NCBI GenBank assembly: GCA_023267635.1
Contig: JAHFMX010000002.1
Coordinates: 21,307-85,306 of the forward strand
Length of the DNA stretch: 64,000 nucleotides
Origin: a bacterium
GTDB lineage: Bacteria; Patescibacteriota; Minisyncoccia; Phycocordibacterales; UBA5272
Reading direction: 5' to 3'
The notes beneath the pieces are model-generated. The model saw only the letters and a program-made list of their open reading frames with translations. It was not told where the DNA came from and searched no databases. The translations under genes and the position numbers were made by a program. Below, one piece after another: positions 1-64,000 of this stretch (position 1 is its first letter; each line of letters begins with the position of its first letter).

Positions 1-146
1 GCAGTTAATTCTCGCTTTCGAGTAAGAGGAATCAAGTCACGATTAACACGAAGTGTAGGGAAAGACCCAACTGTCATATGCAGATCAGACCCTCCCTCTT
101 TTACCAGCGACATAATAAGGTCTGCGAGCTCCGTTTCGTAGTTCAT
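1..146 (-). CDS. pilT: Type IV pilus retraction ATPase PilT, N-terminal fragment; the gene continues beyond the window start
   Basis: Minus-strand translation from the ATG at 144-146 gives MNYETELADLIMSLVKEGGSDLHMTVGSFPTLRVNRDL. This matches the PilT N-terminus (..GASDLHL..G.PP..R..G). Confidence 0.55.
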   Translation of the reverse strand, partial: MNYETELADLIMSLVKEGGSDLHMTVGSFPTLRVNRDLIPLTRKRELT

Positions 147-212
147 AGTTGAAGTATAGCAGTGTATGCAAAGCAAACAATTGTATAACTCACAGAAAGT
201 ATATTTCTATGA

Positions 213-1967
213 TTATAGTTCGTTAATTTCAGTAAATGGAATAAGCCCCTTGATTGATTTTATAATCGCATCCTCTTTCATTGTCATCATTCCATGAGAA
301 CGAGCAAGTTTCCAAATCTCTTCCTCACCCTTACTGTGGAGCACCGCCTCCTGAACATCATCTGTAAACGTTAACACCTCAAACACAGGGACACGGCCTT
401 TCATTCCTGTTGGATGTGTCGCGTCTGCTTTTGCTTGATGAAGTGGTTTATCAAGAGGTAGCAACTTTCTATATTCTTCTGGCATGTCTTTAAACTGTTC
501 CTGAATCATAGTTCTCATACTGTCCGTTTCTGGAATCTCTTCTGCACACCCTTCTGCAATTTGACGCGACAAACGCTGACCAATCGTTGCGATAATAGTC
601 GGAGCAATAAGATACGATTCAATACCCATGTCCATCAATCGTGTAACCACACCGATAGCTGTGTTGGTGTGAATGGTCGAAAATACCAAGTGACCAGTAA
701 GAGCAGCTTGAATCGCAAGACCTGCAGTTTCTGCATCTCGAATTTCTCCCACCATAATCACGTCAGGATCTTGACGCAAAATAGAACGAAGTCCTGAGGC
801 AAACGTGTACCCAATTTCTGGAAACACCTGAGATTGGTTCATCGAAGGAACGTTGTATTCGATTGGATCTTCGAGAGACACCACGTTTCTGTGTTCACGA
901 TCCAGTTCGTTCAACATGGCGTAGAGCGTTGTTGTTTTTCCAGATCCCGTTGGACCAGAAATAAGAATGATACCGTACGGACGCGCAAGAGCTTCTCGAA
1001 TTGCTGTCATCTGACGCTCATCGAATCCAAGTGTGTCCACAGGACGAACTCCTTTATAGCTATCAAGGATACGAATCACCACCTTCTCTCCATAGTAACC
1101 AGGGAATGTCGACACACGATAGTCGATATTGTGGTCTCCTAGTTTTGTACTAAAACGTCCATCCTGAGGCTTTCGTTTCTCATCAAGTTTCATCGTACAT
1201 AAAATCTTCACACGAGCAATAAGCATTGGATGCATTTTTACAGGAAGTGTTGTAATGGTTTCAAGTTGACCGTCTAATCTCACACGAGCTCGCACCGCAG
1301 TACCGATATGTTCAATGTGAATATCAGATGCTCCATTATCAATCGCATAGCGCAAGATAATACTAAACACTTCAGGAATAGTGAGCTTCGCAAGATCTTT
1401 ATCTAAAATTTGTGACACATCTGAGAGATCTATATCTTCTCCAAGATTTTCAACTTCTTTTTCTGGTTCATCTTTTGAAACATACGAAAGTTTCTCTTCA
1501 CTCACTTTGTCAGTAAGAGAAGCTTTTGGATCAGGAGTGTCCACAGTGAGTCCAAAATGTCTCTTATACGAATCGTACGGAATAAGATACACCTTGTACG
1601 CTTGATGATCTGTACCGAAAAGAAATTGAAGACTGTCCAGCACATTTCCATGTTCTGGATCAACAACTCCAACCAACAATACTCCCTCAACCATTTCTAG
1701 TGGTACTGCGAGAAATTGTTTTGATTGAACAACATTAATATAGCGAGTAAGTTCTTTATCTTCTCCAATTTCCTTTCCGTATATTGGAAGCCCATACAGC
1801 ACAGAGCGAACCTGCATAATATCCTCCCCTGTAATTTGTTTTGCTTTCAACAAGTCATCAACGAGAACATCGTCGCGCACCGAAATATCAGACTCAATAT
1901 CCTTTGCTTCGAGTTCTGTTAACTTATTTTGACTAACGAAGAGGTCGAGTAGAAGCATATGGTACAA
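213..1967 (-). CDS. pilB: Type IV pilus assembly ATPase PilB/GspE family
   Basis: 584 aa. Walker A GPTGSGKTTT, Asp and His boxes, and a GspE N-terminal domain are present. Confidence 0.85.
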   Translation of the reverse strand: MYHMLLLDLFVSQNKLTELEAKDIESDISVRDDVLVDDLLKAKQITGEDIMQVRSVLYGLPIYGKEIGEDKELTRYINVVQSKQFLAVPLEMVEGVLLVGVVDPEHGNVLDSLQFLFGTDHQAYKVYLIPYDSYKRHFGLTVDTPDPKASLTDKVSEEKLSYVSKDEPEKEVENLGEDIDLSDVSQILDKDLAKLTIPEVFSIILRYAIDNGASDIHIEHIGTAVRARVRLDGQLETITTLPVKMHPMLIARVKILCTMKLDEKRKPQDGRFSTKLGDHNIDYRVSTFPGYYGEKVVIRILDSYKGVRPVDTLGFDERQMTAIREALARPYGIILISGPTGSGKTTTLYAMLNELDREHRNVVSLEDPIEYNVPSMNQSQVFPEIGYTFASGLRSILRQDPDVIMVGEIRDAETAGLAIQAALTGHLVFSTIHTNTAIGVVTRLMDMGIESYLIAPTIIATIGQRLSRQIAEGCAEEIPETDSMRTMIQEQFKDMPEEYRKLLPLDKPLHQAKADATHPTGMKGRVPVFEVLTFTDDVQEAVLHSKGEEEIWKLARSHGMMTMKEDAIIKSIKGLIPFTEINEL

Positions 1968-2265
1968 ACGGGTCTACGCGACCACGTGTATCGTTAGTTG
2001 AAATGATTTCTGAAAAATCACGAAGCTGTCGCACAAGCGCAGAGTCCATGAAATTCGCATCAGTGAACGAAATACGATCCTGATTTACGACTTTAAGGAA
2101 AAGTACAAAATTCTGTCCAAGTAATTGTTCGTTAATTTTAGTTTCAGAAACAGAAGCTGAATCTTCACTGAAACTTGTATACAGGTAATATGCTCCAAAT
2201 AGGAAAAGAATGAGAATTGCTCCTTCTATGATAACTGTCTTTTTTTGTACGAAAAATGATTGCAT
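1933..2265 (-). CDS. Small membrane-anchored pilus-operon protein (PilP-like?)
   Basis: 110 aa with an N-terminal TM segment. It sits between the pilO-like gene and pilB and overlaps the pilB start. Confidence 0.3.
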   Translation of the reverse strand: MQSFFVQKKTVIIEGAILILFLFGAYYLYTSFSEDSASVSETKINEQLLGQNFVLFLKVVNQDRISFTDANFMDSALVRQLRDFSEIISTNDTRGRVDPFVPYASTRPLR

Positions 2266-2274
2266 ATACGTGAA

Positions 2275-2826
2275 TTATTTTATGAAGTAGGTCTCGAGTC
2301 TTACCTGGTATGCAGTAGGATCACCTTCGCGCTCAGGAGCTGCAAAGGTAACAGATTGTATAGAAAAAAGTCTTAGACTTTTTTCAAACGTATCCATAAG
2401 AACTTTAAATTTTGGGTATGTTGTTTTAACGGTAAAAGAAATACCTGCTGACCCGCGACCGTTAGCGGTTGATGGTCCCTCTGAGTACGCAAGTTCGTTA
2501 AATGGAATCCCAGCTAGTACAGAAATGTTATACACCTCACTAAGCAGTCTTACTTTATCAATACTGTCAGGCACCATCACCTTCATCTTTGCCTTTTGTT
2601 CATCGGTAACACGAGAATACTGTGAGCGAAGCGTCTCTGCTTGTGTAAAGAGATTGTCTGCTTGGTTAAGCGTCTCATTATACTGATTCTTTAGTTCTCG
2701 AAGCGACTGAACACTTTCTGCTGGCTGCCATACACCACCAACACCTTTATACACTGGACCAATCAACAAATAATACACTGCGAATGTTCCAACGATGAGC
2801 AATAAGTTTAGGAGATTTTTTGACAT
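2275..2826 (-). CDS. pilO: PilO-like pilus assembly protein
   Basis: 183 aa. N-terminal TM, then a coiled coil, then a periplasmic domain. It lies between the pilN-like gene and pilB. Confidence 0.45.
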   Translation of the reverse strand: MSKNLLNLLLIVGTFAVYYLLIGPVYKGVGGVWQPAESVQSLRELKNQYNETLNQADNLFTQAETLRSQYSRVTDEQKAKMKVMVPDSIDKVRLLSEVYNISVLAGIPFNELAYSEGPSTANGRGSAGISFTVKTTYPKFKVLMDTFEKSLRLFSIQSVTFAAPEREGDPTAYQVRLETYFIK

Positions 2827-2833
2827 AGTAGTG

Positions 2834-3631
2834 TTACCTTTTTGGTGGGGTAGTTGTTCCTGTTGAAGTTGCCTTTACTGAGGAAGTTGTTGTCCCTGTA
2901 GTAGGAAGAGTCGGCATAGTTGATGAACTTGTCCCCATAATTGGAGAGGTTGAAGCAACTCGTGCCGCTGCACCATCAGAAAGATTAATGCCCTCTGGAA
3001 GAAGTCCAGCAATCATAATAGGCATCTTAAGTGTAAAGCCAATATTCCCCGTCTCATTAGGCTGAAGTCCTTCAACGCCTATCTCCTGAATATAGGTTGT
3101 GTACGGCTTACGCTTAAGTGTGTCTACTTGTTGGGCGATACTCTTGTAGTTAGGAGCAATACCACCTAGCTGGAGAGCGTACCCTTTTGTTTGTGTATTG
3201 TATCGCAACTCAAAACGTTCATACGTTACCTGATTTTCAATACTATCTTCAACAATACGAAAGGCAACGTTTGCCGATGGGTGCTCTTTAACTAATTGAT
3301 TAATTATTTTAATTCTATTAGAAAGCTTACGCATGTCTTCAAGTGGAAGTGTTGCAAGGCGTGATTCATAGTCCGCAAGTAATGCTTTCTTCGCATCAAT
3401 TTGAGATGAGAGATAATACTGATACCCGAAAAGTCCGACAGCAATTAACACTGCAACACCAAACACTGCCATCAGAACAAGTTGAACGAGTGATTTACCA
3501 TGTTCCCCTTCTCGTGCCATAAGACTCGATACCGCAGTTCCACCAAAAGAAGCTACTGGAGTAGGTACAGGGAGCGGAGCGTCTCCACTTGGGGTAGTTT
3601 GTGATATCTCTGGTTTGAATGAAAACGGCAT
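2834..3631 (-). CDS. pilN: PilN-like pilus assembly protein with Thr/Ser-rich tail
   Basis: 265 aa. Single TM (VAVLIAVGLFGYQYYL), a coiled coil, and a Thr/Ser-rich C-terminus. It is directly downstream of pilM. Confidence 0.5.
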   Translation of the reverse strand: MPFSFKPEISQTTPSGDAPLPVPTPVASFGGTAVSSLMAREGEHGKSLVQLVLMAVFGVAVLIAVGLFGYQYYLSSQIDAKKALLADYESRLATLPLEDMRKLSNRIKIINQLVKEHPSANVAFRIVEDSIENQVTYERFELRYNTQTKGYALQLGGIAPNYKSIAQQVDTLKRKPYTTYIQEIGVEGLQPNETGNIGFTLKMPIMIAGLLPEGINLSDGAAARVASTSPIMGTSSSTMPTLPTTGTTTSSVKATSTGTTTPPKR

Positions 3632-3652
3632 ACGTAAAGTGTGTGGTGAATC

Positions 3653-4735
3653 TTAGGGAATTAATTTCTTAAGCGCGCATCCAACGGCAACAGAGTATGA
3701 TGGACCAATTCGTTCAATCATCTCATGAAGAAACGGTGGCACATCTACCTGTTCAAATGGTGTCGCGATTCTTCCTGGAATGTGTACCGTCTCATTATAT
3801 GATTCAATCACTCCAGGGAGACGAGCTCCACCACCTGATAAAATTATCCCTTCAATAGTTTGATTATACTTTCTTTCGTACATAAGAGATAGACGTGCGA
3901 CCTCTCCAAACAGTGGATAACTAGAAAGTTGCATCACATCTTTTACATACGGATTCGTTGCGTCTCCTTTATATCCAAATGTACGTTTTGTTTCTTCTGC
4001 GGTATCAATTGGAATTGAAAGTGCTTTTGATAACTGAATAGTTCCATCTTGTGAGCCGCGACTTATCACGTGCATGTCGAGTACCGTGTTGTTGTGAATC
4101 AAAGAAAGTGTTGTATATTGCGCACCAATATCTACATACAGAACCATTCCAGCACTTTTCGGAGACACACTTCGCATCATAGAGTACCCTTGAATCTCAT
4201 ACTCAACGTTAGTGAGAGAAAGTTTTTTAATAACACGATCATACGTAGTGAGTGTTTCATTTTTCACCGCAGCGAGTACAACGTTAATCATGCGTTCGTT
4301 CGCACCAATATTTACTGTTGTAGGAATATGCCACCAATCCATCTGTACTTCTGACAATGGTATCGGAATATATTTACGAGCTTCAAACGGCATCATACTG
4401 CGAAGCTCATTATCGTCAACCTTAGGAACTTTTACGAGTGACACAAAGGCAGCGGATGAATCGATAGACACAACTGCATCTCGCGCTGTAATTTTTGCCT
4501 CCTTCATAACATCCTGTATCGCTTCCACAAGTTTTTCTTCGCCGAGATGAACAGCTTGTCCAGCAACCATGCCACCATATGGACCAAGTGCTATCTCTCC
4601 ATAGGTGTCAAGAATTATTTTTTCTTTCTCACGACGAAGTTGCACAACCTTAACGGAAGCACTTCCAATATCAAGCCCAATTGCTTGACCAACGTCTTCT
4701 TTTTTAAAGATGTTGAACATATGTGTAGTATACAC
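3653..4735 (-). CDS. pilM: Type IV pilus assembly protein PilM (actin-like ATPase)
   Basis: 360 aa. N-terminal IGLDIGSASVKVVQL and an ILSGGGARLPG actin/FtsA-fold motif. Confidence 0.75.
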   Translation of the reverse strand: MYTTHMFNIFKKEDVGQAIGLDIGSASVKVVQLRREKEKIILDTYGEIALGPYGGMVAGQAVHLGEEKLVEAIQDVMKEAKITARDAVVSIDSSAAFVSLVKVPKVDDNELRSMMPFEARKYIPIPLSEVQMDWWHIPTTVNIGANERMINVVLAAVKNETLTTYDRVIKKLSLTNVEYEIQGYSMMRSVSPKSAGMVLYVDIGAQYTTLSLIHNNTVLDMHVISRGSQDGTIQLSKALSIPIDTAEETKRTFGYKGDATNPYVKDVMQLSSYPLFGEVARLSLMYERKYNQTIEGIILSGGGARLPGVIESYNETVHIPGRIATPFEQVDVPPFLHEMIERIGPSYSVAVGCALKKLIP

Positions 4736-4753
4736 TCTTGTATCGCAGAGATT

Positions 4754-5386
4754 ATGTATACACTTGAAGATATGTGGATGATTCCCTCATTTTTTCAAAT
4801 ACTTTTTCCCTCGCAGTGCTTTGGCTGCAGAAAAAACAACACACCTCTTTGCCCTCGTTGCATACGACTCACCAGAAAATCTCTTTCATCTCCCTATCCG
4901 TACATCACTTCTATCTTTGACTTCAAAGACCCACTCATTAAGCGAGTCATTCACGCCAGTAAGTACTACCACCGCAAAGACTTACTGCCTCCTCTTGTTT
5001 TTGAACTCGCACAAGAGATGAAAAGTGTTCCAGACCTACATCTCTATACGTTAGTTCCCATTCCAATGCCACGTATACGAAAACTACTTCGCGGGTACAA
5101 TCAATCAGAACTTATTGCGCAACAACTTTCTAAACTTCTATCTATCTCTGTTTCAACTTCAATACTTATACGTACTAAAACACCTCTTCGCCAAGCAGTG
5201 ACAAAAACAAGAAGCGAGCGAATAAAAAACCAACATGGGAGTTTTGGTGTTGATGGCGAAATACACAGTACACACATCATCTTGATTGACGATGTAACAA
5301 CAACAGGAGCAACACTCGAAGAAGCCAGAAACGTTCTTCTTACAAATGGTGTGCAATCTGTCATCGCTTACACACTCGCTCATTAA
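4754..5386 (+). CDS. comFC: ComF family competence protein (phosphoribosyltransferase fold)
   Basis: N-terminal CxxC..CxxC zinc finger (CFGCRKNNTPLCPRC) and C-terminal PRTase motif ILIDDVTTTGATL. The start was moved to the ATG at 4754 because upstream codons overlap pilM. Confidence 0.6.
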   Translation: MYTLEDMWMIPSFFQILFPSQCFGCRKNNTPLCPRCIRLTRKSLSSPYPYITSIFDFKDPLIKRVIHASKYYHRKDLLPPLVFELAQEMKSVPDLHLYTLVPIPMPRIRKLLRGYNQSELIAQQLSKLLSISVSTSILIRTKTPLRQAVTKTRSERIKNQHGSFGVDGEIHSTHIILIDDVTTTGATLEEARNVLLTNGVQSVIAYTLAH

Positions 5387-5387
5387 A

Positions 5388-5425
5388 AATAAAAACACCC
5401 ATTACGGGTGTTTTTATTTTATATC
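5388..5425. terminator. Bidirectional rho-independent terminator
   Basis: aaacaccc-attac-gggtgttt hairpin flanked by A and T runs. Confidence 0.5.
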
Positions 5426-5432
5426 CTCTTAT

Positions 5433-5873
5433 TTAGTTTTTCTGTCCTCCAAAAAGATTTCTGAAGAAATTCATCAACTTCTGATTTTCAAAACGAGGAG
5501 TTTCTACGGTTCCTGTTGCAGAACCTTCCACCCTCGCTTCTCTGCGCTCTTCCATATATTCCTTTCGTTCTTCTTTGATTTCCTTACGAACTTCCTTTAC
5601 GGTAGTTGTAGATCCATCTGGCCTTACAATCATCGGCTTCATATTTCCGACAATTGCTTTAATCTTAACTTCATACTCCGCTTGAATAGCTCTTATTTTT
5701 ACTTCCATCTCCTGACGAAGTGCTTTTACCTGTGCATCAATAGATGTATCTCCTGTTACTGTCACAGGACGTGCAGCTGTCGCTTGCGCACTTGCTGTTA
5801 CTGAAACATCTTGAGCACTCGCAAACGAGAGAGCTGAGAAAGCGATTATTGTTGTAGTGAATATTTTCTTCAT
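5433..5873 (-). CDS. Secreted coiled-coil protein, unknown function
   Basis: Signal peptide MKKIFTTTIIAFSALSFASAQ. The rest is heptad-rich and charged. Confidence 0.4.
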   Translation of the reverse strand: MKKIFTTTIIAFSALSFASAQDVSVTASAQATAARPVTVTGDTSIDAQVKALRQEMEVKIRAIQAEYEVKIKAIVGNMKPMIVRPDGSTTTVKEVRKEIKEERKEYMEERREARVEGSATGTVETPRFENQKLMNFFRNLFGGQKN

Positions 5874-6048
5874 ATACGTATAATTAATTTATAAGTGTCT
5901 TTCTTTAGTATACAACCATATATAGACAGAAAGAGATTTATACACACAGTGATATACATATAGATTGGATTTAGTAGTGCAAATAAGAATTTCACAAAAT
6001 ACAGAGCCACTTCCAGAAGAAAGTGACTCTGTACAATTTTCTTAGTTT

Positions 6049-8208
6049 TTACTCTACTTCTTTATCAGCAAATACCACTAATCGCTTGGAATAGCTTTTC
6101 TTAGATGGGTTCCAGACTCCATCACATGTAATGAGGTTAAGATGATTACCGTCATTAGATGTAAAAACCTCAGTGGCAACAGTATCTGGATCATACTGAC
6201 GGCTTTCCCGAACAACAAACGTGGTTATTACTCCTCTGTTATCTTCAACAAAAATTGAATCTCCTACGACTAGTTTATTCAAATCTTTAAACACTCCAGG
6301 CTTAATGACTTTTCCTCCACGAATCTGAGCAACGTGCCCAGAGATAACAGCATCACCGCGCTCACCAGGACGTTCACTCTCCTTAAACCACCCCACATCA
6401 GCAAGACCAGTAGGCCCCTCCATTTCTCCATCCAACTTACGTCCAGTATATTGAAACTTAGTATCGACTTTAATGGCTGGTATTTGTAGACGTACAGGGA
6501 ATCCGATATTTTTCGTATCCTTTTTTGTTTCTCCATGTACAACCATTCTGGTTGATTCTGTTGGGGTGCTTGACTGGCTATTGTTAACGGTTGAATCTCT
6601 CGTCTCAGGGGATTCATTCTTCTCTGTCGCCTGTAATGACGGAAGCATAGTTACATTAAACATATCTTCTGGTGCAGCATTAAAAATACTAACCACTCCC
6701 TGCCAAAGACTGCCAAACCAAGATATGATTCCCGTATTTGGTAATTTTGGAATTGTATCATTCTTCTTCGTATCATCATTCGTAATCGTACACGTTTTAT
6801 CATCACCCTTTTCTAAAACCACCTTACCATTTTCATCACAATCTCCGCCAAATGTTGCAGTGTACCCTCCAGAAAGGTCTTCGCTTACTTTGTATGTGCC
6901 TGAAGAAAGAGTGTACAAAGTTCCAGGCGCTTCAACCCCAACCGCAGGACTGCCTGCAACATCAGTCGTTTTAAAAAATGAAGAACTTTTAACGTGCATA
7001 GTAAAAAGATACGCTGTGGCAGTTCCTCCGTTGTCGTTTATGACATGTTTTATAATACGAAGTGTTGATGATGTAGCAGATGGCGTCGGAGTAGTTGTGG
7101 TCGAAGTATCATTGGGAGTGACAATTTTTCCAACGTCATCATTCGTAATCGTACACGTTTTATCATCACCCTTTTCTAAAACCACCTTACCATTTTCATC
7201 ACAATCTCCGCCAAATGTTGCAGTGTACCCTAGGAACACATCTTCACTCACAACATAGACAGCTGGTTTAAGAACATACGAAGTACCTGGGGCTTCGGCG
7301 CCAGCTGCTGGGCTTCCAACAACGTCCGCAATACCCATTCCAGTAGAACCTTTAACATGCAAAGTAAAGGAAGAGGCTGTGGTAGTGCCACCGTTGTCAT
7401 TAACAACATGCTTCACAACGTGAAGAGTTGAAGTCAAAGGAGGTGGAGGTACATCTGGCACAGAACACGTTGGTGCTGTTATAGTCACATATTTCATAAT
7501 GCCTGGATTTGTTTTAACTGCCCAATCATAAGCCAGAGCTCTACCAACCCACTTGGTACCGCCACCAACGGTAATATCAAAGTTTACAGGACCTATTGGT
7601 TGAATAACTGTTCCGATAAACTTCGTATCCGAACCGAGAGTAGTATAAGCAGAAGCTGGCGGTGCCAACTTTGGTGTCCAAAAAACATCGCAGGCAGATG
7701 CTCCGTTTTTAGCCGTAACAACCGATAGATTAGAGGTAGTTAGTGTCCCAGATGGGCGAAAGATAAAAGTTCCAACCCCATCAAGCTCAATCGTTTTACC
7801 ACCACCTATACTCATATTTCCGGGAGAGCAATATACTCCAGGTGTATAAACACCGAGGGCGCCGTGCGAAATATCAGTGGCGAGATCAACGGCACCACTG
7901 AACGTAAAGGTACACGCCTGACTATTGAGTGCAGAAAGTGCAATATGCTGATCAGTTCCCGCCTGTAAGTAGGTCGCGTTATTCATATGCGTCGCTCCAC
8001 TTATATACGCAGGCTGTCCTCCAAATACTGTATACCCAACATCTCCAAAAAGAGAAGTGCCATTAGAAATGTTTGCATTTGTAAATGTATACGAAAGAAC
8101 ACTGAATGGGTCTGCTGCGCCCAGAGATGGCGTAGTTGCTGCTTGCGCAAAATTTGCAAAACTGAATAGAGAAACCAAAAAAAATGCAACTACAAAAATA
8201 TGTTTCAT
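6049..8208 (-). CDS. Secreted fusion protein: DUF3494 (ice-binding-like) domain + 2 tandem ~121-aa repeats + LPNTG motif + TM + C-terminal sortase domain
   Basis: 719 aa. Signal peptide MKHIFVVAFFLVSLFSFANFAQA. The N-terminal domain resembles DUF3494 (YTPGVY). Two repeats begin with HVVKHVVNDNGG. LPNTG is followed by IISWFGSLWQGVVSIF. The C-terminus has sortase motifs (SGHVAQ, LNLITC) and is homologous to the sortase at 14329-14901. Confidence 0.6.
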   Translation of the reverse strand: MKHIFVVAFFLVSLFSFANFAQAATTPSLGAADPFSVLSYTFTNANISNGTSLFGDVGYTVFGGQPAYISGATHMNNATYLQAGTDQHIALSALNSQACTFTFSGAVDLATDISHGALGVYTPGVYCSPGNMSIGGGKTIELDGVGTFIFRPSGTLTTSNLSVVTAKNGASACDVFWTPKLAPPASAYTTLGSDTKFIGTVIQPIGPVNFDITVGGGTKWVGRALAYDWAVKTNPGIMKYVTITAPTCSVPDVPPPPLTSTLHVVKHVVNDNGGTTTASSFTLHVKGSTGMGIADVVGSPAAGAEAPGTSYVLKPAVYVVSEDVFLGYTATFGGDCDENGKVVLEKGDDKTCTITNDDVGKIVTPNDTSTTTTPTPSATSSTLRIIKHVINDNGGTATAYLFTMHVKSSSFFKTTDVAGSPAVGVEAPGTLYTLSSGTYKVSEDLSGGYTATFGGDCDENGKVVLEKGDDKTCTITNDDTKKNDTIPKLPNTGIISWFGSLWQGVVSIFNAAPEDMFNVTMLPSLQATEKNESPETRDSTVNNSQSSTPTESTRMVVHGETKKDTKNIGFPVRLQIPAIKVDTKFQYTGRKLDGEMEGPTGLADVGWFKESERPGERGDAVISGHVAQIRGGKVIKPGVFKDLNKLVVGDSIFVEDNRGVITTFVVRESRQYDPDTVATEVFTSNDGNHLNLITCDGVWNPSKKSYSKRLVVFADKEVE
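6773..7230. repeat. Intragenic tandem repeat: two identical 95 bp cores (6773-6867 and 7136-7230) spaced 363 bp apart
   Basis: Identical DNA runs tcatcattcgtaatcgtacacg...cagtgtaccc. They encode the repeated GGDCDENGKVVLEKGDDKTCTITNDD segment. Confidence 0.8.
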
Positions 8209-8288
8209 TACGGGTGATTAACTTAGTAAGTATCTCTATACAGTATAGCGCTGTTACTGTTCAAAATGAACCTTACCTGCCCGCACAG

Positions 8289-9029
8289 CTACGGCTTCAT
8301 CATCTCTCGTGGATATCCTATGCGTGGAGCAGTTTCTTGATTCTCGTCATACAATCTAATAGCAATGACGAAGAGGCCTGATTCTTGTTTCTGAAGAAAG
8401 AAGACCAACGAATCCCCCACTTCGTATACTGGTCTATCTTTTCTTGTTCTGTCAGAGATCATAAGCGTAACCTCATCTCCATTTGTAAGTGTAAGTTTAT
8501 ACACGTTTCCTTCTATTCCAAGAAGTGTTGCAGTGAGAATAAGTGGTGGTGCACGTTTTTTAAGCTGCATATGCATTGCTTCAATTCCTGGGAATCTCTG
8601 TGTTTGTCCAAAGCGTGCAATCTTTGATTCCTTATCAGCAATCAAAACGAGTGCGAAAAGAAACAGTGTAAAAAGTAATCCAAGCCCAAGCGTTGCGGCG
8701 ACTGGCTTCATATATGCAAATGCGAAATGACGCACCAGTACATGCAGAATAAGAAATACTGTCGTTACCAATATGATAAGTAGAAACGGTAGTGTGTAGA
8801 TAATTTCAAACACTGTCCGTGGCCCGAACGAAAGTGCTTCAAACAATAAATGCTCGCGAAGGAAGAACGCAACAAAACTTACCAAATACAAGAGCACTAG
8901 GAAAAGCGCAATCACGCCGAACACGATACCAAGCGTCATCAAGACAAAGTGCCACTTTGGTTTTTGTCGTATTGCCCCGCTTTCGATTTTCTTCAATATG
9001 AGATTGTGTATATTGTTAATGGTATTCAT
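8289..9029 (-). CDS. Putative membrane anti-sigma factor
   Basis: 246 aa multi-TM protein. Its start overlaps the ECF sigma gene stop by 14 nt, consistent with translational coupling. Confidence 0.35.
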   Translation of the reverse strand: MNTINNIHNLILKKIESGAIRQKPKWHFVLMTLGIVFGVIALFLVLLYLVSFVAFFLREHLLFEALSFGPRTVFEIIYTLPFLLIILVTTVFLILHVLVRHFAFAYMKPVAATLGLGLLFTLFLFALVLIADKESKIARFGQTQRFPGIEAMHMQLKKRAPPLILTATLLGIEGNVYKLTLTNGDEVTLMISDRTRKDRPVYEVGDSLVFFLQKQESGLFVIAIRLYDENQETAPRIGYPREMMKP

Positions 9030-9591
9030 GGATAGTTGTAGTTTCTAGTTTCACTAACTCGTACGCTTTTTTCTTCGCACGGTTAATACGCACACCAACT
9101 GACGATATAGGAATCTTGAGCACAAGAGAAATTTCTTTATATGAAAGCTCTTCAAAAAAATACAGCACAAGAATTTCTCTGTAGCTTTCAGGAAGCTTGA
9201 TAAGCACCTGTTCAATATCTTTTTTCAAAACTTCCAAATCAATCTTTTCTTCTGTCTTATCGTGATATGCAAAATATGGAACAAGAGCCTCAGGGTCAAA
9301 CCATGAGAACGGAGTAGACTTTTTCTTCTTCAAAGCGTTCAATGCTTCATTGTGAGCAATACGATACACCCACGAAGAAAATGTGTAGTTCTCATCAAAG
9401 CTTTGAATATTTATGTAGGCTTTGACAAGGACATCCTGAAGAACATCTGTAACAGCGTCATCGTCATGCAAAAATCGCCCTAGGTATCGTGTAAGCTTTG
9501 CCTCATAACGATTCATAAGCTCACCAAAGGCTTCGGTATCACCTTGTTGTACCTTTCGCACTATATCTATATCTGTGTAGGTGGCTGTCAC
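9016..9591 (-). CDS. ECF-type RNA polymerase sigma-70 factor
   Basis: Region 2 (VLQDVLVKAYINIQSF, FSSWVYRIAHNEALNALKK) and region 4 HTH (LSYKEISLVLKIPISSVGVRINRAKKK). Confidence 0.8.
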   Translation of the reverse strand: MTATYTDIDIVRKVQQGDTEAFGELMNRYEAKLTRYLGRFLHDDDAVTDVLQDVLVKAYINIQSFDENYTFSSWVYRIAHNEALNALKKKKSTPFSWFDPEALVPYFAYHDKTEEKIDLEVLKKDIEQVLIKLPESYREILVLYFFEELSYKEISLVLKIPISSVGVRINRAKKKAYELVKLETTTIHEYH

Positions 9592-9727
9592 TTCTTACAT
9601 ACTACAACAAAGAGACTTTTTTCTTACACTTTGAAATAAGATACTTTTGCACCTGTACTAGTGTATGTAAGGGACGCCTTACCAACGACACATTACTTAG
9701 CTTAATTACATTTGAACAACTACCAAT

Positions 9728-10399
9728 ATGAATAAAAAGAAAATGGCAGCAATTGCCCTCATCCCGACACTTGGTGTCGCAGCCCTCGCGGGTTCAGTAT
9801 TCGCAGCAAGTGAATCGACATCAACACCTTCTACTCATTCAGTATCGCGCCCATTCAAGGATGGACACGGTATGATGAACAACACGATCTTCACGCAAGA
9901 CCTCGCCACAGCACTTGGACTTACTGTTGCTGATGTACAAGCAAAGATTGACACTGGACAAACTCCAGATCAAATCATCACAGCAACTGGCATTTCAAAA
10001 GACACTGTTATGGCAGCAATGAAAACTGCTCGCGATACTGCAATGAAAGCAAAGCTTGCTGAAAAAGTTGCAGCAGGAACAATCACTCAGGCACAGGCAG
10101 ATGAAATGCTTACACGCATGACAGCTGCTCATGGCAAAGAAATGCGTGAACACAAAGGAGGACTTGGAGACACTAAGCACACAGAAGCATTAGCTACTGC
10201 ACTTGGTATGACAACGACAAATCTTCAAGCAGCACTTACTTCTGGTAAAACGATTGATGAAATAACCACATCTCTTGGACTTACAAAAGAAGCAGTGATG
10301 GCAAAGATGGAAGCCTCTCGCCCTAAGGACGCAGATGGTAATCCATTACATCCAACTCACGGACCACGCGGAGCAAACACAAAAACTTCTGCTCAATAA
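9728..10399 (+). CDS. Secreted protein with internal duplicated ~45-aa motif
   Basis: Signal peptide. LATALGLTVADVQAKIDTGQTPDQIITATGISKDTVMAAM is repeated as LATALGMTTTNLQAALTSGKTIDEITTSLGLTKEAVMAKM. Confidence 0.4.
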   Translation: MNKKKMAAIALIPTLGVAALAGSVFAASESTSTPSTHSVSRPFKDGHGMMNNTIFTQDLATALGLTVADVQAKIDTGQTPDQIITATGISKDTVMAAMKTARDTAMKAKLAEKVAAGTITQAQADEMLTRMTAAHGKEMREHKGGLGDTKHTEALATALGMTTTNLQAALTSGKTIDEITTSLGLTKEAVMAKMEASRPKDADGNPLHPTHGPRGANTKTSAQ

Positions 10400-10560
10400 A
10401 TAACAGAAGTTCCACATACTAAAAAGCACCTACAGGTAAGGTGCTTTTTAGTATGTCTACTATTTATTACAAAAAGATGATCAAAAATGTACAACAATTA
10501 CTTTTTCTTGAATGTAGCTACCATTGTGTATAGTTCCCATACTTTATATAATTAACACAT

Positions 10561-11619
10561 ATGGTGAACAACAAAATACAATTACAGTTTCTTGTAATAA
10601 TTCTTTCTGGAACACTTCTTTTGTCTCTCTTTATCCTAAGCCCTTTCCTGGCACCACTTGTGCTTGCGGTTGTATTTGCGGTTGTACTTCATCCAATATA
10701 TAGAAAAATAGTAAGTAGCGTCGGTAATAGAAAAGCTTTAGCTGCGGCAATTACCGTCTTTTTAAGTTTTGTTTGTATCCTTATTCCATTTATATTCTTA
10801 GGAAGTCAGATATTTAATGAAGCAGTTCAACTATACGGTTCTTTCACACAAGAAAATAACAAGCAAAATCTTATTCTTATAGTAATAGACAGTGCTGGTA
10901 AATTTTTTGAAAACGTTTTACCTGGAACTGGTAGTTTCTTTGTAAACCTTTCTGATAATCTTGATTTTTATATTAAGCAAGGACTTACTTGGCTTATCAA
11001 TCATTTGGGTGTAGCGCTATCAAGTATTTCTTCTTTACTGTTAGGTTTATTTATTTTCTTGATTTCATTTTATTATTTACTCTTAGACGGACCAAGCTTA
11101 GAGCAAGCAATCATTAAACTAAGTCCACTTAATGACGAAGATGACAAAATTGTTTTTAACCGCCTCAGTTCTGCCATTAACTCAGTTGTTAAAGGAAGCC
11201 TCCTCATCGCTCTTATACAAGGAATTTTGACAGCTATTGGTTTTACTATTTTTGGTATTCCAAATGCTGTATTGTGGGGAACAGTTGCTGTTATTGCAGC
11301 TCTTATTCCTGGTATAGGCACCTCACTTGTACTACTACCTGGGGTTATCTTTCTGTTTGTTGTAGGAAGTCCTCTTTCAGCTATTGGCCTTATTGTGTGG
11401 GGATCACTTGCCGTCGGTCTTATTGATAACACGTTATATCCAAAATTAGTTGGTAATAGTTTACAGTTACATCCATTATTTGTACTGCTATCTGTTTTGG
11501 GCGGTATCACACTATTTGGGCCAATTGGTATTTTCTTAGGACCAATAACAATAAGTTTACTGTTTGCCTTCATTTATATTTATTCAATTTTTATGAATAA
11601 TTCAAAAGTTTTAAAGTAG
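10561..11619 (+). CDS. AI-2E family transporter (PerM/UPF0118)
   Basis: 352 aa with about 8 TM segments and AI-2E family topology and motifs. Confidence 0.65.
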   Translation: MVNNKIQLQFLVIILSGTLLLSLFILSPFLAPLVLAVVFAVVLHPIYRKIVSSVGNRKALAAAITVFLSFVCILIPFIFLGSQIFNEAVQLYGSFTQENNKQNLILIVIDSAGKFFENVLPGTGSFFVNLSDNLDFYIKQGLTWLINHLGVALSSISSLLLGLFIFLISFYYLLLDGPSLEQAIIKLSPLNDEDDKIVFNRLSSAINSVVKGSLLIALIQGILTAIGFTIFGIPNAVLWGTVAVIAALIPGIGTSLVLLPGVIFLFVVGSPLSAIGLIVWGSLAVGLIDNTLYPKLVGNSLQLHPLFVLLSVLGGITLFGPIGIFLGPITISLLFAFIYIYSIFMNNSKVLK

Positions 11620-11827
11620 GAACAGATCAGAGTTTAGTGGGTAAATTTAAAGAAATATTTTTTATTCCCCTAAACAGGGAAATGGTGGCAAATAAAGATA
11701 CAGAAAAGATTGCACGAGTTACCCAAGCGTTTCTTCAGATGAAAAAGTTTGATATTAAAAAGCTGGAAGAAGCAGCTGAAGGAAAATAAGTAAGCAAATA
11801 AAATAGCTTTATTTCTTGTTTTATAAA

Positions 11828-12676
11828 CTATCTCGCGTGATTGATTCGAGGAGTATCATCTCTGTCAGAGGTGCGTTCTTCCCAAGAAAGTTTTCCTCGA
11901 ACTGCTGTCACGTCTGTTTCTTCAAGTTTCGCAAGAAATGCTGCGAGCATATCTATACTCACAACATCAATTAAGAAATATTCATTACGAGTATTTCTAT
12001 CTTTATCAATGTGGGCATAATTTACTTCTAGTTGAAATGGTTCTGTGATTCGTTCAGTTTTACCAGTGTCGTCTGCCATATCTGTTCTATAAAAGTGCTC
12101 AAATGAATTTACAACAATAATCGGATAAGGAACATATTGTAGAACTCTTTCTCGACGGTTAGCTTCAGGCGGTATTAAGTCACTTTTATTTCGATAATAA
12201 ATTAGAGCGTTAAGATTCTGGTTTATTGCTTTACTTATTAGTTCGTTTTCTTCGCTCCTACTTTTCTCTGACGAGAAGAGTTTTGCCACAGGTACATCTT
12301 CAAAATAGTGAAGACCTTGAATATTAATATTGTCATTCGGATGAGCCATCCCCGTGTCAGTCATAATGCGATCTGTGGCTCTTGCTTTGTCTTTTTTATC
12401 AAACCAAAAAACTGTTGGGGCTGTGATGTATTTACACTCAACGAAAAGTCTCACATTAAGTGTGCCTAACCAGTTGGATACAAAAGCAGTTACATCAAAT
12501 TTCTTCTCAGCAATGATGTCGAGCTCTCTCGGCTTGTCTGTAAAGTTATCACTGTAGTATGGACTAACGACGGCTGTCCATTTTTCGCCACGAAGTAGCT
12601 TTACTACACGCGAATGGAAGCCGTTCCCACTCTTCTCCATAATTTCTTCAACTGCTGTTTTTTTCTTCTTTTCCAT
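11828..12676 (-). CDS. Hypothetical protein with PD-(D/E)xK-like nuclease motif
   Basis: D..ELDIIAEKK...VECKY spacing fits a restriction-endonuclease-like fold. No other recognisable domain. Confidence 0.3.
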   Translation of the reverse strand: MEKKKKTAVEEIMEKSGNGFHSRVVKLLRGEKWTAVVSPYYSDNFTDKPRELDIIAEKKFDVTAFVSNWLGTLNVRLFVECKYITAPTVFWFDKKDKARATDRIMTDTGMAHPNDNINIQGLHYFEDVPVAKLFSSEKSRSEENELISKAINQNLNALIYYRNKSDLIPPEANRRERVLQYVPYPIIVVNSFEHFYRTDMADDTGKTERITEPFQLEVNYAHIDKDRNTRNEYFLIDVVSIDMLAAFLAKLEETDVTAVRGKLSWEERTSDRDDTPRINHAR

Positions 12677-12716
12677 ATGCTTCTTATCTCAATCTTAACA
12701 CTAAACTAAAAGGTGT

Positions 12717-12812
12717 CGTTGGTATCTTTGCGGAGGCATATTCATAGTCGCTCTTCGCTCCTTGAAATGCACTGCGCAAATTATGCCCTCGGTAACCCGA
12801 GAGGCTAATTTG
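12717..12812 (-). repeat. tRNA-3'-flanking structured element, copy 1
   Basis: Starts CTCCGCAAA at the tRNA 3' end, contains TTTGCGCAGTGCA, and ends GCCTCCGCAAAG. It holds nested inverted repeats (GCAAATTA/TAATTTGC enclosing CCTCTCGG/CCGAGGG). Confidence 0.5.
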
Positions 12813-12899
12813 CGGAGAATGTGAGATTCGAACTCACGGACCTAATAAAAGGTCGACGGTTTAGTAAACCGTTGGTTTAAACCACTCACCCAATTCTCC
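12813..12899 (-). tRNA. Type II (long variable arm) tRNA, Ser-like; the anticodon loop reads UUACUAA (apparent anticodon ACU)
   Basis: Reverse complement is GGAGAAT..ACGGT-TTACTAA-ACCGT-CGACCTTTTATTAGGTCCG-TGAGTTCGAATCTCACATTCTCC. T-arm and acceptor stem are intact. Confidence 0.55.
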
Positions 12900-12920
12900 A
12901 TATTGGTTTCTTTTTTATTT

Positions 12921-13006
12921 CCTTTGCGGAGGCAGAATGTGGTCGTGGGTACACTTGCCATTCTGCACTGCGCAAAATCTGGTCGTGCTCCGCACTCGCG
13001 ATTTTG
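12921..13006 (-). repeat. tRNA-3'-flanking structured element, copy 2
   Basis: Shares ctgcactgcgcaaaatctggtcgtg...cgcgattttgcggag with the copy at 54751-54833. It abuts the tRNA 3' end. Confidence 0.55.
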
Positions 13007-13093
13007 CGGAGACGGCGAGATTCGAACTCGCGAGGGATTTAACTCCCTGCCTCTTTAGCAAAGAGGTACGTTAGACCACTCTGACACGTCTCC
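13007..13093 (-). tRNA. tRNA-Ser (anticodon GCU)
   Basis: Reverse complement is GGAGACG..CCTCT-TTGCTAA-AGAGG-CAGGGAGTTAAATCCCTC-GCGAGTTCGAATCTCGCCGTCTCC. Long variable arm. Confidence 0.75.
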
Positions 13094-13289
13094 TAACGCC
13101 TTGTAAACTATGGTGTACCAAGTTTCCAAGTGATTTCTATACTACCATATTGAGGGTCTCTTCGCATCTGTAAGAATCCTCCTTCCTGAACGTCTCTACT
13201 GATATGAAACGACCACAAGAAGTGTTTTCTTTGTCGAGCAACTTTGCGCTGCTAACAATCATCAATTAACCATACTAACAGACATTTGC

Positions 13290-14321
13290 ATGAAAAAATT
13301 TACTAAACATTCTCTCGTGCTCGGACTTGCTCTCTCCTCAACTATCAGCTTAACAGGATTGTCCCTTTTTGCAGCAGGCCCAACGCCAGTAAATCTTTTA
13401 TCAGCAACTAACTTCGCCATTCTTGCAGGTTCAACCATAACCAACACAGGGTCAAGTGTGATTAACGGAGACATGGGATTAAGTCCTGGCACCTCTATCA
13501 CAGGGTTTCCACCTGGAACCTTAAACGGAACGCAGCATATCAATGATGCTACGGTTATACAGGCACAGAATGATTTAGTTACAGCATTTAATGCTGCCAA
13601 CCAAACACCAGTTTCTGTAGTACCTGCAGAACTTGGAGGAACAACAAAAACAACAGGCACCTACGAATCCGTAGATGGCTCATTTGCGATAACAGGAACA
13701 CTTACTCTTGATGCACAAAATGATCCTGATGCTGTCTTTATATTTAAATCAGCTTCTACACTCACTACCGCCGGGGCAAGTTCCATTGTTCTTCTTAATG
13801 GCGCACAGGCCTGTAACGTCATCTGGCAAGTTGGAAGCTCTGCGACACTTGGAACAAATTCTATTTTCAAAGGTACCATTGTTTCTTTAACATCTACTAC
13901 GATTACCACAGGAGCAAATGTTGAAGGGCGAGTGCTTGCACGTAATGGAGCTGTTACCGTAGATTCAAGCACGGTTACAAAACCAGTATGTGTTGCCGCT
14001 GTACCACCAGTCGTTACTCCAGTAGTAGTAGCGACATCCACTGTTGCCACAACAACAACAGCTACCACAACTAGTCCAGTGGTGACCACTACAGCCACAA
14101 GTACCCCTATCGTATTTGCAACCACAACAGTTGTTTTCGTTCCTCCAACAATCACACCTACAATAACTAGCCCAACGTTCACCATTTCTCCACAATTCCC
14201 AAATGCAGGAATGTCTCCTGAAGAAACGTCTCGGTACTGGGGCATCCTCAGTCTCGTTGTATCGTTATTCTCAGCTTCACTAGTAATTACACACCTCCAA
14301 AAAAGACAGCTGCTTCGCTAA
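13290..14321 (+). CDS. Secreted DUF3494 (ice-binding-like) protein with Thr/Val/Pro-rich stalk and C-terminal sorting signal (FPNAG + TM + KRQLLR)
   Basis: Signal peptide. DUF3494 signatures NFAILAGSTITNTG and GDMGLSPGTSITGF. C-terminal hydrophobic segment with a basic tail. A sortase gene lies immediately downstream. Confidence 0.6.
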   Translation: MKKFTKHSLVLGLALSSTISLTGLSLFAAGPTPVNLLSATNFAILAGSTITNTGSSVINGDMGLSPGTSITGFPPGTLNGTQHINDATVIQAQNDLVTAFNAANQTPVSVVPAELGGTTKTTGTYESVDGSFAITGTLTLDAQNDPDAVFIFKSASTLTTAGASSIVLLNGAQACNVIWQVGSSATLGTNSIFKGTIVSLTSTTITTGANVEGRVLARNGAVTVDSSTVTKPVCVAAVPPVVTPVVVATSTVATTTTATTTSPVVTTTATSTPIVFATTTVVFVPPTITPTITSPTFTISPQFPNAGMSPEETSRYWGILSLVVSLFSASLVITHLQKRQLLR

Positions 14322-14328
14322 GTCGTGT

Positions 14329-14901
14329 ATGACTACAAAAAAGATACTTCCAGTAGCCCTTATCGGAATACTCTTTCTCTCTGCTCTCTTTGTTATACAT
14401 GTTATCTCTCCACCCTCGCCCGTATCGATGACAACACGTCCTGGGACACCCACACGTCTTATTATTCCGAACATACACATTGATGCCCACATTGAGCAAA
14501 TCGGACTCACAGCAGATGGTGCAATGGACACACCCAAAGAAACAAGTAACGTCGGCTGGTTCATGTTTGGATCTCGCCCAGGAGAAATAGGCACAGCTAC
14601 TATGGCAGGACACTCTGGTTGGAAAAATAATAAGCCTGTAGTATTTGATTCACTTTCAGACTTACAAGTGGGTGATCTTGTATACGTCGAAAATACTGAA
14701 AAAATAATACATACTTTTGTTGTACGAGAAATGAGAATCTATGACGAGAACGCCGATACTATCTCTGTATTCACTTCATCTGACGGTATCCCCCATCTTA
14801 ATTTAATTACATGCAATGGAACCTGGAATGCTGAAAAGAAAAGCTATTCTAATAGAATTGTCATATTTACAGACAAACTACCAAGTACTGACATGCAGTA
14901 G
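14329..14901 (+). CDS. Sortase (transpeptidase)
   Basis: N-terminal TM, MAGHSGW histidine motif, LNLITC catalytic cysteine motif, and a downstream Arg. Confidence 0.75.
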   Translation: MTTKKILPVALIGILFLSALFVIHVISPPSPVSMTTRPGTPTRLIIPNIHIDAHIEQIGLTADGAMDTPKETSNVGWFMFGSRPGEIGTATMAGHSGWKNNKPVVFDSLSDLQVGDLVYVENTEKIIHTFVVREMRIYDENADTISVFTSSDGIPHLNLITCNGTWNAEKKSYSNRIVIFTDKLPSTDMQ

Positions 14902-14951
14902 TTTATTATAAAAATCTGAAATATACTGTACTCTTATACGTCATACATTAT

Positions 14952-15557
14952 ATGAAAAGAACAAATATACAGAACATCGCGATTATTACATTTATCGCTA
15001 TTTTAATTGGTACTGCAGGGTACCTCTTTTACGTGCGAAATGCTCCAGCTAAAATGAAGACGTACACAAACGTTACGTACGGTGTTTCTTTTGAATACCC
15101 AAAGGACTATCAACTTACTGAAACCACTCTTACTGAAGGACAGAAAGGAACAATGGTAACCATCCTTGAAAAAGGAGCTGACGTTCCAGAGGCTGGCGAA
15201 GGACCAACATCTATCTCAATCGGATTTTATGAAGGTACCGCAACCCCTGCTGCAAAAGAAAATACCCTTGATGCATGGATTAAGAATTCTCCATACTCAA
15301 ATTGGACGATTGCAAAACAAACAACCCCTGGTGTAACAGCTGTGGCTGACCAAAGCGCCCGACTCTACACATGGGACGGACTCTACCTTGGTACAACTGT
15401 TGTAACTCTCCACAAAGGAAACGTACTCATGTTTTCAGTAACATATGACGGTGAAACAGATTTAGAAAAACGTGAAGCTTTCACAAAACTTATCGCAAGC
15501 CTTAAGCTAACAGAACCAAACTCTACAGGAACTTCAACTGTTGGTGTGAGCTGGTAA
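14952..15557 (+). CDS. Membrane-anchored hypothetical protein
   Basis: 201 aa with an N-terminal TM. No recognisable motif. Confidence 0.35.
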   Translation: MKRTNIQNIAIITFIAILIGTAGYLFYVRNAPAKMKTYTNVTYGVSFEYPKDYQLTETTLTEGQKGTMVTILEKGADVPEAGEGPTSISIGFYEGTATPAAKENTLDAWIKNSPYSNWTIAKQTTPGVTAVADQSARLYTWDGLYLGTTVVTLHKGNVLMFSVTYDGETDLEKREAFTKLIASLKLTEPNSTGTSTVGVSW

Positions 15558-15631
15558 CACCTGTGTCACGCTGAAACGCAGCATGAAACAACAGAGGAAC
15601 GTTTATGGGTGTGGTATATACTAGGGGCATT

Positions 15632-15961
15632 ATGATACGAAAAAATACAAGAGAGTTTATTGAGTTTGTTCGCGAGAAAGGAGTACTCGGACTCGCAGTA
15701 GGTATTATCATGGGAGGTGCAATTACTAAGCTTGTGAATTCAATCGTAGAGAATCTTATCAATCCTTTCGTTGGAGCAATCACAGGAGCTGCAGGAAACT
15801 TAAGCGACATGTCCTACACTGTTCCCTACACAAGTATTATCTTTAAATGGGGAGCCTTTCTTTCTTCACTTATTGATTTCATAGCAATCGTAGCTGTTGT
15901 GTACTTTGTCTTTATGAAGACTCCTATTCTTTCAAAACTTGATAAGAAAAAGGAAGAATAA
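15632..15961 (+). CDS. mscL: Large-conductance mechanosensitive channel MscL
   Basis: MIRKNTREFIEFVREKGVLGLAVGIIMGGAITKLVNSIVENLINPFVG matches the MscL TM1 signature. The start was moved to the ATG at 15632. Confidence 0.75.
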   Translation: MIRKNTREFIEFVREKGVLGLAVGIIMGGAITKLVNSIVENLINPFVGAITGAAGNLSDMSYTVPYTSIIFKWGAFLSSLIDFIAIVAVVYFVFMKTPILSKLDKKKEE

Positions 15962-15974
15962 ATATCTGCCCAAA

Positions 15975-16012
15975 AATAACAAAACCGTCACTTGCGTGAC
16001 GGTTTTGTTTAC
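15975..16012 (+). terminator. Rho-independent terminator after mscL
   Basis: aaaaccgtcac-ttgc-gtgacggtttt followed by a T-run. Confidence 0.6.
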
Positions 16013-16044
16013 TCTGGTATTGAGTATGAGACGAGTGATGTTTT

Positions 16045-16650
16045 TTAATCCATATCAGTCTCAATTTTTTTCATGATAGCGAGCACTTCGTCTGGATACG
16101 ATGGAAGCACAGTTCCGTTGTAATAATACAACTTCTCTTTTGTAGTGTTTCCGGCATAGTAACGCGCGGTCTTAGGGTTTCCACCTCCAAGGTTTTTACC
16201 GAGCGCTTCAATAGCCTGTTCGTAACTTGAGAAGTTACTTAGCTTACAAGATCCCCAACCGAATGGGTTATATCCACAAGCTGCTTTACCCCCAGATGAT
16301 TCGCGAATTCCGATTGCAGGAAGAAGTCTCCAATCAAGACCGTACTTTTCAGCCACAAGAACGAATGTCATTCCTGTACCGTGAAGGGGCATTGAACGCT
16401 CCTTAAAGTATGTATTAATTGCATCTGCCTTCTGCTGTCGTAAATCTTCAACCGATATTTCTACCTTTGTTACAGGTGTCGTATCGAGTGAGCCAATATG
16501 TGAAGCTAGTGAGACACTCGGGATGGCCATAAATGGAACAAACGCGAGGATCTGGCTAACCTTATAAATGTTTTTGATCATAATTTCGGCAGTTATGCTC
16601 TGCCAACAGTACGTGGTCTGGAAAAAGAAGTGGGTAAAAATAAATACCAA
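16045..16650 (-). CDS. Secreted hypothetical protein (possible cell-wall hydrolase-like); alternative start at 16581
   Basis: Signal-like MIKNIYKVSQILAFVPFMAIPSVSLA. No confident domain. Confidence 0.35.
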   Translation of the reverse strand: MVFIFTHFFFQTTYCWQSITAEIMIKNIYKVSQILAFVPFMAIPSVSLASHIGSLDTTPVTKVEISVEDLRQQKADAINTYFKERSMPLHGTGMTFVLVAEKYGLDWRLLPAIGIRESSGGKAACGYNPFGWGSCKLSNFSSYEQAIEALGKNLGGGNPKTARYYAGNTTKEKLYYYNGTVLPSYPDEVLAIMKKIETDMD

Positions 16651-16812
16651 GCAAATATTTACTAATAAAAGACTATATTTACTCGGTATTGACTACTTCA
16701 CTCTTATGTTGCAATTGTAGCATACCTGAAACGACTTGTCAAGTAAAATACAACGATTTTGCCCTATTTGTCAAAAAATAGTCTCCAAAAAGCCTTATTT
16801 TATAAGGATTTC

Positions 16813-16840
16813 TTGCCAAAGCACCCAAAAATGCTAGAAT
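16813..16840 (+). promoter_or_regulatory. Sigma-70-like promoter (TTGCCA-N16-TAGAAT) reading toward the tRNA-Glu/GIY-YIG region
   Basis: The -35 and -10 hexamers are 16 nt apart. Confidence 0.35.
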
Positions 16841-16894
16841 AGTCAAATATTGAATCTTTTGAAGAAATTGAAGAAATGAGACCAATATGCCTTT

Positions 16895-16937
16895 GGCCCT
16901 ATCGTCCCTGCCTGCGCAGGCAGGTATCGGTTAGGAC
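16895..16937 (+). pseudogene. Duplicated 5' fragment of tRNA-Glu (acceptor + D-arm) interrupted by a perfect 18-nt palindrome
   Basis: GGCCCTATCGTC[CCTGCCTGCGCAGGCAGG]TATCGGTTAGGAC. Outside the insert it is identical to nt 1-25 of the tRNA at 17196. Confidence 0.6.
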
Positions 16938-16945
16938 AATCAACT

Positions 16946-17188
16946 ATGAATCACGTTTATTTTATTAAAAGTGAAATCAAGAATGATTGGATTTACGTTG
17001 GCTCTACTTCCAACCTGGAAAAACGACTAGAGCAACATAATAAAGGTGAAGTAAAATCAACAAAAGGACATAGACCTTTTACACTGATTTATACTGAAAC
17101 CTTTCTAACGATTGACGAAGCAAGAGCGCGAGAAAAGGAAATAAAGATGAAGAGAATTGAAAAAGAACGTATAATTAGATCACTTTAA
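16946..17188 (+). CDS. GIY-YIG nuclease family protein
   Basis: 80 aa. HVYFIKSEIKNDWIYVGSTSNLEKRLEQHNKG matches the GIY-YIG core (YIG, R, E, N). Confidence 0.7.
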   Translation: MNHVYFIKSEIKNDWIYVGSTSNLEKRLEQHNKGEVKSTKGHRPFTLIYTETFLTIDEARAREKEIKMKRIEKERIIRSL

Positions 17189-17195
17189 ATATCAT

Positions 17196-17267
17196 GGCCC
17201 TATCGTCTATCGGTTAGGACGTATCCTTCTCAAGGATAAAAGCAGAGTTCGACTCTCTGTAGGGTCA
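17196..17267 (+). tRNA. tRNA-Glu (anticodon CUC)
   Basis: GGCCCTA-TC-GTC..TATCC-TTCTCAA-GGATA..CAGAGTTCGACTCTCTG-TAGGGTC-A. The cloverleaf folds cleanly. Confidence 0.75.
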
Positions 17268-17303
17268 CCTTCAACAGCTAGCACGAGAAGGGTGCTAGAA
17301 AGT

Positions 17304-17333
17304 AAAAACAGCGTCTAAAAAACGCTGTTTTTA
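17304..17333 (+). terminator. Rho-independent terminator
   Basis: aacagcgtc-taaaaaa-cgctgtt followed by a T-run. Confidence 0.5.
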
Positions 17334-17445
17334 CTATGCTTTTTTACCTTGACTTTTTACTGCTTTTATGCTATTATTAAGTAGTCACAATCCGTGGCAC
17401 AATTGTTTCGGCAATGTAAACCGAGTTGAACTTTTACAATGGAGA

Positions 17446-18399
17446 GCTAACATCATGACGATGCTTACTCAGCAAGAAAACGCAACCGAAGGTCAGCAAG
17501 AGCAAATCACCCGTGTTGCTGTCGACGCTGTCCGCAAGGCAGTAGCCGAATACTTCACGAAGCGGACACTGACGAAGGATGGTGCTCAAGCACTTCACGC
17601 AAACGGCAACAACATCGTTGCTGGCCTGCGTGACAAGGTCTTCGCCATGTACGACGAGATCACGGTCACCGACAAGTTCGCAGACGAAGAAATCAGCTCG
17701 AGCTACGTGTACCCGAAAGAGTACCGTGGTGTGAAGCCGATCGGCGCGCAGGTGGACATCTTGGCACAGGCTTTCGGTCTGTCACTCGGTTACACGAGCA
17801 ACTGGATCGAAAAGGTCTTGCCGACCTTGACGCTCCCCGAAGGAGCAGAAGGCTGGTTTGCCATCCCCTCGGTTGAAGCGATCGCAAAACGCCACTTCCC
17901 CGAAGTGACGGATCCTGTGGATCGCTATTGCCGTGCTGTCGAGCTCATCCTCGAAAAGCTCGGCAAGTCACGGTCGTTCTACAACTATCGTGAAGGCGAA
18001 ATCACGCCCCGTCAACTGCGTCAGCACGCACGGACCATCCACGCTCTCGACATCATCGTCGAACAGCAGAAGGGTGACATCCTGATCGTGCCTGCTCAGT
18101 TTGGAATGGGTCACCGTGGTCGCTCCGTTCGCCGTGCTCGTGAATGCTTCAAGGCAAACGAGTTCGGTCTCGGCGCTCTCGCTGTCGGCTCCATGGTGCT
18201 TACCCATCCCGAACGCTTCGTTCGTTGGGAACAGCTCCACACCGACTGCGCAGGTGACGAGTTCGCTCCGGGTGCGGTTGGCGAGTTCTGGGGCGCCCCG
18301 ATCTTCAGCTTCAGTGACGGCAAGCTCGAGTTCGGCACCGACGATGTGTCGTATGCGTGCGGCTACTGCGGTTCCGCCTCGGGGTTTCTTCCGCTGTGA
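17446..18399 (+). CDS. DGR target (variable) protein; C-terminal ~44 aa encoded by the VR; high-GC foreign-looking gene
   Basis: RBS GGAGAG before the ATG at 17446. GC is about 58% against about 38% locally. The 3' end is homologous to the TR with adenine-specific mismatches. Confidence 0.7.
   Translation, partial: ANIMTMLTQQENATEGQQEQITRVAVDAVRKAVAEYFTKRTLTKDGAQALHANGNNIVAGLRDKVFAMYDEITVTDKFADEEISSSYVYPKEYRGVKPIGAQVDILAQAFGLSLGYTSNWIEKVLPTLTLPEGAEGWFAIPSVEAIAKRHFPEVTDPVDRYCRAVELILEKLGKSRSFYNYREGEITPRQLRQHARTIHALDIIVEQQKGDILIVPAQFGMGHRGRSVRRARECFKANEFGLGALAVGSMVLTHPERFVRWEQLHTDCAGDEFAPGAVGEFWGAPIFSFSDGKLEFGTDDVSYACGYCGSASGFLPL
18262..18393 (+). repeat. DGR variable repeat (VR)
   Basis: 132 bp aligned to the TR. 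Every mismatch falls at a TR adenine (e.g. TR AAC against VR GGC/AGC/GAC/TGC/TAC). The shared 3' GC-rich end is ctacggttccgcctcggggtttcttccg. Confidence 0.8.
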
Positions 18400-18454
18400 T
18401 CCTTGGATCTTGGGGACTTGATTCTTTTGTTCCCTTGATTCTTGAATCCTTGAA

Positions 18455-18484
18455 CGGCTCGCTTGCGAGCCGTTTTTCTTTTGG
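18455..18484 (+). terminator. Hairpin/terminator downstream of the VR
   Basis: gaacggctcgc-tt-gcgagccg followed by ttttc. Confidence 0.5.
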
Positions 18485-18762
18485 CCGAAGGCCTCCGCAT
18501 ATTTTATATATTTGATATACTTATTAACGAGTCTAGGTTAGTGTATAGTAGTTCACGGATTGCTATCACCGAACTCTTTCTCCTATGAGAAATCACAATC
18601 AGATTTATAGTGATTACGGTTACTATAACAGTGTTGTTGCTCTAGAGATACTGCTTACTACTCTTCAAGACAAATGAGTAATCATGTTGTCAGATAAAAT
18701 ACAGAATCATGATTCATGTGCAATATCATGTTTCGTGGTTTGTGACATAGATGGAAAGTAGT

Positions 18763-18894
18763 AAAACTCCGGATGCGGATGGCAAGTTCTGGAACGCCCC
18801 GATCTTCAACTTCAATGACGACAAGCTCAAGTTCAACACCAACGATGTGTCGAATGCGAACGACAACTACGGTTCCGCCTCGGGGTTTCTTCCG
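18763..18894 (+). repeat. DGR template repeat (TR)
   Basis: Adenine-rich counterpart of the VR (aaaactccggatgcggatggcaagttctggaacgcc...). An incidental in-frame 54-codon ORF (18751-18915) overlaps it. Confidence 0.8.
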
Positions 18895-18913
18895 AAGTAT
18901 CGATTAGCAAAGT

Positions 18914-18943
18914 AAAAGGTATCCTGTTTAGGATACCTTTTAA
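18914..18943. terminator. Bidirectional terminator between TR and avd
   Basis: aaaaggtatcc-tgttt-aggatacctttt. Confidence 0.5.
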
Positions 18944-18944
18944 C

Positions 18945-19295
18945 TTACTTAGACATACTTGATTTTATCCACCCACCAAGCATTCGACCAATCTCATCAA
19001 TTATTCCTTGAAGTAAAGTATATTTCTTCATATCAAGACTTTTATTTTCTTTCATAAGACGAATAAAAAATCTTAATATATTAAGTCTTATGCTTGCCCT
19101 CTCAAGTAGATTATTCTTCTTTTCTTTGTAAGAATAGCTCGCTTCCAAAATAAGTTCTAAGATTTCGATGATTATATTTTCTGATCGTTCATATATCGAA
19201 AACCTTTCGTGTTTTGGGACTAATAATCTATATTCGTGGAATAGTTTATAGAGTTCGTGAATCTTTCTAAGTATAGGTACATCATTATCATTCAT
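18945..19295 (-). CDS. avd: DGR accessory variability determinant (Avd)-like four-helix-bundle protein
   Basis: 116 aa. Avd-like ..LYKLFHEY...ERFSIYERSENIIIEILELILEASYS...IRLNILRFFIRLMKE..IDEIGRMLGGWIK. Confidence 0.65.
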   Translation of the reverse strand: MNDNDVPILRKIHELYKLFHEYRLLVPKHERFSIYERSENIIIEILELILEASYSYKEKKNNLLERASIRLNILRFFIRLMKENKSLDMKKYTLLQGIIDEIGRMLGGWIKSSMSK

Positions 19296-20348
19296 ATGCG
19301 AGTTTTTACTAATCTATTTTCTAATTTGGTTAATATAGAAAACCTGTTTTTTGCATGGGAAGGGTTTAAAAAAGACAAGAAGAAAAAAGAAGATATTTTA
19401 GAGTTTGAGAAAATTATGGAAACTGAGATCTTTAAACTTCATAGAGAACTAATATCTTACACCTATCGACATAGTGGGTATATTGGATTTTATATATCTG
19501 ATCCAAAACGAAGACATATACATAAAGCAATTGTTCGAGATCGTATTTTACATCATGCAGTCATGAATATTCTTTATCCCCTTTACGATAAGATTTTTAT
19601 TCATAACTCTTTTTCTTGTCGAGTGGGCAAAGGTACACATAAAGGTGTTGATGCTATGAGATCCATGCTTTTAAAAGCAAGTAATAACAATACGAAAAAT
19701 GTATTTATTTTGAAGTGCGATATACAGAAGTTTTTTGATTCAGTTGATCATAATATCTTAATTCGTATTCTTCGTGAAAGAATTAAAGACGAAAAACTTA
19801 TGAATCTTCTTATTGAGGTGATCGACAGTTTTGATGGTAGTCAATCGAATCTTTTTGAAAGAAAAGGTCTTCCAATTGGCAATCTTACTTCTCAACTCTT
19901 TGCAAATGTTTACATGGACAAATTTGATCAATATGTGAAGCATGTACTTAAAGTTAAATACTATGCTCGATATACAGACGATTTTGTTGTAATTAGTGAT
20001 AATAAAGATTACTTATTATCACTAATTACAACCATTTCACTTTTTCTGAGTCATGAGTTAAAGCTCACGATACATCCTAAAAAGATTGAGATCCGTAAAT
20101 ATTCTCAAGGTATTGATTTTCTTGGTTATGTGGTTTTCCCTTATCATACGCAGGTTCGCAAGAGAACACTAAGGAGAGTAAGGAGAAAGTTGGATATTAA
20201 GGTGAAGTTATACAGAGCAGATAAGATTGATAAAACAAAACTGGACGCCACTCTTATGTCATATTTAGGGGTTCTTTCTCACGCAAACACTTACAGGTTT
20301 TCTGAGCAGATAAAAAATGAATACTTTTTATCTGCTAACGGTAATTAG
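19296..20348 (+). CDS. DGR-type reverse transcriptase
   Basis: N-terminal ENLFFAWEGFKKDKKKK. Motif 4 LPIGNLTSQLFANVYMD is the DGR hallmark I/LGxxxSQ. YTDDFVV matches YxDD. The start is taken at 19296; an alternative ATG lies at 19257. Confidence 0.85.
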   Translation: MRVFTNLFSNLVNIENLFFAWEGFKKDKKKKEDILEFEKIMETEIFKLHRELISYTYRHSGYIGFYISDPKRRHIHKAIVRDRILHHAVMNILYPLYDKIFIHNSFSCRVGKGTHKGVDAMRSMLLKASNNNTKNVFILKCDIQKFFDSVDHNILIRILRERIKDEKLMNLLIEVIDSFDGSQSNLFERKGLPIGNLTSQLFANVYMDKFDQYVKHVLKVKYYARYTDDFVVISDNKDYLLSLITTISLFLSHELKLTIHPKKIEIRKYSQGIDFLGYVVFPYHTQVRKRTLRRVRRKLDIKVKLYRADKIDKTKLDATLMSYLGVLSHANTYRFSEQIKNEYFLSANGN

Positions 20349-20391
20349 ATAATGAATACATATAATTTGATTACTATATTTTCTAGTTACT

Positions 20392-22695
20392 CTATAACCT
20401 TTCAGAAAGTGAATCCCACCCATGAAAAGATTGAGAATATGAATATGTTTTGTTACTATTTATTTTCCACCCATTAGGACCATCCTGTACTGCAATGCCA
20501 CCAGTAAAACCTTTTTTTCCTTTTAACCATTCTTGCAGTGCTTCCGCTTTATATTTTGTATCATTGATTTCCGCAGTCGTTCCTTTTTTGGTATCTATGA
20601 TTAATATATTATTTTTTGTTTGTATTATCCAGTCAGGATAAAATAATTTCTCTCTGTTTTCATCTTTGTTGTAATATGAAATTGAAAAATATTCACTACC
20701 TGAGTCTCCGTTTTTATACCACCATAAGACATTTTTATGTTCTTCTAAAAACTTAATAAAATCTTTTTCATTATCTTCTCCTTTATATTCTTTTTCAATA
20801 TAAAATGGACTCATGGCACTTTTCTTCACTTTCATCTCTTCATATTGATCAGTAAAGAATAATGTATCTCGTGGTATTTGTATTGTCTCGATACGCTTAG
20901 CACGCTCAGACTTCTTGTTTACTTCAAGTTCACGAATTGGTCTATATTTTTCTAATGCTTTTCCAATAATAGGTGACAATATACTTGATGTCTTAATAAA
21001 ATCATTAACGATAACCCTATATGCATTTTGTCTACTAATACTTAATGACTCCATAAACCAAACATTAAGGGCAGTTTTTAATTTACCCCAAGAACGCTCA
21101 GGTGCAAACTTCTTATTTTCATCAATCTGTTTTGAAATTAGACTGAAACAATAAAGATTATAAAGTTTTTCTAAATCATTTTGAGAGATTTCCTGATCAT
21201 GACTACTTCCTTCGGAAAGCAACTCCTCTTTAAAGTTATCATAATCGTCAATTTCAACACCAACAATAAGACCATTTGTCACAGATGGGTTAGTATCAAG
21301 ATTCTTTTGTAATAATTTTTTAGAAATTGTAGATGTATTGTCTTTTTCTTTGATATCAAAATACTCGTTTGCTATTTCCTTAAATGTATTTTGGAAACTG
21401 TCACCTAAGTCGTTATAATCCGACCTGCTCATAAAAACAGATTCAAGATCAATTGGTGTAATTTCAGATTTTCTGTGACTTGGAAATATCGCAGGGCGAT
21501 TACCTCCTGGTGTCTTTGCATAACCAGTTAAAACTTCATTTCTTTTGTAATTTGTATAGAGATACCCAAGATTAAGTTCAGGTTTCGCAAAATGTGTCCC
21601 TAGTGGCATACGCAAAATTCTTCCAACTGTTTGAATTGCAAAAGTTGGATTCTTAATCTCACGAAACATTACAAGAACACTTGCTCGTGGACAGTCCCAA
21701 CCTGTTGCGGCGGCTTGTTTGAATAACAAAAACGAAACAGGTGAAGTATTATTGGTGATATCTTCAAGATTTACTTTGTCTTCTGATAACCAAATAGCAA
21801 TTTCATGATCAAATACACCTTTTTCTTTTAGAGAGTTAATAATAAAATCTTGTTTAGTGCTACCACTTGTAGTTTTGTCTGCTTTATCGTCATTAGGAAG
21901 TTGAATTAGAACAAGAGGATTGATTTCTATATTTAACTCCTTGTAAAGGGATATAATTTCATTTCTTTTGTTAAAAGCAAGAGAAACAAGTATTTCATCT
22001 TGATCTACACCTTTATAGTCTCGTGATTCGAGATCTTCTTCTGTTTGAAATATTATTTTTTCTTTTATAAGACCCGCACTTATAACCACTTCACGATTTA
22101 CTTCTACTGTTGCAAAACCTGTATTTTGAGGAGTAGCAGAAACACCTATAATAATTCTAGGTTTAATAACATTATTAATTAAGTCGCTTGCTAGAATAGT
22201 AGATGAAGCAATATGTTCCTCATCGATAATAAGTATTACCTCTCGTTTAACATTGTGAGTATTATTAAGATACTCATCAAAGGTTGTATTTGATTCTCCT
22301 TCAGTTCTTAACTTTCTATTGTCTTTTGCTTTAGAAACTAATTTTTGCCAATTAATAAAAAATATTCCATTTCTAGGAATTACCCCGTCTCTCAAATTAT
22401 TCATATCAATAATAGGGTTTTCACTTGCTCCTCCATAGTACGCAAATAGTTTTTCTTTCGATTGCATTGCCAAAGAGTCAGAGTTAGTAATCCAAACAAA
22501 GCCAACATCAGCATGAGAAAATCTTGGGTCAGATACAATGTCCCGCAAGAACTGAGCCATCATTATTGTTTTACCTGATCCTGTTGGAGATTTGAAAGTT
22601 AGATTGATATTGTGATCACCAAGTTTCCAAAGAGTTAAAAATTTTTCTTTTAACTGGGATATTGCGGTCTCTTGAAATGGTTTAAGTGTAAACAT
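20392..22695 (-). CDS. res: Type III restriction enzyme Res subunit (helicase-nuclease)
   Basis: 767 aa. Walker A KSPTGSGKT, DEEH box IIDEEH, VSATPQN motif III. It is directly downstream of mod. Confidence 0.8.
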   Translation of the reverse strand: MFTLKPFQETAISQLKEKFLTLWKLGDHNINLTFKSPTGSGKTIMMAQFLRDIVSDPRFSHADVGFVWITNSDSLAMQSKEKLFAYYGGASENPIIDMNNLRDGVIPRNGIFFINWQKLVSKAKDNRKLRTEGESNTTFDEYLNNTHNVKREVILIIDEEHIASSTILASDLINNVIKPRIIIGVSATPQNTGFATVEVNREVVISAGLIKEKIIFQTEEDLESRDYKGVDQDEILVSLAFNKRNEIISLYKELNIEINPLVLIQLPNDDKADKTTSGSTKQDFIINSLKEKGVFDHEIAIWLSEDKVNLEDITNNTSPVSFLLFKQAAATGWDCPRASVLVMFREIKNPTFAIQTVGRILRMPLGTHFAKPELNLGYLYTNYKRNEVLTGYAKTPGGNRPAIFPSHRKSEITPIDLESVFMSRSDYNDLGDSFQNTFKEIANEYFDIKEKDNTSTISKKLLQKNLDTNPSVTNGLIVGVEIDDYDNFKEELLSEGSSHDQEISQNDLEKLYNLYCFSLISKQIDENKKFAPERSWGKLKTALNVWFMESLSISRQNAYRVIVNDFIKTSSILSPIIGKALEKYRPIRELEVNKKSERAKRIETIQIPRDTLFFTDQYEEMKVKKSAMSPFYIEKEYKGEDNEKDFIKFLEEHKNVLWWYKNGDSGSEYFSISYYNKDENREKLFYPDWIIQTKNNILIIDTKKGTTAEINDTKYKAEALQEWLKGKKGFTGGIAVQDGPNGWKINSNKTYSYSQSFHGWDSLSERL

Positions 22696-22699
22696 ATAA

Positions 22700-24406
22700 T
22701 TATAGTCGATTAATTTCTTTATAAACTTCTAGTATTGGTTCAGGAATATCCTCAATCCTTATATGTTTAGTGCTATATTCATTTCGGTATTCGTTTTTAC
22801 CCCAACCAAAAATATACAAAACTATCTGAAGTTTCTTTTTCTCAAGTAATGTAATTAGTTCCTTTAGTTTCTCTTTGTTTTCTTTGAAGTAAATTGCAGT
22901 AACTTTATTGTCACCCTCAAAAATCTGCCACCATTCTGTTTTCTCAATTTCGTTTAAAGTATTTTCTTTAACGGCTATCATTTCACCAGCTTGATAAGTT
23001 ACTTTAATTTTTGCTTCATCAGATATTTTGTGTAACTTTTCAATATCTACAAGATCAGTTTTGTAATATGACAAATTACCATTAAGCCCTTCAATTTTTT
23101 CTTCCTTCTTATTCTTATACCCCTTAATTACTCGTTTAATTCTTTCATAAGTAACCTCTTCACAAATTTTATTTTCATTATTAGTACAAAGAATAAATTT
23201 ACGATTACCACCATCTTGCTTATTAAGTTCAAGAACTGCATGACCTGTTGTTCCTGATCCTGCGAAGAAATCAAGAACGGTCGAATTTTTATCTGATGTT
23301 ATTTTTAATGCATCTTGTACAGCATAAACAGACTTAGGAAAACTAAAACTATTTTTATCTAAAATTTTATCCAATAATTGTGTACCATACCTCGTAGCAT
23401 TATATTTAGGTTTTATCCAATGTGTTTTAATAATCTGCTGTTCTCTATATTTTCTATAGATAGTAGGTTTGTTATTTTCAACTAAGATGACCACATCACC
23501 ATTTTTAAGATTTTCTTCAAAAGTATCCTTACTAGTATTCCATGTTCTCTCTTGCCCGCTTTCGGTTATTGGTAATACTTCTACATATCCATTTTTCTTA
23601 TCTAAACTTATATCTTTTGTTTTAAGGTCTACATAAATTGGATACCAACCATTTGGCTTATTTATTTTTAAACTAACATCCCCACCACCTCTTCTAAGAT
23701 ATTCCTCTAGTCTATACTTACCAATATCGTCCACTAAATTAAACTTTTCTGCATCATCTTCGTCAAGGGGTATATTTTTAATTTTTCCAACTAAATCATT
23801 TTTTGAATAAAATAAATAGTATTCATTGGTTGGATTAATAGATTTTGAGAATTGGCGACCTTCTGGTTTATGTACAACCGTAACAACTCCAGTTCTGTTA
23901 TTTTCTCCAAATATTTCATCACACAATGTACCTAAATAAAATAATTCATAATGGTCAATTGCTATTATTATAAAACCTTTCTCTGATAAGAGGTTTCTTG
24001 CAAGTATCAACCTATTTTCCATGAAAGATATCCATTTACTATGTCTCCACTGATCATTTGAGTCTACATAATCATTATTATATCTCCAATCACTAGACCC
24101 AGTATTGTATGGTGGATCAATGTAAATGACATCAATCTTACCTTTGTGTGTATAATTCAAAACAGAAAGAGTGTGGTAGTTATCTCCTTCAATGAGTAAA
24201 TTATTTAAATTACTTTCACCATCTATAATCTTCTTACTTTTAACTTCTTTAAGTACTGGAATATTTTCTTTACAAGAAAAAACAACATCCTCTGGTTTTC
24301 TTTCCCAGACAAGTCCAAACTTTTTTCTAGATTTAAGATTATTATTCTCAACCTCTAATTCTTTAATACGAGCTGTTAACTCTTGTTGTGTTTTATATTG
24401 AGACAT
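22700..24406 (-). CDS. mod: Type III restriction-modification DNA methyltransferase Mod subunit (N6-adenine/N4-cytosine class)
   Basis: 568 aa. Motif IV IDPPYNT, motif I FDFFAGSGTTGHA, and an N-terminal coiled coil. Confidence 0.85.
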   Translation of the reverse strand: MSQYKTQQELTARIKELEVENNNLKSRKKFGLVWERKPEDVVFSCKENIPVLKEVKSKKIIDGESNLNNLLIEGDNYHTLSVLNYTHKGKIDVIYIDPPYNTGSSDWRYNNDYVDSNDQWRHSKWISFMENRLILARNLLSEKGFIIIAIDHYELFYLGTLCDEIFGENNRTGVVTVVHKPEGRQFSKSINPTNEYYLFYSKNDLVGKIKNIPLDEDDAEKFNLVDDIGKYRLEEYLRRGGGDVSLKINKPNGWYPIYVDLKTKDISLDKKNGYVEVLPITESGQERTWNTSKDTFEENLKNGDVVILVENNKPTIYRKYREQQIIKTHWIKPKYNATRYGTQLLDKILDKNSFSFPKSVYAVQDALKITSDKNSTVLDFFAGSGTTGHAVLELNKQDGGNRKFILCTNNENKICEEVTYERIKRVIKGYKNKKEEKIEGLNGNLSYYKTDLVDIEKLHKISDEAKIKVTYQAGEMIAVKENTLNEIEKTEWWQIFEGDNKVTAIYFKENKEKLKELITLLEKKKLQIVLYIFGWGKNEYRNEYSTKHIRIEDIPEPILEVYKEINRL

Positions 24407-24429
24407 AGGGTAGACATCTATGTATCGGC

Positions 24430-24582
24430 TATAACATTAAAAATGGGTAGCCGAGTGTCTACCCATAGGTTGGAGTCGCGAGGAGTCCAATCATGGAACT
24501 CAGCTACCCGTTTTTACCCACGATTGGTAAAACGAAGTAGCCTCGCGACTCTATTATCAAAAGAGAAACCTATGGGTAGACT
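24430..24582. repeat. Large imperfect palindrome with nested inverted repeats between mod and the recombinase
   Basis: gtctacccatagg (24457-24469) pairs with cctatgggtagac (24568-24580), and ggagtcgcgagg pairs with cctcgcgactc. Additional arms are present. Confidence 0.5.
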
Positions 24583-24621
24583 GTATGATTATATCACTTA
24601 ATTAATAATTTTTATAGGTCA

Positions 24622-25941
24622 TCACAAAATAGTAATGACCTTATTTTTAAGTGTAATTTTAGAGTTTAAACATCTTAAGAATTCTCTCTTTTCTTCTATG
24701 TCTCCTTCAACCAAAATAAACTTCGCATAGTTTCTTATATCAATATCTTTTACTGTAACTTGGGCTTTTGTGCCTAAAAGTGTCTGTTGAAATAACTTAA
24801 ATCTTTTAACTTCACTAGCGATCTTTTCTCTCATGGGTACTGTTTTAATATCAATATCGTCCATTAGGTTTTTTAATTGTTCAAGCAAATCTTCCTCGTT
24901 AATAAACCCACAAGTACAATTCTGGTCTCTGGTTTTTGTACACTTATAATAAACATATCTATGAACATTTCCATTTTGTTGATGTTTGAATTTCTCGTCT
25001 GCTGTTATACCTGACCCACAAAGTCCGCAAGTCATGATTTTAGTAAAAGCAAATTCTTTTTGTCCTGATTTTGGTTGTAAAGTTTGACTCTTTACATTCT
25101 CTTGAACTAAATCAAAGAGTTCTTTTGTGATAATTGGTTTATGTGATCCGTTATACCATTTCCCAGATTTAGCAGGAAATTCAAACCGACCATAATATAT
25201 AGGATTTTGGAGGAGCCTATAAAAGTTTCCTAAACTTAGATGTATTCCATACTCCGATTTAAAATCAATATCATATCTAAGCCAGTGCCAAACTTTCTTT
25301 CCAGACCAGCCATCGTAAGCAATCTTTTCAAACATTTGCTTAATGAAAGGTGCACGATCTTGATCAATAACTAATTCACATTTTTGATCCATTCTTTTAA
25401 ATTTTGTATATCCTGTCGGTGGGCGACATGGCCATAACCCCATCTCTACTCTTGCTCTTAGTCCACGCTTTACATTGATACTCTTGTTATCATTTTCAAG
25501 TTTTGCTTGAGAACATAAAATCATCAATAAAAATTTTTCGTTAGGAGAGTTAGAAAAAGTTTGTCCATATGTCTGTATATGAATTAATTTTCGTTGATCC
25601 ATCAAATCAACAAGCGACCCGAGGTCGCCTGCATTTCTACTTAATCTATCTGGCGCCCATGTCAGCACACCGTTAAATTTTCCTTGATCTATTTCTTGTA
25701 ATAATTGTTTATATACTGGTCGTTGACCTGAAGCTTTAGCACTATGTGATTCTCGTTTTACTTCTACCACATACAATCCTAAACGCTCTGCTATCGCACT
25801 CATTTCTTTAATTTGTGAATCAATCGACAATGCTTGCATTTCATCTGACTCAGTTGATTTTCTAGCATATAGACAATATTTAACTCTTATTGGTGAAATT
25901 GTTATATTGCTTTCAATTCGTCCAATTGTGTTTGTTTCCAT
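24622..25941 (-). CDS. Large serine recombinase (phage-type integrase/resolvase)
   Basis: N-terminal YARKSTESDEMQALSIDSQ catalytic motif. Recombinase domain, then a zinc ribbon (CGLCGSG...YYKCTK) and a C-terminal coiled coil. Confidence 0.8.
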   Translation of the reverse strand: METNTIGRIESNITISPIRVKYCLYARKSTESDEMQALSIDSQIKEMSAIAERLGLYVVEVKRESHSAKASGQRPVYKQLLQEIDQGKFNGVLTWAPDRLSRNAGDLGSLVDLMDQRKLIHIQTYGQTFSNSPNEKFLLMILCSQAKLENDNKSINVKRGLRARVEMGLWPCRPPTGYTKFKRMDQKCELVIDQDRAPFIKQMFEKIAYDGWSGKKVWHWLRYDIDFKSEYGIHLSLGNFYRLLQNPIYYGRFEFPAKSGKWYNGSHKPIITKELFDLVQENVKSQTLQPKSGQKEFAFTKIMTCGLCGSGITADEKFKHQQNGNVHRYVYYKCTKTRDQNCTCGFINEEDLLEQLKNLMDDIDIKTVPMREKIASEVKRFKLFQQTLLGTKAQVTVKDIDIRNYAKFILVEGDIEEKREFLRCLNSKITLKNKVITIL

Positions 25942-26082
25942 ATTATATTAATGACAGAAATCACTAGTTTTGCTAAGTCTATGCAAGACTTAAAAAGCGT
26001 CGCATTGTGATACTTGAAACTCGTAGCAAAATAAAGGTTTTAATGTATCACAATATTTTAGAAATTGAACTGTTGATATCTT

Positions 26083-27585
26083 TTAGTCAACATCTACATA
26101 ATCTGAATGACGAATTATATCGTCATTACTTGTTCCAGGGCCAATCCAAGCAATAAGTATAGTTCCTTCGTTTGAGTGTTTTTCGAGTGTTGCGTTAACA
26201 AGTAGAGAAAAAGCATCCGCCAAGTCATCATGTTTTTCTACACCAAAGCCAACTAATTCTCTAATTAAATCTTCACACCCTTGTCGTGGAAACTTAATAA
26301 TTCCTGACTTAATAGAGGTAGAAGTAAGTGCTAGTCTTGTTCTTTTATCACCCTTTGGTTTTATTGCTTCTGCTTGAATTCCTTGCATTTGTAACATTTG
26401 TGGTAATGCTTCTTGATATGCAACACTTTCAACGAATAACTTATCAGTACTCTTTGGCATTTGAGTAATCTTGATGTTTTTCATGAGTTCAACTTGTGCG
26501 GGAAAGTTTAGTTTCTTGGTTATAGGATTAGGTAAGATATAGATTCGTAATTTATCTCTTCTTCCGTATATACGAGCCATAACAACAGCAGTAAAGTCGG
26601 CTGAATCACTTGCAGATATTGCAAGATCAACACCCGCATAAGTTCCACGATATGCCTTATGTGTAGCAGGAGGTAATTCATCGTAAAACTTTAACCACTC
26701 TGGGTAAATAACTTGGTCATCACTTGGAATAATACGAAGTAAGTATTCTCGTTGCCATGATACCTCACTAGCAACTTTTAGTTTCTCTTCCTCGATAGCT
26801 TCTTTATTTGGATATTTACCTGACCACAAACATATATCGTTTTCATCAAGTAATGGATACTGTTTGAATGTTCCTTTTGCCTTTCCATCCTTAATTTCTT
26901 CTTTTATTCTCATAAGTAGAGAATCTTCATGAAGTAAGTTACCTATAAGAATAAGTCGTGTATTTCTGTCTCCTGTAGGAATTACTTCACCGCGTAGCCA
27001 GTTATATGTTTTGTTTCTTCCTTCTCTTGTTTTAGCAGATTGCACATCTTCCACATCGTCGCAGATTATAAGATCAGGTCTATGTTCATTATGACGAATA
27101 CCACGAATACTTTGTTCAGTAGAAGCAACACTAATTCTTGCTCCATGTTTTTTAAATACCAATGAATATGATCCCCACTCGTCAGATTCCTCTTGGAAAG
27201 GACCGAGGTCTTTCTTGAGAAGATCATTATTCTCTAACTCTTGTTTAATGTTCATCATGTGCTGTTTCGCTTGTGCTCTTGTGTGACAGAAAATTACACA
27301 AAACTTTTTCTGTTGTTTTCCAAGTATCGCCCATATCGGATAAGCAGTTGTCGCCATCGTTGATTTACCTGATCCACGAAAAGCAACGACATATAAGTTT
27401 TCGTTATTACCTTTCTCTAGGAGGTGGATTATCTCTTTCTGGAAATCAGCCGTTTCGTACTTTACATAGTGAGCATAATAGAAATGAAAGAAGTAGAAAA
27501 AACTATCTTTAGTAATGGTGGTTCTAACCAATCTATCTTTCATCATTTTGTTTAGTAATGATTTATCAATGTTGTTATTTTTCAT
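26083..27585 (-). CDS. terL: Phage terminase large subunit
   Basis: 500 aa. Walker A AFRGSGKST, Walker B-like LIICDDVED, and a C-terminal RNaseH-like nuclease region. Confidence 0.75.
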   Translation of the reverse strand: MKNNNIDKSLLNKMMKDRLVRTTITKDSFFYFFHFYYAHYVKYETADFQKEIIHLLEKGNNENLYVVAFRGSGKSTMATTAYPIWAILGKQQKKFCVIFCHTRAQAKQHMMNIKQELENNDLLKKDLGPFQEESDEWGSYSLVFKKHGARISVASTEQSIRGIRHNEHRPDLIICDDVEDVQSAKTREGRNKTYNWLRGEVIPTGDRNTRLILIGNLLHEDSLLMRIKEEIKDGKAKGTFKQYPLLDENDICLWSGKYPNKEAIEEEKLKVASEVSWQREYLLRIIPSDDQVIYPEWLKFYDELPPATHKAYRGTYAGVDLAISASDSADFTAVVMARIYGRRDKLRIYILPNPITKKLNFPAQVELMKNIKITQMPKSTDKLFVESVAYQEALPQMLQMQGIQAEAIKPKGDKRTRLALTSTSIKSGIIKFPRQGCEDLIRELVGFGVEKHDDLADAFSLLVNATLEKHSNEGTILIAWIGPGTSNDDIIRHSDYVDVD

Positions 27586-27590
27586 ATTTG

Positions 27591-27992
27591 TTATTTATTA
27601 ATTTTTCTAATAGACTTTTGTTTTGTAATTGAAGCCAGTTTAAGAGCGTGTCTTACCACTTTTGCTTGAGACGGTGAAAGTGCTTCGTTGTCTTCTTTTG
27701 TCGTTATTTCAATCCTGTCTTTGTAGTTATCATTTCTATGACGCAACCAAAAAGAGATAGCCGAGTAGTTCTTCTCTTTGATCAGAGTAAGTAACTGTGA
27801 TTCACTCATGTCATTAACAAAAGCCACCCCACTTGTAAGTGCTTCATCCATTTTCTTCTCAAATGTTTTATCTTCCTTTCTCCAACGATAGACAGAGTTG
27901 CGAGATAGCCCTGTCTTCTCACATGCAACCTGTACTATCGGCACTTTTGTAAGCTCTTCTAAAAATTGATCTTGTATCTTATTCTTTTTCAT
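27591..27992 (-). CDS. Terminase small subunit-like HTH protein
   Basis: 133 aa. N-terminal HTH (VACEKTGLSRNSVYRWRKE). It is immediately upstream of terL. Confidence 0.45.
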   Translation of the reverse strand: MKKNKIQDQFLEELTKVPIVQVACEKTGLSRNSVYRWRKEDKTFEKKMDEALTSGVAFVNDMSESQLLTLIKEKNYSAISFWLRHRNDNYKDRIEITTKEDNEALSPSQAKVVRHALKLASITKQKSIRKINK

Positions 27993-29259
27993 AGAAGTTT
28001 TTGATTATCTCTGCTTTATTGCCAGTCAGTTTTTCGTAACGACGAATTGCCAAATCACAAAATACAGGTTCAATTTCTAGTGAGTACACCCTGCGACCAA
28101 GTTGTTCTGCACAGATCATAGTGCTTGCAGATCCTGAAAAGGCGTCAAAAATAATGTCACCTGGTTTAGTACAGCGCATAATGAATTTATGATGTAATTC
28201 TGGATTCTTACTTGTAGGGTGTTCCATCTGATTTGATGGAAGTCGCTTGGTTGCCCAGAGGTTTGATATTTCTTCAAGTAACTGGTTACCTGTACTTAAA
28301 TCTTTGTTCTGTATCTCGTTAAGATTTTTAACTAAATCAGATAAGTATGGTGACCCTTTACTTCCATAAACACAAAACTCTGTACACTTGTTAAATGCAA
28401 CAGCTGGGGTCGGTGATGAGTTGTTTTTAACCCAAACATTGAGTCTTCTATTCTTAATACCCAGTTCTATGTATAGCGTTTGAAAAACCCATACCCACGC
28501 TTCATCGCACCAGAATGCTACATGCAGGTCTTCTATAGATACAGCAAGAGCAGAATTCAAGACTTGTCGAATAAATTCCACATATTCTTTTGGTGATTGA
28601 TTGTCATCAAAGGTTCCTCCATAATTGCGAGTATTTCCTACACCTTTATCATACGAAAGCCCAATATTAAATGGCGGGTCACTGTAGATAGAGGTCGCTT
28701 TATGTTCACCGAATAGTTTTTGCACTGCATGTATGTTTGTTGAACTAGCACAGAGTAATTTGTGATCACCCATAATTATGAGATCACCCTTTTGCACAAC
28801 AGGGGTTTTTATTTTCTTTAATTCTTGATCTACATTGAACTTATCGTCTTTAGTGTCTCTATCTTCATCCCAAAACTTCGCAATTTCCATATCAGAAAAT
28901 CCTGCAAACTTTATGAGATCAAGATTAAATGATCTCAACTTTTCAAAATCCCACTCACCATCATTTACATTGCTTTCGAGTGCAATCTTGGTACGCTCAT
29001 CATCTGTGAGCGCACGATCTGGAATAAGAACAGACACTTCCTTAATTGCTAATTGAGTGAGTGCTGTTTTTCTTTGATTACCTGACAAAATTGTATTGTC
29101 GGTATCAACAACAATCACACTATGAAAACCACTTTGAATGATTTTATCTTTTAACTTCTCAAGTGCAACCTTTGTTATTTTCCGTGGGTTTTCTTTCCAA
29201 GGAATAAGATCTTTGACTTCTCGATTTTCTACACGCCATTGAATTTTTTGCATAAGCAT
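27979..29259 (-). CDS. ParB-like nuclease domain fused to DNA N6/N4 methyltransferase
   Basis: N-terminal ParB/Srx fold. Motif IV SDPPFNIG and motif I FDAFSGSASTMICAEQLGRRVYSLE. Confidence 0.75.
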   Translation of the reverse strand: MLMQKIQWRVENREVKDLIPWKENPRKITKVALEKLKDKIIQSGFHSVIVVDTDNTILSGNQRKTALTQLAIKEVSVLIPDRALTDDERTKIALESNVNDGEWDFEKLRSFNLDLIKFAGFSDMEIAKFWDEDRDTKDDKFNVDQELKKIKTPVVQKGDLIIMGDHKLLCASSTNIHAVQKLFGEHKATSIYSDPPFNIGLSYDKGVGNTRNYGGTFDDNQSPKEYVEFIRQVLNSALAVSIEDLHVAFWCDEAWVWVFQTLYIELGIKNRRLNVWVKNNSSPTPAVAFNKCTEFCVYGSKGSPYLSDLVKNLNEIQNKDLSTGNQLLEEISNLWATKRLPSNQMEHPTSKNPELHHKFIMRCTKPGDIIFDAFSGSASTMICAEQLGRRVYSLEIEPVFCDLAIRRYEKLTGNKAEIIKNFYEKE

Positions 29260-29421
29260 TTTATTTAATTAATTTCTAAATAAAATGTATGAAATAGAAA
29301 ATGCCTATTTCACACACGAAATAACAGAAGTCTAAAAAACTTCAATTATCTCTTGCGCGAAATAGGCACGGTCTAGGACGGTACACTATTCAACTTTTTA
29401 CTACGCATGAATAAACTATTG

Positions 29422-29823
29422 TCAGTTACCCTTTTTCATGCCACGAGTTAACCTGCCACCATTTTTACCTTGTAGAAAATGAGTTAGATCATCACCCGCA
29501 TAAATAGGAATACCTCCTTTTGGTAATTGGATTATTACTTTTTCTCCTGCTTTTTCATATTCACCAATAAGTGACATCAACTTTGAGTCACTAGGTAGAG
29601 GTATTTGAAAAGCAACAGTGTTACCTACTGGAGGGGAAACTGTTTTGATAGAAGAGTAAATTCTACCTGGTTTACCAAATCTAAAAGCATTCCTTATTTT
29701 TTCACCAATAGAAAGCGTAGGCTTTTTATTAGAAAGATGTAACTTTATATCGGTTAATTCAATAACTCTATACTTCATACCATCACGCATTTCTGTTGGT
29801 TTTACATTAATTTGGTAATCCAT
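29422..29823 (-). CDS. Hypothetical protein
   Basis: 133 aa with no recognisable motif. It sits between the ParB-methyltransferase gene and the divergent repressor. Confidence 0.3.
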   Translation of the reverse strand: MDYQINVKPTEMRDGMKYRVIELTDIKLHLSNKKPTLSIGEKIRNAFRFGKPGRIYSSIKTVSPPVGNTVAFQIPLPSDSKLMSLIGEYEKAGEKVIIQLPKGGIPIYAGDDLTHFLQGKNGGRLTRGMKKGN

Positions 29824-29911
29824 ACTTATATTATTCCATGGGTGGTGTATAATGTCAAACGATTGTTGATAGTAACTTGCTTTTCTAATTACACTTTACT
29901 ATAATAGTAAA

Positions 29912-30550
29912 ATGCATTTAATTCAAAAACAACTAATAGACCTAATAGCGACTAATCCAAATTTCGGAAAGCTAAGCTTAAGATCAATAGCGAAAGAAGT
30001 AGGTGCTGAAGGCAAGCCACAGACCGCTAAGTACCATTTACAAGAACTGGAAAAAGCTGGGTTTATTCAAATGAATCTAAAAGAAGGAATAATTAAACTA
30101 GTTAAAAAAGGTACAAATATATCTAGTAAAAGCCCTATCTTTTCAATACCAGTAGTAGGGTCTGCTAATTGTGGTTTACCAACAATATTTGCTGAACAGA
30201 ATATAGAAAACTTTTTAAAAGTTTCTTCCAGTATGTTACCAAAAAAGAAAAGTGGCTTATTTGCACTAATTGCAGACGGCGACAGTATGAATATGTGTAA
30301 CATAAACGGTAAGAGTATAGAAAGTGGAGATTTTGTACTAGTAGATAGTGAAGATAGGGTTTACAAAGATAAAGACATTGTAGTAGCTGTCGTTGATGGT
30401 TTAGCAACAATAAAAGAGCTTCATAGAGACCTAAAGAACAACAGAATAGTCTTAAAAGCTCTTTCAACTAAAAAGTATCTACCTATTTATCTAGGTGAGG
30501 ATGATGATTTTATCATAAATGGTAAAGTCGTGGGTATTATTAAAAGTTAA
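29912..30550 (+). CDS. CI/LexA-like repressor (HTH + S24 peptidase domain)
   Basis: N-terminal HTH (LRSIAKEVGAEGKPQTAKYHLQELEKAGFI). C-terminal GDSM serine and a downstream Lys (ATIKEL). It is divergent from the upstream gene. Confidence 0.7.
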   Translation: MHLIQKQLIDLIATNPNFGKLSLRSIAKEVGAEGKPQTAKYHLQELEKAGFIQMNLKEGIIKLVKKGTNISSKSPIFSIPVVGSANCGLPTIFAEQNIENFLKVSSSMLPKKKSGLFALIADGDSMNMCNINGKSIESGDFVLVDSEDRVYKDKDIVVAVVDGLATIKELHRDLKNNRIVLKALSTKKYLPIYLGEDDDFIINGKVVGIIKS

Positions 30551-30566
30551 TTAAATAAAAAATATT

Positions 30567-30977
30567 ATGTCACATCCAAGAGTATTTATAAGTTTCGATT
30601 TTGATCACAATGAAACAGATAAGTATCTGTTTGCAGGTCAAGCAAAAAATTCAAAAACACCATTTAATATTGAAGACTGGTCTTCAAAATCTCACCTTCC
30701 ACAAAATCAATGGGAGAAGTTAATCGAAGATAAAATCAACAGATCAAATATGGTTGTTGTTCTCGTGGGCAAAAGTATGGGGTCAGCTGGCGGAGTAGTA
30801 AAAGAAATTGCTTTTGCTAACAAAAATAATGTTCCAGTTTTTGGTGTGTATGTTGATGGAGCAAACACCAATAGCACTTTGCCAACAGGACTAGCAAGAA
30901 ACCGAGTAATCAGTTGGGATTGGGTAAAAATTGCAAGTGCTATTGATCAATTAATGAATGAAGGTAAAAACAAATAA
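30567..30977 (+). CDS. TIR-like domain protein (DUF1863/ThsB-like)
   Basis: RVFISFDFDHNETDKY...MVVVLVGKSMGSAGGVVKEIAFANKNNVPVFGVYVDG fits the MTH538/ThsB-type TIR-like pattern. Confidence 0.6.
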   Translation: MSHPRVFISFDFDHNETDKYLFAGQAKNSKTPFNIEDWSSKSHLPQNQWEKLIEDKINRSNMVVVLVGKSMGSAGGVVKEIAFANKNNVPVFGVYVDGANTNSTLPTGLARNRVISWDWVKIASAIDQLMNEGKNK

Positions 30978-30979
30978 CC

Positions 30980-31921
30980 ATGAGAAAAGCACTTGTAGTC
31001 GGTATAAATAACTATACGACAGCACCTCTCAAAGGTTGTATTAACGATGCATCAGCATTTGCTACCACAATAGAGAAAAATGGTGATGGGTCTCCAAATT
31101 TTGCAGTAAGACTAGAAACTAATATTTCTACAAAATCAGAATTGAAAACAATGATTAAAGAGTTGTTTGAGGGAGATAGTGATATTGCGTTGCTATATTT
31201 TTCTGGTCATGGTTTTGTAAATGAGATTGGTGGCTACATTGTTACACCTGACCATCAACGAAACGATGAGGGTGTTTCAATGGACGAAATTCTTGTATTA
31301 GCAAATAAATCAAAAGCAAAAGATAAAGTTATTATACTTGATTGTTGTAATTCTGGTGCGTTTGGATCACCAGCAATCACAGGTAGTAATTCTGCACAAA
31401 TAATTGAAGGTGTTGTTATTTTAACAGCAAGTAGACCAGATGAAAGCGCTATAGAGATTAATGGACATGGTATGTTCACAAATCTACTCATTGATGCATT
31501 ACAAGGGGGTGCGGCAGACCTTCGTGGTCATATAACTCCAGGCAGTGTATATGCTTACATAGACCAAGCTTTAGGGGCATGGGATCAGCGACCAGTATTT
31601 AAAACAAATGTTACAAGGTTTACATCTTTGCGAACAATCAATCCACAAGTTTCAGTTGAAGTATTGAGAAAAATTACTGAATATTTTACTACTCCAGAAC
31701 AAGAATACAAGCTTGATCCAACCTATGAGTTTGATAACAAAGATATTGCAGTTCCAGAGAAAGTTGCAATATTAAAGAACTTACAAAAACTAGTCAGCAT
31801 AGGATTAGTTGTTCCTGTTGGTGAAGAGCATATGTATTATGCTGCACAGAATTCAAAAAGCTGTAAATTAACTGCTCTTGGTTACCATTATTGGAGACTG
31901 GTAAAAGAGAGTAAGATATAA
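30980..31921 (+). CDS. Caspase-like (peptidase C14) protein with uncharacterised C-terminal domain
   Basis: Catalytic dyad context LLYFSGHGF (His) and VIILDCCNSGAFG (Cys). About 130 C-terminal residues are unassigned. Confidence 0.7.
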   Translation: MRKALVVGINNYTTAPLKGCINDASAFATTIEKNGDGSPNFAVRLETNISTKSELKTMIKELFEGDSDIALLYFSGHGFVNEIGGYIVTPDHQRNDEGVSMDEILVLANKSKAKDKVIILDCCNSGAFGSPAITGSNSAQIIEGVVILTASRPDESAIEINGHGMFTNLLIDALQGGAADLRGHITPGSVYAYIDQALGAWDQRPVFKTNVTRFTSLRTINPQVSVEVLRKITEYFTTPEQEYKLDPTYEFDNKDIAVPEKVAILKNLQKLVSIGLVVPVGEEHMYYAAQNSKSCKLTALGYHYWRLVKESKI

Positions 31922-31927
31922 CTTAAC

Positions 31928-32158
31928 ATGTTCGACGATAGAAGAAACAATGGAATATTAGGATTCGTTGAGTCCATGTTTAATTTTATTGGATGGCTTT
32001 TGTATATCTTGATTTGGGTTCCAATTAGTTGGATTTTTAGTTTACTTGGTCATTTTATTAAAGATGTGGCAACTGGTGTTTACGGAAAAATCGTTCAATT
32101 GACAGTAGTTTTTGTCTTCGGTTTGTTGGTTTACTTCTTCCAAACACATCTTAAATAG
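31928..32158 (+). CDS. Small 2-TM membrane protein
   Basis: 76 aa with two hydrophobic helices. Its start is 7 nt after the caspase-like gene stop. Confidence 0.35.
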   Translation: MFDDRRNNGILGFVESMFNFIGWLLYILIWVPISWIFSLLGHFIKDVATGVYGKIVQLTVVFVFGLLVYFFQTHLK

Positions 32159-32546
32159 TTACAGTGAGGTGTAATTTTATAAGTCGAGGATGTGTCACTT
32201 TTGTCACTTTTTAATAGACGCACGAGAAGGGTTAAAATGACATACTAAAAATTACTAGAAAAGCTTTGTGGGGTAACGACCCTGCAAGGTTCTATCACGA
32301 GAACCCTCACAATATGAGAAAACCAGCCCCAAAGGCTGGTTTTCTCATATTGTGACCCGTAGGCGAATCAGCAGATTCGTGGCTTGGCCCTCCCGACTTT
32401 TTTAAACTGTATTCAGTTTGTTAAAAGTCGCAGTCCCTTTAGGGAGTCACCTATCCTGCACGGGTGGTTTTTATATTGATTTGTCTCCCGAAAAAGAATA
32501 GGCTATATAGGAGATCAGTTCCTAACAATCAACTTGGAGAAATACC

Positions 32547-33101
32547 ATGAAAACCATACTGACGGCTATTCTTTTTGCTTCCCTCCACACGGGCGCAATG
32601 AGCCAAATCCTGTACACCGTGACAGACGTTTTGGATATAAAAAGAAGTCGACTGGAAATTTGGACCGCAGAAAAGCCAAAAGACGAGAATTCTCTCTATG
32701 AAGTCGTTAAAGAAGATCCTGCAAAAAAAGAGCTCTTTGAAAAACACATCCAGAGAAACTGGTTCAGAGAAATCCACCAAGCGGGTCAATCAACCTACTT
32801 CAGAGAAAGGCTCACTCTCCACCCAACCCAGATGGAGAACGGTGAGCGGAGCTACGGGTACATTGAAGAGCGTGACAGTAAAACTGACCTCGTGGTCAAT
32901 AGCTTTCCTCTCTTTTATACCCTGGTGACATTGAACGACTGGCGACGGGCGACATTCAAGATATATCTCCCTGACGGAATCGAGGAGGTTGTGACTAGGG
33001 ATTTTTACAGGAGAACCTACTCGTTCCCTTTTTACGAAAGTCGCATTGTTAGTCAATATGGTGTAGTCCAAAGCCATCTGATTTACAAACGTGAAAATTA
33101 A
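32547..33101 (+). CDS. Secreted hypothetical protein
   Basis: Signal peptide MKTILTAILFASLHTGAMSQ. GC is higher than the local background. Confidence 0.4.
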   Translation: MKTILTAILFASLHTGAMSQILYTVTDVLDIKRSRLEIWTAEKPKDENSLYEVVKEDPAKKELFEKHIQRNWFREIHQAGQSTYFRERLTLHPTQMENGERSYGYIEERDSKTDLVVNSFPLFYTLVTLNDWRRATFKIYLPDGIEEVVTRDFYRRTYSFPFYESRIVSQYGVVQSHLIYKREN

Positions 33102-33357
33102 CGCACAAACTACGCCAACAAAAGCGCCCCTTTCACGAGGGGTGCTTTATCATATAAACATGTTAGGATACATACATATGATTACTTCAGCTACCCCTTT
33201 CAGTAGAAAATGTCTCTTCTGTAAAATCGATTTAAACACTCGAAGTGGTTTTGAAACACGTGAGGATAAGGACACAATAAAGTATTGCAGTAGTAAGTGC
33301 CGAAAAGCTGATATTAGAAACTCTGGTAAGATGCAGCGTTCAAAGGCAAAGAGATAA
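33091..33357 (+). CDS. Small zinc-ribbon protein (start uncertain)
   Basis: CLFCK...YCSSKC pairs of cysteines with a basic C-terminus. Confidence 0.3.
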   Translation: MKINAQTTPTKAPLSRGVLYHINMLGYIHMITSATPFSRKCLFCKIDLNTRSGFETREDKDTIKYCSSKCRKADIRNSGKMQRSKAKR

Positions 33358-33487
33358 TCCTTCTCAACCAAAATCCCTAAAGCCTTAGGTGAAGTAAGAT
33401 ACGAGGCGTGAGAAATTTTTATGACTAAGATGTACGAATAGTACTTCGCAGGAAGAAAAATTTTTTACAACAAAGTAGGTTACTCAC

Positions 33488-34771
33488 CTAAGGCTTTAGG
33501 AGCCATTGCTTCTCCTGACGAACAAGAACCTTTCGCGGATCATGCGTCTCAGCTAAAATCATCTTCACTGCGTATTCCATACGAACACTTTGAGATCCCT
33601 TCACATAGACCACGTCCCCTTCTTTTAGAACTTGTACCAGTTCTTTCCCTGCATCAACTGATGTATCACACTGCATAATGTTTTCATCGAGCATTTTTCC
33701 ATCGAGTGCCCCTTCTGCTATGGTTCGCGCGCGAATACCAACCGTGTACAGCTTGTGTGCAGATTTTGCCGCCTCAAGACCAATTTTATAATGCTCATCC
33801 CGTGTGAACTCACCAAGTTCAAGCATGTCTCCAAGTACAGCAATCTTTCTACCCTTAGTATCAATCTCTCCGAGTGTTGCAAGTCCATGTTCCGCCGCCT
33901 TAGGAGAAGCGTTGTACGAGTCATCGATAATAATTGATCCGTTCATTCCTTGTAGAATTCGCATACGTCCTTTTGGCTTATCTCCATCACGAAGTGCGGC
34001 ACACGCTATCTCAAGCGATACACCAAGCTCACGAGCAACGGCGAGAGCTGGAAGCGCAGAATACACAGAAGATTTACCAACCACTTCTGGAAGTACAAGG
34101 TGGTGAGATGTTCCATCAATCATCACATCGGTTTCTGTTCCATCAAGTGGAGTACCGTACATACGAACATTGTTTGCTTTAATATCAGCCTGTTCATGAA
34201 TACCTACTCCCACCTTTCGAGCCTCTGTCTTGGTAAGCAGTGTTGCTGCGTCGTGATCGTCTGCGTTGTAAATAAAAAGACCAGACTCTTTAAGTGCAGA
34301 TACAAGGTGTGCTTTTTCAGCAACTACAGCATCGCGGTCTTTGAAAAATTCAATATGTACTGGTACCTGTCCGAACTGAGTAACAACCGTGATGTCAGGT
34401 GTTAGCCAACTTGTAATTGCTTTAATATCCCCTGGTCTGTCTGCACCAATTTCAAGAATTAAGTGTGTTGGGTATTGTTTATTAAACGGAACAAGTAATC
34501 CACGTCCCAAAATCCCGGCCCAGCGTGCAGGACTACTCCATCCTGACTTCTCTCCTAAGATAGTAAGAGGTACTCCAAATTCACTATTTAAACTTTTCTC
34601 ACTACGGCGTACATGGAAACTATCTTTCATCACCGCGTAGATGGCGTCTTTGGTTGAAGTCTTTCCAAGGTTTCCTGTCACTCCGATAATAAACGGTTTC
34701 TGGCGGGCGAGGATAAGCTTTGCCTCCCATGTAAGAAGTTTAATAATGAGAGGTTTAAAGAGGTCTTTCAT
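33488..34771 (-). CDS. murF: Mur ligase family protein (MurF-like)
   Basis: ATP-binding VTGNLGKTSTK and the Mur-ligase DDSYNASP motif. 427 aa. Confidence 0.55.
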   Translation of the reverse strand: MKDLFKPLIIKLLTWEAKLILARQKPFIIGVTGNLGKTSTKDAIYAVMKDSFHVRRSEKSLNSEFGVPLTILGEKSGWSSPARWAGILGRGLLVPFNKQYPTHLILEIGADRPGDIKAITSWLTPDITVVTQFGQVPVHIEFFKDRDAVVAEKAHLVSALKESGLFIYNADDHDAATLLTKTEARKVGVGIHEQADIKANNVRMYGTPLDGTETDVMIDGTSHHLVLPEVVGKSSVYSALPALAVARELGVSLEIACAALRDGDKPKGRMRILQGMNGSIIIDDSYNASPKAAEHGLATLGEIDTKGRKIAVLGDMLELGEFTRDEHYKIGLEAAKSAHKLYTVGIRARTIAEGALDGKMLDENIMQCDTSVDAGKELVQVLKEGDVVYVKGSQSVRMEYAVKMILAETHDPRKVLVRQEKQWLLKP

Positions 34772-34881
34772 GAGGGCGAATGAAGTTTTTGACGTTAGGT
34801 CAGTTAAATTAGTACCTACTAAGAATCTGTTTATTATAACATGAGAGCGACACCGTAGGTGTCGCTCTCATGTATCTCCTA

Positions 34882-37437
34882 TTACTTTGCAGCCATCAAC
34901 TGCTGATGCTCTTCTGTGTTTATTTCTCCACACTTCTTCCACTTCTTTCCTGATCCACATGGACATTCATCATTACGTCCAATCTTTTCTTTTGTAGTAC
35001 TTGCCTCCGCTCCTCCTTGATTAGGAATAACTGGTACAAAGTTCTGAGCGGCAGCAGCTTGTGCTTGCTGTTGCGCAAAAAATCCATCTAGGTTTTCTAT
35101 AAACAAAACAAGTTCACCGCGAAGTGTTGCTTCGAGATTCTTGAATGCTCGAAGACCTTCTTTCTTGTATTCAACAAGTGGATCTCGTTGTCCGTATGCA
35201 CGAAGGTTCACTGAACTACGAAGATGTTCCATAGAATCCAAATGTTCCATCCACAATGTGTCAATAATCTGGAGCATCATAACACGCACGATGTGGTGCA
35301 CAGCTTCTTTCGAATACTTTTCTTCCTTAGCTTTAATAGTGTCAGCAAGTTCTGGTTTCTCCGCAACAAGTTCTGCAAAAATTTCTTCAACAATTCCTTC
35401 ATCTCCGTAGAGAATCTTGCGACGCTTACTGTAAATACTTGTACGCTGGTGATTCAAAACATCGTCATACTGAAGTGTGTGCTTTCGAGTATCGAAGTGG
35501 AATCCTTCGATCTTTTCCTGAGCCCCTTCAAGCGCACGAGATACAAGCTTTGAAGCAACTGGTTCATCTTCTGGAATACCGAAGCGTCCCATCATGTTTT
35601 TAATGTTTGATGAACCGAACACACGCATCAAATCATCTTCAAGTGACACGAAGAACTGTGTTTCTCCAACATCCCCCTGACGTCCTGAACGACCACGGAG
35701 CTGATTATCGATACGACGAGCTTCATGACGTTCTGTACCAATAACATACAAACCTCCATATGAAAGTACATCTTCTCGTTCTGATTCTGTAGCTGAAGGA
35801 CCACCTAACTTAATGTCCACTCCACGACCCGCCATGTTTGTAGCAATAGTTACGGCACCTTTCTTTCCAGCCTCTGCAACAATTTCTCCTTCCTTCTCAT
35901 GATTCTTCGCATTAAGAACAGCATGTGGCACACCAGCACGTTTAAGGTATTCTGAAATCTCTTCGTTCTTTTCAATTGAAATAGTACCAATAAGAACTGG
36001 TTGTCCTTTCTCATTAAGTTCCTTCACCTTTTTAGTAAGTGCTTGCCACTTACCCTTTTCTGTTTGGAAAATATAATCCTCATGATCCTTACGTCTAATT
36101 TCGTTGTGTGTTGGAACAGGTGTTACAACAAGACCATACACTTTATAGAATTCTTCCTTTGATGTTTCTGCAGTTCCTGTCATTCCAGCAAGCTTTTCAT
36201 AGAAGCGGAAGTAGTTCTGGAATGTGATAGACGCAAGTGTGCGTGACTCTTGCTCAATCTTTACTCCTTCTTTTGCTTCTACTGCCTGATGAAGCCCGTC
36301 TGACCAACGACGTCCTGGTTGCATGCGACCCGTAAATTCATCCACAATCACAACCGCACCATCACGTACCACGTATTCACGTTCACGAATAAAGAGTGCT
36401 TTTGCTTTAACAGCAGTTTCCAAATGATGCACCTGCTTTACTCCTTCTAGAGAATAGATGTTTGCTATACCGAGCGCACTTTCTGCTTTTGTAATACCAG
36501 CTTCTGTGAGAGAAATAGCTCGCTGCTTTTCATCTACTGTATAATCGTCCCCTTCAATAAGGTCGTTAGCAATGTGTGAAAACTTTTTATATAAATCACT
36601 TGATTCCTGCGCTGGTGCAGAAATAATAAGCGGAGTACGTGCTTCATCAATAAGGATTGAGTCGATTTCATCCACAATCGCATAGTGATGAGTATGCTGT
36701 GCAATAGCTTCTTTACTGTATCCGATGTTGTCGCGAAGATAATCGAATCCAAACTCGTTGTTTGTTCCATAGGTAATGTCTGCTAAGTACGCTTCCTGAC
36801 GATTACAGGTCTTAAGGAAATCATATACAACTTTGTACGACCCAACTTCATCACGAATAGCGTCTTCTTCTGTTTGAACTTTAGCACTTGAATCATACAT
36901 GAATGATGTCTGGTGGTTGATGACCGAAACAGAAAGACCGAGCGCATCATATACCTGACCCATCCATACTGCATCACGACGTGAAAGATAATCATTCACG
37001 GTAACAATGTGCACACCTCGTCCAGTGAGCGCATTCAAATACGCAGGGAGTGTCGCAACAAGTGTTTTACCTTCTCCTGTTCTCATTTCTGCAATATGTC
37101 CACGGTGAAGAAGCATTCCTCCAATAACCTGTACACGGTAGTGCATCATATGAAGTGTACGACGAGCACTTTCACGCACAAGAGCAAATGCTTCTGGAAG
37201 AACTTCATCAAGTACTTTCTTTTCAACACGCTTTAGTTCATCTCCTTTGAGACCCTCAAGCTCTTTCATAACGCGGGCTTTAAGGGCAAGACCTCTATTC
37301 TTAAGAAGCTCATCAGTGAGTCCTTTTAATTCTTCCTCATATGAAAATACCTTGTCAGCAACAGGTTGGAGAGATTTTATAAGCTTTTTTGACTCGTCTG
37401 GGAAAATAGACGCAATTCCTTTAGAAAATAGAGACAT
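34882..37437 (-). CDS. secA: Preprotein translocase ATPase SecA
   Basis: 851 aa. MRTGEGKTLVATLPAYLNAL, DEAD-like motifs, and a C-terminal zinc finger CPCGSGKKWKKC. Confidence 0.9.
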   Translation of the reverse strand: MSLFSKGIASIFPDESKKLIKSLQPVADKVFSYEEELKGLTDELLKNRGLALKARVMKELEGLKGDELKRVEKKVLDEVLPEAFALVRESARRTLHMMHYRVQVIGGMLLHRGHIAEMRTGEGKTLVATLPAYLNALTGRGVHIVTVNDYLSRRDAVWMGQVYDALGLSVSVINHQTSFMYDSSAKVQTEEDAIRDEVGSYKVVYDFLKTCNRQEAYLADITYGTNNEFGFDYLRDNIGYSKEAIAQHTHHYAIVDEIDSILIDEARTPLIISAPAQESSDLYKKFSHIANDLIEGDDYTVDEKQRAISLTEAGITKAESALGIANIYSLEGVKQVHHLETAVKAKALFIREREYVVRDGAVVIVDEFTGRMQPGRRWSDGLHQAVEAKEGVKIEQESRTLASITFQNYFRFYEKLAGMTGTAETSKEEFYKVYGLVVTPVPTHNEIRRKDHEDYIFQTEKGKWQALTKKVKELNEKGQPVLIGTISIEKNEEISEYLKRAGVPHAVLNAKNHEKEGEIVAEAGKKGAVTIATNMAGRGVDIKLGGPSATESEREDVLSYGGLYVIGTERHEARRIDNQLRGRSGRQGDVGETQFFVSLEDDLMRVFGSSNIKNMMGRFGIPEDEPVASKLVSRALEGAQEKIEGFHFDTRKHTLQYDDVLNHQRTSIYSKRRKILYGDEGIVEEIFAELVAEKPELADTIKAKEEKYSKEAVHHIVRVMMLQIIDTLWMEHLDSMEHLRSSVNLRAYGQRDPLVEYKKEGLRAFKNLEATLRGELVLFIENLDGFFAQQQAQAAAAQNFVPVIPNQGGAEASTTKEKIGRNDECPCGSGKKWKKCGEINTEEHQQLMAAK

Positions 37438-37611
37438 AAGGGTTACATTATAGCATATTTAGAGGTATTTTACCTCGTTTGTATTGATGTTTTTATTTAG
37501 ATGTTTCAGGTGCGCGACGCGGATCTAGGAGCGAAGAGCGACGAAGAGTCCCGTAGCTAGTAAGCGAAGGAACATTTGACTTCACCTTACAAAGCAAGTG
37601 GACATATAAAC

Positions 37612-37643
37612 AAAAAAGCACCCGTGGGAGTGGGTGCTTTTTT
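37612..37643. terminator. Bidirectional terminator
   Basis: aaaaaagcaccc-gtgggagt-gggtgctttttt. Confidence 0.55.
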
Positions 37644-37661
37644 GAAAATCGCAAGCGATGA

Positions 37662-37784
37662 CTATGCACGCTTTGCTGACTTCTTTGCTGACTTCTTCTT
37701 TGCAACTTTCTTAGTAGCCTTCTTTGCTGCCTTCTTGACTGCCTTCTTTGCTACTTTCTTTGCTGCTTTCTTCTTTGCTGCCAT
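37662..37784 (-). CDS. Histone H1-like lysine/alanine-rich nucleoid protein
   Basis: MAAKKKAAKKVAKKAVKKAAKKATKKVAKKKSAKKSAKRA. The start is taken at the internal Met; the longer ORF extends to 37877. Confidence 0.5.
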   Translation of the reverse strand: MAAKKKAAKKVAKKAVKKAAKKATKKVAKKKSAKKSAKRA

Positions 37785-38060
37785 AAAATTATTTTTATTA
37801 TACAAATAAGAGAGTGTTTTGTAATTTGTTTTTATGATCACGACCATGATCACTACTCTCTTATATAAGTATGACACTCATACAACTACACACAAGATAA
37901 AAAATAGTTTTATGTGTGGATAACTCAAATTATTTTTTTAGTAAAAAAAATTTAAAATAATTTTTAAAAATAAAAAGAAAATACTTGTATGTGTATACAT
38001 GCAAATGCGAAGATATTGCAAAATAAATACACGAACTACTATCTACATAAAGCGCTTATG

Positions 38061-38105
38061 TACCAATACAAAAGCGATGCTTATCGCATCGCTTTTGTAT
38101 TGGTA
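38061..38105. terminator. Perfect 20-bp stem hairpin (bidirectional terminator) downstream of the SET gene
   Basis: taccaatacaaaagcgatgc-ttatc-gcatcgcttttgtattggta. Confidence 0.55.
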
Positions 38106-38113
38106 CGTTTTTA

Positions 38114-38698
38114 TTATTTAGTTTTCTTCTCTGCTTCTTCTGTTTCGCTAACTCCTTTAGCGCCGTAAGAATGTTTTTTAGCAACACATCTACATCCGTA
38201 CGGTGAAATGTATTCTTTCACAAATTCTTCTCCATAATCATACACAATCTCATCTCCTTCTTTAATATTTTTAATTGCTGATATAAATACTCTTCCTTTT
38301 TTGATATCACTTTCAGCGTTTGCGGCTTCTTCACATGCGTGATTACAATAGCGAGCAATGTTCCATCGCACCTGTCCGTTGATTGTCTTGTTACGATTGA
38401 TCTCGAAAAGATACTGATTAGTTGTAATCTTGTCTGACTCCTCTTTATTTAAAATAATTCCAATGTACTCAATAATCAACTCCCCTTTCTTGATATTCTC
38501 TCCTGCGAAGAGCCCTAATCCTGCAAGCCCTCTTTTAACCTTAACCACTTTAAAGTGATGATCTGGTAAATTCTTAGTATTTGGTGATACTTTTTCAATC
38601 ACCTTCTTCTTTGATACAGATGCTTTCTTTAAAATCTTTGACTGTTTGTCTAACTTCTTTCCAACTGCTTTCGTGGCCGTCTTGCTTTTCTTTGTCAT
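38114..38698 (-). CDS. SET-domain protein lysine methyltransferase with Lys-rich N-terminal tail
   Basis: GELIIEYIGIIL, NHACEEAAN (NHSC-like motif), EIVYDYGEEF, and post-SET cysteines CRCVAKK. The N-terminal tail is MTKKSKTATKAVGKKL. Confidence 0.65.
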   Translation of the reverse strand: MTKKSKTATKAVGKKLDKQSKILKKASVSKKKVIEKVSPNTKNLPDHHFKVVKVKRGLAGLGLFAGENIKKGELIIEYIGIILNKEESDKITTNQYLFEINRNKTINGQVRWNIARYCNHACEEAANAESDIKKGRVFISAIKNIKEGDEIVYDYGEEFVKEYISPYGCRCVAKKHSYGAKGVSETEEAEKKTK

Positions 38699-38784
38699 AA
38701 TGCATGAAAGCATACTATATATAGACACCACACAGCAAGAAAACAGGGGTAAAAATTATAAAAAAATGATAGGATACATAGTAT

Positions 38785-40926
38785 ATGAAACAAGTTCCAG
38801 AGCAATTAACTAAACCTTTTGATGCAGCTTCTGTAGAAGCCCCTTTATACGAGATGTGGGAGAAGAGCGGATATTTCAATCCAGATAACCTTCCAGGTGA
38901 AAGAAAAGAAGCGTATACAATTGTTTTACCTCCACCTAACGTAACGGGAACACTTCACACAGGACATGCAATCATGCTTGGAATTCAGGACACACTTATG
39001 CGATACAAGCGTATGCAAGGATATAAAGCTTTGTGGCTTCCAGGAACAGACCACGCGGCAATTGCCACACAATCAGTAGTTGAAAAAAAGATTTATAAAG
39101 AAGAAGGAAAATCTCGACATGATATTGGACGTGAAGAGATGCTTGCACGTATTAATGAGTTCGCACTTGAAAGCCAGAAGACAATTCTTGCCCAAACACG
39201 TTCTATGGGAGCTTCCCTTGATTGGTCGCGACTTGCTTTTACGTTGGATGACAAGCGTAACCTTGCAGTACGTACGATGTTCAAGAAAATGTATGATGAT
39301 GGACTTATTTATCGTGGACAACGCATTGTGAACTGGGACCCAAAAGGTCAAACGACTATTAGTGATGATGAAACTGTAGCAGAAGAACGTAAAGGGACCC
39401 TCTATACGTTTAAATACAGCAAGGACTTCCCTATCGCTATTTCTTCAACACGACCTGAAACAAAAGTAGGAGACGTTGCAGTTGCTGTTCACCCTGACGA
39501 TGAACGATATAAAGAATACGTAGGAAAAGAATATTCTATGATGTTTGCTGGGTGCCCTATTACGATCAAAGTGATTGCTGATACTGCTGTTGAGAAAGAC
39601 TTTGGAACAGGAGCTCTTGGGGTAACTCCAGCGCACAGTGCAATTGACTGGGACATTAAAGAACGACACGGGTTACCTTCACGACAAGTTATCAATGAAT
39701 ATGCAAAGATGTTCGGACTTGAGAACGAAGAGCTAAACGGTAAGAAAGTTACAGAAGCACGAGAATATATCGTGGAGTGGCTTCGTACAGAAGGTCTTCT
39801 TACGAGCGAAGAGGAAGTAACACAAAATATTCCAACAGCAGAACGAACTGGTGGCGTTATTGAGCCGTTACCAAAGTTACAGTGGTTCGTTGCAGTACAT
39901 AAGACATTCAATCATTTTGGAAAGGAAACAACACTCAAGAATCTTATGATTCAGGCAGTTGAAAGCAAAGAAACTTCAATCATTCCTGATAGATTCGAAA
40001 AAGTGTACTTCCACTGGATTGAAAACTTGCGTGACTGGTGTATTAGTCGTCAGATCTGGTACGGACACCGAATCCCTGTTTGGTACAAAGGTGATGAAGT
40101 TCACTGCGGAACAGAAGCTCCTACTGGTGAAGGGTGGGTACAAGATGAAGACACGCTTGATACGTGGTTCTCTTCTGGTATGTGGACCTTCTCAACACTT
40201 GGTTGGCCAGAACAAACCAATGACATGAAAATCTACCACCCTACTTCTCTTGTTGAAACAGGTCCAGATATTATTTTCTTTTGGGTTGCTCGTATGATTC
40301 TTTTCTCAACATACGCACTTAATGAAATTCCTTTTAAGCATGTATACCTTCATGGACTTGTTCGAGATGCTCAGGGACGCAAAATGAGTAAGTCATTAGG
40401 AAATGCGCTCGACCCTCGTGAACTTTCACTTAAATACGGAACCGACTCATTACGCATGGCACTTCTTGTGGGCAATGGACCAGGGAATGATCTTAAGCTA
40501 AGCGAAGACAAGATTAAAGCCTACAAGCTTTTCTCAAACAAAATATGGAACGCCTCACGCTTTGTTCTTGATAGAACAGTTGACCTCGAATCCCCTGCTC
40601 CGCTTACAACTGAAGATACAGCACTTTACGATGCATGGAGAGTGGTACAGGCTGATATTACTTCCGATTTAGAGAATTACCGCCTCCATCTTGGATCGGA
40701 GAAAATATATGACTACTTCTGGAAGACTTTTTGTGATCAGATTATTGAAACACATAAGGTTCGTATTGCAGAAGATAAAGACAAAGCGAGTGCTCAAACA
40801 CTTCTCATGAAGCTCCTCCGTGAACAACTTATTGTACTTCATCCATTCATGCCTTTTATTTCAGAGGAACTTTGGAAGTACGTTAAAGATGATGCCGATG
40901 ATCTCTTGATGGTTACACGCTGGTAA
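38785..40926 (+). CDS. valS: Valyl-tRNA synthetase (compact form)
   Basis: HIGH region PPPNVTGTLHTGHA and KMSKS GRKMSKSLGN. 713 aa; the C-terminal coiled coil is absent. Confidence 0.7.
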   Translation: MKQVPEQLTKPFDAASVEAPLYEMWEKSGYFNPDNLPGERKEAYTIVLPPPNVTGTLHTGHAIMLGIQDTLMRYKRMQGYKALWLPGTDHAAIATQSVVEKKIYKEEGKSRHDIGREEMLARINEFALESQKTILAQTRSMGASLDWSRLAFTLDDKRNLAVRTMFKKMYDDGLIYRGQRIVNWDPKGQTTISDDETVAEERKGTLYTFKYSKDFPIAISSTRPETKVGDVAVAVHPDDERYKEYVGKEYSMMFAGCPITIKVIADTAVEKDFGTGALGVTPAHSAIDWDIKERHGLPSRQVINEYAKMFGLENEELNGKKVTEAREYIVEWLRTEGLLTSEEEVTQNIPTAERTGGVIEPLPKLQWFVAVHKTFNHFGKETTLKNLMIQAVESKETSIIPDRFEKVYFHWIENLRDWCISRQIWYGHRIPVWYKGDEVHCGTEAPTGEGWVQDEDTLDTWFSSGMWTFSTLGWPEQTNDMKIYHPTSLVETGPDIIFFWVARMILFSTYALNEIPFKHVYLHGLVRDAQGRKMSKSLGNALDPRELSLKYGTDSLRMALLVGNGPGNDLKLSEDKIKAYKLFSNKIWNASRFVLDRTVDLESPAPLTTEDTALYDAWRVVQADITSDLENYRLHLGSEKIYDYFWKTFCDQIIETHKVRIAEDKDKASAQTLLMKLLREQLIVLHPFMPFISEELWKYVKDDADDLLMVTRW

Positions 40927-41044
40927 TTTCATTTCTCTTTTCTTGTTGTTTTCTTCTGTGAGTTAGGTCTCTGTGTATAACTTCTCGCACATATTGACAG
41001 CAGTGGTTGTATACTGCACTTATACACCCCTAACAAATTTTATT

Positions 41045-41584
41045 ATGCTTAAAGAAAAGAAATCATTTTTCGAGCGACTTGCTGGCTCGATAAGCGTTGA
41101 TGATGAAGATGAGATTGACTTCATTCCTGAAGAAGATGAGGAGGAAGTTCCAATTAAACACGTAGGAAAAAGAGCTGAAGTTCCTATGCCAAAAAATCGC
41201 CAACATATTGCACATATTGAAGATCATGATGATGACGACGATACAGCAATGGAAGAAGGAGAGCTCTCAGTAGATGTGTACCAAACATCAAACGAAATTA
41301 TTATTGAAGCGATGGTTGCTGGCGTTAAACCAGAAGACCTTCACCTTTCAATAACACGAGACATGGTAACTATTAAGGGTCGCCGAGATGGTAACACTCA
41401 GGTAACGCATGACGATTACTTCTACAAAGAACTCTACTGGGGATCATTCACTCGTACTATCCTCCTTCCACATGAAGTAGAGATTGAAGAAGCAGAAGCT
41501 GTTGAGAAGCATGGACTCCTCATCATCCGTCTTCCAAAACTAGACAAAGCACGACAAGCAAAGCTTAAGGTTAAAAGTATTTAG
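41045..41584 (+). CDS. Hsp20/alpha-crystallin family small heat-shock protein
   Basis: LSVDVYQTSNEIIIEAMVAGVKPEDLHLSI alpha-crystallin domain. An acidic linker precedes it. The start was moved to 41045. Confidence 0.75.
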   Translation: MLKEKKSFFERLAGSISVDDEDEIDFIPEEDEEEVPIKHVGKRAEVPMPKNRQHIAHIEDHDDDDDTAMEEGELSVDVYQTSNEIIIEAMVAGVKPEDLHLSITRDMVTIKGRRDGNTQVTHDDYFYKELYWGSFTRTILLPHEVEIEEAEAVEKHGLLIIRLPKLDKARQAKLKVKSI

Positions 41585-41597
41585 TAAGAAATACAAA

Positions 41598-41623
41598 ATC
41601 CGCATCTAAGATGCGGATTTTGT
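41598..41623 (+). terminator. Rho-independent terminator after hsp20
   Basis: aaatccgcatc-taa-gatgcggatttt. Confidence 0.6.
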
Positions 41624-41978
41624 TATTTCATCAACTGTTTGACAATAATTAGTAAAACTATGAGATTAATTGTTTCGATCATTCTATTTTGATTACCTTG
41701 CCCAAAAGGTATTTCAAAATAGAAAATACCCTTAGAGCTGTTTTTAATAAAAAACAAACTATCTACTCGGTATTGACTACTTCACTCTTATAAATTAAAT
41801 ATAACAAACCATATCAAAATTGCAATACGGCAGGAACCACTTCGTTTTCGGTCACAAGAGCACTCGCTTCGCTCGAGAAGCTCTCGCGACCCCTATTCGA
41901 TTCCTGACACAAGTGACGCAGGTCACTTGCTCCGAGGACACAAAAAGAAAACCCCTTTCGGGGATTCTTCTTTTTGTG

Positions 41979-42048
41979 TCCTCGGCAGGAATCGAACCCA
42001 CAATAACTCCTTAGGACGGAGCAGTTATATCCATTTAACTACGAGGAC
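41979..42048 (-). tRNA. tRNA-Arg (anticodon CCU)
   Basis: Reverse complement is GTCCTCG-TA-GTT..AAC-TG-CTCC-GTCCTAA-GGAG..GGGTTCGATTCCTGCC-GAGGAC-A. A strong terminator hairpin (ggacacaaaaagaa.../...ttctttttgtgtcc) overlaps its 3' end. Confidence 0.6.
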
Positions 42049-42128
42049 CTGTCTGCGTGGCAGGCGTACAGCGATTCTAACACATTTTATCCACTGACGA
42101 ATATATGAAATAAGGTATACTAGAAACT

Positions 42129-42467
42129 ATGTCTGACCCAGATTTAACTAACCAGGAAAAGCTAGAGGAAGTATACCGTCTCACTCTTGAGAACAACCAC
42201 ATTCTTCACAAAATACAGAATCGTGATCGCATAACCATCATCATACGTATTGTGTACTGGCTAGCAATACTTGGAGCTCTTGGAGGAGCATACTACTACG
42301 TTCGCCCCTTTGTGGATTCTATTGCAGCAAGTAATTCACGAGCAGATGGGATTATTCACCAGTTTGAAAATCTCCGTTCACAATTTCCAGAAACGAAAGC
42401 ATTCCAAGAATTCTTCAATCAATTCAAAAATACTAACGAAGCAAGTTCTACGACAGCGCAAGGATAA
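42129..42467 (+). CDS. Hypothetical single-TM protein
   Basis: 112 aa with one TM (IIIRIVYWLAILGALGGAYYYV). Confidence 0.35.
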   Translation: MSDPDLTNQEKLEEVYRLTLENNHILHKIQNRDRITIIIRIVYWLAILGALGGAYYYVRPFVDSIAASNSRADGIIHQFENLRSQFPETKAFQEFFNQFKNTNEASSTTAQG

Positions 42468-42515
42468 TCGTACTTTTCTAGGTGCTTATTTTATGATAGT
42501 ATGAAAGACATACAT

Positions 42516-42591
42516 GCTTGGATAGCTCAGTTGGTAGAGCGCTTCCCTGAAGAGGAATAGGTCCCCAGTTCGAGCCTGGGTCCAAGCACCA
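42516..42591 (+). tRNA. tRNA-Phe (anticodon GAA)
   Basis: GCTTGGATAGCTCAGTTGGTAGAGCG-CTTCC-CTGAAGA-GGAAT..CCCAGTTCGAGCCTGGG-TCCAAGC-ACCA. CCA is encoded. Confidence 0.8.
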
Positions 42592-42595
42592 AAAG

Positions 42596-42627
42596 AAAAA
42601 CACCTACAATTTGTAGGTGTTTTTCTT
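42596..42627. terminator. Bidirectional terminator
   Basis: aaaaacacctacaa-tt-tgtaggtgttttt. Confidence 0.6.
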
Positions 42628-42636
42628 TACATTCTA

Positions 42637-42897
42637 TTACGCGGCAACCCCGAGAATCTTTGCCATCTGATCTGGATTAAACCCGACCATAACATCATTC
42701 TCTATTTTGATAACTGGCACTCCGAGCTGACCTGTAATTTCCACCATTTCCTTTCGCTTTTCCATGTCTTCTGCAACGTTATAGTCCGTATACGGAATAT
42801 TTTTTGCAGATAGCCACTCCTTTGCCATATGACAAAAGTGACATGTCGGCGTACTGTAAATCTCAATTAATTTATGTTCTTTAGTGTTTGTATCCAT
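42637..42897 (-). CDS. Glutaredoxin/NrdH-like thioredoxin-fold protein
   Basis: CHFC active site in a TPTCHFCHMAKEWL context. 86 aa. Confidence 0.6.
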   Translation of the reverse strand: MDTNTKEHKLIEIYSTPTCHFCHMAKEWLSAKNIPYTDYNVAEDMEKRKEMVEITGQLGVPVIKIENDVMVGFNPDQMAKILGVAA

Positions 42898-42920
42898 ATA
42901 AGTTCATTATACACTCCACA

Positions 42921-43313
42921 TTATTCTTTGGCAAAAAGTCCCTGCAAAAATACTTTTACATGCTCCCAGATAGTCATATCTGACTTTACTTCGGCAACAG
43001 AATTCTTATTTTCATCGTAAATAACAATCACACCCTCACCCTCCTTTACTACAGGATACGTAGTTCGAACGTATGTTTCAAATCCTCGCTGAGTGCTTAA
43101 GGCATCATTTTTCTCTTCAGCTCTCTTAACCTTCATTTCTAAATCTTGCCGCTCTGCCAAGGATTCTGCACGGAGTCTACTCACTTCAATACGCTTATTA
43201 TTTAACTCGACAATTGACCGTAACAACAGAACACAGAGAAGGAATAATATAACAATAGTTACTCTTGAATAGAGGATTGACCGCATCTGGTGCTTTTGTT
43301 GATATTCACGCAT
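42921..43313 (-). CDS. FtsB/DivIC-like septum formation initiator
   Basis: N-terminal TM, a coiled coil, and a short C-terminal domain. Confidence 0.4.
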   Translation of the reverse strand: MREYQQKHQMRSILYSRVTIVILFLLCVLLLRSIVELNNKRIEVSRLRAESLAERQDLEMKVKRAEEKNDALSTQRGFETYVRTTYPVVKEGEGVIVIYDENKNSVAEVKSDMTIWEHVKVFLQGLFAKE

Positions 43314-43511
43314 ATATGGGTTAGTATAAGATATACTTTAACATACCTAACATAAAGAACTATGATTTTCACAGGAAAAAACAAGAAATTAGTTACTCGT
43401 ATCTGGGCCTTCATTTCGATTCTCGCAATCATCGGCATGGTAGGATTCTCACTCGTAGCACTTATTGCATAAGTGCAGAAATAAAAAAGCGATGCTGCAA
43501 GCCTCGCTTTT

Positions 43512-45314
43512 TTATTTCTCTGTTGGCTTCATCATATTGAGGAACGTATCGTGAGAAATATGCACTTTTCCTTCACGTTCCATTCTATCCTTTCCGCGCT
43601 TCTGCTTTTCACGTAGTTTCATCTTTCGAGTAATGTCTCCTCCATACATATACCCTGTTACATCTTTCTTCATAGGTGCAATTGAACGAGACGCAACAAT
43701 TTTTCCATGAACATAGGATTGGATCTTTACACGGAATAATTCTCGAGGAAGAATCTTTTCTAGTTTCTCCACCACTTCCTCACTTTCTTCTCTCGCTCTG
43801 TATTCAGGAATAACGCGAGAAAAAGCAGATACTCGTTCTTCAGCAACATACACATCCAAACGTGTTACGTAGGCATCTTTCATTTCCCCCTTTTCATACA
43901 CAATTGAAGCGTATCCACTCGATGCTGACTTTACTTCATTAAAGAAGTTTCGCATAAGCTCACGAAGTGGCATATTAAGCGTTATCTTTACTCGGTCATG
44001 TCCCCAATCAGCAAGATCGGCAACGGTTGCTTCATGTGGTGGGAATAACTGCATTAAAGGACTCACATAATCATGAGGTGTGATGATGGTAAGAATAATC
44101 CAAGGTTCGCGAACCGATGTATACATACCATGGTCTGGAAAGTGAATCGGCGTGTACACCATTTCCACTTCTCCGTTTTTAAGTTTTACTTCATAGGTAA
44201 TAGAAGGCGTTGTAACAACAAGTTCCTGATCGAACTCACGCCGTAAACGTTCGGTCACAATTTCTAAGTGAAGCATTCCGAGGAATCCGCAACGAAATCC
44301 GCGCCCTAGAGCGCCTGACGATTCCTCCTCAAAGGTTAATGATGAATCAGAGAGCTTTAGTTTTGAGAGACTACTTCTAAGATCATCAAACTCATCTTGA
44401 GATTCAGGATAAATAGAAGCAAACACAATTGGCACAGGCTCCGCATATCCTGGGAAGGCCGCAAGCGGTCGAGACGCTGTGGTAACTGTATCTCCAACAC
44501 GTGCGATACCTGGCTCTTTGATGCCTGTCACAATGTACCCAATCTCACCCGCTCCTACCGTATCTGTTGGGCGCTTCTCTGGAGAAAATCTTCCAACCTC
44601 TCGAACAATAAATTTATGATTAGACTGTACGAACAAAAGCGTATCCCCCGCTTTAACACTTCCATCCAAAACACGTGTGTATAAAATAACACCCATGTGA
44701 TTGCTATATTCAAAGTCAAAAATAAGGGCACGAGCTTGATTCCCATCTCTATTCACAAACTCACTCTTTGGTTCTGGTACTCTCTTAATAATCTCCTCAA
44801 TAAGTTCTTGTACACCCTCTCCCGTTTTTCCAGATACTGCTAAAATTTCTGATTCATCGCAGTGAAGCAGTGCAACGATTTCTTCTTTCACATCAGCCAC
44901 ACGAGCAAGTGGACTATCAATTTTAGTTATAACAGGAATAATAGTAAGTCCAGAGTTTTTTGCCATTTCAAGAGTTGTCAGTGTCTGAGCCTGTATGCCT
45001 TGTGTAGAATCAACAAGAAGAAGCGTACCTTCTACCGCTTGAAGTGCGCGTGATACTTCGTACGAAAAATCAATATGCCCAGGAGTGTCGATGAGGTTGA
45101 GGATATACTCCTTACCATCAGAGCTTTTCCACCCCATGCGTACTGGAGTCATTTTAATGGTAATACCACGCTCTCGCTCGAGTTCCATTGAATCAAGGAC
45201 CTGTTCCTTCATGTGGCGCTTATCCACTGTTGAGGTAACCTCAAGAAGTCGATCTGCAAGAGTCGATTTACCATGATCAATATGGGCAATAATAGAGAAA
45301 TTTCGTATATTCAT
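43512..45314 (-). CDS. lepA: Elongation factor 4 (LepA)
   Basis: NFSIIAHIDHGKSTLADRLL G1 motif, DTPGHIDF, and a LepA C-terminal domain. 600 aa. Confidence 0.9.
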   Translation of the reverse strand: MNIRNFSIIAHIDHGKSTLADRLLEVTSTVDKRHMKEQVLDSMELERERGITIKMTPVRMGWKSSDGKEYILNLIDTPGHIDFSYEVSRALQAVEGTLLLVDSTQGIQAQTLTTLEMAKNSGLTIIPVITKIDSPLARVADVKEEIVALLHCDESEILAVSGKTGEGVQELIEEIIKRVPEPKSEFVNRDGNQARALIFDFEYSNHMGVILYTRVLDGSVKAGDTLLFVQSNHKFIVREVGRFSPEKRPTDTVGAGEIGYIVTGIKEPGIARVGDTVTTASRPLAAFPGYAEPVPIVFASIYPESQDEFDDLRSSLSKLKLSDSSLTFEEESSGALGRGFRCGFLGMLHLEIVTERLRREFDQELVVTTPSITYEVKLKNGEVEMVYTPIHFPDHGMYTSVREPWIILTIITPHDYVSPLMQLFPPHEATVADLADWGHDRVKITLNMPLRELMRNFFNEVKSASSGYASIVYEKGEMKDAYVTRLDVYVAEERVSAFSRVIPEYRAREESEEVVEKLEKILPRELFRVKIQSYVHGKIVASRSIAPMKKDVTGYMYGGDITRKMKLREKQKRGKDRMEREGKVHISHDTFLNMMKPTEK

Positions 45315-45316
45315 AC

Positions 45317-46612
45317 TTACTGAGAAAGCTTCTTCTTTCTACTATAAAAGAACCCAAGTAGCAAGAGATAGACGACGTTCATGGTCCAAGACGCATACAC
45401 AAGAGAGAATAATCCTTCTCCCATACTTCGTGCAGTGAGCAAGGCAACAACGCCAAGACCTGTAGCTACTACGTTGGCATAGAATAGACCCATAGTATCT
45501 TTGGTCGCACTAAATGCAGTTACGAAATAGAAACTCATAGCATACGCAGGCAAGGTAAAGGCAAGATACTTTACCATAAATGCTATATCAGCAGCACGTG
45601 GAGTATTTCCGTATAAAACATGCACAATTGTATCTCTGAAGAAAATAATAAAGGCAGCAGCAATCACTGCCATTGTAAATATAGTAATGATGTTCGTTTT
45701 TAGTATCTTAGTATAATCTTTATGTTCCCCTCGACTATGTTTATTGGCAAGCAACGGCAATGTTGCTGTAGCGGCACTCTGGACGATAACCTGTATAAAA
45801 GCTTCAATAACTCTTTGTGCAAAAAGATATACGGAGAGAGCTCCAACCCCAAGAGTTGTAGCTATCGCAGCGTACACAAGTTCACGAACTCTGGAAACAA
45901 CAGTGGATAGAGACCGAGGCACCGCAACCCTCATATGCGACATGATATGCGCCCAACTAAACATAGACAACGATAGTTTCATTTTTGCTTCGTATAAAGT
46001 ATATGACTGTATACCAAAGCTAAGAATCGCTCCAACCACCACTCCACACGCAATTCCAATCACTCCATATCGTGGATAAAGAAGTGGAATGGAAGCAATA
46101 ATAGTCAGTGTGTAAATAAGCGGAGCAGTGCTATATAGAATAAACTTATGCTTAACCTGAGCAAGCGATGAAACGAGTGCAGAGAGTCCCAAGAAAAGCG
46201 GCTGAACCATAAGAATCAAGGAAGCAATAACAAAGTAGTGACGCTGGAACTCATCAAAACCAGGAACAACATACGGCGCAACAAACGGAAGAAAAAGGGC
46301 GGTAATGATTGAAACTACAATAAGAGTAAACCCAAAAAAGAAAAACAAAGAGTTAAATTTCTCAACCAAATCTTTTTCATCTTCATGTACTGCTTTAGTA
46401 ATGAAGGGAACAACTGTTTGAGCTGAAACAACAGCGAAGAAAACGCCGTAAAGAAGATCAGGGATTCTAAACGCCGCATTATACACATCAAGCATCGGAC
46501 CAACTCCTACAACCTGTGCAAGAAGACGGTCTCGAAAAATACCTAATATAAGCGAGACTATACTGAAAAAAGCTAGAATTGCAGAGTTTCTAAGAATCAT
46601 ATGATAGAGCAA
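45317..46612 (-). CDS. murJ: Lipid II flippase MurJ/MviN-like (short form)
   Basis: N-terminal LGIFRDRLLAQVVGVGPMLDVYNAAFRIPDLLYGVF matches the MurJ signature. 431 aa, polytopic. Confidence 0.6.
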   Translation of the reverse strand: MLYHMILRNSAILAFFSIVSLILGIFRDRLLAQVVGVGPMLDVYNAAFRIPDLLYGVFFAVVSAQTVVPFITKAVHEDEKDLVEKFNSLFFFFGFTLIVVSIITALFLPFVAPYVVPGFDEFQRHYFVIASLILMVQPLFLGLSALVSSLAQVKHKFILYSTAPLIYTLTIIASIPLLYPRYGVIGIACGVVVGAILSFGIQSYTLYEAKMKLSLSMFSWAHIMSHMRVAVPRSLSTVVSRVRELVYAAIATTLGVGALSVYLFAQRVIEAFIQVIVQSAATATLPLLANKHSRGEHKDYTKILKTNIITIFTMAVIAAAFIIFFRDTIVHVLYGNTPRAADIAFMVKYLAFTLPAYAMSFYFVTAFSATKDTMGLFYANVVATGLGVVALLTARSMGEGLFSLVYASWTMNVVYLLLLGFFYSRKKKLSQ

Positions 46613-46976
46613 TTATACCATGAGAAAATACCGCCCTTGTGGGACGGTATTTTCATATATTCTTTGTCTATAAGCCGAATTCTGTGTTTGTGTAGACATG
46701 TATCTAGGATGATAGTCACCTATCACCTCAAGCGACACTCCTTTCGATTACTCAAAAGGCACGGTCTTGCACACACGTATGTATTTAGCCGTTTCAGCCG
46801 AATTAAATCGGATCGTTTCTGTTCGCAACACGGTGGTCACCCACGACGGGCATTACCCGCTACGCTTGTCATGTAAACATGACTATGTGTTCGGACTTTC
46901 CTCACGATATTACTATCGCGCGTCTACCCAACAAAGAACCTACACATACTACAACGAAAGAACCATTCTGTATAGC

Positions 46977-47495
46977 TTATTCCCCCAGCACCACGTTTGT
47001 TCCAAGATACAACCCAAACTTTTCAGCTGAACCAGCTTGGATTTCAAGTACATATTTTGCATCAGGAGAATTAATGAATGTCTGCGGAGGAACTTGATTA
47101 AAATATGACTCTGGCGTTGCGCTGTGTACAACATGTACGACGACACCTTCTTTATTTATCCAAATAATATCAATTGGAAAAAGCATGTCTTTCATCCAGA
47201 ATCCATATTTACCAGACTGTTCAAATACAAAAAGCATAGCTTCATCTTCCTTAAGACCTGTTCTCCCTGAAAGCCCTTGGGCTCGTGAAGCTGGAGTGTC
47301 CACTATTTCTGCATATACCTTTCCTTTTGGAAGATCTATCTCCTTTCCACTTCGTACAACTTTCTCAATCACAGCTAACTTACACACTTTTTGATACCCG
47401 CAGGTGTACCCATACGCAAGAATAGCGAGAGAAAAAAGTACGACAATAATAATTCCTATTTTATTTTTACGATTCATAGTAGTGAGTATCTTCAT
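46977..47495 (-). CDS. DUF192 domain protein
   Basis: N-terminal TM and a PIDIIWINKEGVVVHV DUF192-like core. Confidence 0.45.
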   Translation of the reverse strand: MKILTTMNRKNKIGIIIVVLFSLAILAYGYTCGYQKVCKLAVIEKVVRSGKEIDLPKGKVYAEIVDTPASRAQGLSGRTGLKEDEAMLFVFEQSGKYGFWMKDMLFPIDIIWINKEGVVVHVVHSATPESYFNQVPPQTFINSPDAKYVLEIQAGSAEKFGLYLGTNVVLGE

Positions 47496-47555
47496 GTATG
47501 CAGTATATATAAAAATTGACTGATTACCGTAGGATAATCAGTCAATGTTTATGAG

Positions 47556-49343
47556 TTAGCTTTTTCGTCCAGCTTTTGCACGATCACTTTCAGTAAGTAA
47601 TTGCTTTCGAAGTCGAACTGACTTTGGAGTAACTTCCAAATATTCATCCGCGTTCATGATTTCAAGTCCACGTTCAATTGAAATCTCCCACGCTGGAACA
47701 AGAACGATAGCTTCGTCCGCACCAGAAGAACGCATGTTAGAAAGCGCTTTACCCTTTGTTGGGTTTACCATCATCTCTTCACCTTTTGACGTGTTACCAA
47801 TAACCATACCTTCGTACACTTCTGTTGTAGGAAGAATATAAATCACACCACGATCTTGGAGATTCCAAAGAGAGAACGCGAGTGACTTCCCTGCTGCCAT
47901 AGATGTCATAGAACCAACAAGACGTCGCTGGATTGGACCAGCGTATGGACCAAAACGTAGGTAACGCGCTGAAAGAATTCCAAGACCCTTCGTATCGATA
48001 ACGAATTCTCCACGGTATCCGAGAAGTCCTCGTGTTGGAATCTCTGCCTTGATACGATTCACGCCGTGCTTTTCTGACATGTCAGTAATCATAGCTTTAC
48101 GTCGTCCAAGTTTTTCCATCACTGTTCCAGCTGCTTCAACTGGCACATCAATAACAAGCTCTTCATATGGCTCTTCTTTAACTCCATCTTTTTCATGGAA
48201 AATAACCTGAGGCTGTGACACCTGAAGTTCGTACCCTTCACGACGCATTGTTTCTAGAAGTACGCCGATGTGAAGTTCTCCACGTCCGTACACTAGATAC
48301 TTATCAGTATCAAAATCTACCTTAAGTCCAACGTTAATCTCCAGTTCCTTTTCTAGACGATCACGAATCTGGCGACCTGTTACGAACTTACCTTCCTTTC
48401 CTGCAAATGGAGAATCATTAACAAGGAAGTTAAGAGCAATAGTTGGTTCATCGATGTGAATCGCTTCCATTGGAGTCTGATCAGCATTCTTTACGAATGT
48501 TTCACCAATATAAATATCAGGGAATCCTGCAATCATCACAATGTCTCCAGCCTCTGCCGTTTGTGTGTCCATCTTCTGGATACCGTTGAATGTAAAGATT
48601 TTTGTAATCTTACCTTTACGAGATTCACCTGTTGGCTTCTTAACGATAATTTCTTCACCTACACGAGCAACTCCGTCGTACACGCGACATACCGCCATGC
48701 GTCCAAGGAAGTTATCGTATGCAAGGTTAAACACCTGCCCTACGAAAGGATTGTTGATATCTCCAGTAGCACGTGGAACCTTTTCGATAATAGTATCAAG
48801 AAGTGGTGTGAGATCCTTACGTTCGTCATCGAGTTCCTTCATCGCAACACCTTCGCGCCCAATAGCATACACCGTTGTAAAGTCTAATTGGTCATCTTGT
48901 GCGCCGAGTTCCATAAATAGTTCAAATACTTCGTCGTGAACTTTCTTAGGATCAGCTGCTGGCTTATCGATCTTGTTAATAACAACGATTGGCTTAAGTC
49001 CAAGCTCAAGAGACTTCTTCAATACGAAGCGAGTCTGAGGCATTGGACCTTCCTGGGCATCCACAACAAGAAGCACGCAATCAATTGATCGAAGCACACG
49101 CTCTACTTCACTTCCGAAGTCGGCGTGACCTGGTGTATCGAGGATGTTAATCTTCACTCCCTTGTACGGAACAGACGTATTCTTCGCAGTAATAGTGATA
49201 CCACGTTCTTTTTCCATCGGATTAGAGTCCATTGTTTGTCCGGCAACTCCAACTCCACACTGTTGCATAAGTGCGTCTGTAAGTGTGGTCTTTCCATGGT
49301 CCACGTGAGCGATGATAGCGATATTTCTGATTTCCTGTTGCAT
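47556..49343 (-). CDS. typA: Translational GTPase TypA/BipA
   Basis: IRNIAIIAHVDHGKTTLTDALM, DTPGHADF, NKIDKP, and a BipA C-terminus. 595 aa. Confidence 0.9.
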   Translation of the reverse strand: MQQEIRNIAIIAHVDHGKTTLTDALMQQCGVGVAGQTMDSNPMEKERGITITAKNTSVPYKGVKINILDTPGHADFGSEVERVLRSIDCVLLVVDAQEGPMPQTRFVLKKSLELGLKPIVVINKIDKPAADPKKVHDEVFELFMELGAQDDQLDFTTVYAIGREGVAMKELDDERKDLTPLLDTIIEKVPRATGDINNPFVGQVFNLAYDNFLGRMAVCRVYDGVARVGEEIIVKKPTGESRKGKITKIFTFNGIQKMDTQTAEAGDIVMIAGFPDIYIGETFVKNADQTPMEAIHIDEPTIALNFLVNDSPFAGKEGKFVTGRQIRDRLEKELEINVGLKVDFDTDKYLVYGRGELHIGVLLETMRREGYELQVSQPQVIFHEKDGVKEEPYEELVIDVPVEAAGTVMEKLGRRKAMITDMSEKHGVNRIKAEIPTRGLLGYRGEFVIDTKGLGILSARYLRFGPYAGPIQRRLVGSMTSMAAGKSLAFSLWNLQDRGVIYILPTTEVYEGMVIGNTSKGEEMMVNPTKGKALSNMRSSGADEAIVLVPAWEISIERGLEIMNADEYLEVTPKSVRLRKQLLTESDRAKAGRKS

Positions 49344-49597
49344 AAATGATATAAAAATCGGCCTTAAGCCGAAGCGGCTTGCGCCGATTACCTAACTAAT
49401 TGATGTCAAATATAATACCACAAATTAGCCTATTGTGCTAGTCGTCGAATAGGTGTAGTATCTGAAGTGCTGAGGCATCAAGTAGGTTTTAGGATCAACG
49501 TCCTCCGTACGCGCTGACACTCCATTACCGTGGAATACAAGAAGCGATGTATGTGATCTACCGCCTTAGCACCTAACACCCCTTTTGATAGGCCCTG

Positions 49598-49628
49598 GTC
49601 TATCAAAAAAGCGGCCACACGTGGTCGC
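49598..49628. terminator. Bidirectional terminator downstream of pepF
   Basis: aaaaaagcggccacacgtggtcgctttttt. Confidence 0.55.
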
Positions 49629-49636
49629 TTTTTTCT

Positions 49637-51625
49637 TTACTTAACTCCAAGCTCCTTAAGAAATGCTTTGTCTGATGGTTTGCGTCCGAGGAAGTTTGTA
49701 ATTAATTTCATTTCATCTTCTGATGAACCTTTCTCCAAAACTTCTTTTCTCCATCGCAATCCAACTTTTTCATTAGACAAACCCTCCTTTTCAAATTCTG
49801 AAAATGCGTCCTGTGCATAGACGAGTGCCCACAGGTATGAATAATACCCTGCATCATATCCAACAAGATGTCCAAATCCTGCCGCAAATAATGTTTCTTT
49901 TTGTGGGAGCTCAATACCGATATACATTTTTACCATAGCTCTCCATGCTTCATTTACATCTTTAATTTTACCCATATGAAGATCCATATCAATCTTTCCG
50001 AAAAGAACCTGACGCATAAAATGATATGCATTTTGAAACTTCTTTCCTGCAAGGATTTTTGCTCGCATTTCTTTAGACAATGATTTTCCAGTTTTCACAT
50101 GAGAAGAAAGCTTCTTTAGCATTTCATCATTCCATACCCAGTTTTCCATAATCTGTGATGGTGTTTCAACGAAATCCCATGCAACGTTTGAGCCGCCCTG
50201 AGACTCATGTCGAGAGGTCGATAGCGTCATATGAAGACCATGACCAAATTCATGGAACAATGTTTCCACTTCACGAATAGAAAGAAGCGAAGGACTCTTC
50301 TTTGAAGGGGCTGGGAAGTTACACACAATTCCTGTAATAGGCACTGTAAAGATTCCACTATTAAACCCTTCTTCGTGAGCAATAGCAGTATCGACGCACA
50401 TAGCGTGACCATACTTCCCTGTTCGTGGAAACAAATCAAAGAACATGTACCCGATAAGAGAGTTGTCTTTATTCTGCACCTCGTAGACGGTCACATCCTT
50501 ATGCCATGTCTTTATATCTTTTTGTACAAACTTAATTCCAAACAATTTACCGAAATGCTTAAGCATTTGTTCCATAACAAAACTAAGTGGAAAATGCTCC
50601 CGAATAACTTCTGGATCAGTTTCATACAGTTTCTTTTCCAAACTATTTCCAACATATGCAACATCGTAGTGTTCCAATGTTTCAATGCCAAGCGTTTTTG
50701 CATGAGCGCGAATTTCATCAATATCTTTTTTTGCAGGAACAATGAGTTTTTTAAGAAGGTCATTCTGAAACTTTTCAGCAACTTCACCTTTCTTAGCCAT
50801 TCTGTTTTCTGTTCTAAAATCTGCATGATGCGCGTATCCAAGAATTTTTGAAATCTCAGCTCTAATAGCAACAAGCTCATTAATAATTGTAAGGTTTTTC
50901 TTTCCACCCTTTTGTAGGTTCTTCTTAGCAAGTTCTTCACGTTTCTCTCGATTATGAGCAAACTGCATAAAAGGCCCAACGTGCGGATATTGCAGCGTAA
51001 CCATATACTTACCTGATTTCTCGTCCTTGGGAAGTGATTCAATAAATCGAACAGAGACCCCTTCTAACTCTTCCGCTGTACAAAGAATATAGTCACTATA
51101 GTCAGTGATATTTTTCCTAAACTGTTCACCAAGCTTTGAAGATTTTTTGAGTAATACTTTTAATCTTTTCTGAGCAGTTGCAGGCAAATCAAATCCCATG
51201 CGGCGGTATTCTCGAATAGTATCCTCAAGAAGTTTAATATCCTCTTTCTTTAAATTCTTTTTCTCGTCTCTGAAATTTCCTTCGTAGTACTCTACGAGCG
51301 AAATATAGAGATCACGGTCATATTCAATATCAACCATTTGAGATGAAATCTCAATGAGTGTTTTAGATACTGCAGTTCGAACTTCTTCTTTAGGGGAAAC
51401 CTCACCGAGAAGTGCTGCCTTTCTTAACAATTCTCCATGTGGACCTTCTGAACGCTCAAGTGCATACAGAGTGTTTTCATATGTTCTATGTTCTGGAAGA
51501 ATTTCTTTTATTTTTTTGTATACAGCTTTTTTATAGATAACAGCTTCAATTCCAGCTTTCTCTATTTGCTTCGGAGTTAATTTATGCCAATCAAAATCTT
51601 TCTGTGTATAAGGAGTTCTTTTCAT
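49637..51625 (-). CDS. pepF: Oligoendopeptidase F (M3B metallopeptidase)
   Basis: HEFGHGLH zinc motif and M3-family length (662 aa). Confidence 0.8.
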   Translation of the reverse strand: MKRTPYTQKDFDWHKLTPKQIEKAGIEAVIYKKAVYKKIKEILPEHRTYENTLYALERSEGPHGELLRKAALLGEVSPKEEVRTAVSKTLIEISSQMVDIEYDRDLYISLVEYYEGNFRDEKKNLKKEDIKLLEDTIREYRRMGFDLPATAQKRLKVLLKKSSKLGEQFRKNITDYSDYILCTAEELEGVSVRFIESLPKDEKSGKYMVTLQYPHVGPFMQFAHNREKREELAKKNLQKGGKKNLTIINELVAIRAEISKILGYAHHADFRTENRMAKKGEVAEKFQNDLLKKLIVPAKKDIDEIRAHAKTLGIETLEHYDVAYVGNSLEKKLYETDPEVIREHFPLSFVMEQMLKHFGKLFGIKFVQKDIKTWHKDVTVYEVQNKDNSLIGYMFFDLFPRTGKYGHAMCVDTAIAHEEGFNSGIFTVPITGIVCNFPAPSKKSPSLLSIREVETLFHEFGHGLHMTLSTSRHESQGGSNVAWDFVETPSQIMENWVWNDEMLKKLSSHVKTGKSLSKEMRAKILAGKKFQNAYHFMRQVLFGKIDMDLHMGKIKDVNEAWRAMVKMYIGIELPQKETLFAAGFGHLVGYDAGYYSYLWALVYAQDAFSEFEKEGLSNEKVGLRWRKEVLEKGSSEDEMKLITNFLGRKPSDKAFLKELGVK

Positions 51626-51631
51626 ATTTTT

Positions 51632-52168
51632 CTATTTTAGCATATTCCTATACACATGACATTTTGGATCATGTGAACCAGGGAGTAGACTAATACTCAT
51701 TAAAAATTCCCCGACAATTTCCCCTCCTACAAATTTGAATTGTTTCTTAAAAAGTTTCAACCATGCGGCCTTATCCTGTTTCAACTCTTTTGCCTGCATG
51801 TCCAACCACACTCTAAAACTTCCATACTCTTTTTGAATCTGTAAAATTTGTTGTGCATTATGGATGGCCGCATTAATCTTCAGACGATTACGAATAATAG
51901 AAGCGTCTGCCATAAGACGTTCAAAATCTTTTTCGCTATACCCTGCAATTTTTTTAATACTAAAATGATGATATGCCTTTCGGAATCCTTGCTCCTTCAT
52001 AAGAATGGTTCGCCATGAAAGTCCTGCTTGGTTTATCTCCATCACTAAACGACAAAAAAGTTCGTTATCATCTTCTATTCGTATCCCATAGTGATTATCG
52101 TGATACTTTTTATCAACGTTTGCTATATCGGTAAGTGTGGACACATATACACAATAAGGATGAGTCAT
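51632..52168 (-). CDS. tag: DNA-3-methyladenine glycosylase I
   Basis: Tag family ELFCRLVMEINQAGLSWRTIL...FHHFSIKKIA. The start was moved to 52168 to avoid overlap with the nudix gene. Confidence 0.65.
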   Translation of the reverse strand: MTHPYCVYVSTLTDIANVDKKYHDNHYGIRIEDDNELFCRLVMEINQAGLSWRTILMKEQGFRKAYHHFSIKKIAGYSEKDFERLMADASIIRNRLKINAAIHNAQQILQIQKEYGSFRVWLDMQAKELKQDKAAWLKLFKKQFKFVGGEIVGEFLMSISLLPGSHDPKCHVYRNMLK

Positions 52169-52172
52169 ATAC

Positions 52173-52643
52173 TTACACAACCTTAACTTCTTGCTCAGCA
52201 ATAACGTCCCCCTCCGCAAAAACAAATCTTGCTTCTACATGATTTCCTTCTAGCACTTTCGGTAACCAGAAAATATCATCAGGCCACATAGTTTCATAGG
52301 GAATAGAATCCACTGTAAACCATTCTGGCTTCATTTCTTCTGTTTCTAGAATATCTCCCTCCCACACAGAAGCAATATATACATGAACCAACTGATTCCA
52401 TTCTTCTTTATGAGGAAACTCAAATGTAAGCTCTGCATATTTTTCTACAGTATCAACAGTAACCCCGATCTCCTCTTTGGTCTCTCGTTTAACAGCATCT
52501 AGAATACTTTCTCCCTGTTCCACTTTTCCACCAGTTCCGTTATAACGCCCCACGCCAAAGCCTCGCTTCTTCATAGCTAAACAAATCTCAGTAATTACAC
52601 CGTTATCTTTTTTAACCAAAAATAAAAGGGTTGTATCTCTCAT
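52173..52643 (-). CDS. NUDIX hydrolase
   Basis: Nudix box GGKVEQGESILDAVKRETKEEIGV. Confidence 0.7.
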   Translation of the reverse strand: MRDTTLLFLVKKDNGVITEICLAMKKRGFGVGRYNGTGGKVEQGESILDAVKRETKEEIGVTVDTVEKYAELTFEFPHKEEWNQLVHVYIASVWEGDILETEEMKPEWFTVDSIPYETMWPDDIFWLPKVLEGNHVEARFVFAEGDVIAEQEVKVV

Positions 52644-52682
52644 ATAATAAGAGTATATCTAAAAATAAAAACTCATGCGCTA

Positions 52683-53153
52683 CTAAACTCCCAAAATAGA
52701 ATACACTGCAATTCCAAAGGCAATAGTTACATTCAAGGATTCTTTCGTCCCTTTCATAGGAATTTCTGCAATAACATCACATATGCCTAGGACATCTTTA
52801 GTAACACCGTCCACTTCAGATCCAATAACAAAAGCAATGTTTTCTTTTCCTTGCACATCTACAGATTTATAATCTATTGAGGTTTCACTCTGCTCTATTG
52901 CGATAGTGTAAAATTCTTCCTTATGTAAACCCCTTAAAGCTTCTACAGTTGATTCCACGTATTCCCACGCAACCGTATCCTCAGCCCCGAGTGCGACTTT
53001 CGCAAAATCTTTTCTTCGTAAACCTTTCTTGTCCAAAGGTGTAGGAGTTATGCCGCACAAAATAATCTTTTCAATCCCTACTGCATTTGCAGTACGAAAA
53101 ATAGAACCCACATTGTAGACACTTCTAATATTATCGAGTACAACAATTTTCAT
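52683..53153 (-). CDS. SpoU/TrmH-family (SPOUT) RNA methyltransferase
   Basis: VLDNIRSVYNVGSIFRTANAVGI...IAFVIGSEVDGV...LNVTIAFGIAVY. Confidence 0.7.
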   Translation of the reverse strand: MKIVVLDNIRSVYNVGSIFRTANAVGIEKIILCGITPTPLDKKGLRRKDFAKVALGAEDTVAWEYVESTVEALRGLHKEEFYTIAIEQSETSIDYKSVDVQGKENIAFVIGSEVDGVTKDVLGICDVIAEIPMKGTKESLNVTIAFGIAVYSILGV

Positions 53154-53178
53154 GCCCTCATCCTACCACGTGATCACA

Positions 53179-53976
53179 CTATGCGCGCAATTTCCACCCT
53201 GTTGTAAAAATCCAAACACAGACACTTAGAGCAAGAAGCGAAAGAGTGCCTAAAACTCCCACACCGAGAAGGAGAGATGCTTCGTGATAGCCAGTTAACG
53301 CATAACGAATTCCATCAACCACATAGAATATTGGATTGAAGTGAACAATAAACTGCCACTTCTCTGGAAGCATGGTAATTGAATAAAACGCGCCTCCTAA
53401 GAATGACAGTGGTGTAAGAATAAAGTTTGTTACAAAACCAAATTTTTCAAAATTATTATCAGCCCAAATTCCTGCAATAACACCGAGCAGTCCAAAGAGT
53501 ACGCTCGCAAGTAACACATATCCCGCAAGAACAAGTGGATGCGCTAAATCATTTACCCCAAAAGCTACAGCAACCAATGAAAGCGCAAGGGTGATTGCAA
53601 TAGCTCGAGCGACACCACCGAAGATAAGGGAGATAACTAACTCAGCATATGAAAGTGGAAGCGTTAACATATCTTCAATAGTCTTTTGGAATTTCATAAA
53701 GAAAATTGAAAATGATGTCGCAGAAAAAACTGCCATTACAAGATTCATAGCGAAAATACCAGGAAACACGAAACTGATATATTGTATTCCTTGAATGAGC
53801 TCAATCTTACTACCAATAACATACCCGAACACAAAAATATATAGAGATGCTGTTATAACTGGCGTTATAATTGCCTGACCTATCACTCGCTTTGTTCGCC
53901 CAACTTCACGACGAACGAGCGTATAAAATCCTGCCCAATTAAATGCGGCTATATTTGGTTGAATGTTTTTTTTCAT
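53179..53976 (-). CDS. ABC-2 type transporter permease
   Basis: 265 aa with 6 TM and ABC-2 topology. It is directly downstream of the ABC ATPase. Confidence 0.7.
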   Translation of the reverse strand: MKKNIQPNIAAFNWAGFYTLVRREVGRTKRVIGQAIITPVITASLYIFVFGYVIGSKIELIQGIQYISFVFPGIFAMNLVMAVFSATSFSIFFMKFQKTIEDMLTLPLSYAELVISLIFGGVARAIAITLALSLVAVAFGVNDLAHPLVLAGYVLLASVLFGLLGVIAGIWADNNFEKFGFVTNFILTPLSFLGGAFYSITMLPEKWQFIVHFNPIFYVVDGIRYALTGYHEASLLLGVGVLGTLSLLALSVCVWIFTTGWKLRA

Positions 53977-53981
53977 ATGTA

Positions 53982-54716
53982 TTAAGCGACGTGTCCTACA
54001 ACTTCTAAGTAGACCTTTTCCAAACTCTTGTCTTCGGTTAATTTCTTAACACTATCATCCATAAGAATCATTCCGTCCTTAATGATAGCCACACGTTCAC
54101 AGAGCGCTTCAACTTCTTCTAGATAGTGAGAGGTTAACAATATTGTTTTTCCGCCAGCATGAAGCTCACGGAGAAACTTCCATAGCGCGTGACGTGTTTC
54201 AACATCAACCCCTGCTGTCGGTTCATCCAAAATAAGAACATCGGGATTATGCATCATTGCCTTAGCAAGTGTTGCTCGGCGTTTAAGCCCTCCTGAAAGG
54301 AACTGAAACTTCTTATCTCGGTGAGGCACAAGATCAAACTTGTTTAGCATTTCTTCCCGACGCTCTTTCATGTCAGATCCAATGATTCCAAAAAAACCTG
54401 CTTGATAATCGAGAATTTCATCAACAGTTTGAAATGCGTCGATATTAAATTCCTGAGGAGAGAGTCCGACGCTTGCTCGTGCTGCTCGATAGTCAGTGAC
54501 CACGTCATGCCCCATCATAGTAATAGTACCTTCTGTTGGGCTTGATATTCCCGTGATACAACTAATGGTTGTCGTCTTTCCAGCGCCGTTTGGACCGAGC
54601 AATCCAAAGAATTGACCCTTTGGAATTTCTAGAGTAATACCGTGGAGAATTTCTTTATCCCCTTTCTTATCTTTATATGTCTTCTTAAGATTTTCTATAG
54701 CAATGGCGTTTTTCAT
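53982..54716 (-). CDS. ABC transporter ATP-binding protein
   Basis: Walker A GLLGPNGAGKTTT, signature LSGGLKRR, Walker B ILILDEPTAGVD. Confidence 0.85.
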   Translation of the reverse strand: MKNAIAIENLKKTYKDKKGDKEILHGITLEIPKGQFFGLLGPNGAGKTTTISCITGISSPTEGTITMMGHDVVTDYRAARASVGLSPQEFNIDAFQTVDEILDYQAGFFGIIGSDMKERREEMLNKFDLVPHRDKKFQFLSGGLKRRATLAKAMMHNPDVLILDEPTAGVDVETRHALWKFLRELHAGGKTILLTSHYLEEVEALCERVAIIKDGMILMDDSVKKLTEDKSLEKVYLEVVGHVA

Positions 54717-54750
54717 AATGATAGTTAGTATGCTAAGTATAACATATTAT

Positions 54751-54833
54751 GCGGAGGCGGAATATTGTCGTACCTCGTACTCGTATTCTGCACTACGCAA
54801 AATCTGGTCGTGAATACACTCGCGATTTTTGCG
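54751..54833 (-). repeat. tRNA-3'-flanking structured element, copy 3
   Basis: ctgcactacgcaaaatctggtcgtg...cgcgatttttgcggag is near-identical to the copy at 12921-13006. It is flanked by direct CCGCCTCCGCA repeats. Confidence 0.55.
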
Positions 54834-54890
54834 GAGGCGGAGAGATTCGAACTCTCGAAACCCTTTCGGGTTTGCCACCTTTCTCCGACA
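54834..54890 (-). pseudogene. tRNA-Ser-like 3' remnant (T-arm + acceptor + variable-arm-like hairpin only)
   Basis: Reverse complement GAGAGTTCGAATCTCTCCGCCTCC resembles the Ser(GCU) 3' half GCGAGTTCGAATCTCGCCGTCTCC. No matching 5' acceptor or anticodon arm is present. Confidence 0.5.
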
Positions 54891-54914
54891 CAAAGTAAAA
54901 GGATTGTTTTTAAA

Positions 54915-55004
54915 GCGGAGAGTGAGGGATTTGAACCCTCGAACAGGTTACCCCGTTGCTACCTTTCCAAGGTAGTGCACTAGACCACTATGCGAACCCT
55001 CCGC
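54915..55004 (-). tRNA. tRNA-Ser (anticodon GGA)
   Basis: Reverse complement is GCGGAGG..CTACC-TTGGAAA-GGTAG-CAACGGGGTAACCTGTTCG-AGGGTTCAAATCCCT-CACTCTCCGC. Long variable arm. Confidence 0.7.
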
Positions 55005-55129
55005 TTTAAAAACAAACAATACTCTACTTTGTACTGGACTGCGGCTTTAAACAAGTTGGTTACAACTTAATAAAGTCGGGAGCAATGTGGCGCACCAAAC
55101 TACTATCCGACGCTTCCGTATGTATTTAT

Positions 55130-55345
55130 TTACGCATTAGAAATCTTAGCATACTCATGTTTCTTTTCAACGAAGAAATAGATAATTCCTCCGATGAGAG
55201 GAACTCCTATAATCAATACTATCCACCAGTACTTATCCCCTTTTGCAGCATCCACCGCCATCCACAAGATAAAAGAGATTCCTAAAAGGCCTATGATGTT
55301 TGCAATAGCAAAGATAAGAACTCCAATAAAAATAGCAAGAGACAT
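55130..55345 (-). CDS. Small 2-TM membrane protein
   Basis: 71 aa with two hydrophobic helices. It is upstream of htpX. Confidence 0.3.
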   Translation of the reverse strand: MSLAIFIGVLIFAIANIIGLLGISFILWMAVDAAKGDKYWWIVLIIGVPLIGGIIYFFVEKKHEYAKISNA

Positions 55346-55382
55346 AGTAAAAAATAATTAATGTATACCTAGTAGTATATCA

Positions 55383-56303
55383 CTAAGCATTTTTACGTCC
55401 GATAAGCTTTTCGATACGTTCAGCAACGGGAGGGTGTGTCATAAACATTTTTGTAATCCAAGAAACCTTCTCGTGTTCACGTAATTCAGATTCATCATTA
55501 ACTCCAGATGGATCGGAAATAAAAAGGTGAGCAATGGCGTTATGTTGTACGCGCATTGGCTGATGAAAGTTTGCAATCTTCTGAAGCGCAGAAGCTAATC
55601 CTTCTGGATAACGTGTAATGAGTGCTCCTGTTGCATCCGCTAAGAATTCTCGTTCACGAGAAATCGCAAGCTTGATAATCGTTGCTGCAATCGGAGCTAA
55701 AATAATTGCAAAAATACCAAGCACTAAAAAGATTGGATTTTTCTTATCATCTCCCCCTCCTCCAAACATTGAAGCTCGAAGAGCAAAGTCTGCAACGAAG
55801 GAGATAAGCCCAGCAAATACTACTACTACCGTACTCACCAACATGTCTCTGTTCCCTATGTGAGAAAGCTCATGCGCGAGCACTCCTTCAAGTTCCGATT
55901 TATTAAGAAGTGGAAGAAGCCCTGTCGTAACTGCAACAACTGCTTTTTCTTTATTGCGCCCTGTAGCAAAAGCGTTTGGTGCAGGATCATCGATAACATA
56001 GAGTGCAGGCATTGGAAGTCCCGCTGTTATACAAAGATTCTCCATAGTGTTCCAAAATTCTGGGTACTGATCTTTAGATTCGATACGGGTGGCATTAGCC
56101 ATCGAAAGAACTAGCTTATCTGAAAACCAATACGCTGAAATATTAAGGAAGATACTAATGAAGATGGCAATGTAGAGCAAGTTCGGATTTCCATACAAGA
56201 ACGAAAGCGTAAATCCAATGATAATAATAAAGAGCAGGAATCCTGTTAAGAGAAACCATGTCTTTCTAATATTTGACGCCTGATGGGAATAGAGAGTAGC
56301 CAT
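55383..56303 (-). CDS. htpX: M48 zinc metalloprotease HtpX
   Basis: HELSHIGNRD HExxH motif with a downstream E. TM topology fits HtpX. Confidence 0.85.
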   Translation of the reverse strand: MATLYSHQASNIRKTWFLLTGFLLFIIIIGFTLSFLYGNPNLLYIAIFISIFLNISAYWFSDKLVLSMANATRIESKDQYPEFWNTMENLCITAGLPMPALYVIDDPAPNAFATGRNKEKAVVAVTTGLLPLLNKSELEGVLAHELSHIGNRDMLVSTVVVVFAGLISFVADFALRASMFGGGGDDKKNPIFLVLGIFAIILAPIAATIIKLAISREREFLADATGALITRYPEGLASALQKIANFHQPMRVQHNAIAHLFISDPSGVNDESELREHEKVSWITKMFMTHPPVAERIEKLIGRKNA

Positions 56304-56358
56304 AATAGGTAGAGATAACCAATAAACTAGTATCTGTAACTACTAGAATAGTTGGTGT

Positions 56359-56985
56359 TTAGAACTTTACTTCAACAGGATTGCGTGCAGACTGATCATC
56401 AGCTCCAAGTTCAAAGAATTCAGATTCTTGGAAACTAAACATCTTAGCAAAGATATTTGTAGGAACTGTCTGGACCTTTGTATTGTATTCAGTAACCACT
56501 CCGTTATAGAAACGACGAGCAGCTTGAATTTTGTTTTCAGTGTCTGACAATTCATTCTGAAGAGCAATGAAATTCTGGTTTGACTTAAGGTCAGGGTAAC
56601 TTTCTGCAAGTGCAAAGAATCCAGTGAGAGCGCCACGCATGGCCATGTCAGCTTCCCCTGCCGTTGCAGGAGTATGCGCTTCCATTCCGCGACTACGAGC
56701 CTGAATAACTTTCTCAAGCGTAGAGCTTTCGAAATTTGTTGATCCCTTTACCGTATTTACAAGGTTGGGGATAAGATCAAAACGACGCTTAAACTGAACC
56801 TCAATATCTGACCAAGCTTCCTTCACACGCATGCGCGCAGTAACAAGCCCGTTATAGATAGCAATAACGATGATAACAAGAACCGCAACGATACCAATTC
56901 CAATATATAGTGGTGACATAAATCTAAAGTAAATGTCTCCTAGCGTTCGGACGTATCTGTGTTCACGTCTAGGAGGTATATTCAT
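56359..56985 (-). CDS. lemA: LemA family protein
   Basis: N-terminal TM and LemA-family ARRFYNGVVTEYNTKVQTVPTNIFAKMF. Confidence 0.75.
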   Translation of the reverse strand: MNIPPRREHRYVRTLGDIYFRFMSPLYIGIGIVAVLVIIVIAIYNGLVTARMRVKEAWSDIEVQFKRRFDLIPNLVNTVKGSTNFESSTLEKVIQARSRGMEAHTPATAGEADMAMRGALTGFFALAESYPDLKSNQNFIALQNELSDTENKIQAARRFYNGVVTEYNTKVQTVPTNIFAKMFSFQESEFFELGADDQSARNPVEVKF

Positions 56986-57100
56986 AGTACAAAACCTGGC
57001 GCCTATGTCAAGGAAAGAAATTTAACTCCAATACTCTAGATGTGTTGAGATTTCTTGATTTACTCTTATCATAAAAAGGTTTTTCTGGTAGTATTAAAAG

Positions 57101-58855
57101 ATGTCAACTTCAACAGATTACCTATCCGCCAAGCGCCACAGCCTAGCCCACGTGCTTCTTATGGCTGTAAAGCATCATTACCCTCACGCGCTCCCTACTA
57201 TTGGCCCTGTTATTGAAAATGGTTTCTATTATGACTTTGATTTTGGAACATCCGGAAAGCCTGGATTGGAAGATTTAGAGAAAATAGAAAAAACGATGAA
57301 AGAAATCGTATCTCAAAACCTAGCCTTTCGCCATGAAGAAGTCACAGCAGACCAAGCGCGAGGATATTTTGAAGTAAACCCTTACAAGAAGGAACTTATC
57401 GACGGACTTGAGAAAGATGGGAAAACTATTACCCTCTATTACACAGGAGATGATTTCTTTGATCTCTGTGTTGGAGGTCATACAGAGACCACGGGGGAAA
57501 TTGCTGTGGGAAGTTTCAAGTTAGATAAAATTGCTGGAGCGTATTGGCGAGGAGATGAAAAAAACGCCATGCTCACTCGTATTTATGGGCTAGCATTCGA
57601 TACACAGGAAGAACTTGATGCGTACCTTGTGCAACAAGAAGAAGCAAAGAAGCGAGATCACCGTATCATTGGGCAACAGCTTAATCTTTTTATTTTTTCT
57701 CCACTTGTTGGACCTGGACTTCCATTATGGACGCCAAGAGGAACAATCCTTCGAACAGAGATAGACAACTTTGTGCAAGAGCTGCGCAAAGAGCATAACT
57801 ATGGGCGCGTAACAGTTCCTCATTTCACTAAACCTGATCTCTACATTAAAAGTCAGCACTATGAAAAATACGGAGATGACTTATTTAAAGTAAAAACACG
57901 CGACGGACATGAGCTTTGTATAAAACCGATGAACTGTCCTCATCACGCTCAAATTTACGCAAGTCAACTTCGCTCGTATAAAGAACTCCCTATACGCTAC
58001 AGTGAAACAACTATGGTGTACCGAGATGAACAATCAGGTGAACTAAATGGACTATCACGAGTTCTTTCTATAACGCAAGACGACGCTCACATCTTCTGTC
58101 GAGAGTCACAATTAAAGGAAGAAATGAATAATGTGTGGACTCTTATAGAAAGATTCTACTCTGCCTTTGGATTTAATTCACTCACTCCACGATTCTCACG
58201 TAGAAATGATGATGTAAAGTTCAAAGGAAATATTGAATTATGGGAAAAAGCTGAAGGAGCAATACGAACTCTCCTTGATGAACGAGCGGCTGGAACATGG
58301 GTAGACGGAGAAGGAGAAGCTGCTTTCTATGGACCGAAAATAGACTTCATGGCAAAAGATGCGCTTGGTAGAAGTCATCAAGTAGGAACAATTCAACTTG
58401 ATTTCGTACAGCCAACTAACTTTGAATTAGAATATGTTTCGGAAGAAGGAAAGCGTGAGATGCCTGTAATGATACATTGTGCGATCGCAGGTTCTCTTGA
58501 AAGATTCCTATCTGTGTATATTGAACACACAGCGGGTAACTTCCCTCTCTGGCTTTCACCTACTCAGATTTCTATTGTTCCAATTGCAGAGGCACATCAT
58601 GAACATGCAAAGAATGTTCATTACGTGCTGCAAGCGGCTAATATTCGTGTAGAAGCAGATATGTCAAAGGAAGGACTTGGTAAAAAGATACGTGCAGCAC
58701 GGGAAATGAAAACTCCGTACTGGGCAGTGATTGGAGATGCTGAAGTTGCAAACGGAACCGTAACACTTGAACATCGAACAGAAGGAAAGATTGGAGAAAT
58801 AAAAATCGAAGAACTACTTTCAAAACTGACAGAAGAAATAAAGAATAAGAAATAA
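57101..58855 (+). CDS. thrS: Threonyl-tRNA synthetase (lacks N-terminal TGS domain)
   Basis: IGPVIENGFYYDFD, HRIIGQQLNLF, KPMNCPHHAQIY class II motifs, and a C-terminal anticodon-binding domain. Confidence 0.9.
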   Translation: MSTSTDYLSAKRHSLAHVLLMAVKHHYPHALPTIGPVIENGFYYDFDFGTSGKPGLEDLEKIEKTMKEIVSQNLAFRHEEVTADQARGYFEVNPYKKELIDGLEKDGKTITLYYTGDDFFDLCVGGHTETTGEIAVGSFKLDKIAGAYWRGDEKNAMLTRIYGLAFDTQEELDAYLVQQEEAKKRDHRIIGQQLNLFIFSPLVGPGLPLWTPRGTILRTEIDNFVQELRKEHNYGRVTVPHFTKPDLYIKSQHYEKYGDDLFKVKTRDGHELCIKPMNCPHHAQIYASQLRSYKELPIRYSETTMVYRDEQSGELNGLSRVLSITQDDAHIFCRESQLKEEMNNVWTLIERFYSAFGFNSLTPRFSRRNDDVKFKGNIELWEKAEGAIRTLLDERAAGTWVDGEGEAAFYGPKIDFMAKDALGRSHQVGTIQLDFVQPTNFELEYVSEEGKREMPVMIHCAIAGSLERFLSVYIEHTAGNFPLWLSPTQISIVPIAEAHHEHAKNVHYVLQAANIRVEADMSKEGLGKKIRAAREMKTPYWAVIGDAEVANGTVTLEHRTEGKIGEIKIEELLSKLTEEIKNKK

Positions 58856-58885
58856 AAAAAGCCCCCGCACGCGGGGGCTTTTTCG
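58856..58885 (+). terminator. Rho-independent terminator after thrS
   Basis: aaaaaaagcccccgcacgcgggggcttttt. Confidence 0.65.
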
Positions 58886-58894
58886 ATACTGAAG

Positions 58895-59432
58895 TTAGGC
58901 AGAAATAAAAGCTGGAGCAATATCCTTTGACCATTCTTCAAGCTCTTTTCGAAGCTGATTAACTTCTTTGATCTCAGGTAGTTTCCCTCCCAAGATTTTA
59001 AAATGAGCTGTGTTCGAAATGTACTTTGGACGATGTGGATGTGGTGGTCGACACACAGGATACGTAGTACCTGGTTTACAACCCAACGGGATCACATCAA
59101 TCATAGTTCCTGATTCTTCATGCAGTAGCCATGAATGTGGCACTTGATTCATTACCACTGGGAGCGGCAATGAGTCATGCGTTCTTGAAATCAAGCTATG
59201 AGGCTTCCAATCTGAGTTCATTAAAGAGCCTGCAACCTCAGGCGCAACATCAACAAGGAATCCGTAGTGCGCCTGAAGTAACTTTGGAAACATCATTTCA
59301 AAGGCACTCACCAAAAGATGCACATTGAGATACTGTGGTAATGGTGATTCCCTGTGCTTCACATACAACCTATCAATGACCACCTGAACTTGCCCACATA
59401 GGACCTCACCTTTTTCAAGAACATTATTCATA
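58895..59432 (-). CDS. Hypothetical protein (moderately higher GC); the longer ORF extends to 59536
   Basis: ORF only. HSWLLHEESG and HPHRPKY hint at a possible metal-binding fold that could not be assigned. Confidence 0.25.
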
Positions 59433-60157
59433 CATACCTTTACAGAAAAAGTTACAACTGCCCTGATACTAATCCTTCGTATGATCACAGTCAAGCAAAA
59501 GAAAAAGCAAGCGACGAGCGCTTGCTTTGGGGACACGAGGTATCCGGTTTTTACAGACAGATTTTGCCCAACTGCTGTTGGCGCATGTTGATGTCTGACG
59601 GACCACCGCCCTGTTGCTGTTGCCTGCTAATGAGGCGAAGCACTGGCGGAACTTTTTCTGGCTGTTGAGGTGCTCGCCACGCTGTTTGAGGCAGACCACC
59701 ATCATTCGCAGCAACGGGTGCTGGTTTTTTTGCTTGAGCTTGAAGGCTCATAAGGAACTCCAATGTTTGTTTACAAGACTTACAATACTACCACATTTTT
59801 AGGTAAATGAAAAGGCCTATACATTTGCATGTGTAGGCCTTTGCTTGATTTTGATCCGTCGGATCAGTCGGGTATTTCCATATCCTTCGGCGCAGGGAGC
59901 GCTTCTGGATAGGAATGGGTTTGAATCGCACCTTGAGTGCCGAGACCTGCTTTTGACTGCGAGGTCACCGTCTTGATATTTCCCGTGTGAATACCCTCCA
60001 CAAGAGGAGAGATCGCTTTTCCAATGCGCAACCCCTTGTGCAGGTCAATATGATCATCATTTCCGATAAATACGCCCATGAACTTCTCCTTGATTGGTAA
60101 ACAAAGTTGAATAGAACTACTCTTTTATAGTACCAACTTTATTAAGTATTGTCAATA

Positions 60158-60673
60158 CTACTCCTCTATTGAATACTTTTTGTGAAGCGTGACAGGAAGC
60201 CCAGCTGCAATAGATTTATCAATAGTGTCTTGAGTCCCGGTAGAATTATTTACTTGGAACGCATACACCTCGTCTGAAATAGCAACTTCCTCGTCATGAC
60301 GAAGGTTGTAGTGATCCTGTGTGATTTCGTTCTCATGAGGCATTTCCACGAGATGATCAGGCTGAATCGTTTTTAGACGAAGAAGCAATTCCTGCAACTC
60401 AATAATGGTTGCCTTGGTAACGGGAAGCTTGCACCAGTTGGTGTTGTAATCCAGAACGTAGTTCTCGAGGTGCGTTGGAATAATCACCTTCAGCGACTTC
60501 CCTGTTGGGTCGCAAGTAAGCGCTTCATCCATCGCGAAATAATCCACGCCTGTCGCTCCGCCTGTTACGATTCCGTCCCCGCGTTCTATTACTTCACGCG
60601 CAGCAGCACGAACATCTCGTTCAACGTTTTCATCAGTTAATCTCCATGTTCCTGTAAAGAGTATCCATTTCAT
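60158..60673 (-). CDS. SLOG/DprA-like Rossmann-fold protein (YpsA-like)
   Basis: GIVTGGATGVDYFAMDEAL glycine-rich nucleotide-binding motif typical of the SLOG/DprA superfamily. 171 aa. Confidence 0.35.
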   Translation of the reverse strand: MKWILFTGTWRLTDENVERDVRAAAREVIERGDGIVTGGATGVDYFAMDEALTCDPTGKSLKVIIPTHLENYVLDYNTNWCKLPVTKATIIELQELLLRLKTIQPDHLVEMPHENEITQDHYNLRHDEEVAISDEVYAFQVNNSTGTQDTIDKSIAAGLPVTLHKKYSIEE

Positions 60674-60697
60674 ATATTTCCCTCATAAGAGGAAGAC

Positions 60698-62839
<2,142 letters not shown>

Positions 62840-62927
62840 TCAAAAAGCCTTAATTGACAAGTTACTTTTCATATTGTAGTGTTGATATTAGCCGCTCTTT
62901 ATATTTGAAGAGCTCCCCTACTTTTAG

Positions 62928-63821
62928 ATGGAGAATAAGATGACTGTTCTGAACAATACCCAGCCGACGAAGTCTGTTTCACTTTTCGGAGGAGAAGTCC
63001 GTGTTGACGCCTTTGGGTGTGAACACGGTCAAAACTTTTCCTTCAAAGGAATCGATGAGAGCAAAAACCCTCACACTACCCATGCTGCGATTTTTGCAGC
63101 ACTCGGTTCGATTTCATCGACTTCAAATTACTTTGCCCCCTCCCCGGTGCACATGAACGCTGAAGTTGTCACCCCTGATGACTTCAAATACAGCCGGTCC
63201 CATAAACAATGGACTCTGCCGTTTTCCGAAAACGCCTACTTGCACCGAGGGGTTTGTGCCGACGGACTTTCAGGGCTGAGCCCTTCACAAGGTTTTGTGA
63301 TGTCTGCCGCAGACTGTGCGCTTGTGGTGGTAAAGTGCGACGAAATAACCATTGCCGCTCACGCAGGACGAAACAGTGTTATCGATATGCTGTTTATGAA
63401 AGGCGAAGCCCAGGAGATGCGTAAAAGTGTTGTAGAAAACATCTGCGAAATCGTTTCTTCTGAAGATGGAGATCTTCAGAAACTGAAAGTATGGATTGGT
63501 TTCTCCATTTCAGCTGGACCTCATTTTCAACATGCAGTGAACAGTGCTGCATACCCGCACAACAAAAAACTGGTGGAATTTGTCTCCAGGGAATACGGTG
63601 CGGAATGCTTCGAGGATGACGGGCAGAATGGTGCTCTCGGATGGCTGGATCTCAAAAAGCTCATTCGGCGACAGTTCATTCAGTGCAAAGTCAAAGAGCA
63701 GAACATTGAACTTGATTCCGTGTGCACCCGTTCAGACATGAGGGATGGGAAACCAGTCTGGTATTCAAATGTTCGCAACGGTGTAGAGAGAAATCTCATA
63801 GCTGTTACGGTGAACAAATAA
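62928..63821 (+). CDS. pgeF: DUF152/PgeF (YfiH) family purine nucleoside/polyphenol oxidase-like protein
   Basis: [25 protein letters not shown] matches the family motif tADCxPvl....aaHAGWRG. GC is higher than background. Confidence 0.65.
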
Positions 63822-63899
63822 CCAAGGCGGTGTCGTTAGACACCGTCTTTTGTTTTGCCTCTTTTTCACGTGTATACTGACCTATACTACACCTTCTAT

Positions 63900-64000
63900 G
63901 AAATACCACTTTATTGGCATCTGCGGTGCCGGAATGAGCGCAGTAGCCAAACTTCTTGTAGACAAAGGAGAAACTGTCACCGGGAGTGATGAAGGATTCT
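63900..64000 (+). CDS. murC: UDP-N-acetylmuramate--L-alanine ligase MurC, N-terminal fragment (runs off the window)
   Basis: [34 protein letters not shown] is the MurC N-terminal signature. Confidence 0.6.

What the first reader, a model, noticed from the sequence alone, without database searches (positions are those of the whole stretch)
6049..8208. Single polypeptide combining a sortase substrate (DUF3494 + repeats + LPNTG) with a sortase catalytic domain
The 719-aa secreted protein has an ice-binding-like DUF3494 head, two ~121-aa repeats with 95-bp identical DNA cores, and an LPNTG motif followed by a hydrophobic segment. That segment runs straight into a full sortase domain (His in SGHVAQ, Cys in LNLITC) instead of ending in a charged tail. 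The hydrophobic segment therefore serves both as the stop-transfer of the sorting signal and as the sortase membrane anchor. This implies either self-processing in cis or a housekeeping-sortase fusion. The perfect DNA identity of the repeat cores also points to recent duplication or ongoing recombination.
Basis: partly seen in the sequence, partly recalled or inferred. Interest (0 to 1): 0.55.

Follow-up and report, generated by a model that had tools for sequence, protein, structure and literature searches.

The report
Surface protein fused to its sortase
A candidate-phyla-radiation bacterium encodes a secreted surface protein whose cell-wall sorting motif (LPNTG) is followed, on the same chain and with no real membrane anchor, by the sortase-type enzyme that normally cuts such motifs; relatives show the same layout repeatedly, so the protein probably attaches itself to the cell surface.

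Summary
ORF 6049-8208 (-) encodes 719 aa: signal peptide, ice-binding-like (DUF3494) head, two 121-aa SpaA_2 repeats sharing a 96-bp exact DNA core, LPNTG, a 19-aa weakly hydrophobic helix, a 56-aa polar linker, and a complete sortase domain (His625, Cys695, Arg709).

It is not an artefact. The other two frames are full of stops. Two other assemblies give the identical gene. Twenty other proteins in at least four or five sortase clades of Patescibacteria share the architecture, and 20 of the 21 have [LFI]PxT[GA] 5-76 aa upstream of the sortase domain. A split orthologue pair exists (P0015 + P0121).

A cleaved signal peptide plus one membrane span would put the sortase in the cytoplasm. The segment scores KD 1.21 here and 0.65 in an orthologue, against 1.98 and 2.62 for the real anchors in this window. 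Its flanking charges are the reverse of a stop-transfer signal, and most homologous fusions lack it.

Best reading: the whole chain is exported, and the C-terminal sortase cuts its own LPNTG (within one molecule or between copies) and transfers the head-and-stalk passenger to the wall. That step is inferred, not shown. I found no description of such natural fusions. It is a new variant of a known kind and moderately interesting.

The parts
6049..8208 (-). Whole gene: 719-aa passenger-LPNTG-sortase single chain, including the stop codon at 6049-6051
   Evidence: ORF list. Identical protein and DNA in two other assemblies. Same architecture in P0002-P0004.
8140..8208 (-). Signal peptide, aa 1-23 (MKHIFVVAFFLVSLFSFANFAQA, AQA|A cleavage site)
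   Evidence: KD maximum 2.03. The AXA site is read directly from the sequence. No dedicated signal-peptide predictor was available.
7516..8022 (-). Ice-binding-like (DUF3494, PF11999) head, matched at aa 63-231; the domain probably spans about aa 27-250
   Evidence: Pfam 55.5 bits against a cut-off of 28.7.
7141..7431 (-). SpaA_2 prealbumin-like stalk repeat 1 (aa 260-356)
   Evidence: Pfam PF19403. Repeat-unit pattern.
6778..7062 (-). SpaA_2 prealbumin-like stalk repeat 2 (aa 383-477)
   Evidence: Pfam PF19403, second stretch. Pattern.
6773..6868 (.). 96-bp exact DNA repeat, copy A (tail of repeat 2)
7136..7231 (.). 96-bp exact DNA repeat, copy B (tail of repeat 1); probably overwritten by gene conversion
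   Evidence: The repeat tails differ in orthologue P0002.
6730..6744 (-). LPNTG sorting motif (aa 489-493)
   Evidence: IPKLPNTG is invariant in P0001-P0004. 20 of 21 fusions carry [LFI]PxT[GA] at this place.
6673..6729 (-). Weakly hydrophobic, amphipathic, aromatic-rich helix IISWFGSLWQGVVSIFNAA (aa 494-512); not a credible transmembrane span
   Evidence: KD 1.21. Hydrophobic moment muH 0.43, against 0.13-0.18 for real transmembrane segments. AlphaFold2 models a helix with pLDDT 51-56. S, W, F, W, Q and F are conserved in the four orthologues.
6505..6672 (-). Polar linker (aa 513-568)
   Evidence: KD below 0. pLDDT 46-64.
6052..6504 (-). Sortase catalytic domain (aa 569-719): His625 (nt 6334-6336), Cys695 (6124-6126), Arg709 (6082-6084)
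   Evidence: Pfam 75 bits. Best NCBIfam class is class_F, at 102.6 bits against a cut-off of 166. AlphaFold2 pLDDT above 90. Foldseek probability 1.0 to solved sortases. Triad invariant.
13290..14321 (+). Comparator: stand-alone DUF3494 substrate with a canonical tripartite signal (FPNAG + transmembrane segment + KRQLLR)
14329..14901 (+). Comparator: stand-alone sortase anchored by an N-terminal transmembrane segment, 50% identical to the fused domain
8289..9591 (-). Upstream same-strand neighbours: ECF-type sigma factor (9016-9591) and a 246-aa membrane protein (8289-9029). Linkage is seen only in this strain, so they are probably not part of the system.
   Evidence: Absent next to P0004 and P0071.

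Best explanation
The gene encodes a 'self-sorting' surface protein.

1. The Sec system exports the whole chain and the signal peptide is removed. No membrane span follows, so the head (DUF3494 beta-solenoid), the stalk (two SpaA-type Ig-like repeats), the LPNTG motif and the C-terminal sortase domain all end up outside the membrane.
2. The sortase domain (Cys695/His625/Arg709) attacks the Thr492-Gly493 bond of the LPNTG on its own chain, or on a neighbouring copy. This forms a passenger-LPNT~S-Cys thioester.
3. The enzyme transfers the passenger to an amine acceptor, most likely a peptidoglycan stem peptide or lipid II. The sortase domain is the leaving group.

The fusion therefore replaces the usual retention device (transmembrane segment plus basic tail on the substrate, transmembrane anchor on the enzyme) with a covalent tether between enzyme and substrate.

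Shown here: the architecture, its reproducibility and recurrence, the retention of the motif, the intact catalytic triad, and the absence of a credible membrane span.

Inferred: export of the whole chain, cleavage at LPNTG by the fused domain, the choice between cis and trans, and the acceptor.
For: - Architecture and catalytic residues.
- Sortase fold: modelled at pLDDT above 90 and matching solved sortases.
- Not an artefact: the other two frames are full of stops. The DNA is identical in two other assemblies. P0004 is identical in three assemblies. P0071 sits on a 1.6-Mb contig and also in an independent Logan assembly.
- Recurrence: 21 fusions fall into 5 all-fusion clades on a neighbour-joining tree of 142 sortase domains, with at least 4 changes between fused and unfused state.
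- Motif retention: 20 of 21 fusions carry [LFIVM]PxT[GA] within 100 aa upstream of the sortase domain, against 2 of 120 other sortases (Fisher 5e-21, not corrected for phylogeny). The motif occurs only 4 times in 13,291 aa elsewhere in the fusion proteins. It stays invariant inside otherwise variable linkers.
- No transmembrane segment between motif and enzyme in the 20 motif-bearing fusions (maximum KD 1.26 or less). The only fusion with transmembrane segments has two, which fits topological parity.
- The passenger family is a bona fide sortase substrate family. 45 of 108 unfused homologues end in motif + transmembrane segment + basic tail, with LPNTG the commonest motif.
- A split orthologue pair exists: P0015 (ending in LPNTG) is overlapped by the transmembrane-anchored sortase P0121, which is 66% identical.
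- The closest sortases include many SP-PG_binding_1-sortase proteins, so a sortase domain without a transmembrane anchor at the C-terminal end of a secreted chain is normal in this clade.
- AlphaFold2 model of the homologue P0101: the block containing LPKTG has higher pLDDT (74) than the following linker (60, then 47), and shows a beta-bridge. This is the signature expected if the motif segment packs on the enzyme.
Against: - No experiment and no model coordinates were available. For the window protein itself, AlphaFold2 leaves LPNTG and the helix undocked (pLDDT about 50).
- The P0101 signal is moderate, and I cannot show that the contact is in the catalytic groove.
- A second, stand-alone sortase lies 6 kb away (14329-14901) and could process the motif instead.
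- A soluble sortase released after one turnover would be an unusual and wasteful design.
- Retention of the motif could partly reflect where gene-fusing deletions can end.
- The conserved amphipathic helix of this clade is unexplained.
- The NCBIfam class F score is below its cut-off.
Confidence: 0.55

Rival explanations
1. Trans-processing by another sortase. The LPNTG is cut by a stand-alone, membrane-anchored sortase (for example the 14329-14901 enzyme or a housekeeping enzyme elsewhere in the genome), which anchors the passenger. The fused sortase domain is merely co-exported and released, and goes on to act on other substrates.
For: A second sortase, 50% identical, is present in the window. 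The window protein's LPNTG is not predicted to dock on its own domain. Fusions are rare compared with stand-alone sortases, with 0 among the 120 closest relatives of P0071 and 1 of 85 in the species representatives.
Against: The neighbouring sortase has its own adjacent substrate with a different motif (FPNAG) and a canonical transmembrane segment and tail. Without a transmembrane segment and tail, the fusion lacks the retention signal that a membrane sortase normally relies on. This reading does not explain why independent fusions keep the motif 5-76 aa from the enzyme. No other sortase gene lies next to the fusions in P0004 or P0071.
Confidence: 0.2
2. Polymerising or cross-linking sortase. 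The fused domain joins the passenger's LPNT carboxyl to a lysine or the N-terminus of another copy or of another surface protein. This would build a fibre or sheet rather than anchoring to peptidoglycan.
For: The stalk repeats are SpaA-type pilin-like domains with an E-box-like Y.V.E....GY motif. The best Foldseek hits are class C (pilus) sortases, though only marginally ahead of classes E, D and A.
Against: No YPKN-type pilin motif is visible in the sequence (direct reading). Unfused homologues carry ordinary wall-sorting signals. The class C NCBIfam score is only 19.8 bits.
Confidence: 0.12
3. The segment after LPNTG is a real membrane span that serves as both the stop-transfer of the sorting signal and the membrane anchor of the sortase.
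For: A 19-aa stretch rich in I, V, F and W directly follows LPNTG. AlphaFold2 models it as a helix.
Against: With a cleaved N-terminal signal peptide, one span puts the sortase in the cytoplasm. KD is 1.21, 1.26, 0.94 and 0.65 in the four orthologues, against 1.98-2.7 for genuine anchors. Lys residues flank it on the N-side and Glu/Asp on the C-side. A Glu lies inside the segment in P0004. The segment is absent from most other fusions.
Confidence: 0.04
4. Artefact or neutral accident: an assembly or frameshift join, or a recently fused and decaying gene with no function as a unit.
For: Adjacent substrate and sortase genes with overlapping stop and start codons (L001) could be fused by small deletions. 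One fusion (P0271) has a degenerate motif.
Against: The sequence is identical in three assemblies. Orthologues at 74% and 58% identity keep the whole architecture, the motif and the triad. There are no stops or alternative reading frames.
Confidence: 0.03
5. Auto-inhibitory pseudo-substrate. The upstream LPNTG occupies the groove like the lid of class C sortases and regulates the enzyme rather than being cleaved.
For: In class C sortases an N-terminal segment covers the active site (my own knowledge). The motif segment appears to pack on the domain in the P0101 model.
Against: The motif is a perfect substrate consensus, identical to that of unfused substrates. Nothing suggests it would resist cleavage.
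Confidence: 0.05

Closest known systems
Canonical adjacent substrate and sortase gene pairs. Examples here are window 13290-14321 / 14329-14901, and the split orthologue P0015 + P0121 in L001/L002.
   Same: The same passenger family (DUF3494, with or without SpaA_2 repeats), the same type of motif ([LF]PN[TA]G), and the same sortase family (50-66% identity). The substrate gene lies immediately upstream of the enzyme gene.
   Different: In these pairs the two proteins are separate. The enzyme has an N-terminal transmembrane anchor, and the window's substrate has a transmembrane segment and basic tail. In the fusion both anchors are gone and the enzyme replaces the tail.
Class F sortases (NCBIfam NF033748), the family that NCBI uses to name many Patescibacteria sortases
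   Same: It is the best-scoring sortase class for the fused domain (102.6 bits over model positions 10-153 of 155), and the His/Cys/Arg triad is present.
   Different: The score is below the 166-bit cut-off. The domain has no N-terminal anchor of its own and sits behind a 568-aa passenger.
Secreted PG_binding_1-sortase proteins of Patescibacteria (P0128, P0130, P0131, P0134 and others)
   Same: They are among the closest sequence relatives (up to about 62% identity in the sortase domain, against 66% for the anchored P0121). The sortase domain is at the C-terminal end of a signal-peptide-bearing chain with no internal transmembrane segment.
   Different: The N-terminal module is a small peptidoglycan-binding domain, and there is no LPXTG upstream.
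Engineered self-cleaving sortase fusions used in protein purification and display (for example PMC10726597; Mao 2004, from my own knowledge)
   Same: Enzyme and LPXTG are on one chain, and cleavage releases the two halves.
   Different: These are man-made, with the order tag-SrtA-LPXTG-target. Here the order is passenger-LPXTG-sortase, and the design is natural and recurrent.
C-terminal autoprocessing domains such as Hedgehog HhC/Hint (my own knowledge; an analogy of logic only)
   Same: A C-terminal Cys-dependent domain forms a thioester at the junction and transfers the N-terminal passenger to an acceptor. The enzyme half is discarded.
   Different: The fold and chemistry are unrelated, and there is no homology.
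Read-through fusion L079_4447 (Saccharibacteria)
   Same: The substrate-like passenger, an FPETG motif and the sortase lie in one stop-free ORF.
   Different: It keeps both transmembrane segments (KD 2.7 and 2.2) and the basic cytoplasmic loop. It also carries PG_binding_1 and a second sorting signal after the sortase.

Membership tests
Sortase (Pfam PF04203 / MEROPS C60 cysteine transpeptidase) | Profile match above the curated cut-off | tested here: met
   75 bits against 26.6, aa 574-716, model positions 1-124 of 125.
Sortase (Pfam PF04203 / MEROPS C60 cysteine transpeptidase) | Catalytic His, Cys (TLxTC-type motif) and Arg | tested here: met
   His625, Cys695 (LNLITC) and Arg709 are present and invariant in 142 aligned domains.
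Sortase (Pfam PF04203 / MEROPS C60 cysteine transpeptidase) | Eight-stranded beta-barrel sortase fold | tested here: met
   AlphaFold2 pLDDT above 90 over aa 569-719. Foldseek probability 1.0, with TM-score 0.5-0.74 normalised by target length, to solved sortases of classes A, C, D and E.
Sortase (Pfam PF04203 / MEROPS C60 cysteine transpeptidase) | Own N-terminal membrane anchor or signal anchor (type II topology) | tested here: not met
   The domain is preceded by a 568-aa exported passenger. The only nearby hydrophobic stretch has KD 1.21.
Sortase (Pfam PF04203 / MEROPS C60 cysteine transpeptidase) | Transpeptidase activity on an LPXTG-type motif | not testable with these tools
   This needs biochemistry.
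Class F sortase (NCBIfam NF033748) | Score at or above the curated subfamily cut-off | tested here: not met
   102.6 bits against a cut-off of 166. It is still the best of all classes (class E 33 bits, class C 20 bits).
LPXTG cell-wall sorting signal (tripartite C-terminal signal) | LPXTG pentapeptide | tested here: met
   LPNTG at aa 489-493. This is the commonest motif among unfused homologues.
LPXTG cell-wall sorting signal (tripartite C-terminal signal) | Hydrophobic membrane-spanning segment after the motif | tested here: not met
   KD maximum 1.21, and 0.65-1.26 in orthologues, against 1.98 in the window's canonical substrate. No dedicated transmembrane predictor was available.
LPXTG cell-wall sorting signal (tripartite C-terminal signal) | Short positively charged tail at the extreme C-terminus | tested here: not met
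   The segment is followed by PEDMF... and a further 207 residues. No NCBIfam LPXTG-anchor model was hit.
Ice-binding-like / DUF3494 (PF11999) | Profile match above the cut-off | tested here: met
   55.5 bits against 28.7, a partial match to model positions 47-200 of 208.
Ice-binding protein proper (NCBIfam NF045625 IBP_CFB equivalog) | Equivalog score | tested here: not met
   18.3 bits against 400. No claim of ice binding is justified.
SpaA_2 prealbumin-like fold domain (PF19403) | Profile match above the cut-off | tested here: met
   46.3 bits against 25, in two stretches.
Sortase-assembled pilin | Pilin motif with a nucleophilic Lys (YPKN-type), plus a sorting signal and a class C sortase | tested here: not met
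   No YPK motif is present in the sequence. The class C model scores 19.8 bits against 160.

The most novel reading that the evidence does not exclude
Patescibacteria have repeatedly evolved natural single-chain sortase modules that lack any transmembrane segment. In these, a C-terminal sortase domain cuts the LPXTG immediately upstream on its own polypeptide (in cis, single turnover) and ligates its own passenger to the cell wall or another acceptor. This would be a Hedgehog-like autoprocessing logic built on the sortase fold. It would imply that these sortases can work in the wall compartment without membrane anchoring.
Probability: 0.4. Interest if true: 0.75.

Novelty: new variant of a known kind. 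Interest (0 to 1): 0.6.

Why it matters
Textbook sortase biology assumes two membrane-held partners: a type II anchored enzyme, and a substrate parked by a transmembrane segment and a basic tail.

A recurrent natural design drops both anchors and tethers enzyme to substrate covalently. It would show that membrane retention is dispensable. It would point to wall-resident sortase chemistry in the ultrasmall, episymbiotic CPR bacteria, whose surface proteins probably mediate host attachment. It would also offer ready-made self-ligating protein modules for biotechnology.

The finding gives a clear wet-lab test (C695A and LPNTG mutants), and the constructs are small enough to express.

Tried and rejected
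1. Frameshift or assembly join. The other two frames across 6400-6850 are full of stops and encode no tail, stop codon or transmembrane start. The gene is identical in two other assemblies. Rejected.

2. The hydrophobic segment as a vestige of a PG_binding_1 domain. BLAST alignments to PG_binding-sortase proteins ran through it (LPNTGIISWFGS..LWQ against LKNTAPTGYFG..AWQ). However, profile-profile comparison aligned only the 17 residues at the start of the sortase domain, and Pfam at E up to 10 found no PG_binding_1 match in the junction (one spurious Ntox17 match at E 0.15). Not supported.

3. Tracing the origin of the linker by aligning DNA of the fused genes (window, P0004) against the split pair (L001). 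No homology was recognisable between LPNTG and the start of the sortase domain.

4. Conserved operon with the ECF sigma factor and membrane protein. This is seen only in this strain's contigs and not next to P0004 or P0071.

5. P0370 as a second split pair for the P0071 clade. It is not adjacent to a DUF3494 gene.

6. Sequence search of the PDB. It gave only marginal hits (E 3e-3), so fold search was needed.

7. AlphaFold2 docking of the window's own LPNTG. The profile is flat at low confidence and therefore uninformative.

8. Literature. Five searches and three paper look-ups found no natural passenger-LPXTG-sortase fusion. The library is incomplete, so this is absence of evidence only.

9. 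Searches seeded with the sortase domains of P0001 and P0071 returned only stand-alone sortases as new hits. The fused form is therefore a small minority.
Full report
**What is there**

On the minus strand, 6049-8208 is a single ATG-initiated ORF of 719 aa. Pfam finds an ice-binding-like DUF3494 domain (aa 63-231, E 8e-15), two SpaA_2 prealbumin-like stretches (E 6.5e-12) and a full-length sortase domain (aa 574-716, E 5.8e-21). All three are above their gathering scores. Among NCBI's sortase classes the best is class F, at 102.6 bits. That is below the 166-bit cut-off, so I call the domain class-F-like rather than class F.

The N-terminus (MKHIFVVAFFLVSLFSFANFAQA|ATTP) is a typical Sec signal with an AXA site (KD 2.03). 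LPNTG is at aa 489-493 (nt 6730-6744). His625 (SGHVAQ), Cys695 (LNLITC) and Arg709 (KRLVV) are present.

The two stalk repeats have a 363-nt (121-aa) period. Their longest exact DNA match is 96 bp (6773-6868 = 7136-7231), inside units that are otherwise about 66% identical. The 'hydrophobic segment' (aa 494-512) is weak. A 56-aa polar linker (aa 513-568) separates it from the sortase domain.

**It is real**

The other two reading frames across the junction are full of stops. They encode no charged tail, stop codon or new start with a membrane anchor. The same 2160-bp gene, with 6-7 kb of flanking sequence, is 100% identical in two other metagenome assemblies. This also argues against a collapsed or expanded repeat number.

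Proteins at 74% (P0002) and 58% (P0003, P0004) identity cover 100% of the query with the same three Pfam domains. P0004 is itself found identical in three separate assemblies.

**It recurs**

Among 369 proteins collected, 21 are passenger-sortase fusions. Named sources include Peregrinibacteria (P0017) and Gracilibacteria (P0071, on a 1.62-Mb contig).

On a rough neighbour-joining tree of 142 sortase domains, the fusions form five separate all-fusion clades. At least four changes between fused and unfused state are needed. This tree is distance-based and the stand-alone set was sampled by similarity, so the number is indicative only.

The window's clade (P0001-P0004) sits next to P0121, an ordinary 213-aa sortase with a transmembrane anchor that is 66% identical. 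The P0121 gene overlaps by 4 bp the end of P0015, a 606-aa DUF3494-SpaA_2 protein ending in KLPNTG plus 27 residues.

Fused forms are a minority. None appeared among the 120 new closest relatives of the P0071 sortase domain. Only one appeared among 85 sortase ORFs in the 80 best loci from GTDB species representatives, which are mostly Patescibacteria.

**The motif is retained**

Twenty of the 21 fusions carry [LFI]PxT[GA] (LPNTG, LPKTG, FPNTG, LPDTG, LPSTG, IPETG or LPNTA) 5-76 residues upstream of the sortase domain. The exception (P0271) has a degenerate LTVPTG. The same pattern occurs upstream of the sortase domain in only 2 of 120 other sortases (Fisher 5e-21; the sequences are related, so this overstates independence). 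It occurs only 4 times in 13,291 residues elsewhere in the fusion proteins.

In the four orthologues, IPKLPNTG is invariant while most of the following linker varies. His, Cys and Arg are invariant in all 142 domains, including all 21 fusions.

The passenger family is a genuine substrate family. 45 of 108 unfused homologues end in a motif, a transmembrane segment and a basic tail, and LPNTG is the commonest motif.

**Why the dual-use membrane segment fails**

1. Topology. A cleaved N-terminal signal peptide puts the passenger and LPNTG outside. One following span would then put the sortase domain in the cytoplasm, where it has no known substrate.

2. Hydrophobicity. The Kyte-Doolittle 19-residue maximum is 1.21 here and 1.26, 0.94 and 0.65 in P0002-P0004; P0004 has a Glu inside the segment. 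The two real anchors of the stand-alone pair in this window score 1.98 and 2.62.

3. Charge. Lys residues precede the segment (TKKNDTIPK) and Glu/Asp follow it (PEDMF...). This is the reverse of a stop-transfer signal (direct reading).

4. Comparison. Most other fusions have no hydrophobic stretch at all. For example, P0017 has LPNTA followed by about 8 residues before the sortase domain, and P0071 has LPKTG followed by about 7.

5. The instructive exception. A Saccharibacteria read-through fusion (L079_4447) keeps FPETG, a strong transmembrane segment (KD 2.7), a basic loop and a second strong transmembrane segment (KD 2.2) before the sortase.

In this sample fusions have zero or two spans and never one, as topological parity requires. 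What is conserved in the window's segment is an aromatic amphipathic pattern (S-W-F..W-Q....F; hydrophobic moment muH 0.41-0.50, against 0.13-0.18 for real anchors). AlphaFold2 models it as an isolated helix of low confidence. Its role is unexplained. An in-plane membrane-surface helix that holds the scissile site near lipid II is possible but untested.

**How it most likely works**

Many of the closest sortases in sequence are not the anchored type. They are secreted chains of signal peptide, PG_binding_1 domain, linker and sortase. A sortase domain with no transmembrane anchor at the C-terminal end of an exported protein is therefore normal in this lineage.

I infer that the whole 719-aa chain is exported. 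The C-terminal domain then attacks the Thr492-Gly493 bond on its own chain, or on a neighbouring copy, and carries the passenger as a thioester on Cys695. It passes the passenger to an amine, most likely a peptidoglycan stem peptide. The sortase half is the leaving group. The covalent tether would replace the retention function of the transmembrane segment and basic tail.

Support from modelling is limited. The sortase domain is confidently a sortase fold (pLDDT above 90; Foldseek probability 1.0 to solved class C, E, D and A sortases). The window's own LPNTG is not docked (pLDDT about 50). In a homologue with a 26-residue linker (P0101), the block containing LPKTG has higher confidence (74) than the linker behind it (60, then 47) and forms a beta-bridge. 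I had specified this non-monotonic profile in advance as the sign of packing against the enzyme. I could not inspect coordinates, so contact with the catalytic groove is not shown.

**Rivals**

- Another sortase cuts the motif. The window has a second sortase, 50% identical, at 14329-14901, but it sits beside its own canonical substrate with an FPNAG motif.
- The enzyme polymerises the passenger. The stalk domains are pilin-like, but there is no pilin Lys motif and the class C score is low.
- The motif acts as a lid-like inhibitor.
- The fusion is a neutral accident.

None is excluded by experiment.

**The repeat core**

In P0002 the tails of repeats 1 and 2 differ...SGDCDSNGNVTLLSGGSKTCTITN against ...SGDCDENGKVILENGDDKTCTITN. 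In the window both read GGDCDENGKVVLEKGDDKTCTITN. The 96-bp identity is therefore best explained by a lineage-specific gene conversion of repeat 1 by repeat 2, and not by a recent whole-unit duplication.

**Context**

Upstream on the same strand lie an ECF-type sigma factor (9016-9591) and a 246-aa membrane protein (8289-9029). Downstream is a 146-aa secreted protein. This arrangement is seen only in this strain's contigs and not next to P0004 or P0071, so I do not count it as part of the system.

**Comparison with what is known, and novelty**

The parts are all known: Sec signal, DUF3494 head, SpaA-type stalk, LPXTG motif and sortase. Adjacent substrate-sortase gene pairs are standard, and sortases are known to be common in CPR bacteria (PMC6744442).

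What differs is that enzyme and substrate are on one chain, both membrane anchors are lost, and the motif is kept. The nearest analogues are man-made self-cleaving sortase fusions (for example PMC10726597, listed) and, in logic only, Hedgehog-type C-terminal autoprocessing domains (my own knowledge).

Five literature searches and three paper look-ups found no description of natural fusions of this kind. The library is incomplete. Public annotation calls these proteins only 'ice-binding family protein' or 'sortase domain-containing protein'.

I file it as a new variant of a known kind, with interest 0.6.

Noticed in passing
window 17368-20348: A diversity-generating retroelement. ORF 17368-18399 (+) ends in a 128-nt variable repeat (18266-18393). 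A template repeat lies at 18767-18894. Every mismatch within the 128-nt repeat is a template A changed to G or T in the variable copy. A reverse transcriptase (RVT_1, 19257-20348) follows.
   Followed up: partly
window ~20400-32000: A low-GC island (0.30-0.35 against about 0.41 elsewhere). It carries a ResIII helicase, two N6/N4 DNA methylases, a large serine recombinase, a terminase-like/DEAD protein, an S24 (LexA/CI-like) peptidase and a caspase/CHAT-domain protein. It looks like an integrated mobile element or defence island.
   Followed up: partly
window 12812-14901: The canonical DUF3494 substrate (FPNAG + transmembrane segment + KRQLLR) and its transmembrane-anchored sortase lie directly beside two tRNA-Ser genes (12812-12899 and 13006-13093). 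The substrate motif has Ala instead of Thr.
   Followed up: partly
L079 (CAZRJD010000004.1, Saccharibacteria), stop-free ORF starting at locus position 4447: One stop-free ORF encodes passenger, FPETG, a transmembrane segment, a basic loop, a second transmembrane segment, sortase, PG_binding_1, LPNAG, a third transmembrane segment and RR. It is a read-through substrate-sortase fusion that keeps both anchors, and the sortase half itself ends in a sorting signal.
   Followed up: partly
P0124-P0173 and others; L018: A large group of Patescibacteria sortases have a signal peptide, a PG_binding_1 domain, a linker and then the sortase domain, with no transmembrane anchor. This suggests sortases that are held on peptidoglycan rather than in the membrane.
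   Followed up: partly
window 6778-7431 (stalk repeats, aa 260-477): Each SpaA_2 repeat carries a Lys in the first strand (LHVVK / LRIIK), an E-box-like Y.V.E....GY and an Asn in the last strand (CTITN), plus two Cys. This is the pattern of CnaB-type intramolecular isopeptide domains. It was found in 244 units from 109 of 120 homologues. Bond formation was not tested.
   Followed up: no
window 6673-6729 (aa 494-512): A conserved aromatic amphipathic helix (S-W-F..W-Q....F) directly follows LPNTG in the four orthologues. Similar short aromatic stretches occur in P0080, P0082, P0117 and P0267 but not in the short-linker fusions. Its function is unknown.
   Followed up: partly
L001/L002 positions 5900-6010 (P0015 C-terminus): The split orthologue's substrate ends in LPNTG plus a 27-residue tail (VLFPAGFLEGYRYILERFLKGANLLNI). 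The tail is not a convincing membrane span and has no basic end, so it is a non-canonical sorting signal even in the unfused form.
   Followed up: no
window 213-4735: Type IV pilus genes lie close to the fusion gene: a T2SSE/PilB-like ATPase (213-1967) and PilM (3653-4735). A ComF-like phosphoribosyltransferase ORF lies at 4547-5386.
   Followed up: no

Follow-up and report, generated by a model that had tools for sequence, protein, structure and literature searches.

A diversity-generating retroelement cassette of a CPR bacterium with a structured RNA domain upstream of its template repeat

Introduction

Two similar repeats, one at the 3' end of a gene and the other some 370 bp downstream in the vicinity of a reverse transcriptase (RT) gene, raise the question of whether the locus is a diversity-generating retroelement (DGR) and, if so, how the information of the template reaches the target gene. 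In DGRs, an IMH at the end of the variable repeat (VR) and a non-identical IMH* at the end of the template repeat (TR) set the direction of transfer. DGRs of the type considered here are common in the ultra-small CPR bacteria, and Avd-containing DGRs (architecture B) constitute the most common DGR class. To our knowledge, what DGR reverse transcription requires of its RNA has been established for a single phage only. Here, we describe the locus in a 64,000-nt stretch of a Patescibacteriota genome (contig JAHFMX010000002.1, positions 21,307–85,306; hereafter the window, to whose first letter all coordinates refer), for which an initial annotation, made from the letters alone, had proposed a complete DGR.

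Results

The VR and TR differ only at template adenines

Both an ungapped comparison at an offset of 501 and a repeat finder identified a VR at 18266–18393 (+ strand), encoding the C-terminal 44 residues of the protein, and a TR at 18767–18894 (+ strand); the copies are 128 nt long and 86% identical. The annotated repeat is thus real and in the proposed place. Its 132-bp limits (18262–18393 and 18763–18894) contain this 128-bp core, but the four additional edge positions, which read AAAA in the TR and TTCG in the VR, may fall outside the repeat. The gap between the copies, given as about 370 bp, was measured as 369 nt. Alignment and tabulation showed that the mismatches are confined to TR adenines, as the annotation had claimed on the basis of about 20 differences: 18 of the 18 mismatches in the core (13 A to G and 5 A to T) and 22 of 22 in the 132-nt version occur at an adenine of the TR. 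Since the core contains 31 adenines in 128 nt, the probability of this placement by chance is 5.4e-14 (hypergeometric), and the number of non-adenine differences between the VR and TR is zero in 128 nt. The TR adenines occupy the first (13) or second (18) codon position and never the third, the placement expected of AAC-rich DGR templates. No further VR for this TR was found within the window.

The flanking genes encode Avd and a DGR-type RT

The avd accessory gene (18945–19295, − strand; 116 aa) and the RT gene (19296–20348, + strand; 350 aa) lie downstream of the TR, with their start codons abutting each other. The description of the former product as Avd-like was borne out by the NCBIfam model NF033474 (DivGenRetAVD; 82.1 bits, cut-off 80) and by Pfam bAvd (PF22296; 8e-18, 65.3 bits, cut-off 40), while a comparison of Avd with solved structures yielded no match. 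Motif 4 of DGR RTs has the form (I/L/V)GxxxSQ, and the annotated IGNLTSQ and YTDD motifs are both present in the RT. The best solved relative of the RT is chain 8ub7_A, which we take to be the Bordetella phage RT (bRT), with an E value of 2e-41, in agreement with the proposed DGR type; the top-scoring group II RT reaches 2e-17. This alignment extends over residues 5–340, with IGNLTSQ opposite IGSLTSQ. The glutamine of SQ and the two aspartates of YxDD coincide with Q187, D215, and D216 in the bRT numbering of the cryo-EM paper. The models of other RT classes remained below their cut-offs: the group II maturase model TIGR04416 was not passed (140.8 bits, cut-off 300), and the scores were 57.8 for retron St85 (cut-off 235), 83 for Drt3a (cut-off 200), and 66 for Drt2 (cut-off 390). 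The best PADLOC match was the generic RT model only, and a search with Rfam revealed no group II intron RNA. As judged from these profile comparisons, the RT does not belong to the group II intron maturases.

The target gene and its product

The reading frame annotated at 17446–18399 is correct, but no start codon is present at position 17446; the target gene begins with the ATG at 17455 (17455–18399, + strand), and the 314-aa protein encoded from this codon exactly matches a database protein. The predicted promoter at 17349–17377 (+ strand), with TTGACT, a 17-nt spacer, TATTAT, and a TG before the −10 element, matches the consensus at 10 of 12 positions, and an intrinsic terminator of the gene is located at 18452–18485 (+ strand). 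The VR constitutes the last 44 codons, consistent with the annotated C-terminal variable region. The protein has no hydrophobic N-terminus, as expected from the reported lack of a signal peptide, and no membrane segment was detected (highest Kyte–Doolittle 19-residue mean, 1.17). No domain was found in Pfam or NCBIfam, which also holds for the N-terminal part that had been described as devoid of a recognizable domain. The N-terminus is helical, and the N-terminal 130 residues form a helical region without a match. Neither a search of the target profile against solved structures nor a Foldseek search against the PDB gave a match. In DGR variable proteins with a C-type lectin fold, the VR supplies the C-terminal strands. 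The C-terminal half of the present target is tentatively C-type-lectin-like, and the family, which comprises approximately 1,900 clusters at 50% identity, is tentatively placed in the lectin fold. The target is probably a lectin-like, ligand-binding protein, presumably located in the cytoplasm.

A shared 3' block and an array of short units follow the variable codons

Both repeats terminate in the same 28-nt A-poor block, CTACGGTTCCGCCTCGGGGTTTCTTCCG, located at 18366–18393 in the VR and 18867–18894 in the TR (+ strand), as the initial annotation had reported. The copies part immediately 3' of the block, where the VR continues with CTGTGA and the TR with AAGTAT. The last 24 nt of the block have no other occurrence in the window with three mismatches allowed, and IMH is a reasonable label for this candidate element. 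Directly after the stop codon, an array of approximately seven 8-nt (C/T)TTGA units extends over 18400–18451 (+ strand); this CTTGA array is present 3' of the VR and absent 3' of the TR. It is a family-wide feature, with CTTG occurring 3.0 times per 70 nt at a spacing of 7–9 nt, versus 0.45 in shuffles, and the density 3' of the TR is 0.16 per 70 nt. We propose that the array marks the VR as the recipient.

A structured RNA domain adjoins the TR on its 5' side

The TR-containing RNA is predicted to start near 18527, downstream of a putative extended −10 promoter, TGATATACT (18513–18521, + strand), which is conserved in the 10 closest loci. The region from 18527 to 18768 (+ strand) constitutes a structured RNA domain of 242 nt with nine to ten helices and a purine-rich linker (18645–18652), and it adjoins the TR on the 5' side. 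A covariance model detected the domain in 47 of 80 related loci, and in each of them it is flanked by the target gene and the TR. In an alignment that was fitted to the RNA model and therefore favors structure, 93.2% of the cells pair, versus 42–54% with the partners slid, and changes on both sides are observed in 62 of 74 pairs; none of 500 shuffles reached any of these measures. The many G–U pairs fix the strand of the domain. A search of 18400–18960 against Rfam, including the RT-n families, gave no match at E values up to 10.

The 3' tail of the RNA (18895–18913, + strand) contains AGUAUC (18896–18901), which is complementary to GAUACU in the linker of the 5' domain, and pairing of the two would form a long-range duplex enclosing the TR. 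The match is locus-specific, since none of 2000 permutations reached the observed level. The register of the duplex is ambiguous: it joins a purine-rich to a pyrimidine-rich strand, so that a slide of −2 pairs equally well. As a family-wide rule, the simple GAUACU/AGUAUC pairing was rejected, since it held only in the subgroup of the window, and it was replaced by a longer purine/pyrimidine duplex.

A stem-loop formed by AAAAGGTATCC and GGATACCTTTT (18914–18941, not assigned to one strand) lies between the TR and the terminus of avd. Its stem shows covariation across distant loci, and a T run comes after it. The element resembles a bidirectional terminator and is a possible counterpart of the stem-loop to which Avd binds in the Bordetella phage RNA. 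The RNA thus appears, from these signals, to have its own promoter and terminator. No + strand promoter of the RT gene was predicted between 18945 and 19295, and the stem-loop may not terminate transcription fully. Across the loci, the identity of the TR tracks that of the RT and Avd (r approximately 0.65) and not that of the target (r 0.11).

The cassette is conserved, and each VR follows its own TR

The cassette is conserved over 3.0 kb (17349–20348) in the order target, TR, avd (reversed), and RT. On the left, DNA similarity to the three closest relatives begins at 17338–17349; on the right, the cassette ends with the RT gene at 20348. This layout was found in approximately 35 loci. The RNA domain and RT are both present at 35 of the 80 related genome loci, and the TR was located in approximately 30 of these 35, with 10–22 mismatches at A sites and 0–2 others. 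The named homologues belong to Patescibacteria and Parcubacteria-group MAGs. The setting is chromosomal, with SecA, GyrB, tRNA synthetases, and LepA encoded in the same window, and very few viral contigs carry copies (4 of 2.9 million). A repeat search revealed no tRNA-Glu attachment-site repeat at the distal boundary of the low-GC island. We are highly confident that 17349–20348 is a complete DGR cassette of the CPR type.

One relative, L086, shares the whole cassette (17349 to 20343) at 77% DNA identity. The TRs of the two cassettes differ at 17 sites, only one of which is an adenine, and each VR equals its own TR at all non-adenine sites, with 18 mismatches in the window and 19 in L086, all at adenines. 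Since the VR follows its own TR in both diverged cassettes, each VR was rewritten after the two had split. In the closest relative, L085, the part of the target protein outside the VR is 95.6% identical (dN 0.028), versus 50% for the VR (dN 0.32). In one cassette pair, dS was 0.85 for the target and at least 2.8 for RT and avd.

Discussion

The adenine-only divergence bears directly on what kind of element this is. Simple duplication of the gene's 3' end, followed by normal mutation beside an unrelated RT of a group II intron, retron, or defence system, would be compatible with the sub-threshold matches of the RT to the group II, retron, and Drt models. However, all these matches are far under their cut-offs, bRT leads the solved relatives by 24 orders of magnitude in E value, and an Avd equivalog adjoins the RT. 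The mismatch pattern, with its P value of 5.4e-14, moreover repeats at approximately 30 independent loci, and we regard an ordinary duplication as having practically no prospect of being correct. A DGR could still be inactive, with the VR/TR pattern persisting as a fossil of past homing. At the remnant locus L084, the target, RNA domain, and TR are kept while avd and RT are lost, and the TR is short of 12 adenines; the RNA domain also occurs without an RT at several other loci, although several kb follow the target gene there, and the RT gene of the window has no predicted promoter. The window nevertheless retains three intact genes with the catalytic motifs present and a TR that still holds 31 adenines, and its VR and TR have remained free of non-adenine differences over 128 nt, even though 16 non-adenine sites have drifted among the TRs of relatives. 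We therefore consider a fossil very unlikely; the element is real and, as far as its sequence can tell, probably active today.

The 242-nt region requires a similar assessment. Its role in reverse transcription is a proposal drawn from sequence, and its persistence at loci without an RT could be explained if it lay outside the DGR RNA, as a separate small RNA or as a 3' UTR or regulatory element of the target gene. At every locus, however, the domain lies on the TR strand and continues straight into the TR, and a terminator and a conserved promoter stand between it and the target gene. In addition, its linker matches the post-TR tail in a locus-specific manner, and the identity of the TR correlates with that of the RT and Avd and not with that of the target. 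A location outside the DGR RNA is, in our judgment, improbable, and we favor a domain that forms part of the template RNA.

We propose the following mechanism. An RNA of approximately 420 nt would be transcribed from its own promoter near 18513–18521 and would end at the stem-loop at 18914–18941. From 5' to 3', it would comprise the structured domain (242 nt), the TR (128 nt), and a short tail that pairs back onto the purine-rich linker of the 5' domain. The RT–Avd complex would bind this RNA and copy the TR into cDNA, incorporating random bases opposite the 31 template adenines, and the cDNA would take the place of the VR in the 3'-terminal part of the target gene. The sequence 3' of the A-poor block would set the direction of transfer: the VR is followed there by the CTTGA array and the TR by AAGTATC. 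Up to 23 codons in the 44-residue C-terminal stretch of a binding protein that is lectin-like and probably cytoplasmic would thereby be recoded. For the CPR DGRs of this lineage in general, we see an even chance that they employ a rearranged, free-standing template RNA of approximately 420 nt, in which the 5' domain of about ten helices and 242 nt serves as a protein-binding and priming scaffold closed by the tail duplex, that the CTTGA array marks the recipient, and that the GC3 excess of the target may reflect a nucleotide-level constraint or biased repair linked to its role as a DGR target. In Rfam and in the portions of the literature accessible to us, we found no description of the rearranged RNA, the array-marked recipient, or the GC3 constraint.

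As a DGR, the element is ordinary, belonging to a type already catalogued for CPR bacteria with hundreds known, which the initial annotation had not recognized. It fits the known CPR "B3" class, a label taken from the text description in Wu et al. [quoted passage not shown] As far as the available parts of Wu et al. 2018 and Roux et al. 2021 (PMC8144416; clade 2) extend, the CPR DGRs share with the window the host group, chromosomal location, and Avd cassette, as well as a gene order and orientation unlike the Bordetella type and a short target without a recognizable or membrane domain. In the same parts, the VR fold of such targets was left open ("UVR" classes), and a structured RNA upstream of the TR, a post-VR array, and a GC anomaly are unmentioned. 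What goes beyond the initial annotation is the structured RNA, its own putative promoter and terminator, the post-VR array, and the GC-rich target.

The BPP-1 DGR (mtd-avd-TR-brt) resembles the window in its adenine-specific mutagenesis, RT clade (E value 2e-41), and Avd partner, and the IGxLTSQ and YxDD motifs of the two RTs are aligned. Both have a C-terminal VR in a lectin-type fold (tentative in the window), a stem-loop just 3' of the TR, and pairing (putative in the window) between the sequences flanking the TR. In contrast, all genes of BPP-1 are on one strand, whereas avd is reversed in the window. The functional BPP-1 RNA consists of approximately 20 nt of avd, the TR, and a 140-nt spacer 3' of the TR, which wraps the RT and primes the cDNA; in the window, only approximately 50 nt separate the TR from the terminator-like hairpin, and the extensive structured portion of 242 nt lies on the 5' side of the TR. 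Furthermore, the VR of the window is followed by the CTTGA 8-nt array and not by a GC-rich hairpin. The RT-10 motif of Rfam (Weinberg et al. 2017, PMC5737381), which separates the TR from brt in BPP-1 and has a presumed role in reverse transcription, is likewise a structured RNA beside a DGR template, but the domain in the window lies on the opposite side of the TR and has no Rfam match. Unlike TvpA of Treponema denticola and other FGE-type variable proteins with a lectin fold, the target in the window has no FGE-sulfatase or DUF1566 match in Pfam and none in solved structures, it has no lipoprotein or signal sequence, and its helical N-terminal 130 residues are unmatched.

A covariation-supported RNA of different topology provides a second independent system for testing which RNA features are essential, and its covariance model is a ready search tool for such DGRs, with the domain present in dozens of genomes. 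How the cDNA reaches its target is a poorly understood step, for which the post-VR array offers a tangible candidate element. The targets of CPR DGRs have so far been "unknown VR" classes without a fold, and one target family is now tentatively placed in the lectin fold.

The composition of the target gene is a clean family-wide signal that needs explanation. The gene has a GC content of 0.58 and a GC3 of 0.68, and the target is far GC-richer than the neighboring genes at 80 of 80 loci. Its GC3 excess tracks the GC3 of the host (r 0.62), while the GC3 of RT and Avd is host-like. A chimeric cassette, in which an AT-rich RT module had joined a GC-rich resident target, was rejected, since L086 shares the whole 3.0-kb cassette with the same contrast (0.57 GC in the target versus 0.36 in avd and RT). 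Stray A-mutagenesis that depletes adenine throughout the gene was also rejected, since A3 and T3 are both low and G- and C-ending codons are both preferred; the uniform GC3 along the gene counts against it as well. Recent horizontal transfer is unlikely as the full cause of the high GC, because the excess occurs in all 80 loci and tracks host GC3; the protein identities that bear on this question are only 50–60%.

Repeat pair and proteins of the retroelement

The diversity-generating retroelement (DGR) carries its variable repeat (VR) at the 3′ end of the target gene and its template repeat (TR) downstream. When compared without gaps at an offset of 501 nt, VR (18266-18393) aligns with TR (18767-18894), and a repeat finder independently recovered the identical pair (128 nt, 86% identity). 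The claim of the initial annotation that mismatches are confined to TR adenines was confirmed in this core: all 18 have A in the TR copy (13 A>G and 5 A>T), which contains 31 A in 128 nt (P = 5.4e-14). The wider 132-bp limits given there stood in part, as the four added edge positions (TR AAAA versus VR TTCG) are also TR adenines but may fall outside the repeat. In the frame set by the VR copy, the TR adenines occupy codon positions 1 (n = 13) and 2 (n = 18) and none elsewhere. Both copies share a 28-nt A-poor block (18366-18393 and 18867-18894), the last 24 nt of which do not recur within the window. The target gene (17455-18399, + strand) begins at the ATG at 17455, not at 17446 as first annotated, and its 314-aa product exactly matches a database protein.

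The reverse transcriptase (RT; 19296-20348, + strand, 350 aa) matched RVT_1 and, when scored with the models for group II, retron and Drt RTs, fell far under every cut-off. Its best relative among solved structures was 8ub7_A (E 2.1e-41, residues 5-340), compared with 2.3e-17 for the best group II RT and approximately 4e-16 for retron-type RTs. In this alignment, IGNLTSQLFANVY lies opposite IGSLTSQLFANVY and YTDD opposite YMDD. The numbering of 8ub7_A matches residues Q187, D215 and D216 of bRT, the RT of Bordetella phage BPP-1, as described by Handa et al.; therefore, we take 8ub7_A to be bRT. The RT is thus of the DGR type, as had been proposed, rather than nearer to group II intron or retron RTs. 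The flanking gene annotated as Avd-like (18945-19295, − strand, 116 aa) also bore out its assignment, since it scored 82.1 bits with the DGR Avd equivalog model of NCBI (cut-off 80) and also passed Pfam bAvd.

The avd and RT genes diverge from directly adjoining start codons at 19295 and 19296, an arrangement shared by most related loci. Each promoter must therefore be embedded in the coding sequence of the other gene, unless transcription of the TR RNA reads through into the RT. Promoter prediction gave none on the + strand in 18945-19296.

A structured RNA upstream of TR

About 250 nt upstream of TR were conserved, with obvious compensatory changes, across the ten loci whose RTs are most closely related. 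A covariance model of this RNA domain (18527-18768, 242 nt, on the TR strand and directly 5′ of TR) detected it in 47 of 80 related loci, in the three closest relatives of the cassette (L084, L085 and L086) and on a single viral contig, in every case on the TR strand and running into TR. In a 51-sequence alignment, 93.2% of cells were paired, against 42–54% with partners slid, and 62 of 74 pairs changed on both sides; none of 500 shuffles reached any of these measures. Although this alignment was fitted to the covariance model and is hence biased toward the structure, the margin is wide. Folding the sequence of the window itself predicted the same structure, and Rfam, including its RT-associated motifs, gave no match for the domain.

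Ahead of the domain lies a conserved extended −10 element (18513-18521), and 20 nt past TR there is a terminator-like stem-loop (18914-18941) whose stem covaries in distant loci. The RNA domain probably belongs to a free-standing RNA that includes TR and has a promoter and terminator of its own. The purine-rich linker of the domain and the pyrimidine-rich tail after TR show a locus-specific match (reached by 0 of 2000 permutations) of ambiguous register. In Bordetella phage, the RNA that wraps and primes the RT is located 3′ of TR, whereas the structured domain here is located 5′ of it; the cross-taxon survey in the Bordetella phage RNA work covered only 40 nt upstream. We infer that the DGR RNA is rearranged and free-standing in this element.

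Membership of a known DGR type

Close homologues of the target number more than 2,500, all of about 300 aa and, where named, from Patescibacteria (CPR); a profile search gave 1,931 representatives of clusters formed at 50% identity. The related loci were the best 80 from a genome scan that returned 198 species. An RT was present in 35 of them, mostly together with Avd, in the order target, TR, reversed avd and RT. TR was located in about 30 of these 35, usually 450–600 nt downstream of VR, with 10–22 mismatches at A sites and 0–2 others. Three loci have two tandem targets with a single common TR. Wu et al. 2018 (PMC5758913) describe the VRs of CPR targets as mostly of unknown fold, and Roux et al. 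2021 (PMC8144416) describe a cellular DGR clade restricted to CPR, with targets lacking recognisable domains. The target family was encoded on only 4 of 2.9 million viral contigs. The shared layout, these descriptions and the viral rarity indicate that the element belongs to an already described CPR DGR type.

The target gene stands apart in composition. Its GC is 0.58 and its GC3 0.68, against a GC3 of 0.20–0.35 in its neighbours and 0.26–0.27 in avd and RT. Target GC3 exceeded that of neighbouring genes in all 80 loci (mean 0.70 versus 0.43), while the related RTs (mean 0.42) and Avds were host-like. In 53 of 64 loci, no reading frame had a higher GC3 than the target, whose excess exceeds the 99th percentile seen in neighbours. 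The excess holds evenly over the length of the gene and affects purine-ending and pyrimidine-ending codons alike. In the single cassette pair compared, dS was 0.85 for the target and 2.8 for the RT, and saturated for avd.

Directly after the target stop codon lies a (C/T)TTGA array (18400-18451) of about seven units spaced 7–9 nt apart. Five to seven such units at this spacing follow the stop codon in nearly every family member, including copies without a nearby DGR, and are absent after TRs; per 70 nt, CTTG occurs 3.0 times after VR, 0.16 times after TRs and 0.45 times in shuffled sequences. As nothing else separates the flanks of VR and TR so clearly, we propose that the array may serve as a recipient mark.

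In seventeen family members (L010, L018, L076 and 14 more), neither an RNA domain nor an RT lies within at least 2 kb to the left or right. Their C-termini still look diversified, most have the CTTGA array and all show the GC3 excess. These members may be former targets or may be served by a DGR in trans.

Mobility and recent rewriting

DNA similarity to all three closest relatives starts at 17338-17349, that is, at the target promoter immediately past the tRNA-Glu terminator, and in L086 extends to 20343 (77% across 3.0 kb). The flanks are unrelated between the window and these relatives. The cassette is therefore a self-contained unit that has inserted at different locations. Between the window and L086, the TRs show 17 differences, of which only one is at an adenine, yet each VR is identical to its own TR at all non-adenine sites; each VR was therefore rewritten after the two cassettes diverged. 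The target proteins of the window and L085 are 95.6% identical outside VR and only 50% within it (dN 0.028 and 0.32, respectively).

L084 contains a decayed cassette (3386-4961 of that locus) that keeps the target, RNA domain and TR; RNase HII stands in place of avd and RT, and 12 adenines are gone from the TR.

Genomic neighbourhood

The window is chromosomal, with SecA, GyrB, LepA and tRNA synthetases. The cassette is flanked by tRNA-Glu (17196-17269), just 5′ of which lies a small gene with a GIY-YIG nuclease domain (16946-17188), and by a low-GC island (19-32 kb, GC 0.29–0.37). The island encodes type III restriction genes (20392-24406), a large serine recombinase (24622-25941), a terminase-like protein (26083-27585), a DNA methylase (27979-29259), a LexA-like S24 repressor (29912-30550) and a caspase-family protein (30980-31921). 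A search for an attachment-site repeat gave none. Relatives of the terminase, LexA and methylase genes adjoin the DGR in 5–7 other loci, in the opposite orientation.

The 152-aa reading frame at 5346-5804, which has no Pfam match and a third-position composition odd for this genome (C3 0.37, A3 0.11, GC3 0.52), may not be a real gene because it overlaps the reading frame at 4547-5386. Ice-binding-like domains occur in two proteins (13290-14321 and 6049-8208), one of them fused to a sortase domain, and additional sortase-type genes lie close by, which suggests a cell-surface protein cluster.

What the first reader, a model, noticed from the sequence alone, without database searches (positions are those of the whole stretch)
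29912..32158. Repressor-adjacent TIR-like + caspase-like + small membrane protein module: candidate Thoeris-like defence variant
Immediately downstream of a CI/LexA-type repressor, inside a degraded prophage or satellite, lie three tightly spaced genes. The first is a ThsB-type TIR-like protein (VFISFDFDHN...). The second is a C14 caspase-like peptidase with an intact His/Cys dyad (SGHG, DCCNSG) and an unassigned ~130-aa C-terminal domain. The third is a 76-aa two-helix membrane protein. TIR domains generate nucleotide signals in Thoeris and CBASS-like systems, and caspase-like proteases and small membrane disruptors are known abortive-infection effectors. The partner for this TIR is neither a SIR2/SLOG nor a Macro protein, so the combination may be an undescribed arrangement. 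Its position next to the repressor fits a phage-carried superinfection-exclusion locus.
Basis: partly seen in the sequence, partly recalled or inferred. Interest (0 to 1): 0.7.

Follow-up and report, generated by a model that had tools for sequence, protein, structure and literature searches.

The report
Type IV Thoeris on a mobile element
The TIR and caspase-like genes are a new example of an already published anti-phage system (type IV Thoeris), carried next to the repressor of a small phage-derived mobile element in a Patescibacteria genome; the small membrane gene belongs to the element, not to the defence system.

Summary
Four tightly packed + strand genes encode a LexA/CI-type self-cleaving repressor, a 136-aa ThsB-type TIR protein, a 313-aa caspase-like protease with an extra C-terminal domain, and a 76-aa two-helix membrane protein.

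[quoted passage not shown] It is not an undescribed arrangement. The window caspase aligns end to end (44-47% identity) with TIR-adjacent caspases of E. coli. The catalytic residues are intact (TIR E80; caspase H77/C123). A TIR homolog abuts the caspase gene in 51 of 59 loci from many phyla.

The 76-aa gene is real (dN/dS about 0.16) but lineage-restricted: 9 homolog clusters against at least 8000 for the caspase. It also occurs with different cargo and without any caspase. It is therefore a gene of the element backbone, not a third Thoeris component.

The module lies in a roughly 7.7-kb element (serine integrase, terminase genes, ParB-methylase, repressor) that recurs in Patescibacteria. In that lineage the repressor stays linked to the TIR-caspase pair. 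This is a new member of a known kind, and of modest interest.

The parts
30567..30977 (+). thsB: 136-aa stand-alone TIR-domain protein, the predicted sensor and signal synthase of type IV Thoeris. Its catalytic glutamate is E80.
   Evidence: PF08937 at 37.6 bits against a cutoff of 21.2, and PADLOC ThsB at 2.6e-9. E80 is invariant in 56 of 56 caspase-adjacent TIRs. It aligns with E79 of the E. coli plasmid TIR; E79Q abolishes defence in the published PsTIR.
30980..31921 (+). thsE: 313-aa caspase-like protease effector. It has a caspase domain (about residues 1-210; H77, C123) and a conserved C-terminal domain (about residues 215-313), the proposed signal sensor.
29912..30550 (+). LexA/CI-type HTH + S24 self-cleaving repressor, the first gene of the operon. 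Predicted cleavage site C87-G88, nucleophile S125, general base K168.
   Evidence: Peptidase_S24 at 5.7e-22 and phrog_4 transcriptional repressor at 6e-22. The alignments to LexA and UmuD place CG, GDSM and TIKEL on the cleavage site and the Ser/Lys dyad. It lies co-oriented directly upstream of TIR-caspase in 10 of the 12 Patescibacteria-clade loci that have upstream DNA, and divergently oriented in the other 2. It is absent from the other 56 loci.
31928..32158 (+). tm76: 76-aa membrane protein with two hydrophobic helices, the last gene of the operon. It belongs to the element backbone and is not a Thoeris component.
   Evidence: Intact in 8 copies with dN/dS 0.16. Only 9 homolog clusters. 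Absent from all 69 caspase loci from named genomes. In L079 it follows a repressor and an MBL-fold (PDC-M48B-like) cargo with no TIR or caspase, and in L084 it has no caspase upstream.
29824..29911 (.). 88-bp divergent control region between orf133 (- strand) and the repressor (+ strand), with candidate back-to-back promoters.
   Evidence: On the - strand, TTGACA-17-AATAAT (11 of 12, with TG) ends 6 nt before the orf133 ATG. On the + strand, TATAAT at 29900-29905 lies 6 nt before the repressor ATG. The proposal that both transcripts are leaderless is inference only.
24622..29823 (-). Backbone of the roughly 7.7-kb integrative element: large serine integrase (24622-25941), terminase large subunit (26083-27585), terminase small subunit (27591-27992), ParB-N6/N4 methyltransferase (27979-29259) and orf133 (29422-29823).
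   Evidence: PHROGs: integrase 4.9e-63, terL 1.6e-79, terS 3.4e-10, methyltransferase 5.1e-72. Pfam matches. Homology to independent copies (L070-L076) runs from window 24624 to about 32311 and stops there, in different host contexts.
32307..32355 (.). Perfect palindrome (22-nt arms, 5-nt loop) at the right end of the element. It could be an attachment site or a host terminator.
   Evidence: Homology to the other element copies ends at 32310-32312. Its function was not tested.

Best explanation

Mechanism, taken from the characterised Pseudomonas and E. coli systems:
- The TIR protein senses phage infection and converts NAD+ into the cyclic nucleotide N7-cADPR.
- This signal activates the caspase-like protease, probably by binding its conserved C-terminal domain.
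- The protease then cleaves many cellular proteins after arginine. This stops growth or kills the infected cell, so no phage progeny are released (abortive infection).

In this window the pair is cargo in the immunity operon of a roughly 7.7-kb phage-derived integrative element of a Patescibacteria genome. It sits directly downstream of, and is probably co-transcribed with, a LexA/CI-type self-cleaving repressor, much as phage lambda carries rexAB behind cI. It would therefore be expressed while the element is resident.

The 76-aa membrane gene that ends the operon is a gene of the element, not of the defence system.

Shown here: domain identities, conserved catalytic residues, full-length homology to E. 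coli TIR-adjacent caspases, conserved TIR-caspase adjacency, element boundaries, and the separability of the 76-aa gene.

Inferred: the identity of the signal, arginine-specific proteolysis, abortive infection, co-transcription, and SOS-linked control.
For: - The published definition matches. [quoted passage not shown] The published detection rule is a caspase profile plus PF13676 or PF08937 within one gene.
- The TIR passes PF08937.
- The caspase is a full-length homolog of TIR-adjacent caspases on an E. coli plasmid (47%, E = 8e-109) and an E. coli chromosome inside a defence island (44%, E = 2e-94).
- In the E. coli plasmid pair the catalytic residues fall at E79 and C129, the same positions as the published loss-of-function mutants. 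The aligned window residues are E80 and C123.
- E80 is invariant in 56 of 56 TIRs. H77 and C123 are invariant in 73 of 73 caspases.
- A TIR homolog is adjacent to the caspase in 51 of 59 full-length loci across many phyla.
- A natural single-chain fusion of TIR, TPR repeats, caspase and the C-terminal domain exists (P0387).
- The C-terminal domain is conserved and restricted to caspase effectors.
- All genes are under purifying selection.
- Element context.
- Metabolites from the E. coli TIR activate the Pseudomonas caspase, so the signal is shared across divergent family members.
Against: - I could not obtain the sequences of the experimentally validated PsCaspase/PsTIR or E. coli 328 proteins, so homology to them is indirect, through E. 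coli TIR-caspase pairs.
- The window TIR is only about 25% identical to the E. coli TIRs. TIRs associated with type I and type IV systems fall in the same sequence cluster in a published survey, so TIR sequence alone does not predict the signal made.
- The fold of the C-terminal domain could not be assigned.
- No transcription or function data exist for this organism.
- The promoter and terminator scans are no better than their shuffled controls.
Confidence: 0.85

Rival explanations
1. A three-component Thoeris variant in which the 76-aa membrane protein is a second effector or an ancillary partner of the TIR-caspase pair.
For: The gene starts 6 nt after the caspase stop. It is retained behind the caspase in 8 near-identical copies and in L080-L083. 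It is under purifying selection. Membrane effectors are known in other Thoeris types.
Against: It has no homolog in any of the 69 caspase loci from named genomes, including Patescibacteria loci with 84-88% identical caspases, which carry other genes in that position. It has 9 homolog clusters, against at least 8000 for the caspase. In L079 it follows different cargo, and in L084 it has no caspase upstream. The published two-gene system defends on its own.
Confidence: 0.06
2. The S24 repressor is an integral, DNA-damage-responsive regulator of the defence cassette, comparable in logic to the CapH/CapP or CapK/CapS regulators of immune operons, rather than only the lysogeny repressor of the element. 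The functional unit in Patescibacteria would then be repressor-thsB-thsE.
For: All 12 Patescibacteria-clade loci that have upstream DNA carry a repressor homolog next to the pair, 10 of them co-oriented directly upstream. In L003 and L004 the cassette lies between host housekeeping genes with no phage backbone within 4 kb. Two repressor types (about 65% and about 33% identical to the window's) show the same linkage. The self-cleavage residues are intact. Published work shows that immune operons are often under DNA-damage-responsive regulators (abstracts).
Against: The repressor also heads an operon with unrelated cargo in L079. It faces the packaging genes across a divergent promoter region typical of a phage switch. 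It is divergently oriented in L008 and L009. No S24 gene accompanies the system in the 56 loci outside this clade. L003 and L004 could be remnants of decayed elements.
Confidence: 0.25
3. The pair acts mainly as an addiction or stabilisation module for the mobile element (a latent toxin that penalises loss) rather than as anti-phage defence.
For: It is carried on a mobile element. The E. coli 328 operon was slightly toxic when induced.
Against: There is no antitoxin-like partner. The effector needs a TIR-made signal. The family sits in defence islands elsewhere. Published homologs protect against phage T6.
Confidence: 0.05
4. An inactive remnant inside a decaying prophage.
For: The element has no capsid or tail genes.
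Against: dN/dS is 0.04-0.06 for the TIR and the caspase. The catalytic residues are intact. The same compact gene set recurs in at least three different host contexts and in several samples.
Confidence: 0.03

Closest known systems
Type IV Thoeris (ThsB TIR + ThsE caspase-like protease; Rousset et al., bioRxiv 10.1101/2024.10.24.620036, cited as Science 2025)
   Same: [quoted passage not shown] The window caspase is a full-length homolog of E. coli TIR-adjacent caspases. TIR-caspase adjacency is conserved across phyla.
   Different: The host lineage is Patescibacteria. The pair is embedded in a repressor-led operon of a compact phage-derived element. The TIR is very divergent from the E. coli TIRs (about 25% identity). 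Function and signal are untested here.
Types I and II Thoeris (ThsB + SIR2-SLOG ThsA; ThsB + Macro-TM effector)
   Same: A ThsB-type TIR acts as an infection-triggered signal synthase, and a separate effector is activated by the signal.
   Different: The effector here is a caspase-like protease. There is no SIR2, SLOG or Macro domain, and the only STALD/SLOG matches are weak, sub-threshold hits on the TIR protein itself.
Phage lambda cI-rexA-rexB, and defence hotspots of prophages and satellites
   Same: Defence genes sit directly downstream of a CI-type repressor and are co-oriented with it, in a mobile element whose cargo differs between relatives.
   Different: The proteins are unrelated. 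Co-transcription is inferred, not shown. The element is a roughly 7.7-kb terminase-bearing island with no capsid genes, and its nature is unknown.
DNA-damage-responsive regulators of immune operons (CapH/CapP, CapK/CapS)
   Same: A regulator gene sits upstream of an abortive-infection operon, and its activity is expected to respond to DNA damage.
   Different: The regulator here is a single LexA/UmuD-type S24 self-cleaving HTH protein, not a CapH/CapP or CapK/CapS pair. The linkage is seen only in the Patescibacteria clade.

Membership tests
Type IV Thoeris | A TIR gene matching PF08937 (ThsB_TIR) or PF13676 (TIR_2) within one gene of the caspase-like gene (the published detection rule) | tested here: met
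   PF08937 at 37.6 bits against a cutoff of 21.2. The TIR stop lies 2 nt before the caspase start.
Type IV Thoeris | A caspase-like effector homologous over its full length, C-terminal domain included, to the TIR-associated caspase family | tested here: met
   47% identity (E = 8e-109) and 44% identity (E = 2e-94), end to end, to two E. coli TIR-adjacent caspases. Also 45-88% identity to 59 full-length homologs, of which 51 have an adjacent TIR.
Type IV Thoeris | Direct match to the experimentally validated proteins (PsCaspase, IMG 2600496627; the E. coli 328 operon) or to the published caspase profile | not testable with these tools
   The sequences were not retrievable: no supplements are held, no solved structure exists, and accession searches found nothing.
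Type IV Thoeris | A catalytic glutamate in the TIR (PsTIR E79Q abolishes defence) | tested here: met
   E80 is invariant in 56 of 56 caspase-adjacent TIRs and aligns with E79 of the E. coli plasmid TIR.
Type IV Thoeris | A catalytic Cys (PsCaspase C129A abolishes defence) and the His of the caspase dyad | tested here: met
   H77 and C123 are invariant in 73 sequences. C123 aligns with C129 of the E. coli plasmid protein.
Type IV Thoeris | N7-cADPR production, signal-dependent arginine-specific proteolysis, and phage protection | not testable with these tools
   These require biochemistry and phage challenge.
Type I / type II Thoeris | A SIR2-SLOG (ThsA) or Macro-domain effector next to the TIR | tested here: not met
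   No such domain occurs in any of the four proteins. The only STALD/SLOG-type matches are weak, sub-threshold hits on the TIR protein itself (Pfam STALD at 15 bits against a cutoff of 24; PADLOC ThsA/STALD at E = 0.016).
   tm76 is absent from 69 of 69 genome loci. It occurs without TIR or caspase in L079 and L084.
EACC1-associated caspases (NCBIfam NF047832) | A score above the curated cutoff | tested here: not met
   106.8 bits against a cutoff of 140.
LexA/CI/UmuD S24 self-cleaving repressors | An N-terminal HTH, an S24 domain with the Ser/Lys dyad, and an Ala/Cys-Gly cleavage site | tested here: met
   Peptidase_S24 at 5.7e-22. C87-G88, S125 and K168 align with the corresponding LexA and UmuD residues. 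The LexA equivalog score is below its cutoff (82.7 against 110.95), so this is a CI-like paralog rather than the host LexA.

The most novel reading that the evidence does not exclude
In Patescibacteria, type IV Thoeris may have been captured as a repressor-thsB-thsE cassette whose expression is gated by a LexA-like self-cleaving repressor, which would make it an SOS-coupled or lysogeny-coupled variant. The cassette would be spread by a previously undescribed family of roughly 8-kb integrative elements that carry terminase genes but no capsid genes. These could be phage satellites of candidate-phyla-radiation bacteria, with a swappable defence slot between the repressor and a backbone membrane gene. 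The 76-aa membrane protein could be a superinfection-exclusion factor or a lineage-specific accessory.
Probability: 0.2. Interest if true: 0.5.

Novelty: new member of a known kind. Interest (0 to 1): 0.27.

Why it matters
This finding does not reveal a new defence mechanism, because the TIR-caspase pairing is already characterised. Its value is contextual.

- Type IV Thoeris is present and well conserved in Patescibacteria, ultra-small and mostly uncultured bacteria whose phage defences are poorly documented.
- In that lineage it travels with a self-cleaving repressor on a compact mosaic mobile element, and other candidate defence genes can occupy the same slot.
- Near-identical effectors are paired with TIRs that are only about 30% identical. 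This fits a pattern of fast turnover of the sensor with a conserved effector.

If the repressor does control the cassette, it would be another example of DNA-damage-linked control of an abortive-infection system.

Tried and rejected
- **PDB sequence searches.** The caspase gave only a weak metacaspase-4 hit, and the TIR gave no significant TIR hit. No type IV Thoeris effector structure is available.
- **First structure model.** The 34-sequence alignment gave a C-terminal domain with pLDDT below 50, so I discarded that model. A second model from a 73-sequence, two-clade alignment was good.
- **Pfam on the isolated C-terminal domain** at E up to 10 found nothing.
- **Sequences of the validated proteins.** No supplements were held, no paper cites the E. 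coli accessions, and no source name identified Pseudomonas sp. 1-7.
- **Metagenome scan with the repressor.** It returned mostly distant gut LexA proteins. Only L088-L091 were related, and they were not informative.
- **Phage database.** Only 2 hits to the caspase.
- **Rfam.** Nothing in the island.
- **att sites.** No convincing direct repeats flank the element.
- **Promoter and terminator scans.** The counts were no better than those of shuffled controls, so operon signals rest on gene spacing and inspection only.
- **EACC1-type caspase and gasdermin-type readings.** Rejected. The EACC1 score is below its cutoff, and there is no gasdermin neighbour.
Full report
**1. The observation**

The window has four co-directional + strand ORFs: 29912-30550 (212 aa), 30567-30977 (136 aa), 30980-31921 (313 aa) and 31928-32158 (76 aa). 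They are separated by 16, 2 and 6 nt.

Pfam gives:
- Peptidase_S24 (5.7e-22) plus weak HTH matches for the first protein.
- ThsB_TIR PF08937 for the second (3e-9, 37.6 bits against a curated cutoff of 21.2). TIR_2 is below its cutoff.
- Peptidase_C14 for residues 1-181 of the third (2.1e-20, 73.9 bits against 21.4).
- Nothing for the fourth.

PADLOC agrees: ThsB at 2.6e-9 and a generic 'caspase' model at 4e-19. The 76-aa protein has two hydrophobic segments.

**2. What the TIR-caspase pair is**

[quoted passage not shown] Its main points are these:
- The TIR makes N7-cADPR.
- The signal activates the protease, which cleaves many proteins after arginine and aborts infection.
- The mutants PsTIR E79Q and PsCaspase C129A abolish defence.
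- The detection rule was a caspase profile plus PF13676 or PF08937 within one gene.
- A later preprint names the effector ThsE.

**3. Membership tests**

I could not retrieve the validated protein sequences, so I tested membership indirectly.

- *Conserved adjacency.* The window caspase belongs to a very large family conserved over its full length: at least 8000 hits, and the best 120 are 70% identical or more. In 69 loci from named genomes across many phyla, I ran an iterative profile search seeded with the window TIR. It found a TIR homolog directly adjacent to the caspase in 51 of 59 full-length loci, upstream or downstream, and some loci have two TIRs.
- *Homology to E. coli systems.* One of the two validated systems came from E. 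coli. An E. coli IncI plasmid carries a 124-aa TIR followed by a 317-aa caspase. The window caspase aligns with it end to end at 47% identity (E = 8e-109), and the TIRs align at 26%. A chromosomal E. coli pair, in a defence island with a Pycsar effector and a KwaB-like gene, is 44% identical over its full length.
- *Catalytic residues.* In the plasmid pair the catalytic residues fall at E79 and C129, the same numbering as the published mutants. The aligned window residues are E80 and C123. E80 is invariant in 56 of 56 caspase-adjacent TIRs. H77 and C123 are invariant in 73 caspases from two clades.
- *Natural fusion.* An 836-aa protein fuses TIR, TPR repeats, caspase and the C-terminal domain in one chain. 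This independently links the two activities.

I therefore file the pair as type IV Thoeris. The biochemical features remain untested.

**4. The effector's C-terminal domain**

A first AlphaFold model from a shallow alignment was unusable in this region. After I added a divergent clade, the model reached pLDDT 87.2, with 91-97 across residues 220-313.

An exhaustive search with the 99-aa domain found 493 representative clusters. Nearly all full-length hits have the same architecture of about 315 aa, with the domain at roughly 220-325. Apart from the TIR fusion, the outliers look like truncated or chimeric gene calls. The domain is thus a conserved, effector-specific module. That is consistent with the published sensor hypothesis but does not prove it.

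**5. The 76-aa gene**

It is a real gene. It is intact in all 8 copies, its substitutions are conservative, and its dN/dS is 0.16, against 0.04-0.06 for its neighbours.

It is not part of the system:
- It has no homolog in any of the 69 genome loci. That includes Patescibacteria loci with 84-88% identical caspases, which carry a second TIR or unrelated ORFs in that position.
- It has only 9 homolog clusters in 5.8 billion proteins.
- In L079 a 68%-identical copy ends an operon made of a repressor, an MBL-fold protein (PADLOC candidate PDC-M48B, 4e-25) and two unknown genes, with no TIR or caspase. The same contig shares the window's ParB-methylase at 91% identity.
- In L084 a homolog has no caspase upstream.

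It behaves as a backbone gene that marks the end of a variable cargo slot.

**6. Context**

Homology to independent copies (L070-L076) runs from window 24624 to about 32311 and stops there, in three different host contexts. The element is about 7.7 kb and contains:
- a large serine integrase (phrog_95, 4.9e-63),
- a terminase large subunit (phrog_38, 1.6e-79) and small subunit,
- a ParB-N6/N4 methyltransferase,
- orf133,
- and, across an 88-bp divergent region, the repressor, thsB, thsE and tm76.

It has no capsid or tail genes. Its relatives are mosaic: the packaging genes are conserved, the repressor alleles diverge (about 33% or about 65% identity), the TIRs are exchanged (about 30% identity beside 84-88% identical caspases), and the cargo varies. 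The nearest named relatives are Patescibacteria MAGs.

**7. The repressor**

Alignments to LexA and UmuD place a Cys87-Gly88 cleavage site (the same Cys-Gly as in UmuD), Ser125 (GDSM) and Lys168 on the catalytic machinery. It scores below the LexA equivalog cutoff and matches phage repressor families.

A profile search shows S24 genes next to the pair in all 12 Patescibacteria-clade loci that have upstream DNA. Ten are co-oriented directly upstream and two are divergent. None occurs in the other 56 loci. In L003 and L004 the cassette sits between host housekeeping genes with no phage backbone within 4 kb.

In this lineage the repressor and the pair therefore persist as a unit. This may be because the operon's promoter lies upstream of the repressor. 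[quoted passage not shown]

**8. Verdict**

The class assigned (Thoeris-like defence carried on a phage-derived element) is right. The novelty claim is wrong, and the three-gene module is not supported. This is a new member of a known kind in an under-studied lineage, with a modestly interesting mobile-element and regulatory context.

Noticed in passing
window 17368-20348: A complete diversity-generating retroelement lies just left of the island. The target ORF (17368-18399) has its variable 3' end at 18266-18393, and the template repeat is at 18767-18894. All 18 mismatches fall on template adenines (14 A to G, 4 A to T). A bAvd accessory gene (18945-19295, - strand; PF22296, 8e-18) and a reverse transcriptase (19257-20348; RVT_1, 2.6e-27) complete it.
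   Followed up: partly
window 20392-24406: A type III restriction-modification pair (res 20392-22695, mod 22700-24406, both on the - strand) sits in the same low-GC stretch but outside the 7.7-kb element. The island therefore stacks a retroelement, restriction-modification and Thoeris.
   Followed up: partly
window 24622-32311: The element carries an integrase, both terminase subunits, a ParB-methylase and a repressor, but no capsid or tail genes. The same compact set recurs in at least three host contexts. It may be a phage satellite of Patescibacteria rather than a decayed prophage.
   Followed up: partly
L079:1686-3865: In a related element the slot between the repressor and tm76 holds an MBL-fold protein that matches the PADLOC candidate defence gene PDC-M48B (4e-25), plus two unknown genes, in place of TIR-caspase.
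   Followed up: partly
L080:3680-3919; L004:3335-3616: A DUF2188 protein (PADLOC PDC-S16, 3e-21) is inserted between the repressor and the TIR in some cassettes. A recent preprint lists DUF2188 as a putative TIR-associated effector.
   Followed up: no
L039:1462-1917; L049:5029-5520; L054:4985-5494: Three loci have a full-length ThsE-like caspase with no TIR homolog in the locus, followed by an '8xMP' octameric membrane protein (PF24838, about 1e-41). L054 also has a LuxR-type response regulator upstream, as does L058, which lacks the 8xMP gene. This may be a distinct caspase + membrane-protein arrangement.
   Followed up: no
P0387 (836 aa, metagenomic): A single-chain fusion of TIR, TPR repeats, a caspase domain and the ThsE C-terminal domain.
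   Followed up: partly
L001-L007 compared with window 30567-30977: Caspases 82-88% identical to the window's are paired with TIRs only 30-35% identical, and some loci have a second TIR downstream. This points to exchange of the sensor beside a conserved effector.
   Followed up: partly
window 32307-32355: A perfect palindrome with 22-nt arms lies exactly where homology to the other element copies ends. It could be an attachment site or a host terminator.
   Followed up: no
window 24457-24581: A nested inverted repeat (15-nt perfect outer arms, GC-rich inner arms) lies between the type III mod gene and the integrase. It has no Rfam match.
   Followed up: no
window 29824-29911: Back-to-back promoter-like sites each end 6 nt before the divergent start codons of orf133 and the repressor. 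This suggests leaderless transcripts, as for lambda cI. Inspection only.
   Followed up: no
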